A stretch of 61,099 nt of DNA, filler included. It is 4 parts of 4 records of this genome, joined end to end, with 100 filler letters (N's around TTAATTAATTAA, not from the genome) between each part and the next. Parts side by side here need not be neighbours in the genome. Positions count along the whole stretch, not along the records: positions 47,314 to 53,459 come from SRR20825019_2270; 3 more parts are not named here. One strand, 5' to 3'. The notes beneath the pieces are model-generated. The model ran no database searches and was not told the origin of the DNA. It worked only from the letters and a program-made list of their open reading frames with translations. Numbering within the stretch: the first letter of the stretch is position 1; the number at the start of each line of letters is the position of its first letter. Shown piece after piece: positions 1-61,099 of this stretch. The translations under genes and the position numbers were made by a program.

Positions 1-685
1 GTGCATCGGAGTCGGTGATTCCGTCCCTAGCTAGGGGGGGAGTAGGTTGAGGATCCTCATGCGGCGGATCACAGGGCCGGCGACCCGGCCAGCTTGCGGG
101 CCGGTCACACGGGGCAACGAGCGAAGAGTGTTGATTCAAGGATTAGGAGTTGTCTGTCGTTGGATCAATCAGTCAGTACCGTACGCTGCCCTTCATTGTT
201 TGAAGGCTTGGGGTTCGGCCCGGCCCGGCGGCACCGTCTCAGCGGCCCCGCGGAGCCGGGGCGACGGCCCGCCGGCCGTGCGGCCCGGCGGGTCGCGGCG
301 CCGAGGAGGGCGGCTCACCCGGCGGGCCCGCCCCGCCCGGCGCGATGGCCCCTGGCCCGCCTGGCGCACTCCGGCTCCGGCCGGAGCCAGGGCCGGGCCG
401 TTCCGGTTGCGTCGTCAGCTGACCCCAATGGCTCGGGCGGGCAGCAGCCCACGGGGGCGCGCGGGCACAGTCGTCGCCGGATTCCAGCACTGTGGCTAAC
501 CTCGCGTGCCCCGGAAGACCGGCGTTTGGGGTCCAGACGGAAAGCACAGAAAACCCACAGAAAAACACTCCGGCGGTCAACACAGGTGTGAATCAGCCCC
601 TGCCAACTAGTGACACGCTGGTGCTTGTTGTCGTGGTCATATTCAGTTGCAGGGGAGGGGCTCTCATAAGAATTCCGTCATTTAT

Positions 686-3024
686 TCATTGGTACTGTTT
701 GAGTCCCTTGTCCGCATCCAATAATGCCTTTTCCACGGTACTCTTTCTGAACATATATTCAGGGAACTCTGTCATATTCCAATCGCCGCCTTGAGTTCTC
801 CACTCATCGTATACAACCTTCAAGTTGGGGTTTTGGGTGATCTGATAGGCCGCCGAGATTATCTTGAAGAACTCCTTAGCCTCGTCTTTCGCGTCGGGCA
901 TCTTGTCTGTTCATCACACAATCAGCACACATGTCACACATACTTTGTTACGTCATGATCATGCCGGGCCATACCAGAGTGATAGTTCAAAGCGCCGATC
1001 CTGTACATTTTCTTGCAGTCGTCGACAGTGGGTGGTTCTCTTAAGCCATAGATGAAATCCTCTGCTGTCTCCACCTGTTTCGCCATGAACTCCTCTGCGC
1101 TAGGGGCGTCTGCCTTTGTGAACCGGGCCGATTCTCCAAGCTTGAGAACTGAGCACACCATAAATCAGCTACAATTCCACCCCCCACACAAGCAGGCTAC
1201 TCACTGTAGTAGATATCATAAATGGGTTCTTCGGGATATTGAGAGTCATCGGCCCAGTAGGAGCCAACATAGCACATACCTACGCTAAGTGGATTGTCCT
1301 TAAACTCCTCACGGTCACCAGGTGAGGCAATGGCCTGTCCGCAGTCGAGGATAATGCGCGCATATTCCGTTACGCTGACGGTCTCAGGATTTCCCCTTTC
1401 ATCGGTCCATTTCATATCCCACTTTCCCCATCGGAGGAAAGGAGGGCCCGACTCAAGGCCGAGTGCCTTGAATGCATGGTCTTCATAGCGCACAAGGTAC
1501 GATCGTTCACTTGTTAACGTGCTCTCGTCTTCTGAGAGGCCATATCTAATATTCGCATTGGTTCTTTCAACTTCGGGAAGGCCGTCGTTGTCAGCACGGA
1601 GTGTTTCCTGAACATGCTTATGCCACTTGTCATATTCGTTGCCAGCTAGAGTTTGATCATCGAAGGGGAATTCTTTCAAGAACCATTTGCGCATCCGATG
1701 GCGGTTATCGAAGAATATGCTGTTGACCATGTCATTGTAATCGTCGTCATTACGGTGTTCAAGGAGCGCAGTCTTGATCAGTTTGGCAGGGTCCGTGGTC
1801 AAAGAGCAGTGAGCTGGACCGTACTCTCCCAAAAATGTGGATAGTATGTGGAAGAAATATACGATGATGGCTCCGGCAAGGTTCATGTTCTTGACAACAT
1901 CATCGGCCGTAGAAATATCCAGTAGGTGGAATTCGTCTCCATCATCATCACGCACCAACCGCCCAGCAGACAAGGCCAAGGAATCTCGGATTTGGAACTT
2001 CTGACCGCCTGAGACCGTGAGATCGTCCAACAATTTTGGCACGAGGGCTACCAGTTTCGAGTAGTACTCTCGTCCATAGCTGCCTATTTCATTCATATTC
2101 CACAACACACCTGCATGGGTAAACAAATTAGTCAAGATTCCTCGGTCTGTTCCAAGGGGCATATATACCTTGGGTGATCTGAATCAGACTGACACCATAC
2201 GATATATGAGTGTAGGGATATGCCTCCTCCAGAGAAAGACCATCGTCGACCATCAGTTCGATCGTGACATGCTCCTTCGCCTCAGAGCAAAGCCCAGTCT
2301 GGTGACCAGAGCGAACCAACTTGAGGTCGGTCAGGTTATACTCTTCCATAACCTTGTTGTAGTCTTTAATGGCGTCGTCCATATTCTTTCTGAGTCGATG
2401 AGAGGCTGGCCTCGACACGGTGTAGAAGTAATCAGACTTTCTGCTCACAGATACAGCCTTCGATAAAACCTGAAAGCAACATGTAGTCAATAATAAATAG
2501 GGCCCATCAGCTTACAAGGAGCACGATACCTCGATTGAGAACTGCACTTGCTTCCATTGGTTGTTATTTTCCGCATTTTCATTGAGCCCCAAGCTTGCCG
2601 TTCGTAGGGCCATGACGTTCAAGAGGCCACCAACTTCAGCTGCACTTTCGATGCTGAGAAGGGGGCCTCCGCCCACCTGGCGTGTAGTCTCATAGACAGG
2701 TCCATGCACCAGGTCATTCTTGGGGAGCCGTCTACCTTCCTTGTGGCAACCAATATGAAAACTCATACCCTTGCGGTTAAGTCGGTTTCCCTCAGAGTAG
2801 TACAGGAAGTGTTGGACGACCTGAGTCGTGGGCGACCACTGCGCCTCATGACCACGCAGCCCAAAGTCTGCATGCTGGAGAACTGGGGGGCTGGGCCAAT
2901 CATACCCATCCAGTTTAGCTTGCAACTCAGCCTGAAAGGAACTGACCTTATTGCCACATATGGCAAGTTGGGCATACATGACCGTCAATAATAGACGTGC
3001 ACTAGCTGACCGAGTCCTAGTCAT
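686..3024 (-). CDS. Uncharacterised multi-exon (about 5 exons) putatively secreted protein with a C-terminal J-like (DnaJ) domain carrying HSD instead of HPD
   Basis: Five collinear minus-strand ORFs can be joined by GT-AG introns (about 2470-2529, probably 2147-2195, 1149-1204, 907-974). The N-terminus is hydrophobic and signal-like (RLLLTVMYAQLAICG). The spliced C-terminus reads DIYYILKLG...DCKKMYRIGALNYHSDKMPDAKDEAKEFFKIISAAYQITQNPNLKVVYDEW, which matches the J-domain consensus. Confidence 0.7.
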
Positions 3025-4033
3025 GCCGGATCCGCTATGAAGCCGCTCTCCGGTAAGATCAAAATGAAGAACATGTGCTGAGCATATTTCACCACCGACG
3101 CCGTAGTGCCCAGCTCAACTGAACTCAACCGGGCGCGGACCGGCCGCCGCCGGGAGTCACCGCGCCGGGCACCCGGCGGACGAAGATGTGGCGGAAGAAG
3201 CAGGCATCCATCATCAACGGCTCCACTGCCTCCGAGTCGGTAGGTGGCTCTCGGGCCATTCCGTATAACGAATTACCAGTAATAATGAAGTTCGACCAGT
3301 GCCGGATGCCGGATGGTGACCAAGAAGCTTGAAGTTCTTACGAGAGTTTCGTGAGTTCAATTCCCTTGCCTAAAAGGATACTTGATATACGATATTTATC
3401 TTTTAAAAGAACACTACGATGAGAAAGACTGAAAGATGGGGTGAAAAGGCATAGGGTTGCCGGTTCGCTTACTGTAATTCACCGGGTCGGCCGCGCTTTG
3501 TGAACAGCTTGCAACTGGCGCCGGACAACGGAGAACAAGCCAGGGAGGGCGTCGTTTGGGATGCAGCCGTCGGTCAGGGGCCCCACGTTGGGTCATCATC
3601 TGCCTGCCCATGATGGCATCGCCACTCAGATGATTCCCGTGGGCGCCGGACCGGGCCGCGGGCTCGCGCCCCTGCCGCTCGATCATGAGGTGTAGTGTGG
3701 CCGGAAAAACTTCCGGGCTAGGTTCCGCTACCCGGGTGACCAGATCTGTGACTGTGAAGGGTCGGAGGCCCCAGACCCGGTCGAGCCGTGAGTGGCGGGG
3801 TCTGGGGTGCGCTAGTTCCGATCAAACTTGCGTTGAGTGATCCTGGCGGTCAGTGGCGTCACTTGTCAGTGTTCACTACTACAACGCTACAAGACCCGCC
3901 ATCTGGAGTCGTCATCATCTGCACCCCCGCCCCCCGGGTTCACCTCGAAACACAGGCCACACACCCCAATAAATACAGAGGTGAAAATAGTCTACTCAGG
4001 AGCTAATATACAATCCATCCACCTCTGAAACTC

Positions 4034-5336
4034 ATGGGGGCAATGGACTTGAAAACCCCTCTGATCACTCATCTTGATGACGAGACAAAAAAAGAAAAGA
4101 AGTGGACTCGCTTTTTCACTGGTACGACTGTCGAGGTGCTCTCATGACTTGTGCTCATCTCACTGTACTGCAGGCGAAAATCTGATAACGCTTTTGTGGC
4201 TTCTTGCTGTGATATTTTTTGGCTCAGTGAACAATGTCGCCAAAAAGGTTATGGCTGAAACAATGGCAGCAAAGTACCAGTACTTCATTTCGAACTTTAC
4301 TGCTGTGGGATACGTTTTCTTCTATGGAATTATTTTGTCTATCAAGGCCTGCACAGGCAGTGTAACCAAGGTACTAGGGCGCGGTGTTGCTGTGGAAAAC
4401 CTGGACTAATATTGCGTACAGGAAATGCTGTATTATGCCAAGTGGCCTTTGATCATCAGCGGTCTGATGGACGGTCTCGGTAACATTCTTGGCACACTTA
4501 GCACAAGGCACTTGGACGGAGCCATCCTTCCCTTGCTGGCGCAGTGTATCCTTCCCTTCTCCATGATTTGCTCCCTTATCATCCTGAAGCAAAGGTTCAG
4601 CTTCGCCCAGATTGTTGGCGCTGCCATTGTGCTGTGCGGAGCCATAGTATCGCTTATCCCGCAGTTTTCCAACTTCAAGAGTAGCGCTTCGCTGGCCTTT
4701 ATTTTCTTCGCGTTCATGCAGGCTATCTCGACACTCCCCAATGCCGTGTCGTTCTCTGTGAAGGAGCTGTACTTCAAGTCCTTCAAGGAGAAGGTGGATT
4801 CTCGCGGCCTCGACGTTTTCATTGTGAGCTTCTTTGGCTCCTTCTTCCAGTTTTTGTGGACGATTGCATTCTACCCCATCATTGCCATCCCAGGGTTCGG
4901 CGGCGTGCCATTCCGTGATCTCTCCGATGTGTTTGTGAATGGCATGAAGTGTTTTGTGGGAGTAGGAGATGAATGCTCTGGCAATCCGTGGGCCCCCCTT
5001 GTATATATTTGCCTGAACCTGTGCTTCAACATTGGTCTGATTGTCCTCCTGAAGAGGGGAGGTGCGTTGTTGATGTTCATTGGCATCAAGGCCTGTGTGC
5101 CATTCACAAGTGTTCTGTACTACATTAAGTGGCCCTACCTGAAGAGGGAGCCCCCGACAACCTATGTCTGGATTGCCATGGTGATCATCATGACCGGTCT
5201 GGTCGTATATAGGTTCTCCTCTGTTGTGAAGGAGGAAAAGGACGCAAAGAAGAAGCAGCAGGAGCTTATTGATGCAGCTAATGCCGATGATAACGGCTCG
5301 GAGGTGTCTGAAGATCTTAAGCAGCAGGAGGAGTGA
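4034..5336 (+). CDS. CRT-like (chloroquine resistance transporter / CLT family) DMT-superfamily transporter, 3 exons
   Basis: About 10 hydrophobic segments. CRT/CLT-like motifs include LPLLAQCILPFSM, KELYF, LDVFIVSFFGSFFQF, NGMKCF and PLVYICLNLCFNI. GT-AG introns at about 4122-4174 and 4371-4421. Confidence 0.8.
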
Positions 5337-5595
5337 GCTGCGAAACTGTGATCATACCACCCGGTCGACTCAATAAGGCGCCCCTCGCGCACCACGAACT
5401 TGTCGCCTGACTCCTTTTGGTGTCATTAGAAGCGAGTTGCAAATACAGTTCTCAACCTTAAACCGATATGTCTAATGAGTTGTTATTTATTGCACTCCTG
5501 GTCTTCGGACGACCAGAAAAATTAATTTACAGGCCTTGATAACACGATAGTTAACCCCCCCTTTTCGGAGTGGGATTTGCTCTAGGGATGGAGGC

Positions 5596-6834
5596 TTAGG
5601 CCTTGTCTTCAGCCTCCTTGAGCTGCTGAATACCCTTGTAGAGAGCAGTGATGATCTGGGCCTCAGAGATGCAGAAGCGAGCGGACGGGGAGATATCAAC
5701 AATACCATTCTCGATCGGAGTGTGCTCACCACCGGTACCGCGGACGGAAAGGCCAAGGGGCTTTGCGATCTCCTTTGCCTTGGCATCGGAGCCACCCTCG
5801 GTAAGCTTGGGGAGCTGGATGTGAAGGGAGGCACGCATACCAGTACCCAAGTTGGTGGGGCAGGAGGTGACGTAACCGTAGTCGGGGGAGGTGGCGAACT
5901 TGAGACCCTCAATACCCTCCACGACGTCAAGGGCGGCCTTCAAGCGGTCGAACACCTCGTTGAGCACGGTGCCCTTCTTCATGCACATGATGCGAAGGTG
6001 ATCCTCCTCACCAACCCAGATGATGAAGCCCTTGTCCTCGGACACGTAGCAACCACGGCCGAAGGGCCAGTCGTTAGAGATGCCAGCGGAGTTGAGGTAG
6101 GGATCGGCAGACATATCCTTGAACATGACGTGGGCCTTGACGAGCTCGTTGTACTTGGCATCATCGACGAAGTCAGCGTGGCCGGGGGTAAGGGAGTTGT
6201 AGCCACCTCCGTACTCGGGGTTGGCCTTCAACTTCTCGAAGGCCTCGCACATCTTCTTCTCGAGGTTGACACGGTCGTCCTTGGTCATGGCACCAGGAAG
6301 AGGGAAGTCAGAGAGGTTACGGCCCACGCGGACACGCATGGAGAGCTCGGGGAGGCCAAGAGCGGCGATATCGAGCTTGCCACCCTCGGGGAGGCCCTCA
6401 ACACCATCGAGGCTCCAGTTGGTGGTGTGCTTGGCATCCTCGGCAACCTTGTGATACTTAGCAAGAGCCTTGGAGAAGAAGGGCTTGAAGCGGTCATAGT
6501 CCGCGGGCTGCATAGCATAGCAACCCATACCAGAGTCAGGGTTGTCAATACCGGACTGCAAGCACTTCATGAAAGGACCCTTCTGGTCGTCAGGGAGGCT
6601 GTTGTAATAAGCCTCGTCAAAGACCTGCACGGTAATATTGTCCGGGCGCTCAGACTTAAGAGCAAGGGCCTTCTTCACGAGATCCTCAGGGCCACCACCG
6701 CTGCTCAACTCAGCAATCTTCTTAGCAAGATCCTCGAAGATTTCGGCAGTGGGGCGAGGGGTGCCGTCATCCTTCTTGGTCTTAATACCAAGAGCTTCGG
6801 CGCGGGCAAGGTCAGGGCGAGGAGTGGTGGACAT
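5596..6834 (-). CDS. ATP:guanidino phosphotransferase (phosphagen kinase, arginine-kinase-like), intronless
   Basis: Signature CPTNLGTGMRAS, plus WVGEEDHLRI, SMRVRVGRN and RGTGGEH. Strongly biased codon usage suggests high expression. Confidence 0.95.
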   Translation of the reverse strand: MSTTPRPDLARAEALGIKTKKDDGTPRPTAEIFEDLAKKIAELSSGGGPEDLVKKALALKSERPDNITVQVFDEAYYNSLPDDQKGPFMKCLQSGIDNPDSGMGCYAMQPADYDRFKPFFSKALAKYHKVAEDAKHTTNWSLDGVEGLPEGGKLDIAALGLPELSMRVRVGRNLSDFPLPGAMTKDDRVNLEKKMCEAFEKLKANPEYGGGYNSLTPGHADFVDDAKYNELVKAHVMFKDMSADPYLNSAGISNDWPFGRGCYVSEDKGFIIWVGEEDHLRIMCMKKGTVLNEVFDRLKAALDVVEGIEGLKFATSPDYGYVTSCPTNLGTGMRASLHIQLPKLTEGGSDAKAKEIAKPLGLSVRGTGGEHTPIENGIVDISPSARFCISEAQIITALYKGIQQLKEAEDKA

Positions 6835-7969
6835 ATTAATGCTCGATACAGTTTCAAAATGAAACTGTGGTGTATATCTACCTGTTCTCGCTGGCCGTTT
6901 GGAAATTTCCAGTAAAGCAAACTGTAGTCAGTAGCAGTCACTGTTAGTGGTCTTCCAGTGGGTCAGGTAGTCGCCCCCTGGTGGGTCACTCCAGGGGTGG
7001 GTGGTGGGTGGTGGCAATCTCTGGAGCTCGCAGCCAGGCCGTGGGAGGATATGATCGAGCGCCCACCACGGTCGAACCGGCTGCCCTGGGAGGCGGCAAG
7101 CCTGCGGGCCCGGCGTTACAACAATTAGGAAGGCCTTATCCCCTTCCTTGTCTATTCGTTGCGAGCGGCAACAAGAGGTTACAATCACGATCAAGCAGCC
7201 CGGTGACGGGTGAAACGGTGTGATGTCTGTTGCAGATTTCAGCCCACACTGATCTCAGTCGTCCTCCCCCAAGGGCCAAGGGCCTATCTTGGTGAGGGCA
7301 GGTCGGCAATCTCGGGCTGAGGGGAGATCAGCCTCGACACATTGGATAAGGTCCAACGCTTATTATGCATGAAAATTCACGGTGTAGAATTATAATGGAT
7401 TCGACGGGTGATCTCTATTTGAGCTTTAAGTCTATTTTTATCCCAAATCGACAAGAACACTCCGCAACAATCGCGACTCGATGGCAAGCAAGCCTTACTG
7501 TGTGGTGTGTGGTAACCGTGGCCTACGGGGCTTCCAGCCAGTCATCAGTCTGGTCGATGGGCGGTGAGACTCAACGGGAGGCGGCGGTGGTGGCATTGGC
7601 GCCACCTCATTGACACTCGACATGCCGGTCCGGGTCCCAACCAATGCAGAACTCCTCCTGGTACTACGGTGGGATGCGTTGACAGTTTCTGGGCTCGTAA
7701 CAAGTTGAGTGTGGGAATGGAATTGTCAGGAGCAGTCCACGTGGCGCCTGATCGACCGCGACCAGGCCTCTAGCTAGTAATAGCGCACACGACAGCCACG
7801 CCCAGGACAATTTTCGTGGTTTCCACCATAACACTAAGCAATGGCGTTCTTTACCGCCGGTTGTTTGTCGTTCAGTCTACCGCCACCTGTGCACAAGCCT
7901 TGCAGTAGCCTTGCCATTTCATTGAAATAATTTATTCGTTCGCGACACAGTTGTCCTCACGTGGCAGTT

Positions 7970-10900
7970 ATGGCGAAGGACCGCGTTGACGCGCCGTTCT
8001 CCATTCAACTGCGGGCATACTGGGGATATGCGGTGTTGATCTTTCGTGGATTTTTGATCGACGTGTTCAACTTGGTGAAAGCTGTATTCTTCGGTCTTGG
8101 AAACAACTTGACCAAGAAGCCGGATGAGCGTTTTGTCCCTCTGCTTGACGGGTGGGTTTGTTTCTTCACCCGCCACTTGTACGGTCGTATCGAGGACTGT
8201 TGGAACCGCCCCATTGCGTCGTCACCAGAGAACTGGTTCGACGTGTGCGAGCGTGCTCGCAACGAGGACGGAGAGCTTGTATTGACCGGAAAAACAAGGC
8301 ACTGCCTTAATCTTGGTTCGTATAACTATCTTGGATTCGGCGGGCTTGATCCCTACTGCTCTCCGCGTGTCCAGGATTCGATCCGCAAGTATGGTGTAGG
8401 GGTTTGCCTGAGTCCCGCGGAGCACGGCACCCCTGTTGAGGTGGCGAATCTGGAGCGCAAGGTTGCCGACTTCCTGAATAAGGAGGATGCCATGATTGTT
8501 GGGATGGGCTTTGCGACGAACTCTTGGACTATTCCAGCTCTTGCTGAGCCCGGGTGCCTAATCATCAGCGACGCTCTCAACCACTTTTCTATTGTTGAGG
8601 GTGTTCGTGGCGCGGGTGCCAAGGTGAAAGTGTTCAAGCACAACGACCCCGCCGACTTGGAGAGCATCCTGAAGAACTCGATCAAGGCTGGTCGCGGAAA
8701 GGCTGGCGACAGCTATGTGCCATGGAAGAAGATCTTGATCATAGTTGAAGGTATATATTCGATGGAAGGCGAAATGTGCCGTATGCAGGAGATCATTGAT
8801 GTCAAGAAGAAATATAAGGCGTACTTGTACCTCGACGAGGCGCACAGTATTGGAGCCGTGGGAAAGGGTGGCCGCGGTGTCACGGAATACTTTAATGTTG
8901 ATCGCGATGAAGTGGACATTATGATGGGCACCTTCACCAAGTCTTTCGGCTCGATCGGTGGGTATATTGCCGGGAAAAAGGAGATTGTCTCCGCCCTTCG
9001 TGCAAACGCCGCCAACTATGTCTATTCAATGGCTATGTCACCTGCCTGTGCATCACAGGTCATTGCTGCCTTTGAGCTAATTCTTGGCGAGGATGGAACC
9101 GACCGTGGCCGTAAGAAGATTGCTGCACTAGTCCGGAACTCCAAGAAGTTCCGCCATGGTCTCGTTGAGCGCGGCTTCCGGGTCCTCGGAGACCCAGACT
9201 CCCCTGTGATTCCTCTTATGCTTTACCACCCGGAGTGGATCGCCGAGTTTAGCCGTGCCTGCTTCGAGCGCAAGGTCGCCGCCGTGGTGGTGGGATATCC
9301 CGCCACCCCACTCATGTACGGGCGCGCACGGTTCTGTGTCTCCGCTGCACACACAGATGATGAAATCGAGCTTGCTCTCAAGACCATCGATGAGATCGCA
9401 CCTCACGTTAAGTTTGATATCAACAACCCCAACCGCATTGCAGAGATGGAGGATCAGCACACCCCATACGAGGTGACGTCCGATGTGATTCCCGAGGTGG
9501 CCGAGTGGGAGCCGGAGCCTTTGGCTGTCATGCCATCCACAGTCCACAACTCGGTGAGCGTCGCTAGCGATGATGACAGCATTGCTCAGTTCTCACGCTA
9601 TGACTTCTTGGGCCTTGCGAAGCACCCGACCGTGATCGATGCGTGTGTCAAGACCGTCGATAAGTATGGTTGCGGTTCCTGCGGCCCGCGCGGTTTCTAC
9701 GGCACTGTTGATGTTCATTTGAAGCTGGAGGAGGACATCTCCAAGTTCATGGGAGTCGAGGCTTGCATTCTGTACTCGTTCGGTCTCAACACCGTGTCTT
9801 CTGTTATTCCCGCTTTCGCTAAGACCAGCGACTTGATTATTTGCGACGACGGTGTCAACTTTGCAGTGGAGAGCGGCGTGAATCTCGCACGCTGCAGCGT
9901 CAAGTACTTCCGGCACAACGATATGACCGATCTTCGTCGCGTGCTCCGTGAAGTCGAGAGTGAGGACGGCCTCACCTCATCCAACCTCCGCGACCCCCGC
10001 CGGCGCCGCTTCCTGGTGATCGAGGGTCTCTATCAGAAGACCGGCACCTTGGCCCCCCTCAAGGACATTCTCCACCTGAAGAAGAAGTACTGCCTCCGCC
10101 TCATCATGGACGAGAGCATGTCATTTGGCGTGCTGGGTGCTACCGGGCGTGGCGCCACGGAACACTGGGGCATGCCTGTGGAAGACGTTGACATTATATG
10201 CGCGTCTTTGGAATGTGCCACTGCGTCCGTCGGTGGTTTTGCCTGTGGCAATAAGGAGGTCGCTTCCCACCAGCGACTCTCAGGCTCTGGCTACACTTTC
10301 TCCGCGTCCCTGCCTCCGTTCGTTTCCGTTGGAACGTCAGAGGCACTCAAGATCATCGACAAGGAGCCCAGCAGGATCGCCCGCCTCCACGAGAATGCCG
10401 GATTGATGTACGAGAAACTTCACCTCGTCCCAGGCATTGACGTGTCTGGCGACCCCAGCTCCCCTCTTATGCACATTCGTCTGTCGAGGTCGACTGGCTC
10501 GCAGGAGGCAGACGAGGCTCGTCTCCTTGAGATTTGCAACTTGGTCAAGGAAGAGGCTGGAATGGAGTTCCACTTGAGCCGCTATGTAGTGAGGGAGAAG
10601 GTCACCCCTGCCCCTTCGATCCGGGTGTGCTTGTCTTCCCGCCACAACCGCACGGACATCGAGACCGCTGTGGATGCGATCGATGCCGCTTGCCACAAGG
10701 TGTTCCTGAAGGACAACACCATTCCCGAGGAGGTCACCGACCCTGAGCCGGCGTCGCTCCTCCGTGCCAACTCCAACGTGGAAATCATCAAGTCCTTCAC
10801 TGTAAACAACGCCCCGCTGGGCAGCGCGAAAATGGCGAAGCAGGTGGACCAGGCGGATGCCGATGACGTGGATGATATGCCCGAGGTATGGGTTCCCATC

Positions 10901-11995
10901 TTCGCTATCCTTGCCAACCTCTTCCGCGTGTTCCGGAGGTACCTGGCTGATCAGTCTCGTTGGGGAACCATGGTGGTCTTGCCCCTCCTCGAGAAGTTCC
11001 GCAATCCGATGTTTGACCAGTTCTTCAAGTTGGCCAGCGCCTGTGGTTCCGAGCCATTCTACACCGTAATGATCCCGACTCTGGTGTGGAATTTCCCGGA
11101 GACGTGGTACATGCGGTCTCTGGTGTTCTTGTTCGGCCTCAATGTGTATCTGGGCTCGTTCTTGAAGAACCTGATGTGCCTGAGGAGGCCCGAGACCATC
11201 TACGCCGGCAGCGCTGCGCAGGAGCACCTGGACTCGAGGGATTATGCGTGGCCATCGATCTACTGCATCAACGCGTGCTCACTTCCCTTCTTCGTCCTGA
11301 GATCTATGCACGGCAACTCATGGCTCTGGAACCAGGACCATCCCGCTGTTACCTTCTTCAACTACACCCTCGGGTTTGCGTGGGCTGGTAGCATTTGCCT
11401 GAGCAGGTTGTATCACGGTGTGGAGTCCCCGTCCGACGTGCAGGGAGGGATGCTCGTGGGAGCTATTGTCTTGCGTGTGTGGTTCACCGTTAGCGACTAC
11501 CTTGACCACTGGGTGCTGAGCGGCTGCGAGGGTTATATTTATGTGTCCTTCTTCTCAATCTTCCTGCTGCTTCTCCACCCCATGCCACGGCACATTACGT
11601 CCCAGGCGTCGGTGACATTCAAGCAGGCGTGCCGCAATGTATCATTCATGCAAGGGTTCTTCTTCGGCTCTTGCCTCCGTGAGAGGCACGGTTGGGAAAT
11701 CACATCCCCGGACTCCTTGTACCTCATGACTGTGCGCAATATCATCGGTTTCACCATCCTTGGATTGACGTACACCCTGGTCAGCCGTGGCTTCCGCCGT
11801 CTCATGGAAGTCGTGCTGAAGAAGCTCAGTACCACCAAGGAGGACACCGATTCCGTGGCGATGGCCAAGGAGCTCATCCGCACTCAGTACTACTCCCGGG
11901 CCGTGGTCCGCCATGCTGGGACGTTCGTGACATTCGCCTCAATCGGCCTCGCTGTATCCTATGTTGCCCCCATCGCGCTCAGCTTCCTGGCGTGA
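7970..11995 (+). CDS. Single-chain serine palmitoyltransferase LCB2-LCB1 fused to a C-terminal PAP2 / sphingoid-base-phosphate-phosphatase-like membrane domain
   Basis: One uninterrupted ORF of about 1340 aa. The LCB2 half has NLGSYNYLGF, YLDEAHSIGA and the PLP lysine motif GTFTKSFG. The LCB1 half has GSCGPRGFYGTVDVHL and lacks the lysine (ASLECA). The C-terminal domain has KNLMCLRRP, WPSIY and SRLYHGVESPSD plus multiple TM segments. Confidence 0.92.
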   Translation: MAKDRVDAPFSIQLRAYWGYAVLIFRGFLIDVFNLVKAVFFGLGNNLTKKPDERFVPLLDGWVCFFTRHLYGRIEDCWNRPIASSPENWFDVCERARNEDGELVLTGKTRHCLNLGSYNYLGFGGLDPYCSPRVQDSIRKYGVGVCLSPAEHGTPVEVANLERKVADFLNKEDAMIVGMGFATNSWTIPALAEPGCLIISDALNHFSIVEGVRGAGAKVKVFKHNDPADLESILKNSIKAGRGKAGDSYVPWKKILIIVEGIYSMEGEMCRMQEIIDVKKKYKAYLYLDEAHSIGAVGKGGRGVTEYFNVDRDEVDIMMGTFTKSFGSIGGYIAGKKEIVSALRANAANYVYSMAMSPACASQVIAAFELILGEDGTDRGRKKIAALVRNSKKFRHGLVERGFRVLGDPDSPVIPLMLYHPEWIAEFSRACFERKVAAVVVGYPATPLMYGRARFCVSAAHTDDEIELALKTIDEIAPHVKFDINNPNRIAEMEDQHTPYEVTSDVIPEVAEWEPEPLAVMPSTVHNSVSVASDDDSIAQFSRYDFLGLAKHPTVIDACVKTVDKYGCGSCGPRGFYGTVDVHLKLEEDISKFMGVEACILYSFGLNTVSSVIPAFAKTSDLIICDDGVNFAVESGVNLARCSVKYFRHNDMTDLRRVLREVESEDGLTSSNLRDPRRRRFLVIEGLYQKTGTLAPLKDILHLKKKYCLRLIMDESMSFGVLGATGRGATEHWGMPVEDVDIICASLECATASVGGFACGNKEVASHQRLSGSGYTFSASLPPFVSVGTSEALKIIDKEPSRIARLHENAGLMYEKLHLVPGIDVSGDPSSPLMHIRLSRSTGSQEADEARLLEICNLVKEEAGMEFHLSRYVVREKVTPAPSIRVCLSSRHNRTDIETAVDAIDAACHKVFLKDNTIPEEVTDPEPASLLRANSNVEIIKSFTVNNAPLGSAKMAKQVDQADADDVDDMPEVWVPIFAILANLFRVFRRYLADQSRWGTMVVLPLLEKFRNPMFDQFFKLASACGSEPFYTVMIPTLVWNFPETWYMRSLVFLFGLNVYLGSFLKNLMCLRRPETIYAGSAAQEHLDSRDYAWPSIYCINACSLPFFVLRSMHGNSWLWNQDHPAVTFFNYTLGFAWAGSICLSRLYHGVESPSDVQGGMLVGAIVLRVWFTVSDYLDHWVLSGCEGYIYVSFFSIFLLLLHPMPRHITSQASVTFKQACRNVSFMQGFFFGSCLRERHGWEITSPDSLYLMTVRNIIGFTILGLTYTLVSRGFRRLMEVVLKKLSTTKEDTDSVAMAKELIRTQYYSRAVVRHAGTFVTFASIGLAVSYVAPIALSFLA

Positions 11996-12082
11996 CCTGG
12001 TGGATACTCCATCTGCGAAGAAGTACCAAGAATAAATCACCACACTTCTAACTGGCACTAGTGTTGTTATTGGTCTGTCTCC

Positions 12083-13386
12083 TTATCCCAGCGACACATC
12101 CAGGGTCATCATCACCGCAAATCCGGCCACGCATCCCCATGTCGCGTAGGGGTTGCTGCCCCCCTTGCTCCTACGGTCCTCGTCTAAATCGCGTGGATCG
12201 GTCAGCCGGGTCGGTCACCCCACAAGAAAGAAGCCAACATCTGCGCCAACATACCCATGTGTGCGGTGCTGTTCGCCTCCAGCAACAGCTCGTTGCACAC
12301 GACGAATATCATCGCCCCCGCCGCGAATGACAGCGCATACGGCAGCGCCTTCTCTACCTGCGTGGTGAATATGGCACCAAGCACCCCACCCAGCGGCTCC
12401 ACGGCCCCGCTCAACTGCATGCCCGCATCAGCAACATCGTGATGTCACCGTGGAGAATGGGCCTTACCTGCCCATAAAAGAACGCGGTCCGTTTGGAACA
12501 GCCGATTGTGTGTAGCGGCAGCGACACCGCCATTCCCTCGGGGAAGTTTTGAATCCCGATGCCAATCTGAAAACATGAGTTGCCGTCACTACCACGCGCA
12601 CCCGGCCATGTGCATCAGTCCCACCGTCAGCATCACCGCAGCCATGAAGGTCGCCTCGGGGGTCTTCCCCACCGCCCCGAATGCGCAGCCTACTGCAAGT
12701 CTGAGACATCTGGGTCAGTCCTGGGCTCTCTCGAAGAATTTCTTTTCTATTTTTTTTTTTCCGACAAGGCCACTCACCCTTCAGGAGCATTGTGGATGGT
12801 GATGGCGGCCACCATTACAAGAACACGGTGAATACGGGTCCTGATATCGCTGCCCGTCTCATCCGGCGCGGCGTCAAGGGGAGCGTCCTCCACAGCCGTC
12901 TTACGCTTCCGAAGGTTGTAAGGTGAAGCTGGCGCGGCCTTCTCGGAGCGCGGCCTGGCGGCGGGCGCGGCCTCATTCTCGGCCATGATCGACAGTGTAT
13001 CAGGGAGGTAGCTATCAGCATAGGATACGAACACGCAGCCCAGAAGGAATCCCGCCAGGGGCGCGAGCCACGACACGTCTCCCAGTCCCTCTATGTGGTA
13101 CATCGGGTCCGCCTGGGCGGCGTCAATGGCTGGCGCAAGCAACGACCAGTATGACCTGTCCACGGGCCTGTCAGGCGGGGCAAAACTCCATAATACTCAC
13201 CACTCACGCTGCCAACATGACGCCCGCCGCGAATCCCAGCCCAGATGCGTGGAGGCGTCGCTGCCATTGTCCGGGCCGGCCCGACCGGGACGGACCAGGC
13301 ACGAGGAAGACTATTGCGGCGCCCAGCGCAGTAACGAACCATGTGAACAGCGTGCCGAGGAGCCCGTTCCAAATAGCGTCGGACAT
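12083..13386 (-). CDS. ZIP-family (ZIP11/GufA/ZupT-like) metal transporter, multi-exon
   Basis: Exons encode LGFAAGVMLAAS, AITIHNAPEG, FQNFPEG, GQLSGAVEP, LPYALSFAAGAMIFVV and terminal GFAVMMTLDVSLG*, joined by GT-AG introns. Confidence 0.9.
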
Positions 13387-14230
13387 GGCGCCTCCGTTGG
13401 GTGAGGTGTAGTTGCTGTGGCGGTGTGATACATATATCTGCTGGGACGGAGTGCTGGGAGGGCGGCCGCCCGTCCGTCGTTGTTGACTGCGGCCGGGGAG
13501 GTTCCCAGCCCTGCACGCTGCCACGTCCCCAGCCCCATCCCGGGCCTGGCGGGCGGCGGCGCCACCGGGCAGTCATCCCAGTCACCGCACGTGGGACGCT
13601 CCCACGACTTCCCGGCGTCCGGATCCGCGGGCTCACTGGCAGGCTGAAGCGCTCACCGCCGCCTCGCCGGACGACCTGCCGTACCGTACCCTGAACCCCG
13701 CACCGTCGTGGCCAGCGAGTCCCGGACTCGGCGGCCCGGCGCGCGGGGCGGCCCGCTGATGAGTCGGGCGTGGAACGGCACACCGGCCGAATCACCGTGT
13801 CCTGGCTTGCCGGATCGGATACAATGGTCCCGACCAAAACGTTTTAATTTTGGCGGGAAAACTCCTTCTTGGGATCCCGTATGAGTCATCAGCACAGGCA
13901 CGCCCTGCCCCCGCCGCGCGACGGCGCCGCCCGGCAACGACGGGGGGGTCCACCGCCCACTGTATGGGAGGCATCAGTACTCAGAGCAAAAGCCGCGGCG
14001 CCAGCGGCCGGCCTCGCGTCCGCGGGCCTGGCTCATCGGCACTAGCTGCCCTCAACTCGGTCCGGTCGCCAATCATGTCGCGATGGTAGTGTCAGCTGCA
14101 GGACGGTCTGTGCCCGCCCACGACAGCCGGCCCACCTTCCTCCTGCTTGTTACGGGCTGCTGCCCTGTGCAACCTACTGCTGCCGTAAATATCTGTTGGG
14201 AGCATCAGTCTCGCCCCAATACCGCAAGCC

Positions 14231-16025
14231 ATGGGCGGCAAGAGAGCGGCGGGGTCCTTGGATGCCGGCACCACGAAAAAGACGAAGAAGACTGCGGCCG
14301 GGAGCCGTGACCTTCTCGTTCGCGAGTCGCGCAAGCCCGCTGGCCCTCTCGACGCGGTGGTGCGGCTGAAGGCTGCGCTGAGGGCCCGCGATGGTGGTGA
14401 TCCGTGTGACGGGGGCACGATGGGCCTGGCCAATCTTGTGGATAACGAGGGCGAGACGAAGCGCATTAAGAAGGATATGAAAGACGATGAGGAGTTGAAC
14501 GAGGAGGAGCAGGATATTGTCAAGAAACGGATGCTGATGATGCAGCAGCGCATGCAGGAGTTTGAGCGCCGCGAGAAGCAACGCAAGTACGGTGAAGTTC
14601 GTGCCGTGGCGGGACCCATGGTGACTAATGAGGAGATCGACGAAGCCCTGGAGGCCGCTAATGGGAACGAGGGCGAGGCGGCCATGAAGCTTTGCGACCG
14701 CCGGTTTCTGATGCAGGTGCGGAGGGAGCTGGCGCGGGAGTGCACGTACGAACAACGGCAGCAGGAGCGACAAAAGAGCGGGCAGCTGGGTGCCGGGCAG
14801 AAGATGAAGACCAGGCGTATCAATAGCGTCAAGGCCATCTCCGCCTCGTTCCACAAAGACGGCAGGCAGTATGAGCGGAACCGTCTAGATCTGGATGAAG
14901 CCATTGCAAGTGGGCCCAATGATGAGTGGTCGCCCGCCCGAATCCGCGCATGGAACCTTATGGACGAGAACCCGAATGCATATTACTATCGATTCAATGC
15001 GTGAGTGCCAGAGCCTATAGGATTGCCCGGGGTGGGGTGGGGTGGGGTGGGGTAACTTAATGGGCTGGTGGTGTTCGTGGTGGGTGAAGGGGCGTCGATG
15101 GCGAGAAAGTGGAGGAGACATGTCCTGACGTGAGTGCACAGCCCCGGTGAGAAACAAAAGCGCGGCGGAACCAACTGGAGCGAGGAGGACCACAAGCTCT
15201 TCATGGAGATATATCACCGGCAAGGTGGCCCGAGGCCCAATATGAAGTGGGGTCTATTCAGCATGTATATTCCGGGCCGTGTGGGGTACCAGTGCTCCGC
15301 GTACTACCGGAAGCTGATCGAGAAAGGCGTGATTACGGACGACCCGTATTACTTCTTTGATGAGAATGGAAAGCTCAAGTTCAGCCGGCAGGGTAAGCGA
15401 TTGATGTTGGCCATGGTGCCATTGGGGCATGGTGGGGCAGAGGTCTTGGTAGGTGGTCTGACGCGGGGGTGCAGGGAACCCGAACGGCTCGAGCGGAGTG
15501 CCTGCCGCCAAGCCGATAAAGCCCGTGGCAGCCGCTAAGCCACCCAAGGCTCCTAGGGCGCCCAAGGCAGCCAAGCCCGCCAGCGGCAAGAAGGGGAAGA
15601 GGAAGCGGGCACGCGGGGGGGATGACAACATCTACGCCAATGACTTATCCGACGAAGACGACGACAACTTTGACGAGAGTAAGTGGTCTTTACTCGGCAG
15701 CCGCCCTCCCTAGCTCATATGCTGTTGCGCAGCCGCGTACAATTACAAGAAGAAATATGTTAGCAGCTTCCGCAGTGGGCGGCGGAACCGTGGGGAGGAG
15801 GTGGAGGAGAATCCACTCCCCGGCTTCCTATGCCCAATCACGTACGAGGAAGTGGAGGCCCCCGCCATCTCTCCTTACGGGTACGTCGCGGGGTACCAGC
15901 AGTGGGCGAACTGCCTGAACAACGGACGCTGCCCGTTCACGAAAAAACCGCTCAAGCTTGAGGATGTCGTCTTGCTGACAAAAGACAACATCGACGCATA
16001 TCGCGAAAAGATAGTGAATGGCTGA
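14231..16025 (+). CDS. Protein with a UBA-like segment, a Myb/SANT-like domain and a C-terminal U-box/RING-like domain, multi-exon
   Basis: AYYYRFNA-PGEKQ..WSEEDHKLF..WGLFSMYIPGRVGYQCSAYYRKL is Myb-like. FLCPITYEEVEAPAISPYGYV..CPFTKKPL is U-box-like. EEIDEALEAANGNEGEAAMKL is UBA-like. Confidence 0.75.
15029..15053 (+). repeat. (GGGGT)5 microsatellite in an intron, G-quadruplex competent
   Basis: Direct reading: five GGGGT units inside the first intron of the Myb/U-box gene. Confidence 0.85.
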
Positions 16026-16030
16026 CCGGA

Positions 16031-18396
16031 TTAAACCCTGGCGGCAAACTTCCCCGCGCGGTACTCTTCGTAAATGCGCAGCAGGGATGTGGGCGTACGC
16101 GGCTGCACCGAGCTCAAGGCCGTGGTGAAGTCTTCGTCCTCCACAGCACTTGCCGCCTCGTTGCGAGACACCGCCGCGAACGCTGCTTCCTGGCACATGA
16201 ATACAAGCTCGGCACCGCTGTAGCCTTCCGTGCGGGCAGCGATCCCGTCGAGGTCCACGCCGGAATGGAGCGGCATGCCTCGGGTGCTGATGCCGAGGAT
16301 CTCGCGTCGAGCCTCCAGGTCCGGAAGGCCCACATACACCAGTCGGTCAATGCGGCCGGGCCGCAGCAGCGCCTTGTCCATCATGTCGGGGCGGTTAGTC
16401 GCCGCCACCACCACCACGTTCTGGATCTTCTCCACACCGTCCATCTCGTTTAGCAGCTGGCTCAGGACTCGGTCAGCCACGCCCCCGGCATCGCTGCTGC
16501 CTCGTTCCGCTGAGAGGGAATCGACCTCGTCAAAGAACACGATGGACGGAGCGGCGGCCCGGGCCTTCCTGAACACCTCCCGCACCGCGCGCTCGGACTC
16601 GCCCACCCACTTGCTGAAGAGCTCGGGGCCCTTGATTGCGATGAAGTTGAGGCCGCACTCGGTTGCCAGCGCCTTGGCGAGGAGCGTCTTGCTGCATCCC
16701 GGCGGGCCGTACAGCAATATTCCGCGTGGAGGACGGATGCCCAGGCGCTCGAACGCATCGGGGTGCTTGAGCGGCCACTCGATCGCTTCCTTGAGCGATG
16801 CGATGGTCTCTTGCTGTCCGCCTATGTCCGTCCACTTCACCTTGGGTACGTCGATCAGGACCTCCCGCACCGCACTGGGCTTGATCGTCTGTAATGCCTT
16901 CGCCATATCGCCCCGACCGACGCGCACATCCGCAATACTGCTCGGAGCCGAGTCCACTTTGCTGGCGTCCGGCCCCGGGCTGAGCCAACATCGCTTAAGC
17001 GCACAGAGGAACGCCTCCTTGCACAACGCACTGAGGTCGGCTCCGACGTATCCGTGTGTCACGGACGCGAAGTGTTCGACGTCGGAGTCGCTCAGGCCGT
17101 GGGGGAGGCCCTTCGTCAGGACCCGCAGAATGTCTCGGCGGGCGACTTCATTGGGTGACTCCATCTCGATCTCCACGTCGAATCGACCCGGCCGCCGCAA
17201 AGATCCATCCACTCCGTTCGGCCTGTTGGTGGCGGCCAGCACCACCACGCGGTGCATGACGGCCGCGTCATCAAACAGTGAGCAGAGAGTTGTGACCAGA
17301 CGGGAATCGACGGCGGACTGCCTGCCCGCGCCTCCTTCCGACTGCCCCGCAGGGCACAGGCCGTCCAGTTCATCAATGAATACAATGGACGGCGCCGCCT
17401 CCTGCGCCTTCAAGAATACGTTCTTGAGCGCCGCCTCAGACTCACCGTAGTACTTGCCGACCACCTCTGGCCCATTGACTACAAACAATTTGGCGTCGAG
17501 CTCCCTCCCCACCGTCCGCGCCAGGAGCGTCTTACCGGTGCCCGGCGGGCCGAACAGCAGCACTCCCCTTGGTGGTGTGATGCCGTAGTCCGCAAAGATG
17601 CCCGGGTTCTCAAGGGGCGGCTGGACCACCTCCAGCAGCCTCGTCCTCTGCTTCTCGAGGCCACCGACCGACTCGAACACGCCGGCACTCCCGGCATCGC
17701 CCCCGGCCTTGTCCGTGTTGCCCGGGGCCATGTTGGCGGTGGCGGGCTCTCCTGGCTCGACGATACGAATGGCCGTGTTGGGGCCGACTGCCACCCCGGA
17801 ATCCGCAGCAGGTGCGGGGGTGAAGGCCACGATGTCAAACAGATGCATGGCTCCAATGAAATATACACTGAAACGCTGTCCGGGAAAGAGCGTGCGGCCC
17901 ACTAGCGCACAGCGCAGGCAGCTCATTGCGACGGGCCCCTGCAGATGGGAATCAGCACGAGGACCGGGAAGTCAGTGTGTCTTTGGGTGCGGCGGAGGTT
18001 GGGCGGTCAGAGATGTGTGCGTGTGTGCAACTCGATATGCAGGCATGCTGTACGTACCTTATCCAACAGTTCACCCACCGGGGAGATATCCACGGCAATG
18101 CCGTCCACCACGCACGTAGGCCCCCCCGCGAGCAACCGCACCTCCTCGCCCAGTTTCACACCGAGGTTCCGCCGCGCAAGGGTGCCCACATATACCTGCC
18201 CGGGCTTCACGCGCGGACTGGGCTCCACTCTCACCGCCATTCGACCAGGTCCTACACACGAAGACATTTGCCAAAGGCCCGGGGAGGGGTTGCGAAACCG
18301 CGGGGTGTCGGAACAAACGAAGACGTCGTAATCTGTTGCGGCGAGGTCCGGCGGGACTGCCGTCGCCACCAGGCGCAGCCCCTCGGTGTCGTCCAT
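16031..18396 (-). CDS. AFG2: Double-ring AAA+ ATPase AFG2/SPATA5/Drg1-like (CDC48 family), 2 exons
   Basis: Walker A motifs GPPGTGKT and GPPGCSKT (the latter typical of AFG2 D2), IKGPELFSKWVGESE, and SRH motifs RPGRFD and RPGRID. Intron at about 17939-18057. Confidence 0.85.
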
Positions 18397-19251
18397 GTTG
18401 GTGATGGTGTTTTGTGATTTTGTTGCTACGTTCGCCTTTATACTCAGGGTATGACCCGGCCACCCCACCGCACGCCGCGGCCTGCAGTTGGCTCCGGCGG
18501 CGACCATTGCCGGCCTGCATGAGGCGGGCCCCCGCCCTGGGCCCGCCAGCGTAACGGGTCCGACACCCCTTGACGAGGGCGGGCGGCCGCCGGGGGCGCC
18601 GGCCGGGACCCGTCACGGCTCCGCGGCCAGCCGCCCCGAGGCCCACCCGCCCCCGCGCCGGCGGCCGTGGCCGCGCCCCCGGCCCGGCGCCGCGGACGAC
18701 CGGACGCGCCGGCGTGCGGTGACTCCGCCGACGGCGTCACTGACCGGACTGCCCGGCTCCGCTCCTCGCCGGCGCGCCACGAGTCGAGGGCCGGCCGGAG
18801 TGCTGCGGCATTCATTCGCCAATGATTTCTTTGACTGCCTTGCCCGGCCACCACCGGATTAGTTGAGTCATTCGCATCGCCCGCCGGCGTCGGTCGTCGA
18901 CTCGGCTCGATCCCCGGTCCCGTCCGCGGTTGAACGCGAATCCAAGCCGAGCCTGCCTCCGCCGGGTGGCGAGCCGGGCGGGCCGGCGGGCGCAATGGCC
19001 CGGCCGCCCGCCCGCCGCAGTCCGGTCCAGTCCGGCACGGCTCCAGCCCGGGCCGAGCCCGGCGCGCCGGCCCGGCTTGGGATGCCCCGCCGGGGGCCCC
19101 GGCTCGCCCTCCCCTTTCACAACACAGCCTGGTCACGGAGATCACTCGACCCCCCCTGTACCTCAATATAATTAAACTCACTTTCAACCAACATGGCACC
19201 AGCATAAAGGCGCGGCCACTAAGCGGTTCACCGCACTAACGGGTCACACTC

Positions 19252-22200
19252 ATGGCTCCAAAGAAGGCGCCGGCGGCCCGTGTAGTGTCGACCCCGGCTC
19301 GGACGCAGAGGGACCCCCGCCTTCCGCGCCCTGGCCAGCTGAAGAGACAGACCACCACCAGCCAGATGCGGTCGTTCGTCACCCTCTATGTACATACCCC
19401 GGACTTCTCCTCCGAGGAGCTTCTCGGTAGGTTATGCGTTGAGTTGCCATGCGTTGCCGTGCCCTGACCGCCTTGTAGTCAACCCGGAGTTCTGCCCTGA
19501 CTTCCACCCCGGCGCAATATTGGAACTGGAGCAGGCGGGCGATACGGAGAGTGAGAAGAGCCGAAAGGTGATCCTACAGGTTCCGGAGAAGGCCCCGGAC
19601 AGCTCCAAATTCAAGGGCCAGCTCCAGATCAGCATGCTCAAGTCTGTGGCAGACATGTTCAAGTTTGTCAGTCGCAGGGACACCCTCGTCCGCCTGGCGT
19701 CGTCGTCGGCGAGCGCACTGGACTACGTGGTGGTGTCGTTCAAGGACCAGTATATCTCGCGCTCGGAGATGTGGAGGATGAAGCTGCGCCTGTGCAACAA
19801 GTGTGTGTACATTACCAAGACCGTGGTCCTGTCCGGGGTTCGAGCTACGGTGAAGGAGCTGATGACCAACGGCGTTCAGGTGTCCTGCGGCCTGGTGACT
19901 GACTCCACCAAGGTCGTGTTCCGGTCCCGCTCGTGCAAGAGCTTCATATTGCTACAGATGAGCCGTGAGATGTGGACGTTCGACTCTGACGGCGACCTGT
20001 ACTTTGAGAAGGCGGTTTACGGAATGTTGCGGAAGACGCTGGAGAAATGGAGGGAGACGGGGGCCAACCACAACATCACGGTGATATTCTTTGCGCGGTT
20101 CTTTTACGACAAGGGCGTCAAGGACCCCGCCACGACACCGGACGAGCCGAGCGCGCAGATGAACCACGAAGGTATGTGTTGGGCTGTGCTAGGGCGTGGC
20201 AGTGCCGCTGACGCGTCTTTTTCCGTTGCGTAGGGAGGCTGTACCGAGATTACTTCAAGGTTATTGCGGACAGCGTGGAATGCAGTGAGGCCGACAACCT
20301 GCTGCTTCGGCTGAAAAAGGAGTTTGTGGGCTTTCCGCGGCTGTTCGGCTGGGACCCCAAACACACCAAGGAGCAGCAGGGTGCGCCCACTAACTCCGTG
20401 GCTTCCAAGGGAGGCCTCCTGGAGGCGATCAATCTCTGTTTGAACGTGCACGAGAAGCACTATCTTGACCGCAACTTGGAATTGACTGGCCAGACCATCA
20501 TGCTGATCACCCCTGGATGCGGTGTATTCGAGGTGGACAAGGAGCTGGCCCGGCTCACCAAGCGCCGCATGGTGGATACGGGTGTGTGCTGCGATCTCAT
20601 CTGCCTCGGCCCCCAGCCCCTGTAAGTATATCGTCGTGTGACTGTGCGGAGATGCTGACCTCGGTGCCATTCCCTTCTTTCCGTTCTTATCATTTTGTTC
20701 TATTTTAATGCCTTTGTTTCGGTTGAAACCCGTCCCGCGCGGAATCTGACCTCACAGGCACCTCGTTCCTCTGTTTATATACGGATCGGAGAAGAGCGGC
20801 GAGCGCAACGAGTGCTGGGAAAGCGGAATATCTCCCAAGTACGAGTTCAAGGTGCCGCGGTTTGGCCAGATCATGTTTTACGAGAGCAATCCCACGAACA
20901 ACCCCTCCGGCGGCGCCTCCTTCTCTCCTTCATGCCACATGCCTTCCGCTCTGGACCTCCAGCACCGGGCCGGAGGACCAATGCCCATCACGCCTATGGT
21001 GCGGCCGGGATATGATATGCCACGGACGCTGTCGGAGGAGGAGATGGCGCGGCTGGGGGAGCTGCAGGACCGCCGTTACGCGCACGATGCCGCGGTGTTC
21101 ACCACAAGCCACAGCCTGATGAACATCAACACTCGCCTGCGCATGGTGGACTCCAGCGGGTCCATCCAGTCTCTTAGCAGCCTGACCAACCTGCCCATGC
21201 CGCCATCCCAGGACCTCAAGCGGGTGCACTCGGAGCAGCGCTCCCTCCGCGAGACCGAGTCAGCCTCGAGTGAACCACAAGATCTGGCTGGAGGCAACAC
21301 CCAGTCCATGGCCGGCCGCAAGAACCCACTGCCTCCAAGGCCTAGCTCTGTGGCGTATGGTAATCTTAAGGTGATGGGAGATCGCCCGCTGCACCGGATC
21401 AGCACGGGAAATGATCTCGGTAGGCTGCACGAGAACGAGGTGGCCGTTGAAACGCAGCTTCCGTCGAGCTTGGGCAACATCAAATCCTACCTGCCGCCTT
21501 CACCCAGCGCCCCCGCGCCCAATGCGACGACGCCGACGGGGATGGACTCGACCGGCTCGATTTTGGACAGTGCGCCTAACCGTGCCACCCCGTCCCGATC
21601 GCAGCATGGAACCATACGAAGGAACCAATCCTTTGGCAACGAGTCGTCGGCGTCTACGGGCGAGGATATGGAGTCATCACCGGCGTCCAGCTCGGGGGGC
21701 CTTGCCAACATCATGGGCAAACGGATGGCCAAGGGCGGCGTGATGCCCAGGAGCGGGAGCAACACCGCGCTCAACTCCCTGACCACATCCCCCGGTGGCC
21801 ACCACAACAGGGCCGTGAATCCGTACCGGCACACGCGGGTGTCCCTGAAGCAGAGCTACCAAACGACCAAGCGCAGGTGGACACACGTATCGCAGCCCCA
21901 AGCGGGCGGCGCGCACGGGCAGGCGGGGGCCAACACGGACGCCACGAACCCGTACGCACTGGACTGGCTGTCACTGTGCGAACCCGCGATCCTTCCGCTG
22001 ACTACGGACTACTTTCCCGTGGCCACCGAGCTCAAGTTGTCGTATAACGAGTATCCGAACACGCTCTGCTTGGTCCCCGAGGAGAATGTGTACAACAGCG
22101 ACACATCTCTTCTTCTGAAGGAGCTGATATGCCAGCGGCTCGCGCAGGACTTCCAGCTTGTCGTGAGTGCGGCGGAGGCCACGAATGCCCACTCGGAGGC

Positions 22201-23790
22201 ACGCACAATATGTCTCCTCAGCAGTGGCCACCAGTTCCACAAGCTCATTTACGACTCAGTGGCCCAGAACATCAATGTCCTGCGGTATCTGGAGAAGTCA
22301 TCGACCGACATTGGACTCAGCAAGAACAAGGTAACCAAGGACTACCCATACACATATGCAGTCTGGTCGGAGCACAGCCAGAAATTCCTGAGGCGCCAGA
22401 CCGTGCTGACCCATCAATCCCTCGAGTACCCGTGGAACTATCTCGACGAGCTGCTGTGCGGTGAAGACCATGACCTCAACAGCCGCCTCAAGTACCTCCG
22501 AGTCAGGTTCGCCATCCTTCCACCCTTCACGCGGGAAGAGGGCCGCTCGGCGGAGACACGCAGCAAGGCAGTGGCAGCGTTCGAGAAGTTCAAAAACTCT
22601 CTCTTCTCCCGGAACAAAACATTCACTGCCGGCGGGACGATGGAGGTGGAGATGGAGGTGAGTTGTGGAGGCCGGGGGCCGAATGTGCCGCTGAGACAGC
22701 CCGCAGGGAATCGATGCCCCATCCAGCGAGCTCTTCCGCGGAAAGGCTCTGAAGCTCCAGAGCGACTCATTCGAGGCGGACCGGGTGGAGTGGATGGTAT
22801 GTTGTTCAGCGTGTGGGTCGCAGGCGTGCCCCCGTCTTAGTCCCTTCCCTTCAGTTCCTGCAGTACGGCGCGGCGTTCGTGCCGGCTTACTGCTACCACC
22901 TCGAGCTGCAGTGGCTTGTGTGCACTGGAAGCGTGGTCGTGGAGACGATTCAGATGATATTCCGCAAGGCGAAGCAGTGCGGGCTCTATGTGACTCAGAT
23001 CCCGGGAGAGGAGTCCCTCAGTGTGCCGAGCCCCAATCCATTTTACCAGGCCGTCCACTTGCCGGTTCCGAGCTTCTGCCACCTCCTGGTGCAGCACGTG
23101 AGTGTTCGCGTAGCTCGTTCGTCCCCGCGGTCTAACCCCGCCCAGGCTCTCCTCGAGAGATTTGACTTTGTGGTGGAATCGATCATTCAGAAGCGCGAGC
23201 GTTACACGAGAAGATACTACACCGGCATGAACTCTGCCAATGAGAGGTTGGTGGCGTTGCGAGTGTGGCGGCGTGACGCGGGGGTCCTGACGGCGCGTGC
23301 AGGTCCACGACTGCGTCTACCACCAAGGATGAAGAGTGCATTCGGATCAATGATCCATACATCAACCCGTTCCCAGGTGAGTGTGCCGGTGTCCCGCGGC
23401 CGGCGATGACGGCTGATGCGATCTCCAGAGCTACATCCGCATCAGAAGGAGCGGCTCGTTCACTACATCCACAGGAGCGGCCAGGCGTTTGTGCGGTTCA
23501 CCCGAAACGCCTCGTCGGGCGACAACGACGAGATCTACTGGTGAGTGCTCGGATATGCGTTGCGGTGCGGGCGCAGGCGACTGATGCCGTGCAGGTCCAC
23601 CAACCAGGTCTCCAACAGCAATGAGCAGGCGAGCCAGCTGCTCCCCGCGTTTACGTCCTACTGCCAGGCCGTGTGTGTTTGTGGCGGGCTGGTGAGTGAT
23701 CTTGTCGACTCGGTCATCTCCAGTCTGCCACCCGGGACGCCGCCACCGGCCCCGACCGCCGAGGACGATTTCTCCCACGCGTCAACATAG
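19252..23790 (+). CDS. DEPDC5: GATOR1/SEACIT subunit DEPDC5/IML1, multi-exon
   Basis: FKDQYISRSEMWR, VFRSRS..QMSREMWTFDSDGDLYFEKAV, LEAINLCLN..YLDRNLELTGQ, DWLSLCEPAILPLTTDYFP, ELICQRLAQDFQLV, YPWNYLD, YHLELQWLVCT and YIHRSGQAFV. Confidence 0.93.
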
Positions 23791-23987
23791 ACACGTAAGC
23801 CAGGTCCTCAGTGCACGTGTGGGCCCCTGGAGCCATGCCCGGGGCGAGGCACACCGCTTCCGTTCGGCACGGCCGAATCCCGGGCTTCTGGGGCGATCTC
23901 TATGGAGGCCGCGGCCGCCCCTCTGTCATCGCCGGCGTTCCCTCATTAAACAGCGGGAAGGCGTGCTACTGATACAGACCGGTTTAC

Positions 23988-24390
23988 TCACAGCTCATCC
24001 AGCTGCAGTTCGTTGGGAGCGCCGGTGTCGGCGCTCTTGGCTGCCATCCGCGAGCTGGTCATTGACTGGGCATCGGACGGGCGGCCTGGGTCGCTCGTGC
24101 TGGCGGCGGCCATGCGCTTCTCGACCTCCTTGTCGAGGTAGTGCTTCCATCCCTTGTACTTGCCGGGCCTCGCAAACACCTCCATGTAGAACCCGGCTGC
24201 GCCATCCCTGTCAGAACCGAACCCCCCCCCCCATCCCGGGCACTTTGGCACACTATACCTCCATTCCAAATGCAGATGATGAGCACTATGAGGAGAACTG
24301 TGATGTGGGCATAGTAGAACTTGTAGTACAGTACGACCGGCAGCATCGTGGCCATGGTATAGAAGAACTGCGATAAGCACACGGCCCGCT
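23988..24390 (-). CDS. 3' part of a glycerophosphocholine acyltransferase (GPC1/GPCAT, DUF2838), truncated by the contig end
   Basis: QFFYTMATMLP..YY..H..LIICIWNG(intron)AAGFYMEVFAR resembles the conserved WNGAxYYIEVF C-terminus of the GPC1 family. Confidence 0.65.
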
Positions 24391-24424
24391 CAGGAAAAAA
24401 AAAAAAAAAAAAAAAAAGAAAGAA

Positions 24425-24524
24425 NNNNNNNNNNNNNNNNNNNNNNNNNNNNNNNNNNNNNNNNNNNNTTAATTAATTAANNNNNNNNNNNNNNNNNNNN
24501 NNNNNNNNNNNNNNNNNNNNNNNN
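24425..24524. other. Artificial contig linker (N-run, TTAATTAATTAA six-frame stop, N-run)
   Basis: 100 nt long; the same structure occurs three times in the window. Confidence 0.97.
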
Positions 24525-25436
24525 CTCGGTTCCCTTCACAGCAGCAACCACCTTGGTCATCTCGATAGAAGGGTTGTCCTGCTCTGGAGCATCATGGGCA
24601 GCCATGGCAATATTAGACGTGGGCTTTTGCTTCTCAGGCCTGGAAGTCAACTTCACCGCGGATGGATTATCCTGCTTGGGGGCGTCACCATGCTTGGGGG
24701 CGTCACCATGTTCCACTTGATCACGAGAGCTTGTCTGGGATGTCTCCATGGTGCCCATCGGATCATCCGACCCCTCAGATGCGGGAGTTCCACTTGGAGC
24801 ATCACCCTCGCTAGAAATGCGCTTGACAGCCGCCGCATTATCATCAAGATTCCAATTCAGGTGGGCGCCGGAGTCGATAATCTGCACATGATTGACGGCC
24901 TCAGTCACAGCCTTTTGGGCTTCATCATCAGCGAAAAGGGGCAACTCTAGGCGCCCCGGGCCCGCTCCATCGTCGTGCAGTTCTTTCTCTTCCCTACGTC
25001 CTTCGGACATGGGTCGGTCCATGTAGTCTTCCGGGCCCCTAGCTGCGCCAGCTCCAGATGACGCCGTGTTATGTGCCGCTTGATGTACCGCTTCGGCAAC
25101 TTCAGGTTTCCTGCTCAGTGAGTTCACTACACGCACGTGGTCGTGGGCACCTGAGTCATCAAATAGTGGGAGCTGCTCCTCCGTCAGTTGATCCCCCTTA
25201 GATCCTTCGTTCGCTGGGACTGAAGAAGCACCATGTCCCTTACTAGACGAGACGGTGTGGAATTTTGCCAGCTCAGGATCACTAGCAGGGGCAGGCTTTG
25301 CAACCTTCTTTACCACCTTTGCGTCATTGTGATCACGATGAGCCTTCGCGTGAGGATCCTGACCTGGTGCGGGCTGTGCTGTCCATGCAGCACTGCATAG
25401 GCTGAGGACCAACAGCCCAATGATAAGGCACCTCAT
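24525..25436 (-). CDS. Putative secreted low-complexity protein with short internal repeats, 3' end lost at the contig edge
   Basis: Signal peptide MRCLIIGLLVLSLCSAAWTA, then a polar A/D/E/H/P-rich sequence with HGDAPK x2 and QDNPS x2. Confidence 0.65.
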
Positions 25437-26597
25437 CAAAGCCTTGCTTGCCTGCTGCACGTGATAAGCATCAGTTCACGAGAGTGCGCATATATCTAAA
25501 AGCAGACCAACTCCGGAGGGGACTGTAACCTATGATGGGAGTGAGAACCGTGACCACGCTGACTACCAACCTTCTTTCGCCGAGACGGTCTGTTGACCGG
25601 GCGGCCTCCTCGGCCCGCGGCCGGGCTGTGCTTGAGTGCGGCTGCACTGAGGCGGCGCTCCCCCCGGCCCACCCGCGGTCAGCATCATAGGCAAGAGGAC
25701 TGGTGCTCACTTGCCGCGCCACGCGAGTCCGCGAAGCCTGGGCCGCCCAGCGTCCGTTGCGCAGCAAGAGTCCGGCGCGTTGTCCGGCCGAGCCGTGACC
25801 CAGAGCCGGCGCGGCCGGGGGTCACGGCGTGGGGCCGGCAACGCTGTCCACGGTATGGCCAAAGGGCCACCGCCTGACAACAGGGGACACAGAGCCATCT
25901 TCTGCTCGCGGCCGGGTATCGGCGGGCCGCGGGCCCTGGGACCCGCCGGCCGCCGGCGGGTGGTCATCACTGTCTTGCTCGGGCCAGGTGCGGCCCGCAT
26001 CTCAGTCACTCAATGACACGGCCTACGCATTCCGCAAGCCGAGTCACTTTAGTTGACACATGTATCAATCTTAATTACGATGAATATGGATATAACGAAT
26101 GTAATGAAACGTTGTCACTCACTGGATGAGGACGGGGACGTCGACATCCTGAGTGCCGAGTGTGGGATGGGTCGGACATCGAAGAATGATCGACGTCAGT
26201 TGCTGTCATTGGTGCCACGATGCCCTCGAAAGCGGATAGGGCGCACGTGTTGGCCAACACCGTCGGTCGAGCATCGACCAGCCCTCGATTTCACTCGGAT
26301 CTGACTGTCTGTCATCAGTGTCGGACCATGCCGACGAGGACCTCGGCCTGAAGGGAGTGAGAGCTCATCTTGCATGGTAACTGAACTCGCCACATCCGTA
26401 GTGCAAACCACTCCCCGACTCAGCCACAAGCCCAGGCCTCCTTGAGGTCCGCCTTCTCATTGAGTACGCAGTACAACTGGCCTGAAGTCGGCCAGCCCAA
26501 CAAGGCTGGCATGGCATTTCCTCGCCACAAATCAAATTACGGTATATATGTGTCAGAGGGCAAAGCTATCTCAATACGCCACCCGTCTGTTATCAAT

Positions 26598-29240
26598 ATG
26601 TCCTTGTCACAGCCTGTCTTCTGTAAGAGTGTTCTCTCCGGAGACTCCCTAATTTTGTTGATTCCCACCCGTGGTGGACCTCCTGTGGAGAAGGTACTTC
26701 AGTTGTCCTCCCTTTCTGCTCCCCGTATGGGCTCCAAGAAGCAAGGGAACGAGAACGAGCCCTTCGCCTACGACTCTCGCGAGTTCTTGCGCCGCCTTGT
26801 TGTTGGCAAGCAGGTGAAGTACAGGACCGAACACACCAACCCAAACACCAAGCGTGAGTTTGGGTATGTGTACTTGTCCACCGGTGAAGTTGTCAACAAC
26901 GAGGTGGTTAGCAAGGGATGGGCAAAGGTGAAGTCTGGCGGTGCTGGTGGCGAGCTGGTCGACGAGCTGCTGCAGCTCGAGGCCCAAGCTCAGAGTGCTG
27001 GTCTCGGTGTGCATAACACTGATCCCGTGGCTTTGTCTGCTGCCCGGCGAGGCACCAAGGCTGCTGATGGTGACCACCAAGCTCTCTTTGAGAAGTTGAA
27101 GGGAAAGCCCCAACCGTGCGTGCTGGAGCATGTCCGCACTGGTTCAAACCTCAAAGTTGTTACACCCGACCTTACGGAGATCCAGCTTACTCTCGCAGGT
27201 GTTCAATGCCCCGGTTTTAAGCGCCAGGAAGCCCAGACTGCCGAAGTGGCGGAGCCTTTCGCTGCTGAGGCTAAGTACTTCACCGAGGTCCGCGTATTGC
27301 AGCGTGATGTGAACGTGCTCTTCGAGGGTGTTGACAAGTTCGGAAACTTCTTCGGCTCCGTGACCCTCGGCCAGGGGAACATTGGCGTGGAAATCCTTAA
27401 GGCTGGTTATGGCAAGATTGTGGACTGGAGCATCAGCAAGACCATCCATTCGGGTGCTCTGCGTCAGGCCGAAAACACTGCCAAGATGCAGCGTCTGAGG
27501 CTGTGGAAGGACTTTGTGCCTCCTGTTCAAACCCCAGCCAACCCTGCCCTGCAGATCGGCGCCGGCCAGAAGGAGTTCACTGCCAAGGTTATTCAGATTG
27601 TTAGTGGCGACACCATGGTTGTAATCGACCCTGTCGGTAACGAGCGCAGGATCACCCTCGCCTCGGTACGTGCCCCTCGCATCGGCAATGCTCGCAGCGA
27701 TGTGAAGGACGCCCCCTATGCTTCGGAGGCCCGCGAGTTCCTCCGCAGCAAGCTTATTGGCAAGAAGGTCACTGTTTCTATCGATTTCAAGCGGGCTGAT
27801 CAGAGCAACCCCGACATGATTCGTGAGTGCGCGACAGTGAAGATTGGCAGCACCAACTTCGCCGAGGAGTTGATCAAGAAGGGCTTTGCCACTGCTTTCA
27901 AGCATCGTCATGATGACAATGACCGTGCGTCTGAGTATGACGCCCTGGTTGCGGCCGAGGACTTTGCCACGCAGAACAAGCGTGGTCTCCACAGTGGCAC
28001 TGAGCCCCCTTCCGCCCGTGTGAACGATATTACTGGAAACCCCACTAAGGCAAAGCAGTTCCTTCCCTATCTCCAGCGTCTCGGCCGTGCCAGTGGTGTG
28101 ATTGAGTACGTCAGCAATGGTGCTCGTTTCAAGGTAACCATTCCTAAGGAGAGCTGCTTGATTTCCTTCTGCCTTTCTGGTGTGCGCTGCCCCCAGAGTG
28201 GTCGCAACGATACCGGTGAGGGCGGTGAGCCTTTCGGTAACGAGGCGTTGAGGTTTGCCCGCGAGAACTGCATGCAACACAATGTCGAGGTCGAAGTTGA
28301 GACTGTGGATAAGGGTGGAAACTTCCTTGGTTCCCTCTTTGTAAACAAGGAGAACTTTGCCGTGAAAATCCTTGAGCGTGGATATGGCAGCACCAACTTC
28401 AGTGCCGACCGGTCCACCTACGGCAACCAGCTATTCACTGCTGAGACTCTGGCTAAGACTTCTCGTATTGGCGTGTGGAAGGATTACGTCGAGCCTACTG
28501 AAGGGCCCTCGGAGGAGGAGCAGGCGGCGAAGCGCAAGAAGGAGCCTGAATACATCAAGGTACTGGTGACCGAAGTGCAGGCAGGTGGCGTCTTCTACAT
28601 CCAGGATGTCCAAGACAATGACAGGGCAACTGTGGAGGCGAAGATGGCAGGGCTTTCTCTGGCCAGCACCTCCGGCGTAGTTGACGCCAAGCGTGGTGCC
28701 ATCTGTGCCGCCCCTTTCGAGGGTGCCCTATACCGGGCGCGCATTGAGGAGATTTCAAAGGATGGCAAGGATGCGAAAGTGCACTTCATTGACTATGGCA
28801 ACAAGGATGTTGTGAAGGTTGGCGATCTTCGATCTCTTGATATGGGCCTTGTCAGTGTGCGCCCTATTGCACACGAGTGCAATCTTGCATTTGTTAAGTT
28901 CCCTAAGGAGGAGAATGAGTTCTATGAGGATGCTGCTCGTTACCTTATGGAGCTCGCTTTGAACAAGGAACTCATTGCACTTGTCGAGTCTCGCGAGGGC
29001 AGCAAGCTCATCTTGTCCCTTTACGACCAGGATCATCCCTTCAGCATCAATATGAAGATGTTGAAGGCTGGTTTGGCTACTGTCCAGAAGCGCCGCGAGC
29101 GGTACCTCCAGGATACAATTCGTGAGCTACAGGCTGTCCAGGACGAGGCCCGCAAGTCCAGGAGCAACATGTGGCAGTATGGTGACATCGATTCCGATGA
29201 TGAGGACGGACCCAAGAAGGGCGCGTGGGGCCGCAAGTAA
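26598..29240 (+). CDS. SND1: Tudor staphylococcal nuclease (Tudor-SN/p100), intronless
   Basis: Four SNase-like repeats (VLSGD, EPFA..SREFLR, IVSGD, EPFGNEAL) and a Tudor domain (YRARI..VHFIDYGN), ending MWQYGDIDSDD. Confidence 0.95.
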   Translation: MSLSQPVFCKSVLSGDSLILLIPTRGGPPVEKVLQLSSLSAPRMGSKKQGNENEPFAYDSREFLRRLVVGKQVKYRTEHTNPNTKREFGYVYLSTGEVVNNEVVSKGWAKVKSGGAGGELVDELLQLEAQAQSAGLGVHNTDPVALSAARRGTKAADGDHQALFEKLKGKPQPCVLEHVRTGSNLKVVTPDLTEIQLTLAGVQCPGFKRQEAQTAEVAEPFAAEAKYFTEVRVLQRDVNVLFEGVDKFGNFFGSVTLGQGNIGVEILKAGYGKIVDWSISKTIHSGALRQAENTAKMQRLRLWKDFVPPVQTPANPALQIGAGQKEFTAKVIQIVSGDTMVVIDPVGNERRITLASVRAPRIGNARSDVKDAPYASEAREFLRSKLIGKKVTVSIDFKRADQSNPDMIRECATVKIGSTNFAEELIKKGFATAFKHRHDDNDRASEYDALVAAEDFATQNKRGLHSGTEPPSARVNDITGNPTKAKQFLPYLQRLGRASGVIEYVSNGARFKVTIPKESCLISFCLSGVRCPQSGRNDTGEGGEPFGNEALRFARENCMQHNVEVEVETVDKGGNFLGSLFVNKENFAVKILERGYGSTNFSADRSTYGNQLFTAETLAKTSRIGVWKDYVEPTEGPSEEEQAAKRKKEPEYIKVLVTEVQAGGVFYIQDVQDNDRATVEAKMAGLSLASTSGVVDAKRGAICAAPFEGALYRARIEEISKDGKDAKVHFIDYGNKDVVKVGDLRSLDMGLVSVRPIAHECNLAFVKFPKEENEFYEDAARYLMELALNKELIALVESREGSKLILSLYDQDHPFSINMKMLKAGLATVQKRRERYLQDTIRELQAVQDEARKSRSNMWQYGDIDSDDEDGPKKGAWGRK

Positions 29241-29363
29241 TGCGCTCATTGTAGAGAGTAAATAACTAATGAACGCCCCGTCTGGGGCCATCCACCAACA
29301 TCTCAACGCAAGTTACTTTATAATAATATATACAAGGGTTGCAAATGCAGTCAGACTCCATTG

Positions 29364-31542
29364 TTAAGTGTAGATCCACACAACCAAGGGGATAGTAGCG
29401 ACCATCATGACAAGCTGCATCGGACCACCAAAGATAAGATAGTGCGAGAACCGGTAATTTCCCGGATTGAGCACCATCAGATTGGTTTGATACCCGATTG
29501 GAGTGGCGAAGGACGCCGATGCAGCGAACATAACAATATACAAGAATCCCTTATACGATTTGTCCACCTGCGCTGCAACGATATCCGCAATAGGCCACAC
29601 CAGGGTCACTGTAGCGTTGTTGCTAATGACACTTCCTAGGACCACCACAAGCACATATATTCCGGACATCTGCAAGAGATAATCCTTGCCCAACGCCTTC
29701 ACCAGACCGTCTGCCATGCTCTGCGCAATGCCAGTGGCCTTCATCGACTCTCCAATAGTGATTGTTGACGCAATCACAATAATCACGTTTCCCTTGACGG
29801 CCTTTAGTGCCTCGTCCACTGTCAAGCACTTGATCGCAATAAGAGCTCCGGCACAGAACGCCGCGGCGCAAAACAAGTCCAACTTTTCGAATGCCACAAC
29901 AATGACCATAACAATGAGCATGATAATGGATGCCCACAGTCGGAATATGTCCATTGCCTGATCATTCCGTGGTGGTTTGCTGTCTTCAACCTCAGAGATC
30001 AGAGCGAAATGGCGGGCATTACGATATGTCTGATAAAAGTTTGGGAAGGTCTCCACAAGGAGGGTATCCCCGACGGAAAATGTATGGTCCTTGATATCAT
30101 CTGCATGGCTACTGCCTTCCTCTGCCTGGCGCGACATTCTCCTAGCAATATCTCCTGACCGGACTGCCAATATGGCACCATTATACTCTGACCGGAACCT
30201 TGCTTCCCTGACCGTTTGGTTGACAAAGGAACAGTGCCGAGATATGACAACCTCGAACATACGCCGGTGCCTTCGGCGGGGACCAAGCTTGACGAGCTGG
30301 TTGTTCACGGGAACAAGGCCACGGAACTTGCGCAGGTCCCGAATACCGTTGGCTGTCGCTCCAAACCCTAAGATATCGCCGCTATGAAGCACGGTGCGGC
30401 GGTCCACGTCTTTGTAAGCCCCTTCCCTGTCGCATATGGAAAGAATAGATGCACCTTCTACCCTCATAAGACCTGTAGAGTCTACGGATTCCCTATGGAG
30501 GGAAGATCCAGTCTCAATGGTGAAAGTAATTTGGTACGCGTTCTCAGAAAGCTCTGAGTTGCTACTGCTGCTGCTGGATGGAAGGAGACAAGACGAAGCA
30601 ACAATCATATAAATCACGCCAACAACAAACAGAGGGATTCCGGCATAAGATAGCTCAAAAAAGCCAATTTTCAAGTCGTTATGATCCTTCTGAGCCAAAG
30701 TGATCGCCACAAGATTGGTGCTGCTCCCAATTAGAGTACACGTGCCGCCAAGCATTGAGACATAACTCTGCAAAGGGCACGTTAGCTCACTAAAACCACG
30801 GTCTTAATATATGCGAGGCACTCACCAGAGGGAGGAGTAGCTTGGAGGACGGGATACCAGAACGAGCTGACCACGACAATACCATAGGGATCATCATGGC
30901 AACAACTGGAGTGTTGTTCAAGAATGCCGACACAATACCAACAGGTATGAGCAGTCGGAGTTGCGCAGTCCATGTAAACCGCGGCGAACCAAGGACCATT
31001 CTCAGAAGTATTTCCATGCCACCGGACTCTTGCACTCCCCGCGCCACGATAAAGAGAACAGCAATAGCAAGCACGTTCTTGTCCGAATATCCTTGGAGGC
31101 CCACTTTTGGATCCACTACCTTGCAGGATATGAGAAGGACAGACGCACCAAAAAGGACTACCTCAGGAGGGTTATTGTCTACCAGCATAACAATGACAAA
31201 TACTAGAACAATGACCGTTATGTAGGCGTGGTATCGCTCACGGATATCCAGCCCAATCGCGAAGTGTGCAACCAAACTCAGTATAACACAAACGCACCAA
31301 AGGCAGGAATAGAGTAAATAACGGGATGAACAGAAGGCGAAAAAACGTGACTTTTTCTTCTTCCCTTGAAATTCGGTTTCGTCAACATCACTGAACTGTA
31401 CACGCCTAGCATTCTCAATATCATTCTCAGTGGACACTCCGAGTTCCACACTCTCGCGGCCAGTGGCATATTGAAATCTATTCCGAGGCTGCTCTGTTGA
31501 CCCTGCCGCAAAGTCTTCGAGGAGCGGCTCCTTGGAAGCCAT
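29364..31542 (-). CDS. SLC13-like / SLT (SAC1-like) anion permease with TrkA-C (RCK-C) domains, 2 exons
   Basis: SAFLNNTPVVAMMIP, PL(intron)SYVSMLGGTCTLIGSSTNL, central TrkA-C-like region (FRSEYNGAILAVR..GDTLLVE), and ASASFATPIGYQTNLMV. Confidence 0.88.
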
Positions 31543-32731
31543 CTCGAAACAATGTGGGCTTGCTGTCACAGAAACTGTAAACAGCTGGTATATATGGAGC
31601 TGCATAAAACCAAACCTGCAAGTTGCACAGCCAGTTCACCATCGCAGGCGGCACTCCGACAGTTGACCAGCACGTTGGAAGATGTCCGTTTGACCAGGAA
31701 CTGAAGGGGCCAGGCCGCGCGGGCCCGCCGGGCCGGCTGCCCACCCACCAGCACTCCGACCCCGCGGGCCCGAAGTTCATCGCGCCACCGCTGGAGGGCT
31801 CCGCCCCGGGCGGGCGCCGCGCCGGCAAGCCGCAAGATCGGGTACCCACCGGCACGCCCGGCACGGCCCCCTACTAGTAGGCCGGCCAGCCGGCCTGTGG
31901 ACCGGGACGGCCGGGCGTCAGCACGGGGGTCCGGCAGGCTGGCCTGGCCCGGCCGCCCGGGGCCTGACGCGGGGCGCCCGGCCAGCGCCCGGCGGGGGCC
32001 GCCCGGCCCCCGGCCCGGCCTGGCGAAGAGTGCCGAGGCGGTGGCGGGTCGGGCCGCTCCCCCTGCAGTGCGCGCACTGGCCAATTAGCCCATCTTCATG
32101 ACCCGGTCCGTCGCTCGCTACACTCCTACCAAAAGTGACCAAGCTTGCTGTCACTGCGGCACCGTGGTCCGCACACTGACAGTCACGCGTCGCCACCCCC
32201 GTGAGTGCCCCCGGCGGTGCCGGCGCAACGGCCGACCGCAGGCCGCCCGGCCCGCGACGGCCTCGGCCGGCCCGGCACTGGGCAGGCCGGGCCCGCACGG
32301 CGCTCATGCTCATCAGTGCCCTGATCGTGCAAGGTCGGTCCCTCAGCCAAATCAACAGTCCGCTCGATAATCATTGAATCAATTGATCAGTTGACAGTCG
32401 ACGGATTGCAACGCGTTGTGGACTTGGTCGAGCCGGAAGGCATTGCGAACGGATCGAATGGGCGGCCGCGCCGCGGGCCGGCAGCCGGGCCCGGGCCGGC
32501 CCCCCCGGGCCGGTGTGGGCCACACCCGTGCCGTCTCATGCCGCTGCCCCGCGGCGCCCCGGGGGCCCGGGCCCGGCCACCGCCGCTCGCGCCCGGGGCC
32601 CGTGAGTGCCGGCCGGGGCACTGGTGACCCTTGCTAGCACCCAGGTTTCGATCCGCCATTATGGCAGTGGTGGAAAGGGTTTAATGGTACATATACGTTG
32701 AGGATACCAAGTATGCAGAGGTTGTGCAGGG

Positions 32732-34262
32732 ATGGATATTTGTAATTCCGAGCCTCGCGTAGATGCTGCGTTGCTCTCTGCGGCGTTCCAGCGAGCTGGA
32801 AAAGTGAACGCACTGGTTGAGTCATTCTCTATCGATGAGGAAAGCATTATTCGTGGAAAGCACTCGATGGTACCGCTGGCGAGTTCGGCAGTCGACCTTT
32901 TGGCTAACTGCATTGAGCTTAGGTTGTTAGGTTAAACCTGAAGTACAGTGGTCCGCACGATGGCCTCCCTAAAAGTGTTTTAGTTAAGCGTGCTAAGGTT
33001 GCTGATCTTGAGGAAAGATCCACTGAAAAGTGGCATCGTGATATTACCAGTTACCGTTCTGAGGCATATTTCTTTGAAAAGCTGGCAGAGGGCCAAGAAG
33101 CGGCTGGTATTCGCGTGCCAAAGCCATATCACGTGCACAATGAATTCCACAAGGACGATATAAAGAAATCCTCTTTCCTTGTCGTTATGGAAGACCTGGT
33201 GGAATACCAACATCACCTCGTTATGAACGAGGATCACGCAAGGATATGCTTGAAGCATTTGGCAAAAGTGCATGCGTTTTATTGGGAAAGCCCCGAACTT
33301 GCCGACGTCCGTCAGAATATGTGGCCCGGTGGTGCTTTTTGGACATTGGAAAAGAGAGCTGATGTAGGGGATAATACATCTATATATATTTCCTTGGTCT
33401 GATGTGAATGCCTTAATAGGGAGAGCACCAGAAACTCCAGTCGGAATGGGAGAAATTTGTATTATCCTTTGAGAAGGAGGATCCCGAATTCTTCGGAAAG
33501 GATTCAGTGAAAGCGATGGGATCTAGGTTAGTGAAGTTTGTTGATGTTGTCTCCGCGAAAATGGTGCCACCCGCTGATGGCAAGTGGGGTACCCTTGTCC
33601 ACGGTGATTTCAAGACTGCAAATATATTCTTCCCGAGGCAGGCACAGATTGACGCAGGGGTTGTGAATGATATTGCGTGCATTGACTGGCAGTGGAGTGG
33701 TGCAGGGTAGGTGAATGCGCAAGGAAGCGAATATAAGGTGCTAATGTTGGAGCAGACTCGGTATATTGGATGTCATGTATCTGATCCAGTCATCTTTTTC
33801 TATGGAGGTAATGGCGACATGAATCACTGGAAGTGTTTAACGAGGATACCCCCCAGACCATGGAGAACGAAGATGCCCTCCTGGAGGAATACCATGACAT
33901 GCTAATGAATGAGCTTTCTTCTAGAGGAAAGTCATCAAATGGCTACACCTATGAGGAGATGATGAAGTGCGTTTGGCATGTCGAATATTGCTTCGAAACA
34001 CTAACTTGAATCAGGCTATACAAGTACGCCACTGTGGACTATCTACGTGTTGTGATTGTGTACATGTGGGGCAATGTTAGCCCCGAGAGCTGTATCAAGA
34101 ACGCAAACTCGGTATGAAACCTCCTGACTGAAAGCTTGTGGTCTTATACTATATGTACAGGTGAACAGGTGCTCTCATAATCGGTCAATCCCGCACGCCC
34201 TGGCCCTGGCAAAACGTTGCGATACTCTCCTTTGCCAACTAGAGTCCAATGGGAACTTCTAA
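32732..34262 (+). CDS. EcKL / APH-choline-kinase-like small-molecule phosphotransferase, multi-exon; start uncertain
   Basis: LVVMEDL, LAKVHAFYW, Brenner motif TLVHGDFKTANIFF, and IDWQWSGAG..DVMYLI; several short GT-AG introns. Confidence 0.8.
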
Positions 34263-34348
34263 CAATACCGAATTCGAACCTATGCACAAATAGTAGTACA
34301 CGTGCCTTCATTACTCAATAGCAGCAGATCCCATCCCCATCAGCTTCA

Positions 34349-35356
34349 CTAAGCAACAAAGCAGTACGCAATGCACCCAAGTGTGGGCAAAATACAGCAA
34401 AGGTACCAGAAGGTGCCCATCAACCATGCTGTAACATGGGCATTGGGAGGGACATAGATGTCCTCATCTCCAGTGGAAGCATTGGCACCAACCTTCTTAA
34501 CTCCATCACGTTTCTTGGCTCTTTCCTCCATAACACTAACACGTCGCAAGTTAATAGCGGAATACCCCTCACAAAAATGTCACCTACGTGTATGGTTCCG
34601 CACCAAAGAACACACGAACAAACCACTCAAGCACAGCGTAACCGTTCAGGTAATAAAGGATGGGGTTCGACCAGCCAGTAATAAGTGAATAGTAAGTACG
34701 GAAATGGCTGGTGTGGTGCACGTTGTGACCGGCACGAGACAATAGAAGGCCAAACTTCTGCATGGCGTCCACCAAAAAAGGCAAATCCTTGCTACGCTTG
34801 TGGGACCATATATGAAACTGATTGATAAACGCCGTGCCCGCCCAAAAAATCAAAACAGCCCCAAACAGAGCGTTCTTCACGTGCTCACCCTCAACAGGAG
34901 TGTAAGCCGCAGCAAGAAGAAAGAGTGGCGGAAGCGAAGCCATACAAGTATTTCCGTTTGCCTCAATTACATCATGAGAGCAAATCTCAATCGGGTCGTC
35001 ATGATGAACACGGAAAGGCCGGATGATCTAGCAAGAAGATATCATCAGACACTCCTCAAGATTCGCAAGTCCCCAACTTTGCGACATACCTTCTTTCCAA
35101 GAATAGGGGTGTCAGCAGTGCCAAAATTGTCAAAAGACCAGTGAAGCAGACCCGAGCAGAAGTCCGAGTATACAAGAGAAAGTATCAGAGCACACCCCAC
35201 ATATTTGGCCGACTCCACATCAGTCACGGCAGTGCCCAGACGGACGGTCAATACAAACAGTACAAACATAGTCAAGGGGACCATGTAATAGTTAATCTGA
35301 TTCATCTTCTTTCGCTCATCGGCGGCAAATACCTCCTTTTTCAGAGTAACAGACAT
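34349..35356 (-). CDS. TMEM189/PEDS1/CarF/FAD4-family lipid desaturase, 3 exons, with an extra C-terminal hydrophobic segment
   Basis: His motifs DFCSGLLHWSFD, RPFRVHHDDP, NQFHIWSH, HNVHH and ITGWSN. An intron at about 34539-34588 splices in frame to a final exon ending TLGCIAYCFVA*. Confidence 0.87.
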
Positions 35357-36285
35357 TGTGAGGGAGTCAACAAAACACAACCTAACCATCCCCATTACTG
35401 AGTATGTAATATTCGTAGTTAGACAGTGGAGTGCAAATTAGTTCGAGTGTCTTCCCAGGTAGACACGAAGAGAATGGTGAACTTTTCCAACAGCTCAAGG
35501 CTTCGCACCCATCGCAAACAGCTCATCAGCCACCACGACGAGCAAAGGAGCGGCGCCCGTTCATTGGCAGAGAGTCATGACGTAGTGTGTGCTGACAGTG
35601 TAGTGGAGGATCTGGGCCCGGCCCGCAAGTCATCAACCATCGGTAGTGGGTGAGTGGCCGGGCCCCCCGCCTGGGCAGGCCGGGCCCGCCGCGCATGGCG
35701 GCGCCCGCCGCTCGCCCCCGGCGGCCATGGGCGTCTCGCCAGCCCAAGGGAGTGAGCTGGCGCCGGGGTCTGGCAGCATCCCCGGCGCCGGCCGAGCCGT
35801 TTGCGTCACCGCAGGCGGCGGCCGGCGAGATGCCTGGTGGTAGGGGCCGGTCAGGTGTCAGTCTGCGACCGGGGGTCCAAGAATAGCAAGCCGACCCGTC
35901 GTGGCCGCGGGCGGGGGCTGGACTGCCCCGCCGGGCAACAGCCATGCGAGGCTGCTTGATGGCCACGCTCACTCGCGGCCGGAGCCGGACGTCGTATCGA
36001 AGCTTCCAACCACGTCGGCCTGTCGAGTGTCGATTGACAGATTCTTCCCTATGACCCTATCGTGAAACTGTTCCGGAAACAACGAGAAATCTTGCACGGT
36101 AAATCCGATTAGCAGGCGATGTTATCGATGGTGTTCCATAGTTGGCCTTAATGGCTCTGTCACGCTAGGCCCTAGGCATCTCTGGGCCGAGTATGTCATT
36201 GAAGAGCTCGGCTTGACGGAGGTCATCAGTGCTCACCTGAAGTAAAAGTGCCACTCATGAAGGATCTACAGAGGCGTAGGCGAGG

Positions 36286-38248
36286 ATGGTGGCCGAGGGA
36301 AATACGTCTATTTTGGACACTGACACCACCTTTGAGGACTTTGGGTTGGATGACAGGCTTTTAAAGGCCTGTTCGAAACTGAAGTATGACCATCCCACTT
36401 TAGTGCAGTCGCAGTGCATAAAGCTTGCCCTAGCGGGAAAAGATGTGCTTGCCAGAGCAAGGACGGGATCAGGAAAGACGGTAGCATACATGATACCGAT
36501 TATTCAACAGATCTTGGATGACTCAAAGGCTGGGAGAAAGCGCGGTGTGAAGTCAGTTGTGCTTGTGCCCACACGTGAGCTCTGTGAGCAAGTAAAAGAT
36601 GTGGCTGCGGGAATGTTGCAATATTGCAGCAAGAGCGACATCACCTTTGTGCAGTTATCGTCAGACCAATCCATCAAATCTCAAAAGTATGTGGAGACTG
36701 TGCATGCTCTTGATCGTACTAACCCTTAAGTGCAGGACCTTGCTGAGGGACCTTCCTGACATTGTAGTTGCAACCCCTGGGAGGTTAGCCCAGCATCTGA
36801 CTGCAAAGAATGTAGTTTTGAAGGATACCTTGAAATTTGTTGTTATTGACGAGGCAGATTTGATTCTTTCTTATGGTTACGATAATGACATGAGAGAAAC
36901 GAAAAAGTACTTGCCTAAGTTGTGCCAGTGCTTCTTGATGTCTGCCACTATCAATCCTGAAGTTGAGGAGCTCAAGAAAAATATGCTGCACAACCCTGCT
37001 ATCGTCAAGCTCGAAGAAAGTGCTGCGGCTAGTGGTGACTTAGAACAGTTTAGCATCCAATGTACCGATAGGGACAAGTTTTTGTTATCGTTTGCTCTGT
37101 TGCGCCTCCAATTGATTAGTGGAAAAGCAATATTCTTTGTTAATGACGTGGAACGGTGCTATAGATTGCGACTTTTCTTAGAGCAGTTTTCTATTTCTTC
37201 AGCAGTCCTGAACTCAGAATTGCCGCAAAATTCGAGATCTCATATCCTTCAGGAGTTCAATAAGGGCGTGTTCGACTACCTGATTGCAACTGATACATCC
37301 CTAGACGATTTTGATTCTGATGTGGATTCTGATGATGACGATATGGATGCCGGTGAAGAGTATGATGAAGATGAGGGCAAACCTGCAAAGAATAAGAAGA
37401 GCAATGTAGACATGAAAAAGGATAGCGAGTATGGTGTTGCCCGCGGTGTAGATTTCAAAGACGTAGAAACTGTAATTAATTTTGATTTCCCAAGGACTGT
37501 GAAGTCCTATACCCATCGGATTGGTCGGACTGCACGTGGAGGCGCTACTGGTAATGCTATTTCTTTCGTATCCGAGGAACATGCTGCAGTGTTTGAAAAG
37601 GTAAAAGCAAAACAAGAGAAGGATGGCGCTGATATCAAGCCATTCGCTTTCAAAATGACGCAGCTGGAGGGGTTCCGGTATCGCGTGGAAGACGTGTTGC
37701 GGTCGGTGACGCGTGTTGCTGTGCGGGAGGCACGGTTGAAGGAGATCAAGAAAGAAATCATTAACTCAGAGAAGCTGAAGACTCATTTCGATGACAATCC
37801 TCACGACTTGGATGCGTTGAAGCACGACAAGCCGCTACGTCCATCTGCTATCAAGCCTCACTTGAAGCACATTCCTGATTATCTCGCACCTAAAAATGTG
37901 GACATGTTGCCTCAATCAAAGGAGAGATCTGGGCACGGAGGCTATGGCGGAGGAAGCAAGAAAAGAAAGGGCGCTGATGACCCTCTGCAGACATTTACAT
38001 ACGATGGCGGAGACAAACGGCCGAGGAACGCAGATGCCAGCATGCCGGATGAGAAGTTTTCTGGTTCCAATTCACAGAGGGGAGGGAAGCGTAAGGTTGG
38101 CTCTCGGGTCCAGGGCGGCACTGAGCACCTTAGCCGTCACAAGAAGTTCAAGCTCATGCGCGATCGAAAATATGACAATAAGCGTGCCCAGGGCTACAAG
38201 GGAGCTCGTGGAGGAAAGAAGAAGCGTGTGGCTGGTCAGTATGAGTAA
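36286..38248 (+). CDS. DBP9: DEAD-box RNA helicase DBP9/DDX56, 2 exons
   Basis: ARTGSGKT, PTREL, DEADLILSYGY, SAT, EYGVARGVDF and HRIGRTAR, plus DBP9-typical FRYRVEDVLRSVTRVAVREARLKEIK. Confidence 0.93.
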
Positions 38249-38287
38249 AGCTTGAGTGTCCTTCATTTGGGTGCACGGAAACATTTA

Positions 38288-39910
38288 TCATCTCATGCTA
38301 TACCGTCCCATACTACCGCCAGGAGCTCGGGGTGCCGCCCGGCGGCCGTTCGGTGAGGCTTGGGCTTGGGATCGTGTAGTCACTCCACGTCCGGTAACCT
38401 TCCCGAATCCCATCGCCACATCATCTGTTGGCGTTGGTGTCCGGCTAGACTGCTTCACAGGGGACTGATTTGTTCTTGAACCCATGGGTGCTGCTCGGCC
38501 ACGTATAGGTGATCCATATGCACTCCCTGTGATAGTTGCGTCAACATCGAATTCTGCCATCTATATATATATATCGTTCCATACCATAAGCTTGTTCTGT
38601 TTGCCTCATCCTATCATTCATTGGTTGGATTCCTCGCACAGGAGACGAAGGGTTTGTACTCCTCAGCGTCTGCATTCCAATGTCAGCTCCGCCCATATCA
38701 TTAGTCTTAAGCACTCACCCTGCCATATGGACCAGGCGAACCTCCGCCTGGTGACTGGCTACCCTCCTGCAAAGCCTCAATATTCTGAGGTCGACCCTTA
38801 CCCGGCTCAGAGAGAGGACCTGGGCAAGGCGGATAATTTCCATATTTCTTCCTGTATTCATCACCGGCCCTCCACATCCTAGCTTCCCATTCTTTTAGCC
38901 AGTGTTGTTGCGGTCCGATAATACTCCCAGGGCGCATTAGGCGGAGCCACCCAATTATCTCCGGCGCAGTAAACTTATAGTGCTTCATCGTATAGGCTGC
39001 AATCAGAGATCCCGTCCTACCTAAACCCGCCTTGCAGTGGACAGCAACAACACCAGGCTCATTTTCAGCAACCTCCAAAAACTTTCTCAAGATATTCTCA
39101 GGAGGAGTGCTTCCGTCTATGAAATACATTTCATAGTGCCTGATACCATGGTCGGTAAATCTCCTTTTGTCATACAGTTTCTTATTTGTCCTCACAACCC
39201 CGGTAACACCCATGCGCTTAAAGTGAGGAATGTAGTCCTCAGGGGTACACATGTAGATTCCAGGGCCAATTTCTATTCTTGTCGCCTGAGGGCCACTGAA
39301 AGAAATAAACTTTCCCGGCAGGGTCCAGTTGAAATCACCATTTTCCACTTTTTCAAAGTACTCATATTCTTGAAGATCAAAGTTATCAAAATCGATGAAT
39401 TTGTTTTCTTTCGCTTTGTAGAGACCCCTGACGACATCCAAGATTGTCAAGTTGAAGGTTGACACCCCATACGACGCATCGCGGAAAGGGATAAACGGAG
39501 GATAAATTCCCATGAAAGGGCGATACGCATCCTCCGGTGTTCGATTCAAAAACATGACCTATGCAATCAGTTAGCCCCCAAAAATTCAGTTATAGAGTGG
39601 GTACACATACAGCATAACAGCAGATTAAAGTTGCCCCACACGCCCGCTTGTGACCATCGTTACTTGTATAATGATATATCTTCTTCTTTGCGTGTTGCGG
39701 ATCGTTCAGTTTCTGATTTAAAACTTTTGAATATCGGTACAAGCAGCCCATATGCAACGGTCCAAAGTCGGCAAAGAACGGCTCGTAAACCAGTTCATTG
39801 TCTATGCTGAAGAAGTGTGCGTTTGGAGTTTGCCGAGGGGTTGTACGCAAAGTAACAAAGTACAGCCTGTCCGGAATGAACTCTAGCGCATTATTCAATT
39901 CATCAGCCAT
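38288..39910 (-). CDS. CDC14: Dual-specificity phosphatase CDC14, multi-exon
   Basis: DRLYF, YEPFFADFGPL, PFRDAS, ENGDFNW, the catalytic motif VHCKAGLGRTG and RPGSIIGPQQ. Confidence 0.95.
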
Positions 39911-41211
39911 CTGAAGTTAAATTTAAACTGAATTTGTCTTATCCCCTAGTCCGTAACCCAAAAGGGACAGTACTTCGGTACAGCCCAATGAGACAATCCT
40001 TATGTAGGACGCTACCCCTAATAAGTGGAATTACCTGCTTATTTATTGTTCGGTGGAGTTAGCAAACACTAGGGATTGAAAGCATAGAGCGCTGTAAGCT
40101 CTAGATTTGTAAGTTACCAGTTTGGCGGGGCTTGGTCCCATCATGCCACCATGAAACCTAAGCTCCCAATGCATTCGACATATGCTGGTCCACAACAGGG
40201 TCGTTGGCACGCAACTGCGAGTCATCATCACAGGCCCGCGCAGGTGCCGGCCGCCGGGGCGGACGGGCGGTTGCCGCCTGCTCGGTCAGTGTATTGTTAC
40301 CCGGAATTCAGACGGATCGACTGAGTTCTCCTTACTGCTGGTGGATGCTGATCCGACCACACTGATCATCGTCATGACTTCACTCAGGTGCGGCCAGTGT
40401 GCCGGAGTGCCGGGCCGCCCACACAGCGGCCGTGGACAGCACCGCGCCACAAACAAGGCAAGCCTGGCCCGCTGAGTGCCAGCTGCTGGGGGCACTCTGG
40501 TACCTTCGCCTCGTTCCCACCAATAACGTGGCTTGGTGATACGTCACAAAACGTTTCTTCCCTTATCCGACCGTGCACCAAAAACCAGGAGGAGCTTTCG
40601 GTTTTTTGCGTCACTCTGTTAAATTGAGACTCATCGTTGTTCATCGATCGACGTCTTGCAACCAAAAATTACCTGGCTCGGTTCGGCGCCCGCGTGCCCG
40701 ATCGCCCTCGGGCGCCGGGCCCCTATTTGCGTGCTGGCGTTGGCCCTCCCGGCTCGCAACGGCATCGATCTCGTCGACAAAGCGGCGGCGCACCGCCATG
40801 CGAGCCGCGGTCACGCCAGCACGGTGATTGCATTCTCGGTAGGTTCGTTGGGTCTTATCGCACCTGCATCGCAGCCCGGAGCCGCCCTCGGGTCGGCCGC
40901 GGAGCCGCCCGCTCTGGCGCCTGGCAGTGATACTCAGAGCTCACGTAGCACGGGGCGCTCCGCCCGGCCGCCGGCCGTTTGGTCCTGCGCTGCAGCCTAG
41001 TGTTTCGGCCCAACAACTGCGAGGAGGTGGCTTTGGCCTAGCACTGCTCGAGGGCACGCTGAACGCTGGCGCTTCACGCGCAACGTGTGTGTGGTTTTTT
41101 TTTTTTTTTGCCAAATCCTTTTGCAAAATCTCGGCAACTCGAAGGGGCGCTAAGATTTCAGCTCCATAAATATTTAGTTGTGTTCTAGTGAAAATCTTTC
41201 ATAGATTCGAA

Positions 41212-41806
41212 ATGTCTCTGTCTCTCTTTGCTCGCAAGGTCAATGTGACCTCTGTTGCTCGTATGGCTTCCTTCCAGGCTACCCGGGCTATGGGTGCTAG
41301 TATGTGTTAGATCCCCACAAGGTGATTTATAGCTGACTTGTTTTCAGTTGTTACTCCTGATCCTCGTGACCCTGGACCCCCCGGAAACCAGCCCGGAATG
41401 GAGCAGACCACTGGTCTTGAGCGTGCTGAGTATGATGCCTTGAAGGAGGGCAAGACCCCCTTCTCTCGCAACGAGCCCCTCCGTGGCTTTTTCGGTATGT
41501 ATTATTGACTACAGTATGCTTTGGAGAGGGCTTATTTCGACTGGCAGGCACATACGACAAACCGTTCCCAGTGCCCTCCAACTACAACGCTCGTATTGTG
41601 GGTTGCACTGGTGGTGCCGGCGATAAGGAGCACGATATTGTCTGGTTCCAGGTTGTTGAGGGAAAGAAGTATGTGTGCTCTGAGTGCTTCCAGGTGTGTT
41701 GAATCCTCTGGAGGTGGTGGGCGGTGTTTGACTCAGCAAAAACTTGCAGGTGTTCCAGCTCAAGAGGGAAGAGCGTGTGGGTGTTCCTCTCCAGGAGCAC
41801 CACTAA
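41212..41806 (+). CDS. COX5B: Cytochrome c oxidase subunit 5B (yeast Cox4 family), 4 exons
   Basis: Mitochondrial-targeting-like N-terminus, EQTTGLERAE, RIVGCTG, H-x-x-x-WF and CSECFQVFQL zinc-site motifs. Confidence 0.88.
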
Positions 41807-41890
41807 ACCTGAAAAGATCATTGTAAAACGTATTTTTCACCAGACACGGAATGGCCTTGGTCTGGTTTTAAATATAGGTTGACGAATGGG

Positions 41891-43361
41891 CTATGCCCAC
41901 CACTGGGAAACAAGGTGATGGGGAAAATCCCCAAACGCGCCGACCTTGCAAAGCGCCATAGCAACTTCACCAGCCAGAAGCCAAACGATGATCCACTCTA
42001 GACGTTCAGACTTTTGATGCTGGTTGATTTCAAGGAAAAATTTGGTATTTAGCTGAGACTTGAATCAGACAAGAACCCATAGTTGAATACCAGAACAAGC
42101 GCACCAACACACCTGTATAAGGTCGAGCTTGAAGTCCAGGCGCTTAAATCGCGACTCGACCTCAAACTCCTCTCTTAGCCCGTCCCATAGTTTCGCAAAC
42201 CTTTCTGACTTCCACGCCGTATCGGACCTAATGCTTGGTCAGAGCCGATTACGGGTTCACCCGTGTACAGTTTCCTAACCTATCTAATAGTCGCAAGTTG
42301 CGAATCATGTCAGTTAAGATTGCGTTGTTTGTTGCCACCGACTTGAAAAGCATTTGTTGCTGCAAAGCAAAGGATCCCCTCTTTTCCACATCCCCGTTCA
42401 TTGTTCGAAACTGCTCCAACATCTCATTCACCTGATCAAGGAGTCAGTCTCAACAAACCCTTGTCGTAGCTGGCGCACACCTTTCCCTCATAGTGATCCA
42501 GAGCTACAGTATGACCTATCACACTGGATATCACTCGAAGATGGTGAATGTCCAGGTTAACGACAGAAATGAACTCTGGGTACACACCCTCTTCCCTTGT
42601 CGGCCGCAAACTTACAGCATAGTCTATTGTGGATTAGTTACATTTAACTGCATCGACGTGGCATACCTTCAGCGGCTGGAAGTTCGAATGGCTCTGTACA
42701 GTACTTCCGAGACTGCTTGATGATCTCCTTGATCTTCCACTCTTCAAAGTTGTAGAACACGACAGACCCATACCCAAACACAAATAGATGCCGTTTCTCG
42801 TTTGGAAGTGGCGGCTCCATGGTGGAGTCGACGTCTCCGTCAGGCATCACGTTCGACTGAAAACTCAGGAGGAGTCCATCCCGTTGAAGGTAGTGAACAC
42901 AGTCAGTTTTCGAGAAAACCTCGGAATAATATTTCATGAAGTCGATTCGCCTCCTGCAAAGCATAAGCATGAGTGAACACTCAAGCGATATGAACAGCTA
43001 GAACATACGCTATATAGAAGGCCCGAATGGGATATACCCGTCGAATATTCGGAATTTGAGACTTTGGAACTTGAAGTTGCGACGTATCACTTGCACTCGC
43101 ACTCAAAACAATAGAGTTGTTCTCTTGTCTCGTTGTGTCTGTAAGGTGTCTCTTTTGAAAGTCACTTGGCAAGCGGGTGTGTGTCAAAGGTCCAAGAGTG
43201 CAACACTGAAGAAAGTGTCGGGTCCCTAGCTTGCCCACTGGCCCCCAAAAGTCCTCTCTGTGTCGAAAAGGCGAGCTAGTCACTCCGAGACCGCCTGCCA
43301 TGGCCCAAACTCTTGACGAGAAGGCGGCTTGCCGTGACATACTAACGAGACGGTGGTTCAT
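41891..43361 (-). CDS. RMD1/RMND1 (DUF155) family protein, multi-exon
   Basis: LFVFGYGSVVFYN, SVALDHYE, NLRLLDRSDTAW, LREEFEVESRFKRLDFKL and HQKSERLEWIIVWLL. Confidence 0.85.
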
Positions 43362-44453
43362 GGCGTGTTTACCCGCACATCAGACGTCGCGATGCACTTG
43401 TTCAGAAGTAAGAGTCTGGAAAGACTTGGAGACACCTCGAAAACCTCGGCAGATACTTCAAAAGTTTCCCTTCATGGGTCTGAATCGCTCAGTTAAAGAA
43501 CTCAAGGCCGGCCTCAAGTTCGGGGCCGCGGCGCGCGGCCGCCCCGGGGCGCGGGCCGGGCTCGCGTGTGGGCGGCCCGGCCTTGGTCACTCGCGGGCGG
43601 CCCGGCCGGAGGGCCGGTCACGGGGTCAGGAGTTGAGTCCGGTCATTCATTGAGTCACGGAGCCGGAGCCGCCGGGCCGCGGCCACGGCACACACGCCTT
43701 GGCAGCCCCGTCCGGTCGCGCGGGCCGGCGGCCGGCCGGCCGGCCGGCGGGCCCGCCGGCCGACCCGCGCCCGCGGGTCAGGTGCCGGGTAGTAGCGCGG
43801 CCGCGGGCCGGCCGGGCGAGCGCCTGGAGTTGCCATCCGCCCAGTCGGTCCGACCGGGCGCCCCGCCCCGGCGGCGGGCCCAGCGTGGCACCCCGGCTTC
43901 GACCGTGTACGCAGCCAGTCAGTACCGCGATCAGTCACAACAGTTGAAGAGGGACCGGACTGAACTGGAATACCATTCGCCCCGGCCCGAGCCCTGCCGT
44001 GCCTGTCATGGGACTTGTTCTTTCGTCGTGGTTGTCAACCGATGGTGGCCGGCGGCGTGGACTCTGCCAACTGAGTGGACTCACCGCACTGCCGATCGGC
44101 TGAGATCCGTGTCACGGTCTCCCGTGCCTGAAGTAACCTGCTACTCGGGACAATCAAGAGCGCCTTGCTGACCTCAAGTCTAGCAACTGTGAACTGAATC
44201 CCGGAAAACACGGACACTGGTAGGATTATAAACCATTTACTGTAGGACATGACGTCCACAAATCCAAGCCCTATCAACATCCCAAACTTCGTGCAAATGC
44301 GTTGAAGCAATGGCTGACATATTGCTGAGTGACCTGGTAGATGTGCACACATAGTTGCATGGGTGTGTGAGTCTGCTCGCTGGGGAATGTGACTCCTGAA
44401 CCCGACCGTTGCTCACCCCTTGCTTCATCCACTAAATATGCAGCGGAACAGCT

Positions 44454-46879
44454 CTATGTCGCATCCGGTCTCTTAGCTTCAGGGTGCACAGGATACATCG
44501 GCAATGGCGGATGAACAGAAGGATCTGTCGGTGGTGTCTGCGTGGCATCCGGTGCTTTGGTAATCATATCCGAAAATTCATGGAACATAGAAAGATCGAG
44601 GGTGTCCACGGTTTGTCGCTTTTCAAACATGCTCAGAGAAGGGGCATCTTGGCAGTGCTTAATGAAAGATCCTAAGTCGTCCTCATGATCTTCATCTACA
44701 GTGCTAGCCATCGCAAACGGCAGTTCATCCTCCTCCGTCAAAGCACTGCCACGCGATGTAGTGCTACGACGAGATACATTGGACAGGGTCATTCCGAATA
44801 TATCGCCTTCAGCACCTCTCTCCAGGACAGGGAGCAATCCATTCCTGTTTCCATGTTAAAGAAGTCCTCCTCATATACACTCTTCCACATACCCTGATTT
44901 CGAATCGCGGAATGGCGACACATTCAGATGGATGCCGCCGGATGTCCCGGGCAAGCTCATTCCCCTCCGGGGAGACGCCCTGCTGGTGGGTCCAGGAGAG
45001 AATCGCGGATTAGACCCAGGCCGCGGAGACCCGCGGGGTGATGGCAATCCCATGGCAATCTTGTTGATCTCATGGAGCGACACAGACCGCGGGACCCCGC
45101 CAGTCGACCTTGGGGTAGTGCCTGAACTGTATTCCTCTCCCAATAAGTGATTTACACATCACAGGGAATAAATACTTACGTCTCCTTAGCAAACCCGTTG
45201 TCATGACCCGAAAATGCCACTCCATTTGCCAAGAATGAATTCAACGAGTGCGTCCTCTTCAGGGCATGTTCTTTTGTATCGACAACCGGGGATCCCGTCG
45301 ACGGAGACACAAGCGCTTCTGGCATAGGCCTCCCGCCCCCCAGGCTTCCGCTTTCCCGCAATATTGATGAAGACCTACGTTCTGTAAGCTTGGGATGATG
45401 AAACCCCTTCGGGGTTGCTTACCTAGGAGTCACAAAACCCGTTGTTGGGGTCGAAGGGGTAAAGCCGCGACTCTGTGGCACCCCACTAGAGAGGGGTGGC
45501 GTGTTAAACGACAGCAAGTTGGAGCTTTGCGACACCGAAGGGATCAAGGGTGGTGTAGCACTAATGCTACGACCTCCCATGTTGTTCATGGCGAATGGCG
45601 GAGTAGGTGCGTCAAACGGCATCGAGCCCGGCGAAATGGATGACTTATCAGTGTCGGATCGAGCCACTTCGCGCTGGGCCAGCAAAGTAGGGATGGACAC
45701 AGGTGCACTGTGTGCAAATTGGCGGCCAGTCACGTTAGTCCCAACGACAGCTCCAGGGCCACGGGCCGTCTGCTCATTCTCATTACGAGCAGCATGCGCA
45801 ACCGAAGTGGCGGGTTGAATAGCACTTTCCGCACCCAATGCCATCGGAGGCGTCGCCACAGCACCCCGAGTTGCCTTCACTTCTGCTCCATTCTTGCAGC
45901 GGTCTCCTTCCAAGACAATCTTGGTGGCGGCCTCATCTTTCGGTGTGGTCGCACCCATGTAATCAGAGATGAACATCCTAGACATCACCGCTCCACTCGC
46001 CTTGTGCGACGCTTGCATGTCCACCTGCACCGTGTTCAGAGTCCTGTCATCTCCAGCACTAACTAACTCATTTCCGTACCGGCTGACTGCCAGGATTGCG
46101 GAAGTCCACCGTAACCATGATGTTCCCATATGCGGTACTGCATGACACCTCCTTGCGTCCCGGTGGGCAAACATCGTCCAGCGCACCGAGGACCTCGAGA
46201 TGGTCGCTGTCCTCTGCACTGCGGATCTCATAGCTGATCTGTGGCACAGAAGGTGTCACCGCTGGACGTGGGGACGAGATACAAACAACTGCACCTTTTC
46301 TCTGCCTTCACCTTGGCCTAATCTGCGAATCCGTCGGACTATACGCTGCAGAGGTAGCGCCCTCAGCAAGCAGTATACTTCACGAGACAGAATAACAGCT
46401 TTCTTGTACAATCCAGCCACATTATCTCTGCGCTTGTTTGCGGTCGATTTGTTATTAGAAAAATGTACCACCCACGACTCCATAAGCATGTTCTGATTAT
46501 TCTGAGTGGCGTCATTCAGCACGCAAAAATCGAAGACATGAGAAGTGAGATAACATACCTCGTTGCTGGCAAATACATTCAGACGAACCGGCCGAAAGGG
46601 CATATATCCCGCCGCAACTGCATGATTCAAGACACAGATAAACATATGCACCTATGGCTCCAATATGCACATACCAACTGGGTCGTCTTCAGGCATCGCC
46701 ACCGACAATACTTTACACCGCACGGAGTCGATGTCATCGATGGCAAGATTGAGCCACTCACTTTTCCTCCTTGATCCTGGAATTAGCTCAGGATCTAACC
46801 TGCCCTGTACAATAAGCTGAGGAAGCCGGTTTGCAGCTTCCTTCGATATTTTCATAAACTTAGCCCCGGCATCTTGCAT
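44454..46879 (-). CDS. ATG13: Autophagy protein ATG13 (N-terminal HORMA domain, disordered C-terminus), multi-exon
   Basis: IVQGR..WLNL, LMESWVVHF and LYKKAVILSREVYCLLRALP match the ATG13 HORMA pattern. A long S/P-rich region follows, then DDLGSFIKHCQDAPSL resembling the ATG1-binding motif. Confidence 0.78.
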
Positions 46880-47183
46880 GTCAACGCCCAGGGGGGCCTC
46901 GCTAACGCGAGATAGCGGGCAGATAAAATAAACCAGTTATTTCTCAAACTGCAGCTGCTTGACTACCATTCTTATTTTTATTTTGAGCGGGGCGGGTGGG
47001 AAACGCCAAGCCGAACTGGGCCCGGAAAACAGCTGACCAGACCGGCCCATACCGCTGGGGCACAGAGCCGCCGTGCCCTCACTGACTGCCGAGCGGGAGG
47101 CCCATGACAACTGTGGCCAATCGAGCGGTCCGGGCCCGGCCTGGCGTCCCGTGGTCAGCCGTCGTGAGGCGGAAGGCACCCGA

Positions 47184-47213
47184 GGTCCGGGTCGGTCCGG
47201 GTCGGTCCGGGTC
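47184..47213 (+). repeat. Tandem 10-mer (GGTCCGGGTC)x3 running into the contig end
   Basis: Direct reading. Confidence 0.8.
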
Positions 47214-47313
47214 NNNNNNNNNNNNNNNNNNNNNNNNNNNNNNNNNNNNNNNNNNNNTTAATTAATTAANNNNNNNNNNNNNNNNNNNNNNNNNNNNNNN
47301 NNNNNNNNNNNNN
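47214..47313. other. Artificial contig linker
   Basis: N-run + TTAATTAATTAA + N-run. Confidence 0.97.
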
Positions 47314-47340
47314 ATTTTCCGAAATTTCCCGGAAATTTTC
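47314..47340 (+). repeat. Left terminal inverted repeat of contig 3
   Basis: ATTTTCCGAAATTTCCCGGAAATTTTC matches the reverse complement of 53432-53458 (ATTTTCCGGAAATTCCCGGAAATTTTC) at 25/27 positions. Confidence 0.85.
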
Positions 47341-47583
47341 CCCAGAAATTTTCCCACAGGGTAAGATGTAATGTTTCTCCATAAATTTTTAAGTACAATG
47401 TATACGTTGCACACATGTAAACTCGTATGTACAAACTCGTATGTAACGTTTACGGTTACAGTATTGTATACAATGCATACTAATTTATACACATGGTGTG
47501 TATTAATACACCCGTATTACACGTTGCGGTTGTATACGGTACAACATATGGGAATAGTCCTGCATCCACCAGGCGGCCGTGTT

Positions 47584-50500
47584 ATACCTTTCCTTGTGTA
47601 CACGTAGTGTGAGTTTCTTGTGTAACACCAATAAAAAACGGGAAGTTTACAACCATACATATGTATACGTTAAAAGACAGGATCTGTCATCGGGATTTAT
47701 ACGAGGAACGTACTCGCACGATATCTATCATGCGCGCATTAGTGTGTAACGTTTTTATAGCTTACGTAAATCTTACAATATTAGAATAACCACGCGACTA
47801 TATAACTATACGGGTAATAATACACCTTTCCTACGTAAGGCACTACATGTATTAATAATACACATATTAAGCAAAGTAAAAAAAGAAAAATGTGTGATCC
47901 CTTATACAGCAAGTTTTACACGAACATGCTTACACGTATGTAGGACATAACATATACGTTTCACAGTAACTCTCAAGTCATAGTGTATTTACATGACGTT
48001 GAACTTACATGCACCTCTAAACGTACAACAGTCTGTTTAATACCATGTCATGTGCGTGTAACATACGTTGCATGTGCAGGTTGTTATACTTACACGGATT
48101 ATACGTTTTCGTTGGAAAGGTGTATCTATGTATGTTGTAGAACATACGTGTGGTATATTATAACCACACACAATTATGTTGTCCATGTGTATACAGACTA
48201 CACACGTTACGATACATCCCACATCATGTATTGTTACGTAGCCTACAATACGTTTAAGATGACACACACCTTTCCGGGTAAGTGTTGCATACTACCATGT
48301 GAGTCCTTCCGGACAAAAATTAATATAATATATAAACTATGGTACGTTAATGTGTACTGTGTACGGGCACATAACATATTTTAGTACAGTGGGCTGTTAC
48401 TTCTACATAGATAATTATTACCTTTCCAGGAATAACGTACATTCTTTCGGTGTGCGTAAGCATCCCCAAAGTGGAAGTGTTTCCTACAGGGATCACACCG
48501 TTACATGCACGGCATGCTTGGTGTAACAGTATTTACGTCCCGTAGGATTACGGAAGTTATTTGTGAAGTATTAATTACATTGCGTATAATAAAGTTCCTT
48601 ATATCTGTACGGTGTACTACTGTAGTTTTTTTTGTTGCAGACTACTTGTTGTAGGCATGTACTGGTTTACCCTGGAAAGGTGTACACAACGGGGCGTACC
48701 ACTAAAAATGTATGTTGAATGTGTATTAATATAATGCATATAGTAAAGTTAGTACTACTACCCAATATGTAAGTACACCTTTCCATTATAGTATTAAACA
48801 TAACGTAACACATCAAAATCCAACATAACAGATTAATTACGTATAGGAGCACACGTACACGCTACCCCAAAAATATCTCGCATACACCAAGTATGTAAAG
48901 TGCGTAGTAGTACACATACGCAAGGTTCGGGTAGTAACGCCGCGCACATCACGTAGACGAACCATGTATTGGTAATGTAAGCCTGGGTAGTTTAACAACT
49001 TACGTATACGTTTTAGTATGTGTTTTGCTGTAAACAATTCCGCGTAGGCACCGTACAGGAAAGGTGTATATCCTCCAGATATGACGCATTATGCTAGCGG
49101 AACGTGTATGCTCATAAACTCATACATTACCCCCGGGGAAGACCTACCCCTAGTAGTGTGTTATGTAACGGATCCTGTGCGGGAAGGATTATACGCGTTT
49201 TAACCTGGGTGAGGCCTAGTTATAAGAACATACTGTGCATGCAGCTGTGTACATACAGGACGGTGTAACGTATAGACACAACTGAGGTAATGTTATTAAC
49301 CACGTACACGGTCTACATTTTTTTTTTGTGTCCTTGTGAGTATACTTTTAAACCACCTTGAATGTATCATACGGAAAGGTGTACTACCCCTAGGTGTAAC
49401 GTAGTCCATATCAAGGTGGTTATCAAGTACATTAATTGATATACATATATGCTGCCGTTAACGATAAGCACTATACGAACGTAAGCTTACTTATGTACAC
49501 TACGGTTACTCTGCACTATTGAAGTACATCCCGTATACACATTTTTGTACGCTTACCTTTCCATATTTTTTTTGTGGTGTATTACATGTACAAAACATTA
49601 ACAACAATTTAAAAGTTTAGTACACCATGTTTAGATGACCTCGAGAATCGTACTATATGTGTGTACGTGGTACCGCTTTTTTACACGTCACGATATTAAC
49701 ATACCCCGGACACTTTATGAAAGCCGTAGGTCACGTATTTAATATTACACGTGTATAGGTATGGAGTGCAACTATTATGCCTGGAAATATATTTTTCTTT
49801 TTTTTTGTATTTTAACTAATGCTTATACACTACACATGTACAGTATGGAAAGGTGTGCTATGCACATAGCATGCCATGTATACACGGTATAGGTGTAACC
49901 CCGTGTGTATGTACTATATCCCGTCGTGCTTGAGTAAGTACAACCCTACCGCGTACTTTCTGTGTAAACGTCTATACACATTGTTTGTAATACACGAATT
50001 ATCTGTAGTACACAGTACACCTTTCCTGTGATGTTCATACCTATACGCAGTAATACAAACATACAAAAAAAATTCAACGGAACTTGTACATACGTAACAA
50101 CTTATCCGTAGTATACTACATGTGGTATAAACAAGCCATATCCCACCGGCATACGTTACTACCGTAATATATTAATATGTTACATTGTTTTTGTTGTATT
50201 AGCCCCGTAGTATAGTACAGTCCTACTATGGAAAGGTGTAATTCGTGTACGTGTACGTAACTATCCATCATATCCGGAATGTTACATATATTATGCATGG
50301 TATATTACTGTTTACAAGATGGTAATATGTTATTGCTATACTATATCCCGTTGTATACGTATCATACATACATTTCTCGGAAAGGTGTGCTAAGCCATAA
50401 CGTACGCACATAACCAGTGTGTACAAAATATATGTATAAACAGCAGTTGCTGATATTTTTAATAATGGGCTTTGTCTGGTAAGGACTTGTCTTACATATC

Positions 50501-53070
50501 ATATACACACCTTTCCTGGGGAGATACCCATTTGAGTAACAACTACATCAAACAAACAAAAAACGTATAAATTGTAAAGACATACTACCTATAACGCGTA
50601 GTTAGATTACACGCAACGGGGTATCGTACTGTAGTCACACATTGTCAGCTTTACACCTTTCCAGTGGTATGTACTTCCTGCAGTTAAATAACATACGATT
50701 ACTGGAACTGCGTAACATGTGTATACATAGTGCATACTACCCGGGAGAAGTTTTGCGTGCATGTACCGTAATGGATTGCTTTGGTTTGGTGTATGTAATA
50801 CATCCCGGTATATGTCAATCCTGGAAAGGTGTGTGAACGTTGTACGCATATAATGTATGCAGGTTAACACACGTATACATCTTTTTATACCGTTAGGTAC
50901 ACTTGTAGCATACAATTGTACACATACATACATCATACGCCCGCGCTGTGTGTCCATGTGAGTTGACGCTTACGTAAGTATTACCTGCGGTTACCTTTTC
51001 GGAAAGCTGGCTAGGCATGTATGTTATTAATGATCTTACGTACACATGCATGTGGTAAGTCATGTAAAAGTATGACCCCGTGGGAAACACCCCATCATGT
51101 ACACTGTAGTAGTTTATACATTGCCCGGTGCATGAGAATAAATACAACATGTTTTACTTTTTTGGGATTATATTGTATGCATACTAATTTTTAATGACAT
51201 ACTTTTTTTTAGGAGCGGTGTGATCAGGTAAACATCATATGTTTATATCTGGTATATACATTTGTTACGTACACTGTGCTTGCACGGCCTTGCATATGAT
51301 TATTTGGATACTGCATGTGGTATAACTATAGCTTAACAACGTACATGCAGGCAGGTAGTTGCCGCAGTACCGTATAAAACGTTTATATTCGTTAACATAC
51401 CCATACGTATAGGATGTGTAACACACGTGTTCTACCCGGGTAGTATACCCGTTTGTCTGGAGGTGTGTTCTTCCATTTTATTATTTGTGTAACAAGTAAT
51501 ACGCATACACTACATCCTGGAAAGGTGTGTACTATCTTGCATTATTTAAAAGCACAACTGCACGTGCAATATGCGACACAGTCCGGTAAGACCTACAACG
51601 TAACAACGTCGTGATCTTGTTCACTACGTGGTACGTGTTGTAGGTGTGTATAAATACGTACATTAATGCCGTACTATTATGTTTTCGCGTTTACGCCATG
51701 TCACGTAAGCGATATATTCCCCGTGTCGCGTAGTATAATATGAATCCCCGGGTACACCTTTCCATATTAAGTACGCGTGCTGTTTGTATACATAAATTTC
51801 AACAAACATAATAATAATAATATGAGATGCAACATATACCAAGCTCGTACAGGAATAACACGTCTGTTTAATACTTTGCGTTTACAGTTTGCTAACCCCC
51901 GTTGGTTTTATGTTGTACAACACGTATAAAATAGTACTTGTTGCTGTTACCTGGTTGGACGTGTATAAACTCGGAGAACCTACAGCGTCATACAACAACA
52001 TACACGTATCGGTAAGGCTGATGTTTTTTTACCTTGTAATGTTTGTGCGTGTTGGTACCGGGTGATGTTACGTCTTACGAAAGGGATGAGTTCGGTACTA
52101 TATAAGCCTACGGGTTGTGTATTGTAATCACATGTGTGCAACGTACATGTAATGCGAGCTTGTATGTATGGTTATTAATAAGATTATTATATGGGTATAC
52201 GTTCTCACGTAGGTTATCGTATTACCGTTTGATCTGCGTAGAACACACCTTCCCGCACGTGTAAATAGCAAGTCCCGAGTAGACTGTAACTGTACGCCTA
52301 TTATCCGAACACGTGTATCATACTAAAAAGGCACGTACTTGTTCCTCTCTATCTTTGCGGTTTAAATTAATACGTACAGTACGTCTTCCGGAAAGGTGCC
52401 TACTATATGTGTTGTATGCTGGCGGGTCACGTTAAGATAATATACCGGATAGAGCATACACAACATACTTGTATCGCCTGTGGCGGGAGGGTCGTGACCC
52501 CACACACCAAAACGTAACGTGGACATCGTCTGCGTTTGGTTTGTACGTACACGAGGTTTGCGTTATATTTTTTTTAAAATGTGCGTATACGTACATAATC
52601 AGAAACTACTATGGAAAGGTGTACATTATAATGCATTGTACTTCATCTACGTAAACCTTACTCATCAGTTAACGGTTACAATTAAATAACTACGTGTGTG
52701 TACGTTACATACATAGTGCTGTCGCACCTTTCCTATAATATTTATTTATAACAGCTAATATAAAAACCAAACACAATGCATTAATAATATTGTAAGGTTA
52801 TTGTTTATACATTGTAGTAACTTAACGTTTGCTACCCGCCCTACGCAATACGTATACCAGGCAGTTGTATATGTATACATGTATACACACGTGTTCTGTA
52901 TGTTTGACGGCTACTATATCCTCCTGTCAGATGTGTAGGATCACAAAATGCAGTGTCTTCTACCACGGACAACATCCAGTATGCATAAGCGTTATGCGCT
53001 GTGTGCTACTGGCGAGGATGGTATCTTATGTATATATGATGTGCGTACAATGTAAACTGTACACCTTTCC
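47584..53070. repeat. Dispersed bidirectional 10-mer GGAAAGGTGT/ACACCTTTCC (at least 18 exact and 5 near-exact copies)
   Basis: Plus strand: 48114, 48674, 49058, 49373, 49847, 50230, 50379, 50823, 51519, 52613. Minus strand: 47822, 48266, 48775, 50017, 50507, 50653, 51754, 53061. Variants keeping the GGAAAGGT core: 47584, 48418, 49553, 52390, 52724. Confidence 0.92.
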
Positions 53071-53431
53071 TATAGGATGTATTATAAGGCATACTATATG
53101 TAATGTAACATATTAAGCTACTATAAGTCGATGTATGTATCATTAAACGCAAGCGTATTATGATGTAATAAATGCGCATACATGCATAACATAAAGTTAA
53201 AGGTACATACCCGGTGCTGCGTACACCAAACAATATAATGCAGACATGTGTGGACAAACAATTGTGCTTAGGTATATAACATTATTACATAACGTACTGT
53301 TATACTAGTACAGCACTACACGTGTGTAATGTATATACAGATGTTACTGGGAAGGTTATACTCGTATGCGTTTAAAGTAAAAAAAATTTCATGTAATGTC
53401 GGTAAATGTGTAACGAGAAACTTTCCGACGA

Positions 53432-53458
53432 GAAAATTTCCGGGAATTTCCGGAAAAT
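53432..53458 (-). repeat. Right terminal inverted repeat of contig 3
   Basis: Inverted copy of 47314-47340 (25/27). Confidence 0.85.
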
Positions 53459-53459
53459 G

Positions 53460-53559
53460 NNNNNNNNNNNNNNNNNNNNNNNNNNNNNNNNNNNNNNNNN
53501 NNNTTAATTAATTAANNNNNNNNNNNNNNNNNNNNNNNNNNNNNNNNNNNNNNNNNNNN
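53460..53559. other. Artificial contig linker
   Basis: N-run + TTAATTAATTAA + N-run. Confidence 0.97.
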
Positions 53560-53674
53560 GCATATCCAGCGGGTCTACGAAATGTGCGACCGCAACGTCT
53601 CCGAAACCGCCCGCCGCCTCAACATGCACCGCCGCACCCTGCAGCGCATTCTGGCAAAACGCGCACCCCGCTGA
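53560..53674 (+). CDS. regA: C-terminal HTH of the RegA/ActR/PrrA redox response regulator (partial)
   Basis: HIQRVYEMCDRNVSETARRLNMHRRTLQRILAKRAPR* is the highly conserved alphaproteobacterial RegA C-terminus. Confidence 0.93.
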
Positions 53675-53764
53675 CGAACCTTGGTGCGCGCCGCCAGCTT
53701 GAGGGCTTTGGGCGATGTCATGCTGGAGAAGAGGGCGACGCCGCACTGATGCGACAAGATGCGA

Positions 53765-54595
53765 TCAGGTGATCCGCTGAATGCTGGCCGCGATCTCTTC
53801 GGGTTCGAACACCTTCTTCCAGTCGTCGCGCATCAGGGCCGGCTTGCCGAATTCGATGGCCTTGTTGCAGGCATCGGAGAACTGGCCGCCCTTGACCTCG
53901 TCGAAGATGACGGCGCCGAGAATGTTCATGTGACCGAGCAGGAAGTCGCGGGCGCAATCATAGCTGACGCCGCGGGCGACCACCTCGTCCATGGCCTCGC
54001 GCATGACCACCAGCAGCGAGGCGCAGACCGTTTCCGAAAGGCCGGGTTCCAGGAGCGCCATCTGCTCGACGGTCACGCGATAGGTGCGGGCCACCGGGGC
54101 GTAGATCGCCCTGGCGATGGCATCGCCCAGCGCATAATGCTCATCAGGCCCCTGCATCAGCGCGTTGACCACGCCCTGTTCGGCGGCGACGCCACCGAAA
54201 TGGTCGTTGCGGCCGGCTTCGGTCGCCTCATTATTGAAGATCGGCGGATGGCAGGGATGCGAGACGAAATAGGTGATATCGTCACGTTCCGGCAGGTGGC
54301 CGGCAAACGGGGCCGCCGCATCGAGAATGACGACCATCGTGCCCGGCGCCAGATCCTTCACGAAGGTCGCGGCGACCTTGCCGATGACGGTGTCCGGCAC
54401 GGCGAGAATGACGACGTCCGCGCCGGAAAGCCCGGTCGCCGCGTCCACGGCGTCGACGCCCGCTTCGGATTTCAGCCGCGCCTTGCCCACGTCGCTGACC
54501 TCGATATGGCGAACCTCGAAATCGGTCTTCGCCAGATTGAGTGACAGGCGAACGCCCATTTTGCCGCCAGCGCCGAACAATGCGACTTTCGTCAT
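53765..54595 (-). CDS. apnO: D-apionate oxidoisomerase
   Basis: MTKVALFGAGGKMG Rossmann motif, LDAAAPFAG, HPCHPP, EQMALLEPGLSET and FSDACNKAI; GGAGG RBS; apiose cluster context. Confidence 0.85.
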   Translation of the reverse strand: MTKVALFGAGGKMGVRLSLNLAKTDFEVRHIEVSDVGKARLKSEAGVDAVDAATGLSGADVVILAVPDTVIGKVAATFVKDLAPGTMVVILDAAAPFAGHLPERDDITYFVSHPCHPPIFNNEATEAGRNDHFGGVAAEQGVVNALMQGPDEHYALGDAIARAIYAPVARTYRVTVEQMALLEPGLSETVCASLLVVMREAMDEVVARGVSYDCARDFLLGHMNILGAVIFDEVKGGQFSDACNKAIEFGKPALMRDDWKKVFEPEEIAASIQRIT

Positions 54596-54627
54596 TTTCA
54601 GTCTACCTCCCATTGGGTCATGCTTGT

Positions 54628-54648
54628 TTATCTGGTATGATCAGATAA
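54628..54648. promoter_or_regulatory. Palindromic FadR/GntR-type operator in the divergent apnO-oiaK spacer
   Basis: TTATCTG-GTATGAT-CAGATAA has perfect 7-bp arms, and the core resembles the FadR-family TCTGGT-N-ACCAGA box. A GntR/FadR gene lies in the cluster. Confidence 0.65.
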
Positions 54649-54711
54649 TATGTAGGTGATAATGTCAATCAATGATTGAACCAATTTTTGCAAGCAGGAG
54701 CGCATCACGGC

Positions 54712-56076
54712 ATGACAGGCAGCGCGAGGCCCAGACTGGCCTGGTTTGGGGATGATTTCACCGGCTCGGCTGCCGTCATGGAGGTGCTGGCATTCGCCGG
54801 ACTGAACGCGGTGCTGTTTTCGGATGTGCCGAGCGCAGCACTTGCCGAACGCTTCGCCAATGCCGATGCGCTCGGCATCGCCTCCACCGCCCGCAGCCAC
54901 TCCCCGGCGTGGATGGCGGCCAACCTGCCGGCGCCGCTCGCCTGGCTCGATGCCACCGGGGCGGAAATCCTGCACTACAAGATCTGCTCGACCTTCGATT
55001 CCTCGCCGAGCGCGGGCAATATCGGCCGCGCCATCGAGATCGCGCTCGAAATCCGCGGCTCGCAGGCGGTCCCGCTGGTGACCGCGGCCCCGCAAATGCG
55101 CCGCTACCAATCCTTCGGCCACCTTTATGCCGGTATCTTCGAAGGCGTGTTCCGCCTCGATCGCCACCCCGTGATGGCCCGTCATCCGGTAACCCCGATG
55201 GACGAGGCCGACCTGCTGCGCCACCTCGCCCGCCAGACCGACCTTGCCTCCGCGCTGATCGATCTCGAGGCGCTGTGGTCCGGTGCCGCGCCCCAGGCAC
55301 TTGACGAAGTCATTGCCGCCGGCGCGCGGATCGTCTCGCTCGACGACATGGAGCCCGTCAGCGAACTGGCCGTCGGCCGGCTGATCTGGGAAAACCGCGA
55401 CCGGCTCCGGCTTGCCGTCGGCTCGCAGGGCCTCGAATATGCGCTGGTGCGACACTGGCAGGAGACCGGCGAGATCGCCGCGCCGCCGCCGCCGAAAAGC
55501 GCGGGGCCAGTGGCGCAGATCGCCGCGATCTCCGGTTCCGTCTCGCCGAGCACGTCCCGCCAGATCGCGTGGTCAGCGGCCAACGGCTTTGAAATCATCG
55601 GTTTCGATGCGGCAAGCGTGGTTGGCGACGCGCTGGCGTTCGAAGCCGAGATCGCCCGCGCGACCCGTTCGGCGCTGGAAGCGCTTTCGACCGGGGCCAG
55701 TGTTCTGGTGACGTCTGCCGCAGGGCCCGACGACCCGCGCGTTGCCGCCTTCAGGGCAGCGCTTTCGGGTTCATCGCTCGATTTCGAAACCGCCAATGCC
55801 CGCATCGGACAGGCGCTCGGTCGTGTTCTTGACCAGATCCTTCGGCAATCCGGCCTCGGCCGCGCCGTCATCTCGGGCGGCGATACCTCCGGCCACGGCA
55901 TGCGCGCGCTCGGCATCGAGGCGCTCACGGCCCTGGCGCCGACGATCCCGGGTGCTGCGCTCTGCTTGGGCCACAGCGAAGGCCGCCATGACGGGCTTCA
56001 GATCGCGCTGAAGGGCGGGCAGATGGGGTCTGAGGACTTTTTCGGCTGGATCCGCGAGGGCGGCGGACCGCGATAG
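54712..56076 (+). CDS. oiaK: Four-carbon acid sugar kinase family (DUF1537), probable 3-oxo-isoapionate kinase
   Basis: GDDFTGS, HYKICSTFDSSP, RLDRHPVMARHPVTPM, GGDTSG and LKGGQMG; AGGAG RBS. Confidence 0.82.
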   Translation: MTGSARPRLAWFGDDFTGSAAVMEVLAFAGLNAVLFSDVPSAALAERFANADALGIASTARSHSPAWMAANLPAPLAWLDATGAEILHYKICSTFDSSPSAGNIGRAIEIALEIRGSQAVPLVTAAPQMRRYQSFGHLYAGIFEGVFRLDRHPVMARHPVTPMDEADLLRHLARQTDLASALIDLEALWSGAAPQALDEVIAAGARIVSLDDMEPVSELAVGRLIWENRDRLRLAVGSQGLEYALVRHWQETGEIAAPPPPKSAGPVAQIAAISGSVSPSTSRQIAWSAANGFEIIGFDAASVVGDALAFEAEIARATRSALEALSTGASVLVTSAAGPDDPRVAAFRAALSGSSLDFETANARIGQALGRVLDQILRQSGLGRAVISGGDTSGHGMRALGIEALTALAPTIPGAALCLGHSEGRHDGLQIALKGGQMGSEDFFGWIREGGGPR

Positions 56077-56080
56077 CCGC

Positions 56081-56797
56081 TCAGCTCTTCATCTGAAACA
56101 CGTCGCGGGTGCGCTCAAGGTGATGGCGCATTTCCTCGATTGCGCCTTCAACGTCATGATCGGCGATGTGATCGACGATCTTGTCGTGCTCGGCCAGCGT
56201 CAGTTCCTCGCCGCCGGAGCGGTGCAGCAGGCTGACGTGATATTCGAACAGCCAGCCGAGCATGGCATCCGAGACCGAAACGATGATCGGGTTATCGGTG
56301 AGCGAGGCGATCTTGCGGTGGAATTTCATGTCCGTGCCGATAAAGGCAATCGCATCGCCGAGCTGGCTGCGCTGCAGCGCCACGAGATCGCGAAGCTCGG
56401 CGACATCGGCGTCGCTCGCCGTTTCGGCCGCCACCCGCACCATGCCGAGCTCGAACATCTGGCGGGCGTGCTTGAGATGATCGAGATTGGCGGGCGCCGC
56501 ACTCAGAACCAGCCGGGCAAGCTCGTCGGACTGGGTCAGGATCGTCGCCGGGTTGATCTCCTTCACCCGCGAGCGCTCGCCGTGATTGATGGTGATCAGG
56601 CCGCTGTTGTGCAGCGATTGCAGCGCCTCGCGCACCGCCGGCCGGCCCACGCCGAAGCGTTCCATCAGGCTGCGCTCGGAGGGCATGTAATCGCCGGGCT
56701 TCAGCTCGCCGCTGCGGATCATGTCATGCATCCGCTCCAGCACCTGGTCGGACAGCTTGCGTCGAACGATCCTGTCGCCTGCCTGTACCCTGCTCAT
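56081..56797 (-). CDS. GntR/FadR-family transcriptional regulator (NanR-like)
   Basis: wHTH PSERSLMERFGVGRPAVREAL and an FCD domain (DMKFHRKIA, EHDKI..AI..HL). Confidence 0.93.
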   Translation of the reverse strand: MSRVQAGDRIVRRKLSDQVLERMHDMIRSGELKPGDYMPSERSLMERFGVGRPAVREALQSLHNSGLITINHGERSRVKEINPATILTQSDELARLVLSAAPANLDHLKHARQMFELGMVRVAAETASDADVAELRDLVALQRSQLGDAIAFIGTDMKFHRKIASLTDNPIIVSVSDAMLGWLFEYHVSLLHRSGGEELTLAEHDKIVDHIADHDVEGAIEEMRHHLERTRDVFQMKS

Positions 56798-56921
56798 TGC
56801 GCGCTGCTCTCCGGTGTTGTCATGTCAAAACGATAAGGCCTTCCCGGCAATTAGTTGAGTCCCCCTACGGCCACATTTGGCCTTATACCCAGCTCCGCGC
56901 GTCTGGCCGGCCAAAATCGCG

Positions 56922-58655
56922 TCAACGCCAGTCGAAAGGCGGCAGCCCGGAAAGCGTACGGTCCGTGAGGTTTGCCGCAAACTCGTGGCCGTCCTCGAAT
57001 GCGAGCCTGGCCGTTCCATTGCCGATCCTTGCGCTGACTACCGCTTTTCCGGCACATCCGGCAAGCGATTCCAGAACCATCGCAAGCGGCGAGGGCGTTC
57101 CATCGTCGCAAAAAAGCCCGCGCGGGCCGTAAAGCGCGGCCGGCGTCCAGACCGCCACGTCGAACGGCGCCAGCGCTGTTGCAAGCCCCAGCGCATAGGC
57201 CGCGCCGAAGGCTGCGAAATGGCGCGGGTCGAAATCGGCCATGCAGACCCGGCCGCGCTGCGGATTGGGAATGGTGCGCGCGCCATAGGGGTTTTGCCGC
57301 ATGGCGATTGTCGCGGGTCCGATGCGATAGGCGCGATCGCCGAGGAGCACTCTGGCCGAGCGGGCAATATGCGGGATCGTCTCCAGCGTCTCCAGCACCG
57401 AGATATCGTCTGCCGCATGCACGATCGGGCAGAGGCCGTGGGTGACGAAATCGAGGTGATCGAGCGGCGGGCGCTTGCGGTTCAGCTCCGGAAAGAAGCT
57501 CGCCATGCCGCCGCCGCGCGCGACATCGGGGAAAGCCCGGGCCGCAGCCGCATGGATTTCCGCCAGCGGCGGGCAGGGCGGCCACTCGGAACCGGGCGGG
57601 GTCGACTGGCGGTCGACCGAGGGACAGACGAAAACCGAGGCTGGAACCAGACCTGCGGCCGCCACCGCAGCGGCGTGGGCCGAAAGCTCGTCCGCCGGGC
57701 TGTCGTCGCCGTCGAAACGACAGATCAGCTCGAGATCATAGGCCGGCTGCGGCAGTACCGCCTGAAGCGCGGCAAAGGCTGCGATCTGCGGTCCGGCCGG
57801 TTCCGCCGCGGCATCGACATGGCAGAGCAGCCGTTGGGGGCTGACGATATCGAAGTCTTCGCGGTTGGCGGCAAGCCGCAGCGCATCGCCGGCCGTCAGC
57901 ACCAGCGCCGTCTCGGGAAACCGGGCCATCGGCAAAGTGCCGGTGGTGGCAGACAGCACGGCCGTGGCATCCGCCTTCCACGTAATCTCGACGGATTGCG
58001 ACAGGGTTTCGCCGTCGCCGATTTCATAGGGCCATGGCAGCGCCAGCGGGCGGTTATAGGTCTTGAACGAGGCATCGCCCCATTGCCGCTGGTCCTCCAT
58101 CTCGAAGACATCGCCGGAAAAGGCGGTGCGCACCGCAAAACCGTTGGCGCGGTGCTCCAGCGCCGCAATATCCATGAACGGTTGCCAGGGCTCGATCAGC
58201 GCCGGAAACGACCCGTCCTCGATGCTGCCGTCGGCATGGGTGACCCGGGCCGGTGCCCCGGCAACGCCTTCGATCGGGTGAAGCACGGTAAACCCGGCAC
58301 GGTTGGTTTCGAAAGTCCCGGTGACGCGGCCCCCGGCCTCCACAATCAGTCGGTCGGCTGCAAGCGTCACCCTTATGGCGACATCGAGCCGCGCATCGCC
58401 CGACCGGAACACCATCGGGATCGACAGCCGCAGGGCATCGCCGTCCTCGCGGATGATGGTCCCGATCTCGGGCACGATCGTGCCCCAGTCGCGATCACGC
58501 GCCAGAAAGGCGACCGAGCGCATGATTTCCGTTCCCCGGAAGGTCAGGTGACGGAGCGCGCCGTCCTGCAGCGTCACCGCCACATCGCCGTTAACCAACC
58601 GCTCGGAGGCCGCCGGCTTCTGGCTGGTGCCGTAGAGGGAAACGGGATCGCTCAC
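56922..58655 (-). CDS. apnL: D-apionate lactonase
   Basis: RDRDWGT, TNRAGFTVLHP, FEMEDQRQWGDASFKTYNRPL, FPELNRKRPP, PIVHAADD and MRQNPYG; overlaps the apsD stop (translational coupling). Confidence 0.83.
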   Translation of the reverse strand: MSDPVSLYGTSQKPAASERLVNGDVAVTLQDGALRHLTFRGTEIMRSVAFLARDRDWGTIVPEIGTIIREDGDALRLSIPMVFRSGDARLDVAIRVTLAADRLIVEAGGRVTGTFETNRAGFTVLHPIEGVAGAPARVTHADGSIEDGSFPALIEPWQPFMDIAALEHRANGFAVRTAFSGDVFEMEDQRQWGDASFKTYNRPLALPWPYEIGDGETLSQSVEITWKADATAVLSATTGTLPMARFPETALVLTAGDALRLAANREDFDIVSPQRLLCHVDAAAEPAGPQIAAFAALQAVLPQPAYDLELICRFDGDDSPADELSAHAAAVAAAGLVPASVFVCPSVDRQSTPPGSEWPPCPPLAEIHAAAARAFPDVARGGGMASFFPELNRKRPPLDHLDFVTHGLCPIVHAADDISVLETLETIPHIARSARVLLGDRAYRIGPATIAMRQNPYGARTIPNPQRGRVCMADFDPRHFAAFGAAYALGLATALAPFDVAVWTPAALYGPRGLFCDDGTPSPLAMVLESLAGCAGKAVVSARIGNGTARLAFEDGHEFAANLTDRTLSGLPPFDWR

Positions 58656-59671
58656 AATTCCTCCAGCGCGACGGTGCGCCCTTCGGCTGCGGAAAGATAG
58701 GCCGCCTCGACCAGCGCGAATGTGTTGAGATTATCGGCGCCGGCGGTTTCGGGGACGCGGCCCTCGCGCAGGCAATCGACGAAATGGCGCTGGATGATGG
58801 CGACGCTTTCCTGAATGTTGTGCCAGGGCCGCTCCGCCCACGAAAGCACCGGGGGCGCGACATCGCGGGTCTCGTTGCCGCCGCCGGCCTGGATCGTGAG
58901 ACGATACCCCGCATCGAGCCTCAGCGTGCCTTCCGTGCCGTCAATCTCGAGCAACGTCTGCGGAAATGTCTCCGGTTCGCGTTTCGTGGCATAGGAACAG
59001 TCGACCACGCTGGTGACCCCGTCGTTATGAACCAGAAGCATGGTCGCGACATCCTCGCCGTTGATCTTCGGATTGACGCGTCTGGTGCTGGCGGTGATCG
59101 TGGAGACTTCTCCGAACAGCGCACGGGCGATATCGAGAATATGAATGCCCAGATCCTCGATGATGAAGCGCTTGCCCTCGGCAAGATAGGGCTGACCGGC
59201 ATAGACGTCGTACCCGGAGCGGAAACTGACGCGACCAAAGAATGGCGTGCCGATCGCGCCCGATCGCAGCGCATCGATCGCCGCGCGCACCGCCGATTGC
59301 CAGCGGAAATTCTCGTGCACCATCAAAACCTTGCCGGCGCTCTCGGCGGCCGCGACCATGGCGCGGGCGTCGCCCATGTTTTCGGCAAACGGCTTCTGGC
59401 AGATGATATCGACGCCGGCTTTCGCGGCGGCCTCCACAAGCGGGCGATGCGACGGCGCGGTGGTGGCGATATCGACGAAATCGAAACCGCCATCGGCAAA
59501 CATTTCGCCGGCATCGCTGTAGCGCCGTTCGATGCCGAAAAGATCGCCCGTCTCGGCGAGCCGCCCGGCATCGCGATCGCACAGCGCCACGATCTCGACC
59601 CCGTCGAGATCGTTCCAGGCGTGGAGCTGATTGCGGGCGAAGAAGCCGCAGCCGATGAGAGCGCCCTTCAT
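58652..59671 (-). CDS. apsD: Gfo/Idh/MocA oxidoreductase, probable D-apiose dehydrogenase
   Basis: IGCGFFA, ICQKP, MVHENFRWQ, IIEDLGIHILD and PWHNIQESV; context beside apnL. Confidence 0.82.
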   Translation of the reverse strand: MKGALIGCGFFARNQLHAWNDLDGVEIVALCDRDAGRLAETGDLFGIERRYSDAGEMFADGGFDFVDIATTAPSHRPLVEAAAKAGVDIICQKPFAENMGDARAMVAAAESAGKVLMVHENFRWQSAVRAAIDALRSGAIGTPFFGRVSFRSGYDVYAGQPYLAEGKRFIIEDLGIHILDIARALFGEVSTITASTRRVNPKINGEDVATMLLVHNDGVTSVVDCSYATKREPETFPQTLLEIDGTEGTLRLDAGYRLTIQAGGGNETRDVAPPVLSWAERPWHNIQESVAIIQRHFVDCLREGRVPETAGADNLNTFALVEAAYLSAAEGRTVALEEL

Positions 59672-59701
59672 GAAAACCTCTTCCTATTTACCGACACTTT
59701 T

Positions 59702-60763
59702 TTACTTGCCGACAGCGGCCTGCGCCTGCAGCGCGACCCGTGCCTGAACCCGCTGCTGGGCCTGATCGATGACGACGGCGGCGATGATCACCACACCCTT
59801 GATCACGGTCTGCCAGAAGGCAGAGACGCCCATCATCACCAGCCCGTCGGAGAGCACGCCGATGACGAAGGCGCCGATGATGGTGCCGCCGATCCTGCCG
59901 CGCCCGCCCGACATCGAGGTTCCGCCAAGGACGGCTGCCGCAATCGCGTTCAGCTCGAAAGTATCGCCGGTTGCCGGGTGAGCCGCAACAAGCTGGGAGG
60001 AAATAATGATGCCGACCAGCGCCGCGCAGAAGCCCGAGAACATGTAGACGAAATATTTGACGTGGGTGACCTTCACGCCCGAAAGCCCCGCCGCCCGCTC
60101 ATTGCCGCCGACGGCATAGATGAACCGGCCAAGCGGCGTGCGCCTGGCGATATAGGCGGCGAGAAGCCCGACGGCGATAAGCATCCAGATCGAGATCGGG
60201 ATACCGAGGAAAGAGCCCGTGCCGATGAGGCGATAGCTGGCAGAACCGTATTCGGCGCTGCCGGTGAGATTGGGAAAGGTTTCGCCCTCGCTCGACAGCA
60301 TCGCGGCGCCACGGGCGATATAGAGCGTTCCGAGCGTTGCGATGAACGGGGCGACGTTGAGCTTGGTGATCAGGAAGCCGTTGAGCGCACCGATGGCGAT
60401 GCCGACCAGCGCGACAATCAGGCAGATTTCCAGCGTGTTGAACTGCACCGTCCAGCCGATGCCGAGATCGATGCCGTTCAAAAGCAGGTAGCCGGCGACC
60501 ATGCCGCACAGGCCGACGATCGATCCGACCGAAAGGTCGATGCCGCCGGAGATGATCACGAAGGTCATCCCGATCGCGAGAAACGCGTTCAGCGCCACAT
60601 GTTTCGACATGATCACGAAATTCGCCGTCGACAGGAAGTTCGGCGCGAAGATCGCGAAGAAAACGAACACCAGGATCAGCGCGATGAAGGTTCTGGCCTT
60701 CATCAGCATCAGCAATGCGCTGCTCGGGGCCTGCCCGACGCCGTTTGCGGTCATATCAGTCAT
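59702..60763 (-). CDS. Sugar ABC transporter permease (RbsC family), probably apiose uptake
   Basis: GGIDLSVGS, PFIATLG, YAVGGNERAAGLSG and ELNAIAAAVLGGTS. Confidence 0.93.
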   Translation of the reverse strand: MTDMTANGVGQAPSSALLMLMKARTFIALILVFVFFAIFAPNFLSTANFVIMSKHVALNAFLAIGMTFVIISGGIDLSVGSIVGLCGMVAGYLLLNGIDLGIGWTVQFNTLEICLIVALVGIAIGALNGFLITKLNVAPFIATLGTLYIARGAAMLSSEGETFPNLTGSAEYGSASYRLIGTGSFLGIPISIWMLIAVGLLAAYIARRTPLGRFIYAVGGNERAAGLSGVKVTHVKYFVYMFSGFCAALVGIIISSQLVAAHPATGDTFELNAIAAAVLGGTSMSGGRGRIGGTIIGAFVIGVLSDGLVMMGVSAFWQTVIKGVVIIAAVVIDQAQQRVQARVALQAQAAVGK

Positions 60764-61099
60764 TATGCGGTCTTCCTGTTCAACTGATCGGCGTCCGGGT
60801 TGTGGCCCGCGGCGGATGCCTGGACGAGCTTGGTGTCGGTCGCCTCGCTGCGATCGAATGTTCCGGTGATCCGGCCGTTCGACATCACGATGATCCGGTC
60901 CGAAAGGCTCAGCACTTCCTCCAGGTCCGACGTGACGAAGACGATGCCGAGCCCTTCGGCGGCAAGCTGGCGCATGACGCGGAACACCTCGGCCTTGGCG
61001 CCGATATCGATGCCGCGCGAGGGTTCGTCCATCAACAGCACCCTGGGGCCGGTCATCAGCGCCTTGGAAATCACCACCTTCTGCTGGTTGCCGCCCGAC
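60763..61099 (-). CDS. Sugar ABC transporter ATP-binding protein (RbsA family), C-terminal part
   Basis: SGGNQQKVVI, LLMDEPSRGIDIGAK and TSDLEE; the TAA stop overlaps the permease ATG; runs off the window. Confidence 0.92.
   Translation of the reverse strand, partial: SGGNQQKVVISKALMTGPRVLLMDEPSRGIDIGAKAEVFRVMRQLAAEGLGIVFVTSDLEEVLSLSDRIIVMSNGRITGTFDRSEATDTKLVQASAAGHNPDADQLNRKTA

Follow-up and report, generated by a model that had tools for sequence, protein, structure and literature searches.

Genes for guide RNAs (gRNAs) are generally carried on molecules that combine a common conserved region containing A-tracts with a variable region (PMC12936278). For Trypanoplasma borreli, the passages cited here describe gRNA-bearing kDNA as ‘ScaI-flanked contigs’ in which arrays of terminal repeats in inverse orientation enclose a unique inner part; contig coverage varies by a factor of five, both strands carry gRNA loci with no pattern, each locus has a conserved 9-mer at a distance of 20–40 bp, and gRNA and mRNA match over a median of 28 bp (PMC9679448). 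Trypanosomatid minicircles, as summarized in the cited part of a review, are circles of 0.7–2 kb with 1–5 gRNAs and CSB-1 to CSB-3; they occur in many sequence classes with unequal copy numbers, and a conserved repeat lies at a fixed distance from the gene, e.g., in T. brucei, where 18-mer inverted repeats enclose the cassettes (PMC12936278). In Perkinsela kDNA, a tract rich in A or A/C lies close to putative gRNA genes, and edited mRNAs contain T7–T9 runs followed by G (PMC4669381, in the part cited).

Common chromosome ends are also described for Amoebidium parasiticum, whose several hundred chromosomes all bear inverted terminal repeats and are identical in their subterminal sequences; there and in medusozoan linear mtDNA, the genes on the chromosomes are ordinary mitochondrial ones and are transcribed from one end (PMC2518934, sections cited). 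Diplonemid mitochondrial chromosomes are multipartite, high-copy circles of a 6–7 kb class, mostly a constant region plus one short unique cassette, in which a large share of the DNA is non-coding and the expressed pieces are short (PMC7049700, likewise in part). Our best reading of the contig described here matches it most closely to the linear gRNA contigs of T. borreli, but it is ten times smaller and denser.

Results

The analysed window, i.e., the whole stretch of 61,099 nt, consists of four contigs separated by spacers of the form N44-TTAATTAATTAA-N44, and the contig studied is the third (47314–53459, 6,146 nt). Its GC content is 0.379 vs 0.583, 0.534 and 0.646 in the other three, which bears out the divergent composition reported in the first-pass annotation. 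The dinucleotide odds were 1.6 for AC/GT, 1.37 for TA (0.65–0.69 in contigs 1 and 2), 1.24 for CG, 0.5 for GA/TC and 0.66 for AG/CT. The bulk of the contig alternates purine and pyrimidine, with GA/AG depleted to 0.5–0.65.

The inverted ends noted in the first pass were found as two arms of 27 nt each (47314–47340 and 53432–53458; 25/27 identical, 93% complementary). These 27 nt are just the inner edge of an extended terminal array that other molecules also have: the left 42 nt (47314–47355) have 0–4 mismatches to the ends of other 6.3–9.4 kb contigs, past 47355 seven contigs of run X1 diverge in sequence, and 53423–53459 was matched at the ends of a 9,357-bp (X2) and an 8,635-bp (X4) contig.

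The contig had been called gene-less. As far as proteins are concerned this held, also under seven stop-codon sets. Stop-to-stop translation with table 4 gave 23 ORFs of at least 70 codons (longest, 146 codons), all rich in Y/T/C/V/H, and in the translation check with the seven sets the longest frames lay within the range of 100 dinucleotide shuffles, bar one nominal case (1/100 vs shuffles), which was without a Pfam match. None of the longest 60 of 157 ORFs (at least 55 codons; ~19.7 kb) from seven family members reached the Pfam cut-off, and Rfam and tRNA searches of the third contig returned no match. In the relevant sense, however, the label is probably wrong, because the contig carries ~22 conserved units of ~65 nt (Table 1).

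Table 1. Terminal repeats and repeated units of the third contig. Strands given for units are those with GGAAAGGTGT in 5′ to 3′ direction; the candidate RNA starting with ACACCTTTCC is on the opposite strand.
Feature	Position	Strand	Remarks
Left terminal repeat	47314..47355	+	Inner edge of A/T-tract array common to other molecules
Unit 1	47584..47648	-	10-mer variant GGAAAGGTAT; 1 listed difference from X4 homologue
Unit 2	47822..47886	-	+ strand: ACACCTTTCC, spacer, then A7 tract; 0/39 listed X4 differences in 47821-47885
Unit 3	48059..48123	+	
Unit 4	48266..48330	-	
Unit 5	48619..48683	+	T8 run upstream of 10-mer
Unit 6	48775..48839	-	
Unit 7	49003..49067	+	
Unit 8	49318..49382	+	T10 run
Probable degenerate unit	49553..49617	-	GGAAAGGTAA, 2 mismatches; tract T 0.56, C 0.04
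Unit 9	49792..49856	+	T9 run; tract T 0.74
Unit 10	50017..50081	-	A8 on + strand
Unit 11	50175..50239	+	
Unit 12	50324..50388	+	
Unit 13	50507..50571	-	
Unit 14	50653..50717	-	
Unit 15	50768..50832	+	
Unit 16	51464..51528	+	
Unit 17	51754..51818	-	
Unit 18	52245..52309	-	Variant GGGAAGGTGT
Unit 19	52335..52399	+	Variant ending GTGC
Unit 20	52558..52622	+	T8 run
Unit 21	52724..52788	-	Variant ending GTGC
Unit 22	53061..53125	-	
Right terminal repeat	53418..53459	-	Inverted orientation; 27-nt arm 53432-53458

The units are directional, lie on both strands and follow each other at roughly one per 280 bp. Each has the order ACACCTTTCC, ~28 unit-specific nt and an A/C-rich tract of ~20–28 nt, often with an A8–10 run; the complement of this tract is T/G-rich and resembles edited mRNA. 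Searches with GGAAAGGTG found 21 copies in the window, 20 of them within the third contig, vs on average 0.46, and never more than 2, in 100 dinucleotide shuffles. Allowing one mismatch, GGAAAGGTGT had 22 copies in the third contig, 11 per strand. In 17,482 nt, 59 occurrences of GGAAAGGTGT on either strand were counted vs 0.07 expected.

Aligned on 64 copies, T accounted for 55–69% of positions −53 to −38, and C for 6% in the bin −40 to −31. A run of at least six T ending 35–49 nt (median 40) before the 10-mer was present in 21/65 units, vs 3.4% of 5,000 control positions. A T8–10+GT run at such a near-fixed distance could be a signal, not guide information. The best T/G-rich segment had median bounds of −51 and −29, and the T/G tract lay above the control 95th percentile in only 14/63 units.

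Two small comparisons addressed the divergence of the units. Among the 39 listed differences from the X4 homologue, 2 fell in 133 nt inside units and 37 in 574 nt outside (p = 0.02), and the palindrome arms of contig L069 differed at 2 positions in ~73 nt of unit and at ~20 in 175 nt outside (p = 0.03). In both, the units changed less than the intervening DNA. Folding gave mean z values of −0.38 and −0.07 for the two strands and −0.16 for controls; the absence of a secondary-structure signal relative to controls is the behaviour to be expected of unstructured guides. At the purine/pyrimidine level, overlap between the window contig and the ocean contigs or among 63 units did not go beyond shuffles, and redundant or orthologous guides were therefore not seen in this small sample.

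The window contig belongs to a family of small, abundant DNA molecules that have their end sequences in common. An identical 6,146-bp contig is found in the public runs X1 (depth 232) and X2 (54.5) and is present in pieces in X3 (8.5), the identical sequence occurring under three organism labels of one study. Nine other long contigs (8,737/8,736/8,739, 7,278, 6,313, 9,357, 8,023, 7,607 and 8,635 bp) contain the terminal 30–42 nt no farther than 55 nt from an end of their own. Relative to the 6,146-bp contig, the 8.7-kb contig had a depth of 4.8x in X1, 3.0x in X2 and 11.3x in X3. In X4, a 6,939-bp homologue is ~94% identical end to end, with about 760 extra bases just left of unit 19. A metagenome scan yielded 77 loci, of which six are relatives, all from one ocean assembly (GC 0.37–0.39, 7–10 motif copies per 2–3 kb, GA/TC 0.5–0.6, AC/GT 1.5). 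According to BLASTN, the terminal array is all that these ocean contigs have in common, be it among themselves or with the window contig, and their interiors are unrelated.

The termini of the family are truly inverted: an asymmetric 30-mer adjoining the body has the same inward polarity at a left end (L009) and at right ends (L028, L057, L061, L064 and L069). A-tract spacing peaks at 12 and 10 bp without a clean helical phase. Two ocean contigs traverse the ~200-nt A/T-tract array and continue into a further common ~150 nt; the window contig therefore stops at a shared repeat met by the assembler, the point at which assemblies break, and has no observed physical end there. The suggestion of a break at a repeat was correct for both ends. 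That of a complete linear molecule fits the family if the contig is taken as one of many repeat-capped molecules of a fragmented, probably organellar genome, but complete it is not, since its ends are overrun by other contigs. In four runs, contigs never pass from the ends into ordinary unique DNA; all end or become tangled in the array. Family interiors are unrelated and no contig has flanking host DNA, so that the transposon or satellite also considered in the first pass does not hold.

Discussion

The observation of a contig bounded by inverted repeats is confirmed, and its earlier interpretation is partly supported. As far as checked, it still corresponds to no described element, the nearest being the gRNA-bearing kDNA of T. 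borreli (PMC9679448, in the sections cited; PMC12936278, Table 2). Both have a unique interior, inverted terminal arrays common to all molecules, several-fold coverage differences and numerous small loci that occupy both strands in no positional order; a short motif lies 20–40 bp from each locus there and 28 nt here, match or tract lengths are ~28 nt there and ~20–28 nt here, and in both the molecules may be linear or circular. In contrast, the molecules here measure 6–9.4 kb plus termini (~70 kb there), with one unit per 280–300 bp (about one per 3 kb there) and the 10-mer GGAAAGGTGT/ACACCTTTCC instead of RYAGGCTTT; the terminal units here are A/T-tract repeats of 10–15 nt with no clear CSB-3 copy, and the units here are candidate gRNA genes.

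With minicircles the family shares a conserved A-tract region next to a variable one, a conserved repeat at a fixed distance and unequal copy numbers of many classes, but it differs in its 6–10 kb size, inverted ends, about 22 units, the lack of an exact CSB-3 and its composition, which is not rich in purines (PMC12936278, part cited). The T/G tracts resemble the edited Perkinsela mRNAs, and the A/C-rich tracts have their counterpart there too, whereas Perkinsela gRNA contigs average 730 bp and, in the passages cited, no common flanking motif is reported (PMC4669381). The multipartite, high-copy 6–7 kb class, the large non-coding share and the short, here putative, expressed pieces recall diplonemids, but nearly the whole body is unique here and only the ends are common (PMC7049700, in part).

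Together with the family, its inverted termini and the architecture and constraint of the units, these comparisons point, tentatively and with somewhat less than an even chance, to a guide-RNA-type carrier of a kinetoplast-like mitochondrial genome. Several observations count against it. The molecules are linked to a kinetoplastid by neither an edited mRNA nor a small RNA or host sequence, and the eukaryotic contigs of the record look non-kinetoplastid, with genes on both strands and a Tudor-SN at most 40% identical to anything. The CSB-3 12-mer had no exact copy; near matches (at most 2 edits) numbered about 8 vs 1.4 in mononucleotide shuffles, and the common region covered comprised only ~350 nt. 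The GA/AG depletion and purine/pyrimidine alternation are unlike purine-rich gRNA genes, and G makes up only ~6% of the presumed guiding tract; for T. borreli, the G/U-pair value in a review table is 0.11 (PMC12936278, part cited). The few units with a T/G tract beyond the control 95th percentile, the purine/pyrimidine-level overlap no greater than in shuffles, the near-fixed position of the T8–10+GT runs and the A-tract spacing weigh in the same direction.

The strongest competitor, which we regard as unlikely though well worth keeping in mind, is a mini-chromosome of a multipartite, probably mitochondrial and possibly linear organellar genome of a non-kinetoplastid protist, for which the orphan eukaryote of contigs 1 and 2 would be one candidate owner. 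The shared inverted ends would then be telomere or replication modules as in Amoebidium and medusozoan mtDNA, and the bipartite element a promoter, terminator, origin signal or mark of other small RNAs. Common inverted termini, unrelated interiors and unequal depths are exactly as described for Amoebidium (PMC2518934, sections cited), the eukaryotic contigs represent a lineage without close protein-database relatives (best identity 40%), and the T-rich tract plus 10-mer would make a plausible upstream-element-plus-core promoter. Against a mini-chromosome, none of the 60 longest ORFs from seven members reached the Pfam level, the window contig gave no Rfam or tRNA match, and ~22 promoters without any gene would be odd on a genome chromosome. 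The Amoebidium and medusozoan chromosomes carry ordinary mitochondrial genes, none of which is seen here, and, in the passages cited, no dense bipartite motif (PMC2518934). The identical sequence under three organism labels would mean that the labelled organisms are one strain. The unit-specific spacer is also less divergent than its surroundings, a constraint not required of an element that is purely a DNA signal.

Selfish plasmid-like replicons that lack genes, reside in the mitochondrion or cytoplasm, depend in trans on host or helper functions for their maintenance and use the repeated element as a binding or priming site would explain the high copy number, uneven between members and cultures, the absent coding capacity and the common termini. 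We consider them improbable: the interiors are long, unique and unrelated between members, the 94% homologue is preserved end to end in another sample and divergence is lower in the units than in the spacers separating them, which suggests information content rather than filler. The passages cited here describe no family of gene-less linear plasmids. A nuclear repeat, be it a non-autonomous TIR transposon (MITE-like), a subtelomeric element or germline-limited DNA, would have inverted ends and no ORF as well, but is very improbable, given that transposon copies share their interior and these members do not, that contigs in four runs never leave the ends into ordinary unique DNA, that two independent assemblies yield the same 6,146-bp contig and that its composition differs from that of the nuclear contigs. 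Least credible is a viral origin, as a virus satellite or one segment of a multipartite DNA virus, which would suit the 6–9 kb size class, common termini and high depth, but about 19.7 kb of the family lacks a recognisable ORF and pattern scans of a viral contig collection found no member.

The contig is best read as the unique part, or ‘variable region’, of a single member of a high-copy family of molecules of ~6–10 kb, all of which end in the same inverted A/T-tract arrays where assemblers stop. If it is a guide-RNA carrier, each unit would be transcribed as a gene for a short, unstructured guide-type RNA, with the 10-mer as promoter or processing signal at a fixed distance, and mitochondrial mRNA rich in U/G (edited by uridine insertion) would be the pairing partner of its A/C-rich part. 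We infer that the molecules may reside in the mitochondrion of a kinetoplastid-type euglenozoan, which would be their owner in the non-axenic protist culture and in marine samples.

A contig of unusual composition without recognizable genes

The third contig of the window (6,146 nt; GC 0.379; hereafter the window contig) was described in the first-pass annotation as unlike the other three in composition, and the dinucleotide odds agree: AC/GT 1.6, GA/TC 0.5 and AG/CT 0.66, along with TA 1.37 and CG 1.24, the latter two measured on this contig only. Purines and pyrimidines alternate in 63% of its steps. The bias in AC/GT (~1.5–1.6) and GA/TC (~0.5–0.6) is common to the window contig and six related loci from one ocean metagenome assembly (L009, L028, L057, L061, L064 and L069).

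The lack of any protein-like ORF, claimed from the sequence at first sight, held up on closer analysis. The longest stop-to-stop frame under translation table 4 has 146 codons and is, like all 23 table 4 ORFs of at least 70 codons, of a compositional type. Alternative genetic codes had also been suggested as a check. Seven stop-codon sets were compared with 100 dinucleotide shuffles; frame lengths stayed within the shuffle range with one exception, “TAA read as sense”, which was the only set to reach 1/100 (341 codons). Pfam searches of three frames read with TAA as sense, this 341-codon frame included, gave no hit. Of 157 ORFs of at least 55 codons in the window contig and its six relatives, the 60 longest were searched as well, and none passed the curated cut-off (best E-value 0.0029). 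Searches for tRNA and tmRNA genes found none, no Rfam family matched at its gathering score anywhere in the window, and at E-values up to 5 the window contig yielded only one chance-level miRNA hit (E 3.4).

Coordinates of the features discussed, in the window or in the ocean loci
Sequence	Position	Strand	Feature
Window	7961-11995	+	One open frame of 1,344 codons: aminotransferase class I/II (residues 114-476) and PAP2 phosphatase (residues 1053-1179)
Window	29364-31605	-	CitMHS-type transporter in two adjacent ORFs (30790-31605 and 29364-30773)
Window	47314-53459		Window contig
Window	47360-48066		Part compared with the sediment homologue for unit divergence
Window	near 52335		Place of ~760 extra bases in the sediment homologue
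Window	53560-61099		Contig 4
L028	2135-2266		Distal segment beyond the terminal array
L069	2010-2710		Palindrome of ~700 bp inside the terminal array
L069	2890-3011		Distal segment beyond the terminal array

A family of molecules with shared inverted ends

The sequence occurs in four public runs, three of them from one study (X1, X2 and X3) and carrying three organism labels (word shares 1.00, 1.00 and 0.92), the fourth a sediment metagenome (X4; word share 0.14). An identical 6,146-bp contig was present in X1 (depth 232) and X2 (54.5), and X3 contained it in pieces (8.5). The inverted repeats reported for its ends are real, with 27-nt arms that are 93% complementary. The terminal 30–42 nt recur with 0–4 mismatches, at most 55 nt from an own end, in nine other long contigs of the four runs (8,737/8,736/8,739, 7,278, 6,313, 9,357, 8,023, 7,607 and 8,635 bp). 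At the same terminal place many high-depth contigs of 33–60 nt are tangled, and 9 to 17 contigs per run reach past the ends of the stretch. The ends of the window contig are assembly breaks at an array that other contigs share and continue beyond. This is the option, raised in the first-pass annotation, of a sequence broken by the assembler at a repeat, and it displaces the option of a complete linear molecule. Copy number differs between molecules: the depth of the 8.7-kb contig was 4.8, 3.0 and 11.3 times that of the window contig in the three cultures.

The homologue in the sediment run measures 6,939 bp and is ~94% identical over its full length. Substitutions between the two comprise 233 transitions, 95 A:T<->C:G changes, only 3 A:T<->T:A and 4 C:G<->G:C, a lopsided spectrum that may be of the oxidative-damage type. 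A metagenome scan with an 18-nt pattern derived from the common loose ends returned 77 loci, six of which, all from one ocean assembly (contigs of 6.2–8.0 kb plus one of 1.9 kb), have the family signature: GC 0.37–0.39, 7–10 motif copies per 2–3 kb and the same dinucleotide bias as the window contig. According to BLASTN, these ocean contigs and the window contig have just the terminal array in common, and their interiors are unrelated. A search for contigs with the same terminus and different interiors had been proposed along with the initial description, and such contigs were found both in the four runs and as the six ocean contigs. Pattern scans of prokaryote genome contigs (0 hits; 96 loci) revealed none with the family signature.

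An asymmetric 30-mer adjoining the body points inward at one left end (L009) as well as at five right ends; therefore, the ends are truly inverted and do not represent a broken direct repeat. The terminal arrays contain A3-5/T2-4 tracts at a spacing of 10–15.5 nt, and their periodogram peaks at 12 and 10 bp (power 17 and 10, compared with at most 1.9 for body DNA), with a clean 10-bp period in short array stretches only. In two ocean contigs, ~200 nt of array are followed by a further shared ~150 nt of other composition. These distal segments are 87% alike and enclose a small hairpin-like inverted repeat; they stop within 20 nt of each other, and this common stop could be a physical end or another repeat edge. 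Altogether, the window contig belongs to a multi-molecule, high-copy family whose members have a “conserved region” in common at their inverted ends but each a “variable region” of its own.

A directional unit with a constant 10-mer

A constant 10-mer occurs 59 times in 17.5 kb of family DNA, where 0.07 copies are expected. The copies lie on either strand, on average ~296 bp apart, and show no polarity over the length of the molecule. In the window contig, GGAAAGGTG has 20 copies vs 0.46 expected, and allowing up to one mismatch there are 22 copies of the 10-mer, 11 per strand. A directional, two-part unit has the 10-mer as its constant end. Among 64 aligned copies, T accounts for 55–69% at positions -53 to -38 upstream of GGAAAGGTGT, and C for 6% in the -40..-31 bin upstream of the 10-mer; the best T/G-rich segment per unit has median bounds of -51..-29. 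Runs of at least six Ts were found in 21 of 65 units (at least eight in 11) vs 3.4% of control positions, and in the 21 run-bearing units the run ends 35–49 nt (median 40) before the 10-mer, often with GT next. Between tract and 10-mer lies a ~28-nt stretch of ordinary composition that is specific to the unit, which makes the 10-mer a conserved motif at a fixed distance from the T/G-rich tract in the 64 aligned copies. On the opposite strand the order is ACACCTTTCC, the unit-specific ~28 nt and an A/C-rich tract.

The units appear to be under constraint. In the part of the window contig compared with the sediment homologue, 2 differences fell into 133 nt of units vs 37 into 574 nt outside (p=0.02), a test resting on 39 differences (40 of the 335 overall were listed). 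The two arms of a palindrome in L069 differ at 2 positions in a ~73-nt unit vs ~20 in the remaining 175 nt (p=0.03). In both comparisons the sample is small, and the limits of the units were set with the data already in view. The ~760 extra bases of the sediment homologue lie between two units, and therefore molecules appear to gain or lose blocks of units. The L069 palindrome, with arms of ~290 nt that are ~92% alike, holds in each arm one inward-facing unit plus a near copy of CSB-3, one deletion off, and is possibly an origin-like module.

No folding signal was detected in the units, and the idea of a structured RNA was rejected on this account. A Shine-Dalgarno function was rejected as well: an ATG lies within 15 nt in 27 of 67 motifs vs 33% of controls, and the ORFs have a median of 11 codons. 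At the purine/pyrimidine level, neither the overlap between the window contig and the ocean contigs nor that among 63 units went beyond shuffles, in tests that covered ~65 units, probably a small part of the full set. On the mRNA-like strand, frames were open in 88% vs 84% of controls, an uninformative difference.

Neighbouring contigs and the source culture

The window was built from four contigs with N44-TTAATTAATTAA-N44 as spacers. Contigs 1 and 2 (GC 0.58 and 0.53) are eukaryotic, and their genes, located on both strands and some of them split, encode Tudor-SN, an arginine-kinase-type phosphagen kinase, a two-domain AAA ATPase, IML1, a CRT-like transporter and a CDC14-like phosphatase. The top identity of the Tudor-SN protein was 40% (763 hits, E ≤ 1e-30); therefore, the eukaryote of contigs 1 and 2 is without a close sequenced relative. 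The 1,344-codon frame represents a fusion protein or else read-through across two genes, and the division of the CitMHS-type transporter is due to either an intron or a frameshift. Contig 4 (GC 0.65) has a separate dinucleotide signature and is bacterial, with genes for a GntR/FCD regulator, a branched-chain amino-acid ABC permease, a GFO/IDH/MocA oxidoreductase and a four-carbon acid sugar kinase-type protein. Thus, with eukaryotic and bacterial contigs side by side, the record is the assembly of a non-axenic (mixed) protist culture.

Resemblance to guide-RNA-bearing kinetoplast DNA

We tentatively read the window contig as a guide-RNA (gRNA) carrier of a kinetoplast-like mitochondrial genome, with a confidence somewhat short of even. 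Each unit would encode a putative guide-type RNA, short and unstructured. The 10-mer, at its fixed distance, would be the signal for promotion or processing, and pairing with U/G-rich RNA would involve the A/C-rich part. In its make-up (U ~55–69%, G ~23%, A ~17%, C ~6%), the tract complement resembles uridine-insertion-edited mitochondrial mRNA; edited mRNAs of Perkinsela are similar in style, with T7-T9 runs followed by G (PMC4669381). One ocean-contig unit agrees over 16 nt with a segment of the Perkinsela cyb mRNA; this identity, found by eye, was discarded as being, on a rough estimate, about what chance yields for T/G-rich sequence.

By analogy, the overall architecture of the family matches that of the gRNA-bearing kDNA of Trypanoplasma borreli. 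For the latter, the published description reports a unique inner sequence between inversely oriented terminal repeat arrays, fivefold coverage differences among gRNA molecules, gRNA loci on both strands without a pattern, a conserved 9-mer 20–40 bp from each locus and a median guide:mRNA match of 28 bp (PMC9679448). Unique interiors, inverted terminal arrays and unequal coverage of molecules are likewise features of the window family. Unlike T. borreli (~70 kb, ~23 loci per contig, RYAGGCTTT), it has contigs of 6.1–9.4 kb, of which the 6.1-kb one contains 22 units, and its motif is another one, a 10-mer. More generally, gRNA molecules combine a shared conserved region containing A-tracts with a variable region, as outlined in a review (PMC12936278); the window family resembles kinetoplastid gRNA-bearing kDNA, as portrayed there, in its common region plus unique variable region and in the motif at a fixed distance from each candidate gene.

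The identical sequence under three organism labels of one study would be explained by a single additional organism present in all three cultures. The use of a bacterivorous kinetoplastid as food in cultures of predatory protists has been documented (PMC7859406).

Several observations argue against gRNA genes. The eukaryotic contigs of the record do not look like those of a kinetoplastid. The 12-nt CSB-3 block has no exact copy in the ~350 nt of shared region but ~8 places within two edits vs 1.4 in shuffles, the best being those in both arms of the L069 palindrome. GA/AG is depleted in the bulk DNA, G is scarce in the presumed guiding tract, and the T/G tract exceeds the 95th percentile of controls in only 14 of 63 units. 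Redundant guides were not seen among the units compared, and the T8-10+GT run at a near-fixed distance may constitute a signal rather than information.

Alternative origins

Unlikely, yet the strongest competitor, is a mini-chromosome from the multipartite organellar genome of a non-kinetoplastid protist, similar to that of Amoebidium (PMC2518934), with the unit as promoter or origin. The Amoebidium-type multipartite linear mtDNA and the window family both comprise many molecules with shared inverted terminal repeats. Amoebidium-type chromosomes carry standard mitochondrial genes; the window contig and ~13.5 kb of sequence from its six relatives yielded none. The window family differs from the mitochondrial chromosomes of diplonemids, which are described as mostly constant with one short unique cassette (PMC7049700), whereas here almost all of the 6.1-kb body is unique and only the ends are shared.

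That the owner is the orphan eukaryote of the record or another non-euglenozoan protist, with an independently evolved and so far undescribed organellar guide-like system, we regard as improbable. It would then possess tens of mini-chromosomes with shared inverted ends of curved DNA, and among them these would encode guide-like RNAs of ~60 nt by the hundreds, all bearing a constant handle of 10 nt.

Molecules devoid of genes could also form a selfish, plasmid-like family, an explanation that we consider quite improbable. For a nuclear transposon or repeat the likelihood is very low: unlike in MITEs or non-autonomous TIR transposons, the interiors are unrelated, and flanking unique DNA was not seen on any contig of the four runs. 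Virus segments deserve hardly any credence, given that there are no ORFs and that pattern scans of a viral contig collection detected no family member. A synthetic spike-in or artefact is ruled out by the 94% homologue and the diverged environmental relatives.

Possible implications for guide-RNA genome organization

A table in a 2026 review lists gRNA-bearing molecules as circles of 0.7–2 kb, circles of 15–22 kb and linear molecules of ~70 kb, and contains nothing like molecules of 6–10 kb with ~20 loci each (PMC12936278). Provided that the guide reading holds, the window family is a new variant among gRNA-bearing molecules. Literature searches with the motif strings returned, among the matches listed, only papers on unrelated subjects and none on organelle or kinetoplast DNA, and no kDNA description was found for two bodonid species. 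To our knowledge, almost no kDNA has been described from the free-living marine lineage of the presumed owner.

In practical terms, contigs like these should not be discarded from protist assemblies as junk or contamination on the criterion “no ORF, odd GC”. If the units are guide-RNA genes, they would represent a new packaging of guide RNAs, in molecules of 6–10 kb with inverted A/T-tract ends and ~20 genes each, intermediate in size between minicircles of 1 kb and the T. borreli molecules of 70 kb. Thanks to the 10-mer at its fixed distance, every guide gene could be located from DNA alone and, if the guide reading is true, the whole guide repertoire would be readable from metagenomes. Should the owner instead be a non-kinetoplastid, the system would be categorically new: guide-RNA-driven RNA processing outside Kinetoplastea would imply a second origin and come as a major surprise.

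Follow-up and report, generated by a model that had tools for sequence, protein, structure and literature searches.

The 10-mer GGAAAGGTGT, which recurs along a 6146-bp contig in the window (the whole stretch of 61,099 nucleotides analysed, four parts joined end to end), is one half of a conserved two-part unit, the other half being a block of ~20 nt rich in T and G. The contig itself covers a complete variable region of a non-coding molecule that is present in high copy number and belongs to a population of 6–13 kb molecules. Judged by its layout, it may be an array of about twenty guide-RNA mini-genes, each pairing a promoter-like motif with a guide; the DNA would be kinetoplast-like and organellar, derived from the mitochondrion of a marine protist not yet in culture. 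We put this reading forward tentatively, at a little under an even chance.

Exact matching finds GGAAAGGTGT 19 times in the window. Eighteen of these copies, 10 on the plus and 8 on the minus strand (Table 1), lie between 47822 and 53070, the same number and strand split as in the first-pass annotation; the nineteenth, at 42477, is in a different, bacterial contig. Only 0.18 copies would be expected in the window (100 dinucleotide-preserving shuffles; largest count 1, none of the 100 reaching 19). The five additional copies of the core GGAAAGGT reported previously were all located (47586, 48420, 49555, 52390 and 52726), as were two longer identities, CTACTATGGAAAGGTGTA at 50230 and 52613 and ATCCTGGAAAGGTGTGT at 50823 and 51519. 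Enrichment against a Markov background had been proposed as a check; models trained on the contig itself expect 0.006–0.13 copies at orders 1–3, rising to 2.3 at order 4 and 11 at order 5 because there the model has learnt the motif itself. Over both strands, the density is one site per ~270 bp.

Between the sites the DNA is unique. Self-comparison of the contig by blastn (word size 9) returned a sole match, a 27-nt inverted one between the two ends (47314–47340 against 53458–53432, 92.6%), and TRF found short arrays at the ends only, with nothing in the interior above score 54. The previous statement that this is neither a satellite nor a CRISPR array therefore stands. A satellite or decayed tandem repeat is ruled out because the inter-motif segments do not align with one another; a CRISPR array needs direct repeats of at least 23 nt with regular spacing and one orientation, whereas here a 10-mer occurs in both orientations at spacings of 20–680 bp. 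The alternation of purines and pyrimidines in the background, also remarked on before, is real (AC and GT at 1.6 times expectation, TA at 1.37, GA at 0.48 and TC at 0.50).

The first-pass annotation had implicitly treated the stretch as a feature of the genome, a frame for which we find no support. Positions 47314–53459 are a separate contig with N linkers (N44-TTAATTAATTAA-N44) on both sides and a GC content of 38%, compared with 55–65% in the GC profile of the bacterial contigs alongside, and its relatives are found in marine metagenomes. It is present in Logan as one whole contig, at a depth of 232 in one run (X1) and 54.5 in another (X2). Its period-3 signal is 1.3, versus 18.5 and 42 in the bacterial contigs, and its longest open frame has 146 codons. 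None of its 110 ORFs (at least 38 aa, code 4) reached a Pfam cut-off, and none of the 80 longest among 1025 ORFs from related loci had a match at 1e-3, both searches being blind to short modules and rRNA modules. The contig is foreign to the bacterial genome, having been mis-binned or co-assembled with the bacterial contigs; for that genome, it is a contaminant to be taken out of the bin.

Three runs of one study (X1–X3) contain, at high depth, contigs of 6207–13242 bp that have a 42-nt end in common, and word depth in X1 is 19,496 at the left end compared with 232 inside the contig. These are many heterogeneous high-copy molecules with a conserved and a variable region, as is characteristic of kDNA. 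The interiors of family molecules are unrelated, and only the 42–47 nt ends of the contig match other family loci. The conserved region consists of A/T-tract repeat arrays, phased at 10–12 nt, around a ~110-nt core that comes in two kinds, X and Y (TARA contigs). Relatives in independent metagenomes have identities of 79–94%; one of 6939 bp, from a sediment metagenome, shows 286 differing letters and 35 gaps over 5 kb. Family members make up 50 of 81 metagenome loci and are marine. They carry 5–24 cores per 1.3–4.2 kb, with GC contents of 0.26–0.40 (0.35–0.40 without the divergent locus L084, at 0.26) and alternation of 0.58–0.65, and the terminal repeats described above recur at the ends of many of their contigs. 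The ORF searches revealed no protein gene on 168 kb of these loci.

Across 627 unique instances, the T/G-rich block of ~20 nt lies 29–48 nt upstream of the 10-mer. Their profile has T at 0.63 and C at 0.04 from −41 to −38, is unbiased from −26 to −8 and G-poor from −7 to −1, and continues with the motif and then A or G. Read on the ACACCTTTCC strand, the unit runs from the motif through ~7 C-poor and ~20 unconstrained bases to an A/C-rich block of ~20 nt (18–30; median 20 nt), whose position relative to the motif jitters by a few bases. Three of the 18 exact sites have no T/G-rich block. Between orthologous molecules conservation is limited to motif and block: at ~90% identity (27 units), divergence is 0–2% in the motif, 2–7% at −45 to −31 and 9–19% elsewhere. 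Units are oriented at random, with 329 tandem, 151 convergent and 149 divergent pairs. Divergent pairs are rarely closer than ~150 bp and tandem pairs (median spacing 191 bp) rarely closer than ~100 bp, with convergent pairs coming as close as 20–40 bp; these rules therefore place the body of the unit upstream of GGAAAGGTGT.

Table 1 Ends and two-part units of the 6146-bp contig (positions in the window; T+G is the fraction within the block)
Feature	Position	Strand	Motif	Block	T+G	Remarks
Left end	47314..47356	.				Part of conserved A/T-tract repeat array (GGAAATTTTCCC-like), common to all family molecules; assembly break; TRF period 13; matches ends of TARA contigs
Unit 1	47584..47641	-	variant GGAAAGGTAT, 47584-47593 (minus-strand reading)	47622-47641	0.75	
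Unit 2	47822..47879	-	47822-47831	47860-47879	0.70	Block is near-match to L093 block, 1 mismatch in 19
Unit 3	48066..48123	+	48114-48123	48066-48085	0.75	
Unit 4	48266..48323	-	48266-48275	48304-48323	0.65	
Unit 5	48626..48683	+	48674-48683	48626-48645	0.70	
Unit 6	48775..48832	-	48775-48784	48813-48832	0.80	17-nt block core identical in L071 unit (23 nt with 1 mismatch); L029 and L050 units overlap this core via L071; flanks of compared pairs unrelated
Unit 7	49010..49067	+	49058-49067	49010-49029	0.85	
Unit 8	49325..49382	+	49373-49382	49325-49344	0.75	
Unit 9	49799..49856	+	49847-49856	49799-49818	0.75	
Unit 10	50017..50074	-	50017-50026	50055-50074	0.85	18-nt block core identical in L032; paralogous copy of just 50015-50074 on 13 kb contigs of X1 and X2
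Unit 11	50182..50239	+	50230-50239	50182-50201	0.75	
Unit 12, weak	50331..50388	+	50379-50388		0.50	Upstream block not T/G-rich
Unit 13	50507..50564	-	50507-50516	50545-50564	0.95	
Unit 14, weak	50653..50710	-	50653-50662		0.55	Block not T/G-rich
Unit 15	50775..50832	+	50823-50832	50775-50794	0.85	
Unit 16	51471..51528	+	51519-51528	51471-51490	0.75	
Unit 17	51754..51811	-	51754-51763	51792-51811	0.75	23-nt block matches L017 unit with 2 mismatches
Unit 18	52342..52399	+	variant GGAAAGGTGC, 52390-52399	52342-52361	0.65	
Unit 19	52565..52622	+	52613-52622	52565-52584	0.65	
Unit 20	52724..52781	-	variant GGAAAGGTGC, 52724-52733 (minus-strand reading)	52762-52781	0.85	
Unit 21, weak	53061..53118	-	53061-53070		0.50	Block not T/G-rich
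Right end	53413..53459	.				Same type of repeat array, inverted relative to left end; TRF; matches family loci

The blocks recur on otherwise unrelated molecules. Among 507 non-orthologous units, 64 pairs have at least 16 nt exactly in common in the block window, compared with 10.5 under an inhomogeneous Markov null (maximum 17 in 30 simulations) and 7 in an upstream control window. Borders are sharp, identity in these pairs being 0.94–0.97 within the block and 0.25–0.32 outside it, and the recurring exact sequences, of 17–25 nt, are many different ones. For the window contig on its own, block sharing with the family (3 of 21, versus 2 of 21 in controls) is not significant. The blocks show no periodicity of G at 3 bases (lag 3 ratio 1.01). 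Transitions account for 37 of 94 mismatches between near-identical blocks and are thus not dominant, so that there is no clear G:U signature. Tiling of a longer target by the blocks is weakly supported, by an excess of 2.0-fold at offsets of 6–9 and 1.3-fold at 10–14.

From the letters alone, the 10-mer had been read either as a site for one sequence-specific protein or as a promoter-like element serving numerous small RNA genes. The second option agrees better with the anatomy, because motif and block are coupled at a fixed distance, because only these two are conserved and because blocks recur; the random orientation and the spacing rules also fit a small unit on one side of the motif. By contrast, a plain array of protein sites (centromere, packaging) does not explain sequence-specific, shared blocks. 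As guide-RNA genes, the 10-mers would each mark a mini-gene of ~60–85 bp in which an organellar RNA polymerase would use ACACCTTTCC as its promoter or initiation signal, transcription presumably running from it towards the block. The block would then supply the guide portion of a short transcript that pairs with U/G-rich targets, the composition of uridine-insertion-edited mitochondrial mRNA, and the molecule would be, in a marine kinetoplastid-like euglenozoan not yet in culture, the equivalent of a guide-RNA minicircle. From sequence features we infer not only the promoter role but also transcription and its direction, the function of the RNA, editing, the organellar location and the host. 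The T/G-rich, C-poor composition of the blocks (C 0.04) fits guide regions for edited mRNAs, and the antisense RNA has the weaker predicted structure (−6.05 versus −10.4 kcal/mol).

Several observations count against the guide-RNA reading. No copy of the minicircle sequence CSB3 (GGGGTTGGTGTA), even with 1 mismatch allowed, turned up among the 168,158 bases of family loci, which include six conserved-region ends and cover the conserved regions in part. Neither a target (edited mRNA or maxicircle) nor a marker of the host came to light. The missing 3-base G periodicity, the lack of a clear transition bias and the weak tiling also speak against it, as do the non-significant block sharing of the window contig and the exact sites that have no T/G-rich block. 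In addition, the blocks are shorter than reported gRNA duplexes, and the purine–pyrimidine alternation of the spacer DNA is not accounted for.

The closest precedent is provided by the guide-RNA-bearing kDNA molecules of Trypanoplasma borreli. The gRNA-bearing contigs reported for this species are unique inside and bounded by terminal repeats in inverted orientation; their loci occupy both strands in no order, and each has a 9-nt proximal motif (RYAGGCTTT) that lies 20–40 bp away from a duplex of ~28 bp containing few G:U pairs (PMC9679448). Our molecules are likewise high-copy and non-coding, with inverted repetitive ends, unique interiors and many small unordered loci on both strands, each tied to a short conserved motif near a short guide region (here the candidate block). 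However, they measure 6–13 kb rather than ~70 kb and carry ~1 unit per 270 bp rather than ~23 loci per contig, their motif differs, the block is ~20 nt where the duplexes have a median of 28 bp, and no CSB3-like sequence was found in them. Trypanosomatid minicircles also combine a shared conserved and a variable region, many sequence classes and high copy number, with gRNA loci whose distance to conserved motifs is fixed (reported near such loci in L. pyrrhocoris and L. tarentolae), as the blocks are here; they have a bent region, where our molecules have phased A/T-tract arrays, and CSB3 is called universal for them (PMC8034629). By contrast, these minicircles are 0.5–2.5 kb long, contain 1–5 gRNA genes and have CSB1 and CSB3 in canonical form, compared with ~20–50 units per molecule and no CSB3 here.

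A short word repeated every few hundred bases has its nearest counterpart elsewhere, in the type-I 21U-RNA (piRNA) mini-genes of C. elegans: thousands of autonomous units on both strands, with an upstream 8-mer ~40 nt before a ~21-nt RNA and unique DNA between them. These differ in forming nuclear chromosomal clusters in an animal, in their motif, in having no T/G-rich composition and in not being small multi-copy molecules. The same anatomy here (autonomous ~20-nt RNA mini-genes with the 10-mer as upstream promoter element) might be unrelated to uridine-insertion editing and belong to a piRNA-like or other RNA-guided system whose replicon, in a marine host, is extrachromosomal, nuclear or viral. 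Spacing, profile, conservation and block sharing fit this equally, the motif ends ~28 nt before the block, a usual promoter-to-start distance, and the absence of CSB3, of coding periodicity and of a G:U signature, together with the ~20-nt block length, would be accommodated. We nevertheless consider it unlikely, as it leaves the strong T/G richness and C-poverty of the blocks unaccounted for, and as it does not account for carriers that are many, small, high-copy and non-coding with one shared conserved region, the kinetoplast pattern; the ORF searches on 168 kb also yielded no protein gene. It is improbable, too, that T/G tract and 10-mer form a two-part site for one protein complex (in replication priming, partition, packaging or nucleoid organization), the rest being spacer. 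The density of sites on both strands, the median tandem spacing and the fact that the two elements alone are conserved between orthologues, the remainder diverging at background rate, suit such a DNA-level array, but a degenerate tract would not preserve many different exact, sharply bordered sequences of 17–25 nt across unrelated molecules, and the jitter of the block and the asymmetric spacing rules, which fit a directional unit, also argue against it.

Diplonemid mitochondrial chromosomes are circles of 5–12 kb whose sequence is mostly constant within a class. A chromosome of this type, with a class-specific constant region and one gene fragment, would match the size range of 6–13 kb, the two core kinds X and Y, the marine distribution and the mostly non-coding content, but we regard this as very improbable. 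No gene fragment was recognizable in the 110 and 80 ORFs searched (short and rRNA modules would escape), only the ends, not most of the chromosome, are common between molecules, and we know of no dense 10-mer array in diplonemid chromosomes. Numerous small, mostly non-coding DNA molecules with classes set by shared regions are a likeness to these marine protists, whereas their gene fragment per chromosome and mostly constant sequence are not seen here. In D. papillatum, guide or antisense RNAs were not detected (PMC12699882). Least credible of all is an origin in the bacterium’s own plasmid, phage or other element, in an assembly or synthetic artefact, or in a satellite or mobile-element array that has decayed; the location in a bacterial assembly and the inverted repeats at the ends might speak for such an origin. 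Against a plasmid or phage stand the GC difference, the lack of ORFs and of replication, structural or other protein genes, and the absence of relatives: blastn of the contig found no match in 50,697 phage and 72,556 plasmid records, searches of viral contigs gave 0 and 1 match, the latter due to chance, and a scan of genome contigs yielded 13 loci, each with only the two copies that the pattern demands, around chance level. An artefact is ruled out because natural relatives exist in independent metagenomes.

It is conceivable, if rather doubtful, that these molecules form a DNA class of their own, hitherto undescribed and ocean-wide, high in copy number and free of proteins, consisting solely of libraries of autonomous mini-genes with ~20-nt guides, one 10-mer driving each. 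This would be either the guide genome in an uncultured lineage of euglenozoans, with short, almost purely Watson–Crick guides for editing and without the ‘universal’ minicircle sequence, or a new kind of RNA-guided system. The family has a sharply defined signature (10-mer, spacer, block and shared end arrays) on non-coding molecules in several marine metagenomes, so that an uncultured organism’s whole guide repertoire should be retrievable from metagenomes. Such retrieval makes testable how guide-RNA genomes are organized outside cultured trypanosomatids, what promoter such genes use and how universal the ‘universal’ minicircle sequence is. Only two public genomes of free-living kinetoplastids existed in mid-2026, according to a preprint (10.64898/2026.09.29.755400), and their diversity is therefore largely unsampled. 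In the divergent lineage L084, whose GC content is 26%, the core GGAAAGGT is still accompanied by the T/G block.

The window is composed of four contigs joined by linkers of the form N44-TTAATTAATTAA-N44, a six-frame stop spacer, so features near the joins are not physically linked. The contig carrying the repeated 10-mer, at 47314–53459 (hereafter the window contig), has a GC content of 38%, compared with 55–65% in its neighbours, whose products are ordinary bacterial ones (apionate lactonase, a sugar ABC permease, a BioF-like enzyme and an AAA ATPase). The first-pass annotation had by implication placed the array in a bacterial genome; this frame is not supported for a separate contig of such different composition, and the array does not belong to the bacterial genome. 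No open frame in the window contig exceeds 146 codons, its codon periodicity is 1.3 (18.5 and 42 in the bacterial contigs), and none of its 110 ORFs, under the mitochondrial code, reached the Pfam cut-off. A tRNA scan and an Rfam search (E up to 1) of this contig gave no matches, and phages and plasmids contained no blastn match to it.

The window contains 19 copies of the 10-mer GGAAAGGTGT, compared with an expectation of 0.18 from dinucleotide-preserving shuffles; 18 of them lie in the window contig (10 plus, 8 minus), where five further sites carry the core GGAAAGGT. These counts match those first claimed, and both longer identities quoted with them are present in the sequence. Markov models trained on the stretch itself predict 0.006–0.13 copies at orders 1–3, a background under which the motif is clearly enriched, and 2.3 and 11 copies at orders 4 and 5, solely because at these orders the models have learnt the motif. 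The DNA between copies is unique, as had been stated: self-blastn finds solely a 27-nt inverted match of one end with the other, TRF detects only short arrays at the ends, and the inter-motif segments do not align to one another as decayed copies of a tandem repeat would. Given this enrichment and this lack of self-alignment, the original observation stands. The nineteenth copy, on the minus strand inside a bacterial contig, is best taken as chance, since 0.18 copies are expected per window and it has no T/G-rich block upstream.

Relatives were sought in other databases with a pattern of two inverted 10-mers 115–145 nt apart. One genome per prokaryotic species (596 billion bases) contained 13 loci, of ordinary composition and with the demanded pair only (2–3 cores), where our own arithmetic gives a chance expectation of about 17; the one IMG/VR locus, with just the two demanded copies, is of the same chance kind, and the 26-nt end repeat had no match in viral contigs. 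JGI and TARA metagenomes yielded 81 loci, 50 of which are clearly family members, with a GC content of 0.26–0.40 (0.35–0.40 without the divergent locus L084, at 0.26), an alternation of 0.58–0.65 and 5–24 cores per 1.3–4.2 kb. A single TARA sample accounts for most of these, on 5–12 kb contigs, and six or more other metagenome projects for the remainder. The divergent L084 (Ga0193963_1001814, a 10,377-bp contig with 26% GC) has 23 GGAAAGGT cores within 4.1 kb, most of them reading TAGGAAAGGTT(A/T), and keeps the upstream T/G tract, so that core and block predate the final two letters of the 10-mer. Long ORFs are absent from 168 kb of family sequence, and the 80 longest of 1,025 family ORFs had no Pfam match at 1e-3.

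Many family contigs terminate in the same arrays of A/T tracts as the window contig, the tracts being phased at 10–12 nt. Where the assembly runs through this conserved region, the order is array, a core of ~110 nt, a second array of ~200 nt and then the variable region; the conserved core is of two kinds, X and Y, and AGAGCGTGTTTAT, common to both, is a candidate origin or class marker. In three runs of one study, labelled with three different organisms, 92–100% of the words of the window contig were found. Two of these runs each contain a single 6,146-bp Logan contig without differences to the window contig (depth 232 and 54.5), matches that are not independent support, as the window may itself derive from one of these runs. 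Further contigs of 6,207 to 13,242 bp in the same runs have only the first 42 nt in common with the window contig, and the summed word depth is 19,496 at this shared end compared with 232 in the interior. A relative with the same ends, a 6,939-bp contig from a sediment metagenome of another study, differs by 286 letters and 35 gaps over 5 kb. The picture is one of a population of 6–13 kb molecules, present at high copy number, that share an end or conserved region and whose interiors are unrelated. Contigs joining both end regions exist; the arrays are nearly palindromic, so that such joins accord with circular and linear molecules alike, as does the window contig, which is cut inside the arrays. 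The substitutions separating the window contig from its sediment relative have an odd spectrum, with 233 transitions, 95 exchanges of A with C or G with T, and only 7 of A with T or C with G.

A profile of 627 unique instances, oriented on the motif, defines the anatomy of the unit. A tract from about −50 to −28 is T/G-rich and C-poor (T 0.63 and C 0.04 at −41 to −38) and is followed by about 20 unbiased bases, a G-poor stretch from −7 to −1 and the motif itself, after which the next base is A (0.59) or G (0.27); in the window, 3 of the 18 exact sites have no T/G-rich block. Neighbouring units are randomly oriented (329 tandem, 151 convergent and 149 divergent pairs), with the convergent class at 125–155 bp inflated by the scan pattern. 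Tandem pairs are seldom less than 100 bp apart and the 5th percentile of spacing in divergent pairs is 153 bp, while convergent pairs approach to 20–40 bp; this asymmetry points to a functional body upstream of GGAAAGGTGT, spanning about −75 to +11. For two of the TARA-sample molecules, another project contains orthologues at about 90% identity, and a third pair stands at 79–82%. Over 27 orthologous units, divergence is 0–2% in the motif and 2–7% at −45 to −31, compared with 9–19% elsewhere, the spacer between block and motif included.

Among 507 units with unrelated flanks, 64 pairs are identical over at least 16 nt of the block window, compared with 10.5 pairs (maximum 17 in 30 simulations) under an inhomogeneous first-order Markov null and 7 pairs, mostly motifs or blocks of neighbouring units, in an equal-sized upstream control window. 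Identity between aligned blocks is 0.94–0.97 at −43 to −36 and drops to 0.25–0.32 on either side; the length of near-identical blocks ranges from 18 to 29 nt (median 20 nt), and the shared pieces are diverse, with no single consensus and at least six non-T letters in 34 of the 64. Two blocks of the window contig share such pieces with other loci (see table); within the window's 21 units alone, sharing over at least 16 nt (3 versus 2 in controls) is not significant. The G content of the blocks has no 3-base periodicity, and a coding origin was rejected on this ground. A hairpin between block and motif on the sense strand was likewise rejected, its minimum free energy of −10.4 kcal/mol being that of control windows.

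Features located in the window and in family loci
Sequence	Position	Strand	Feature
Window	24425-24524, 47214-47313, 53460-53559		Linkers
Window	47822-53070	both	Span of the 18 exact GGAAAGGTGT copies
Window	48813-48832		Block; 17-nt core common with an L071 unit, L029 and L050 units overlapping the core via L071
Window	50055-50074		Block; 18 nt common with L032
Window	42477-42486	minus	Isolated GGAAAGGTGT copy
Window	47160-47213		GGTCGGTCCG-like tandem repeat of about 10 nt (GGTCCGGGTCGGTCCGGGTC...)
Window	7961-11995	plus	1,344-aa ORF
Window	36000-40000		Patch of 46-48% GC
Window	36599-38248		DEAD-box helicase match, truncated-looking
L081	1-300		Conserved core X/Y between A/T-tract arrays
L093	1-290		Conserved core X/Y between A/T-tract arrays
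L025	1-340	reverse	Conserved core X/Y between A/T-tract arrays
L058, L072, L050	ends		Conserved core X/Y between A/T-tract arrays

The first-pass annotation had read the array either as sites for one protein or as promoters of small RNA genes. The latter is now the better supported of the two and the former less so, since the exact and diverse blocks argue against it: many exact words with sharp borders in unrelated molecules would be retained if they base-paired with a constant set of targets, whereas a degenerate two-part protein site acting at the DNA level would not retain them, and we consider such a site improbable. That the array is a bacterial element, an artefact or a decayed repeat is the least probable explanation. 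A diplonemid-type chromosome is hardly more credible: ORF scans of the contig and of the 80 longest family ORFs did not find the gene fragment that it would carry, only the ends are common between molecules, and D. papillatum is without known guide RNAs (PMC12699882).

Read on the opposite strand, the unit would comprise ACACCTTTCC, ~7 C-poor bases, ~20 free bases and an A/C-rich block of ~20 nt. We take ACACCTTTCC as a putative promoter or initiation signal because it is the sole conserved element beside the block and lies upstream in this orientation; the block would then form the guide part of a short RNA, and for this antisense RNA less folding is predicted than for its complement (−6.05 versus −10.4 kcal/mol). 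Such an RNA would have targets rich in U and G and poor in C, as are kinetoplastid mRNAs edited by uridine insertion. The reading we favour is that the array would work like an array of guide RNA (gRNA) genes.

The closest precedent is the gRNA-bearing contigs of Trypanoplasma borreli, described as having inverted repetitive ends, a unique interior and unordered loci on both strands, with a motif RYAGGCTTT in each locus 20–40 bp from a duplex whose median length is 28 bp, with 0.11 G:U per base (PMC9679448). Conserved motifs also lie beside gRNA loci in L. pyrrhocoris and L. tarentolae, where they are considered to act in initiation or processing (PMC8034629). Other kinetoplastid carriers differ, namely those of free-living prokinetoplastids, at 0.6–2.2 kb (PMC7859406), and the Perkinsela candidates, where a tract rich in A or in A/C lies close to the complementary region (PMC4669381). 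CSB3, at up to one mismatch, is absent from all family sequence searched (168 kb). The 94 mismatches between near-identical blocks comprise 37 transitions and 57 transversions, and therefore carry no clean wobble (G:U) signature; the transitions exceed the composition-based prediction, an excess that a general transition bias explains too. Staggered overlap of blocks shows a weak excess only, and the blocks are shorter than known gRNA duplexes. Counted against a kinetoplastid reading are thus the CSB3 absence, the lack of G periodicity and of clean wobble, the weak overlap, the short block, the exact sites without a T/G-rich block and the unexplained alternation of the spacer, and because of these points the array is not classed with kinetoplastid kDNA. 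Another kind of small-RNA system that happens to share this anatomy is an unlikely explanation, though one to be taken seriously. The papers searched, by motif word and by topic, gave no description of the motif or family; the 10-mer and its complement occur in 264 and 139 papers, and the 20 matches listed for each were all, by appearance, unrelated work on gene expression or constructs.

The purine–pyrimidine alternation claimed for the background is real, with AC and GT at 1.6 times and GA and TC at about 0.5 times expectation in the window contig. Strong alternation of the spacer DNA extends to all family loci (GA, TC, AG and CT at 0.5–0.67 times), and this DNA nevertheless diverges between orthologues at the background rate; mutational or structural causes, or avoidance of motif-like purine runs, are candidates. 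In the bacterial contigs, the tandem repeat at the contig end before the second linker is probably the reason the assembly broke there. Residues 100–486 of the 1,344-aa ORF match 8-amino-7-oxononanoate synthase/serine palmitoyltransferase-type enzymes, and the low-GC patch, which contains the helicase match and lies within a contig of 55% GC, may be an island.
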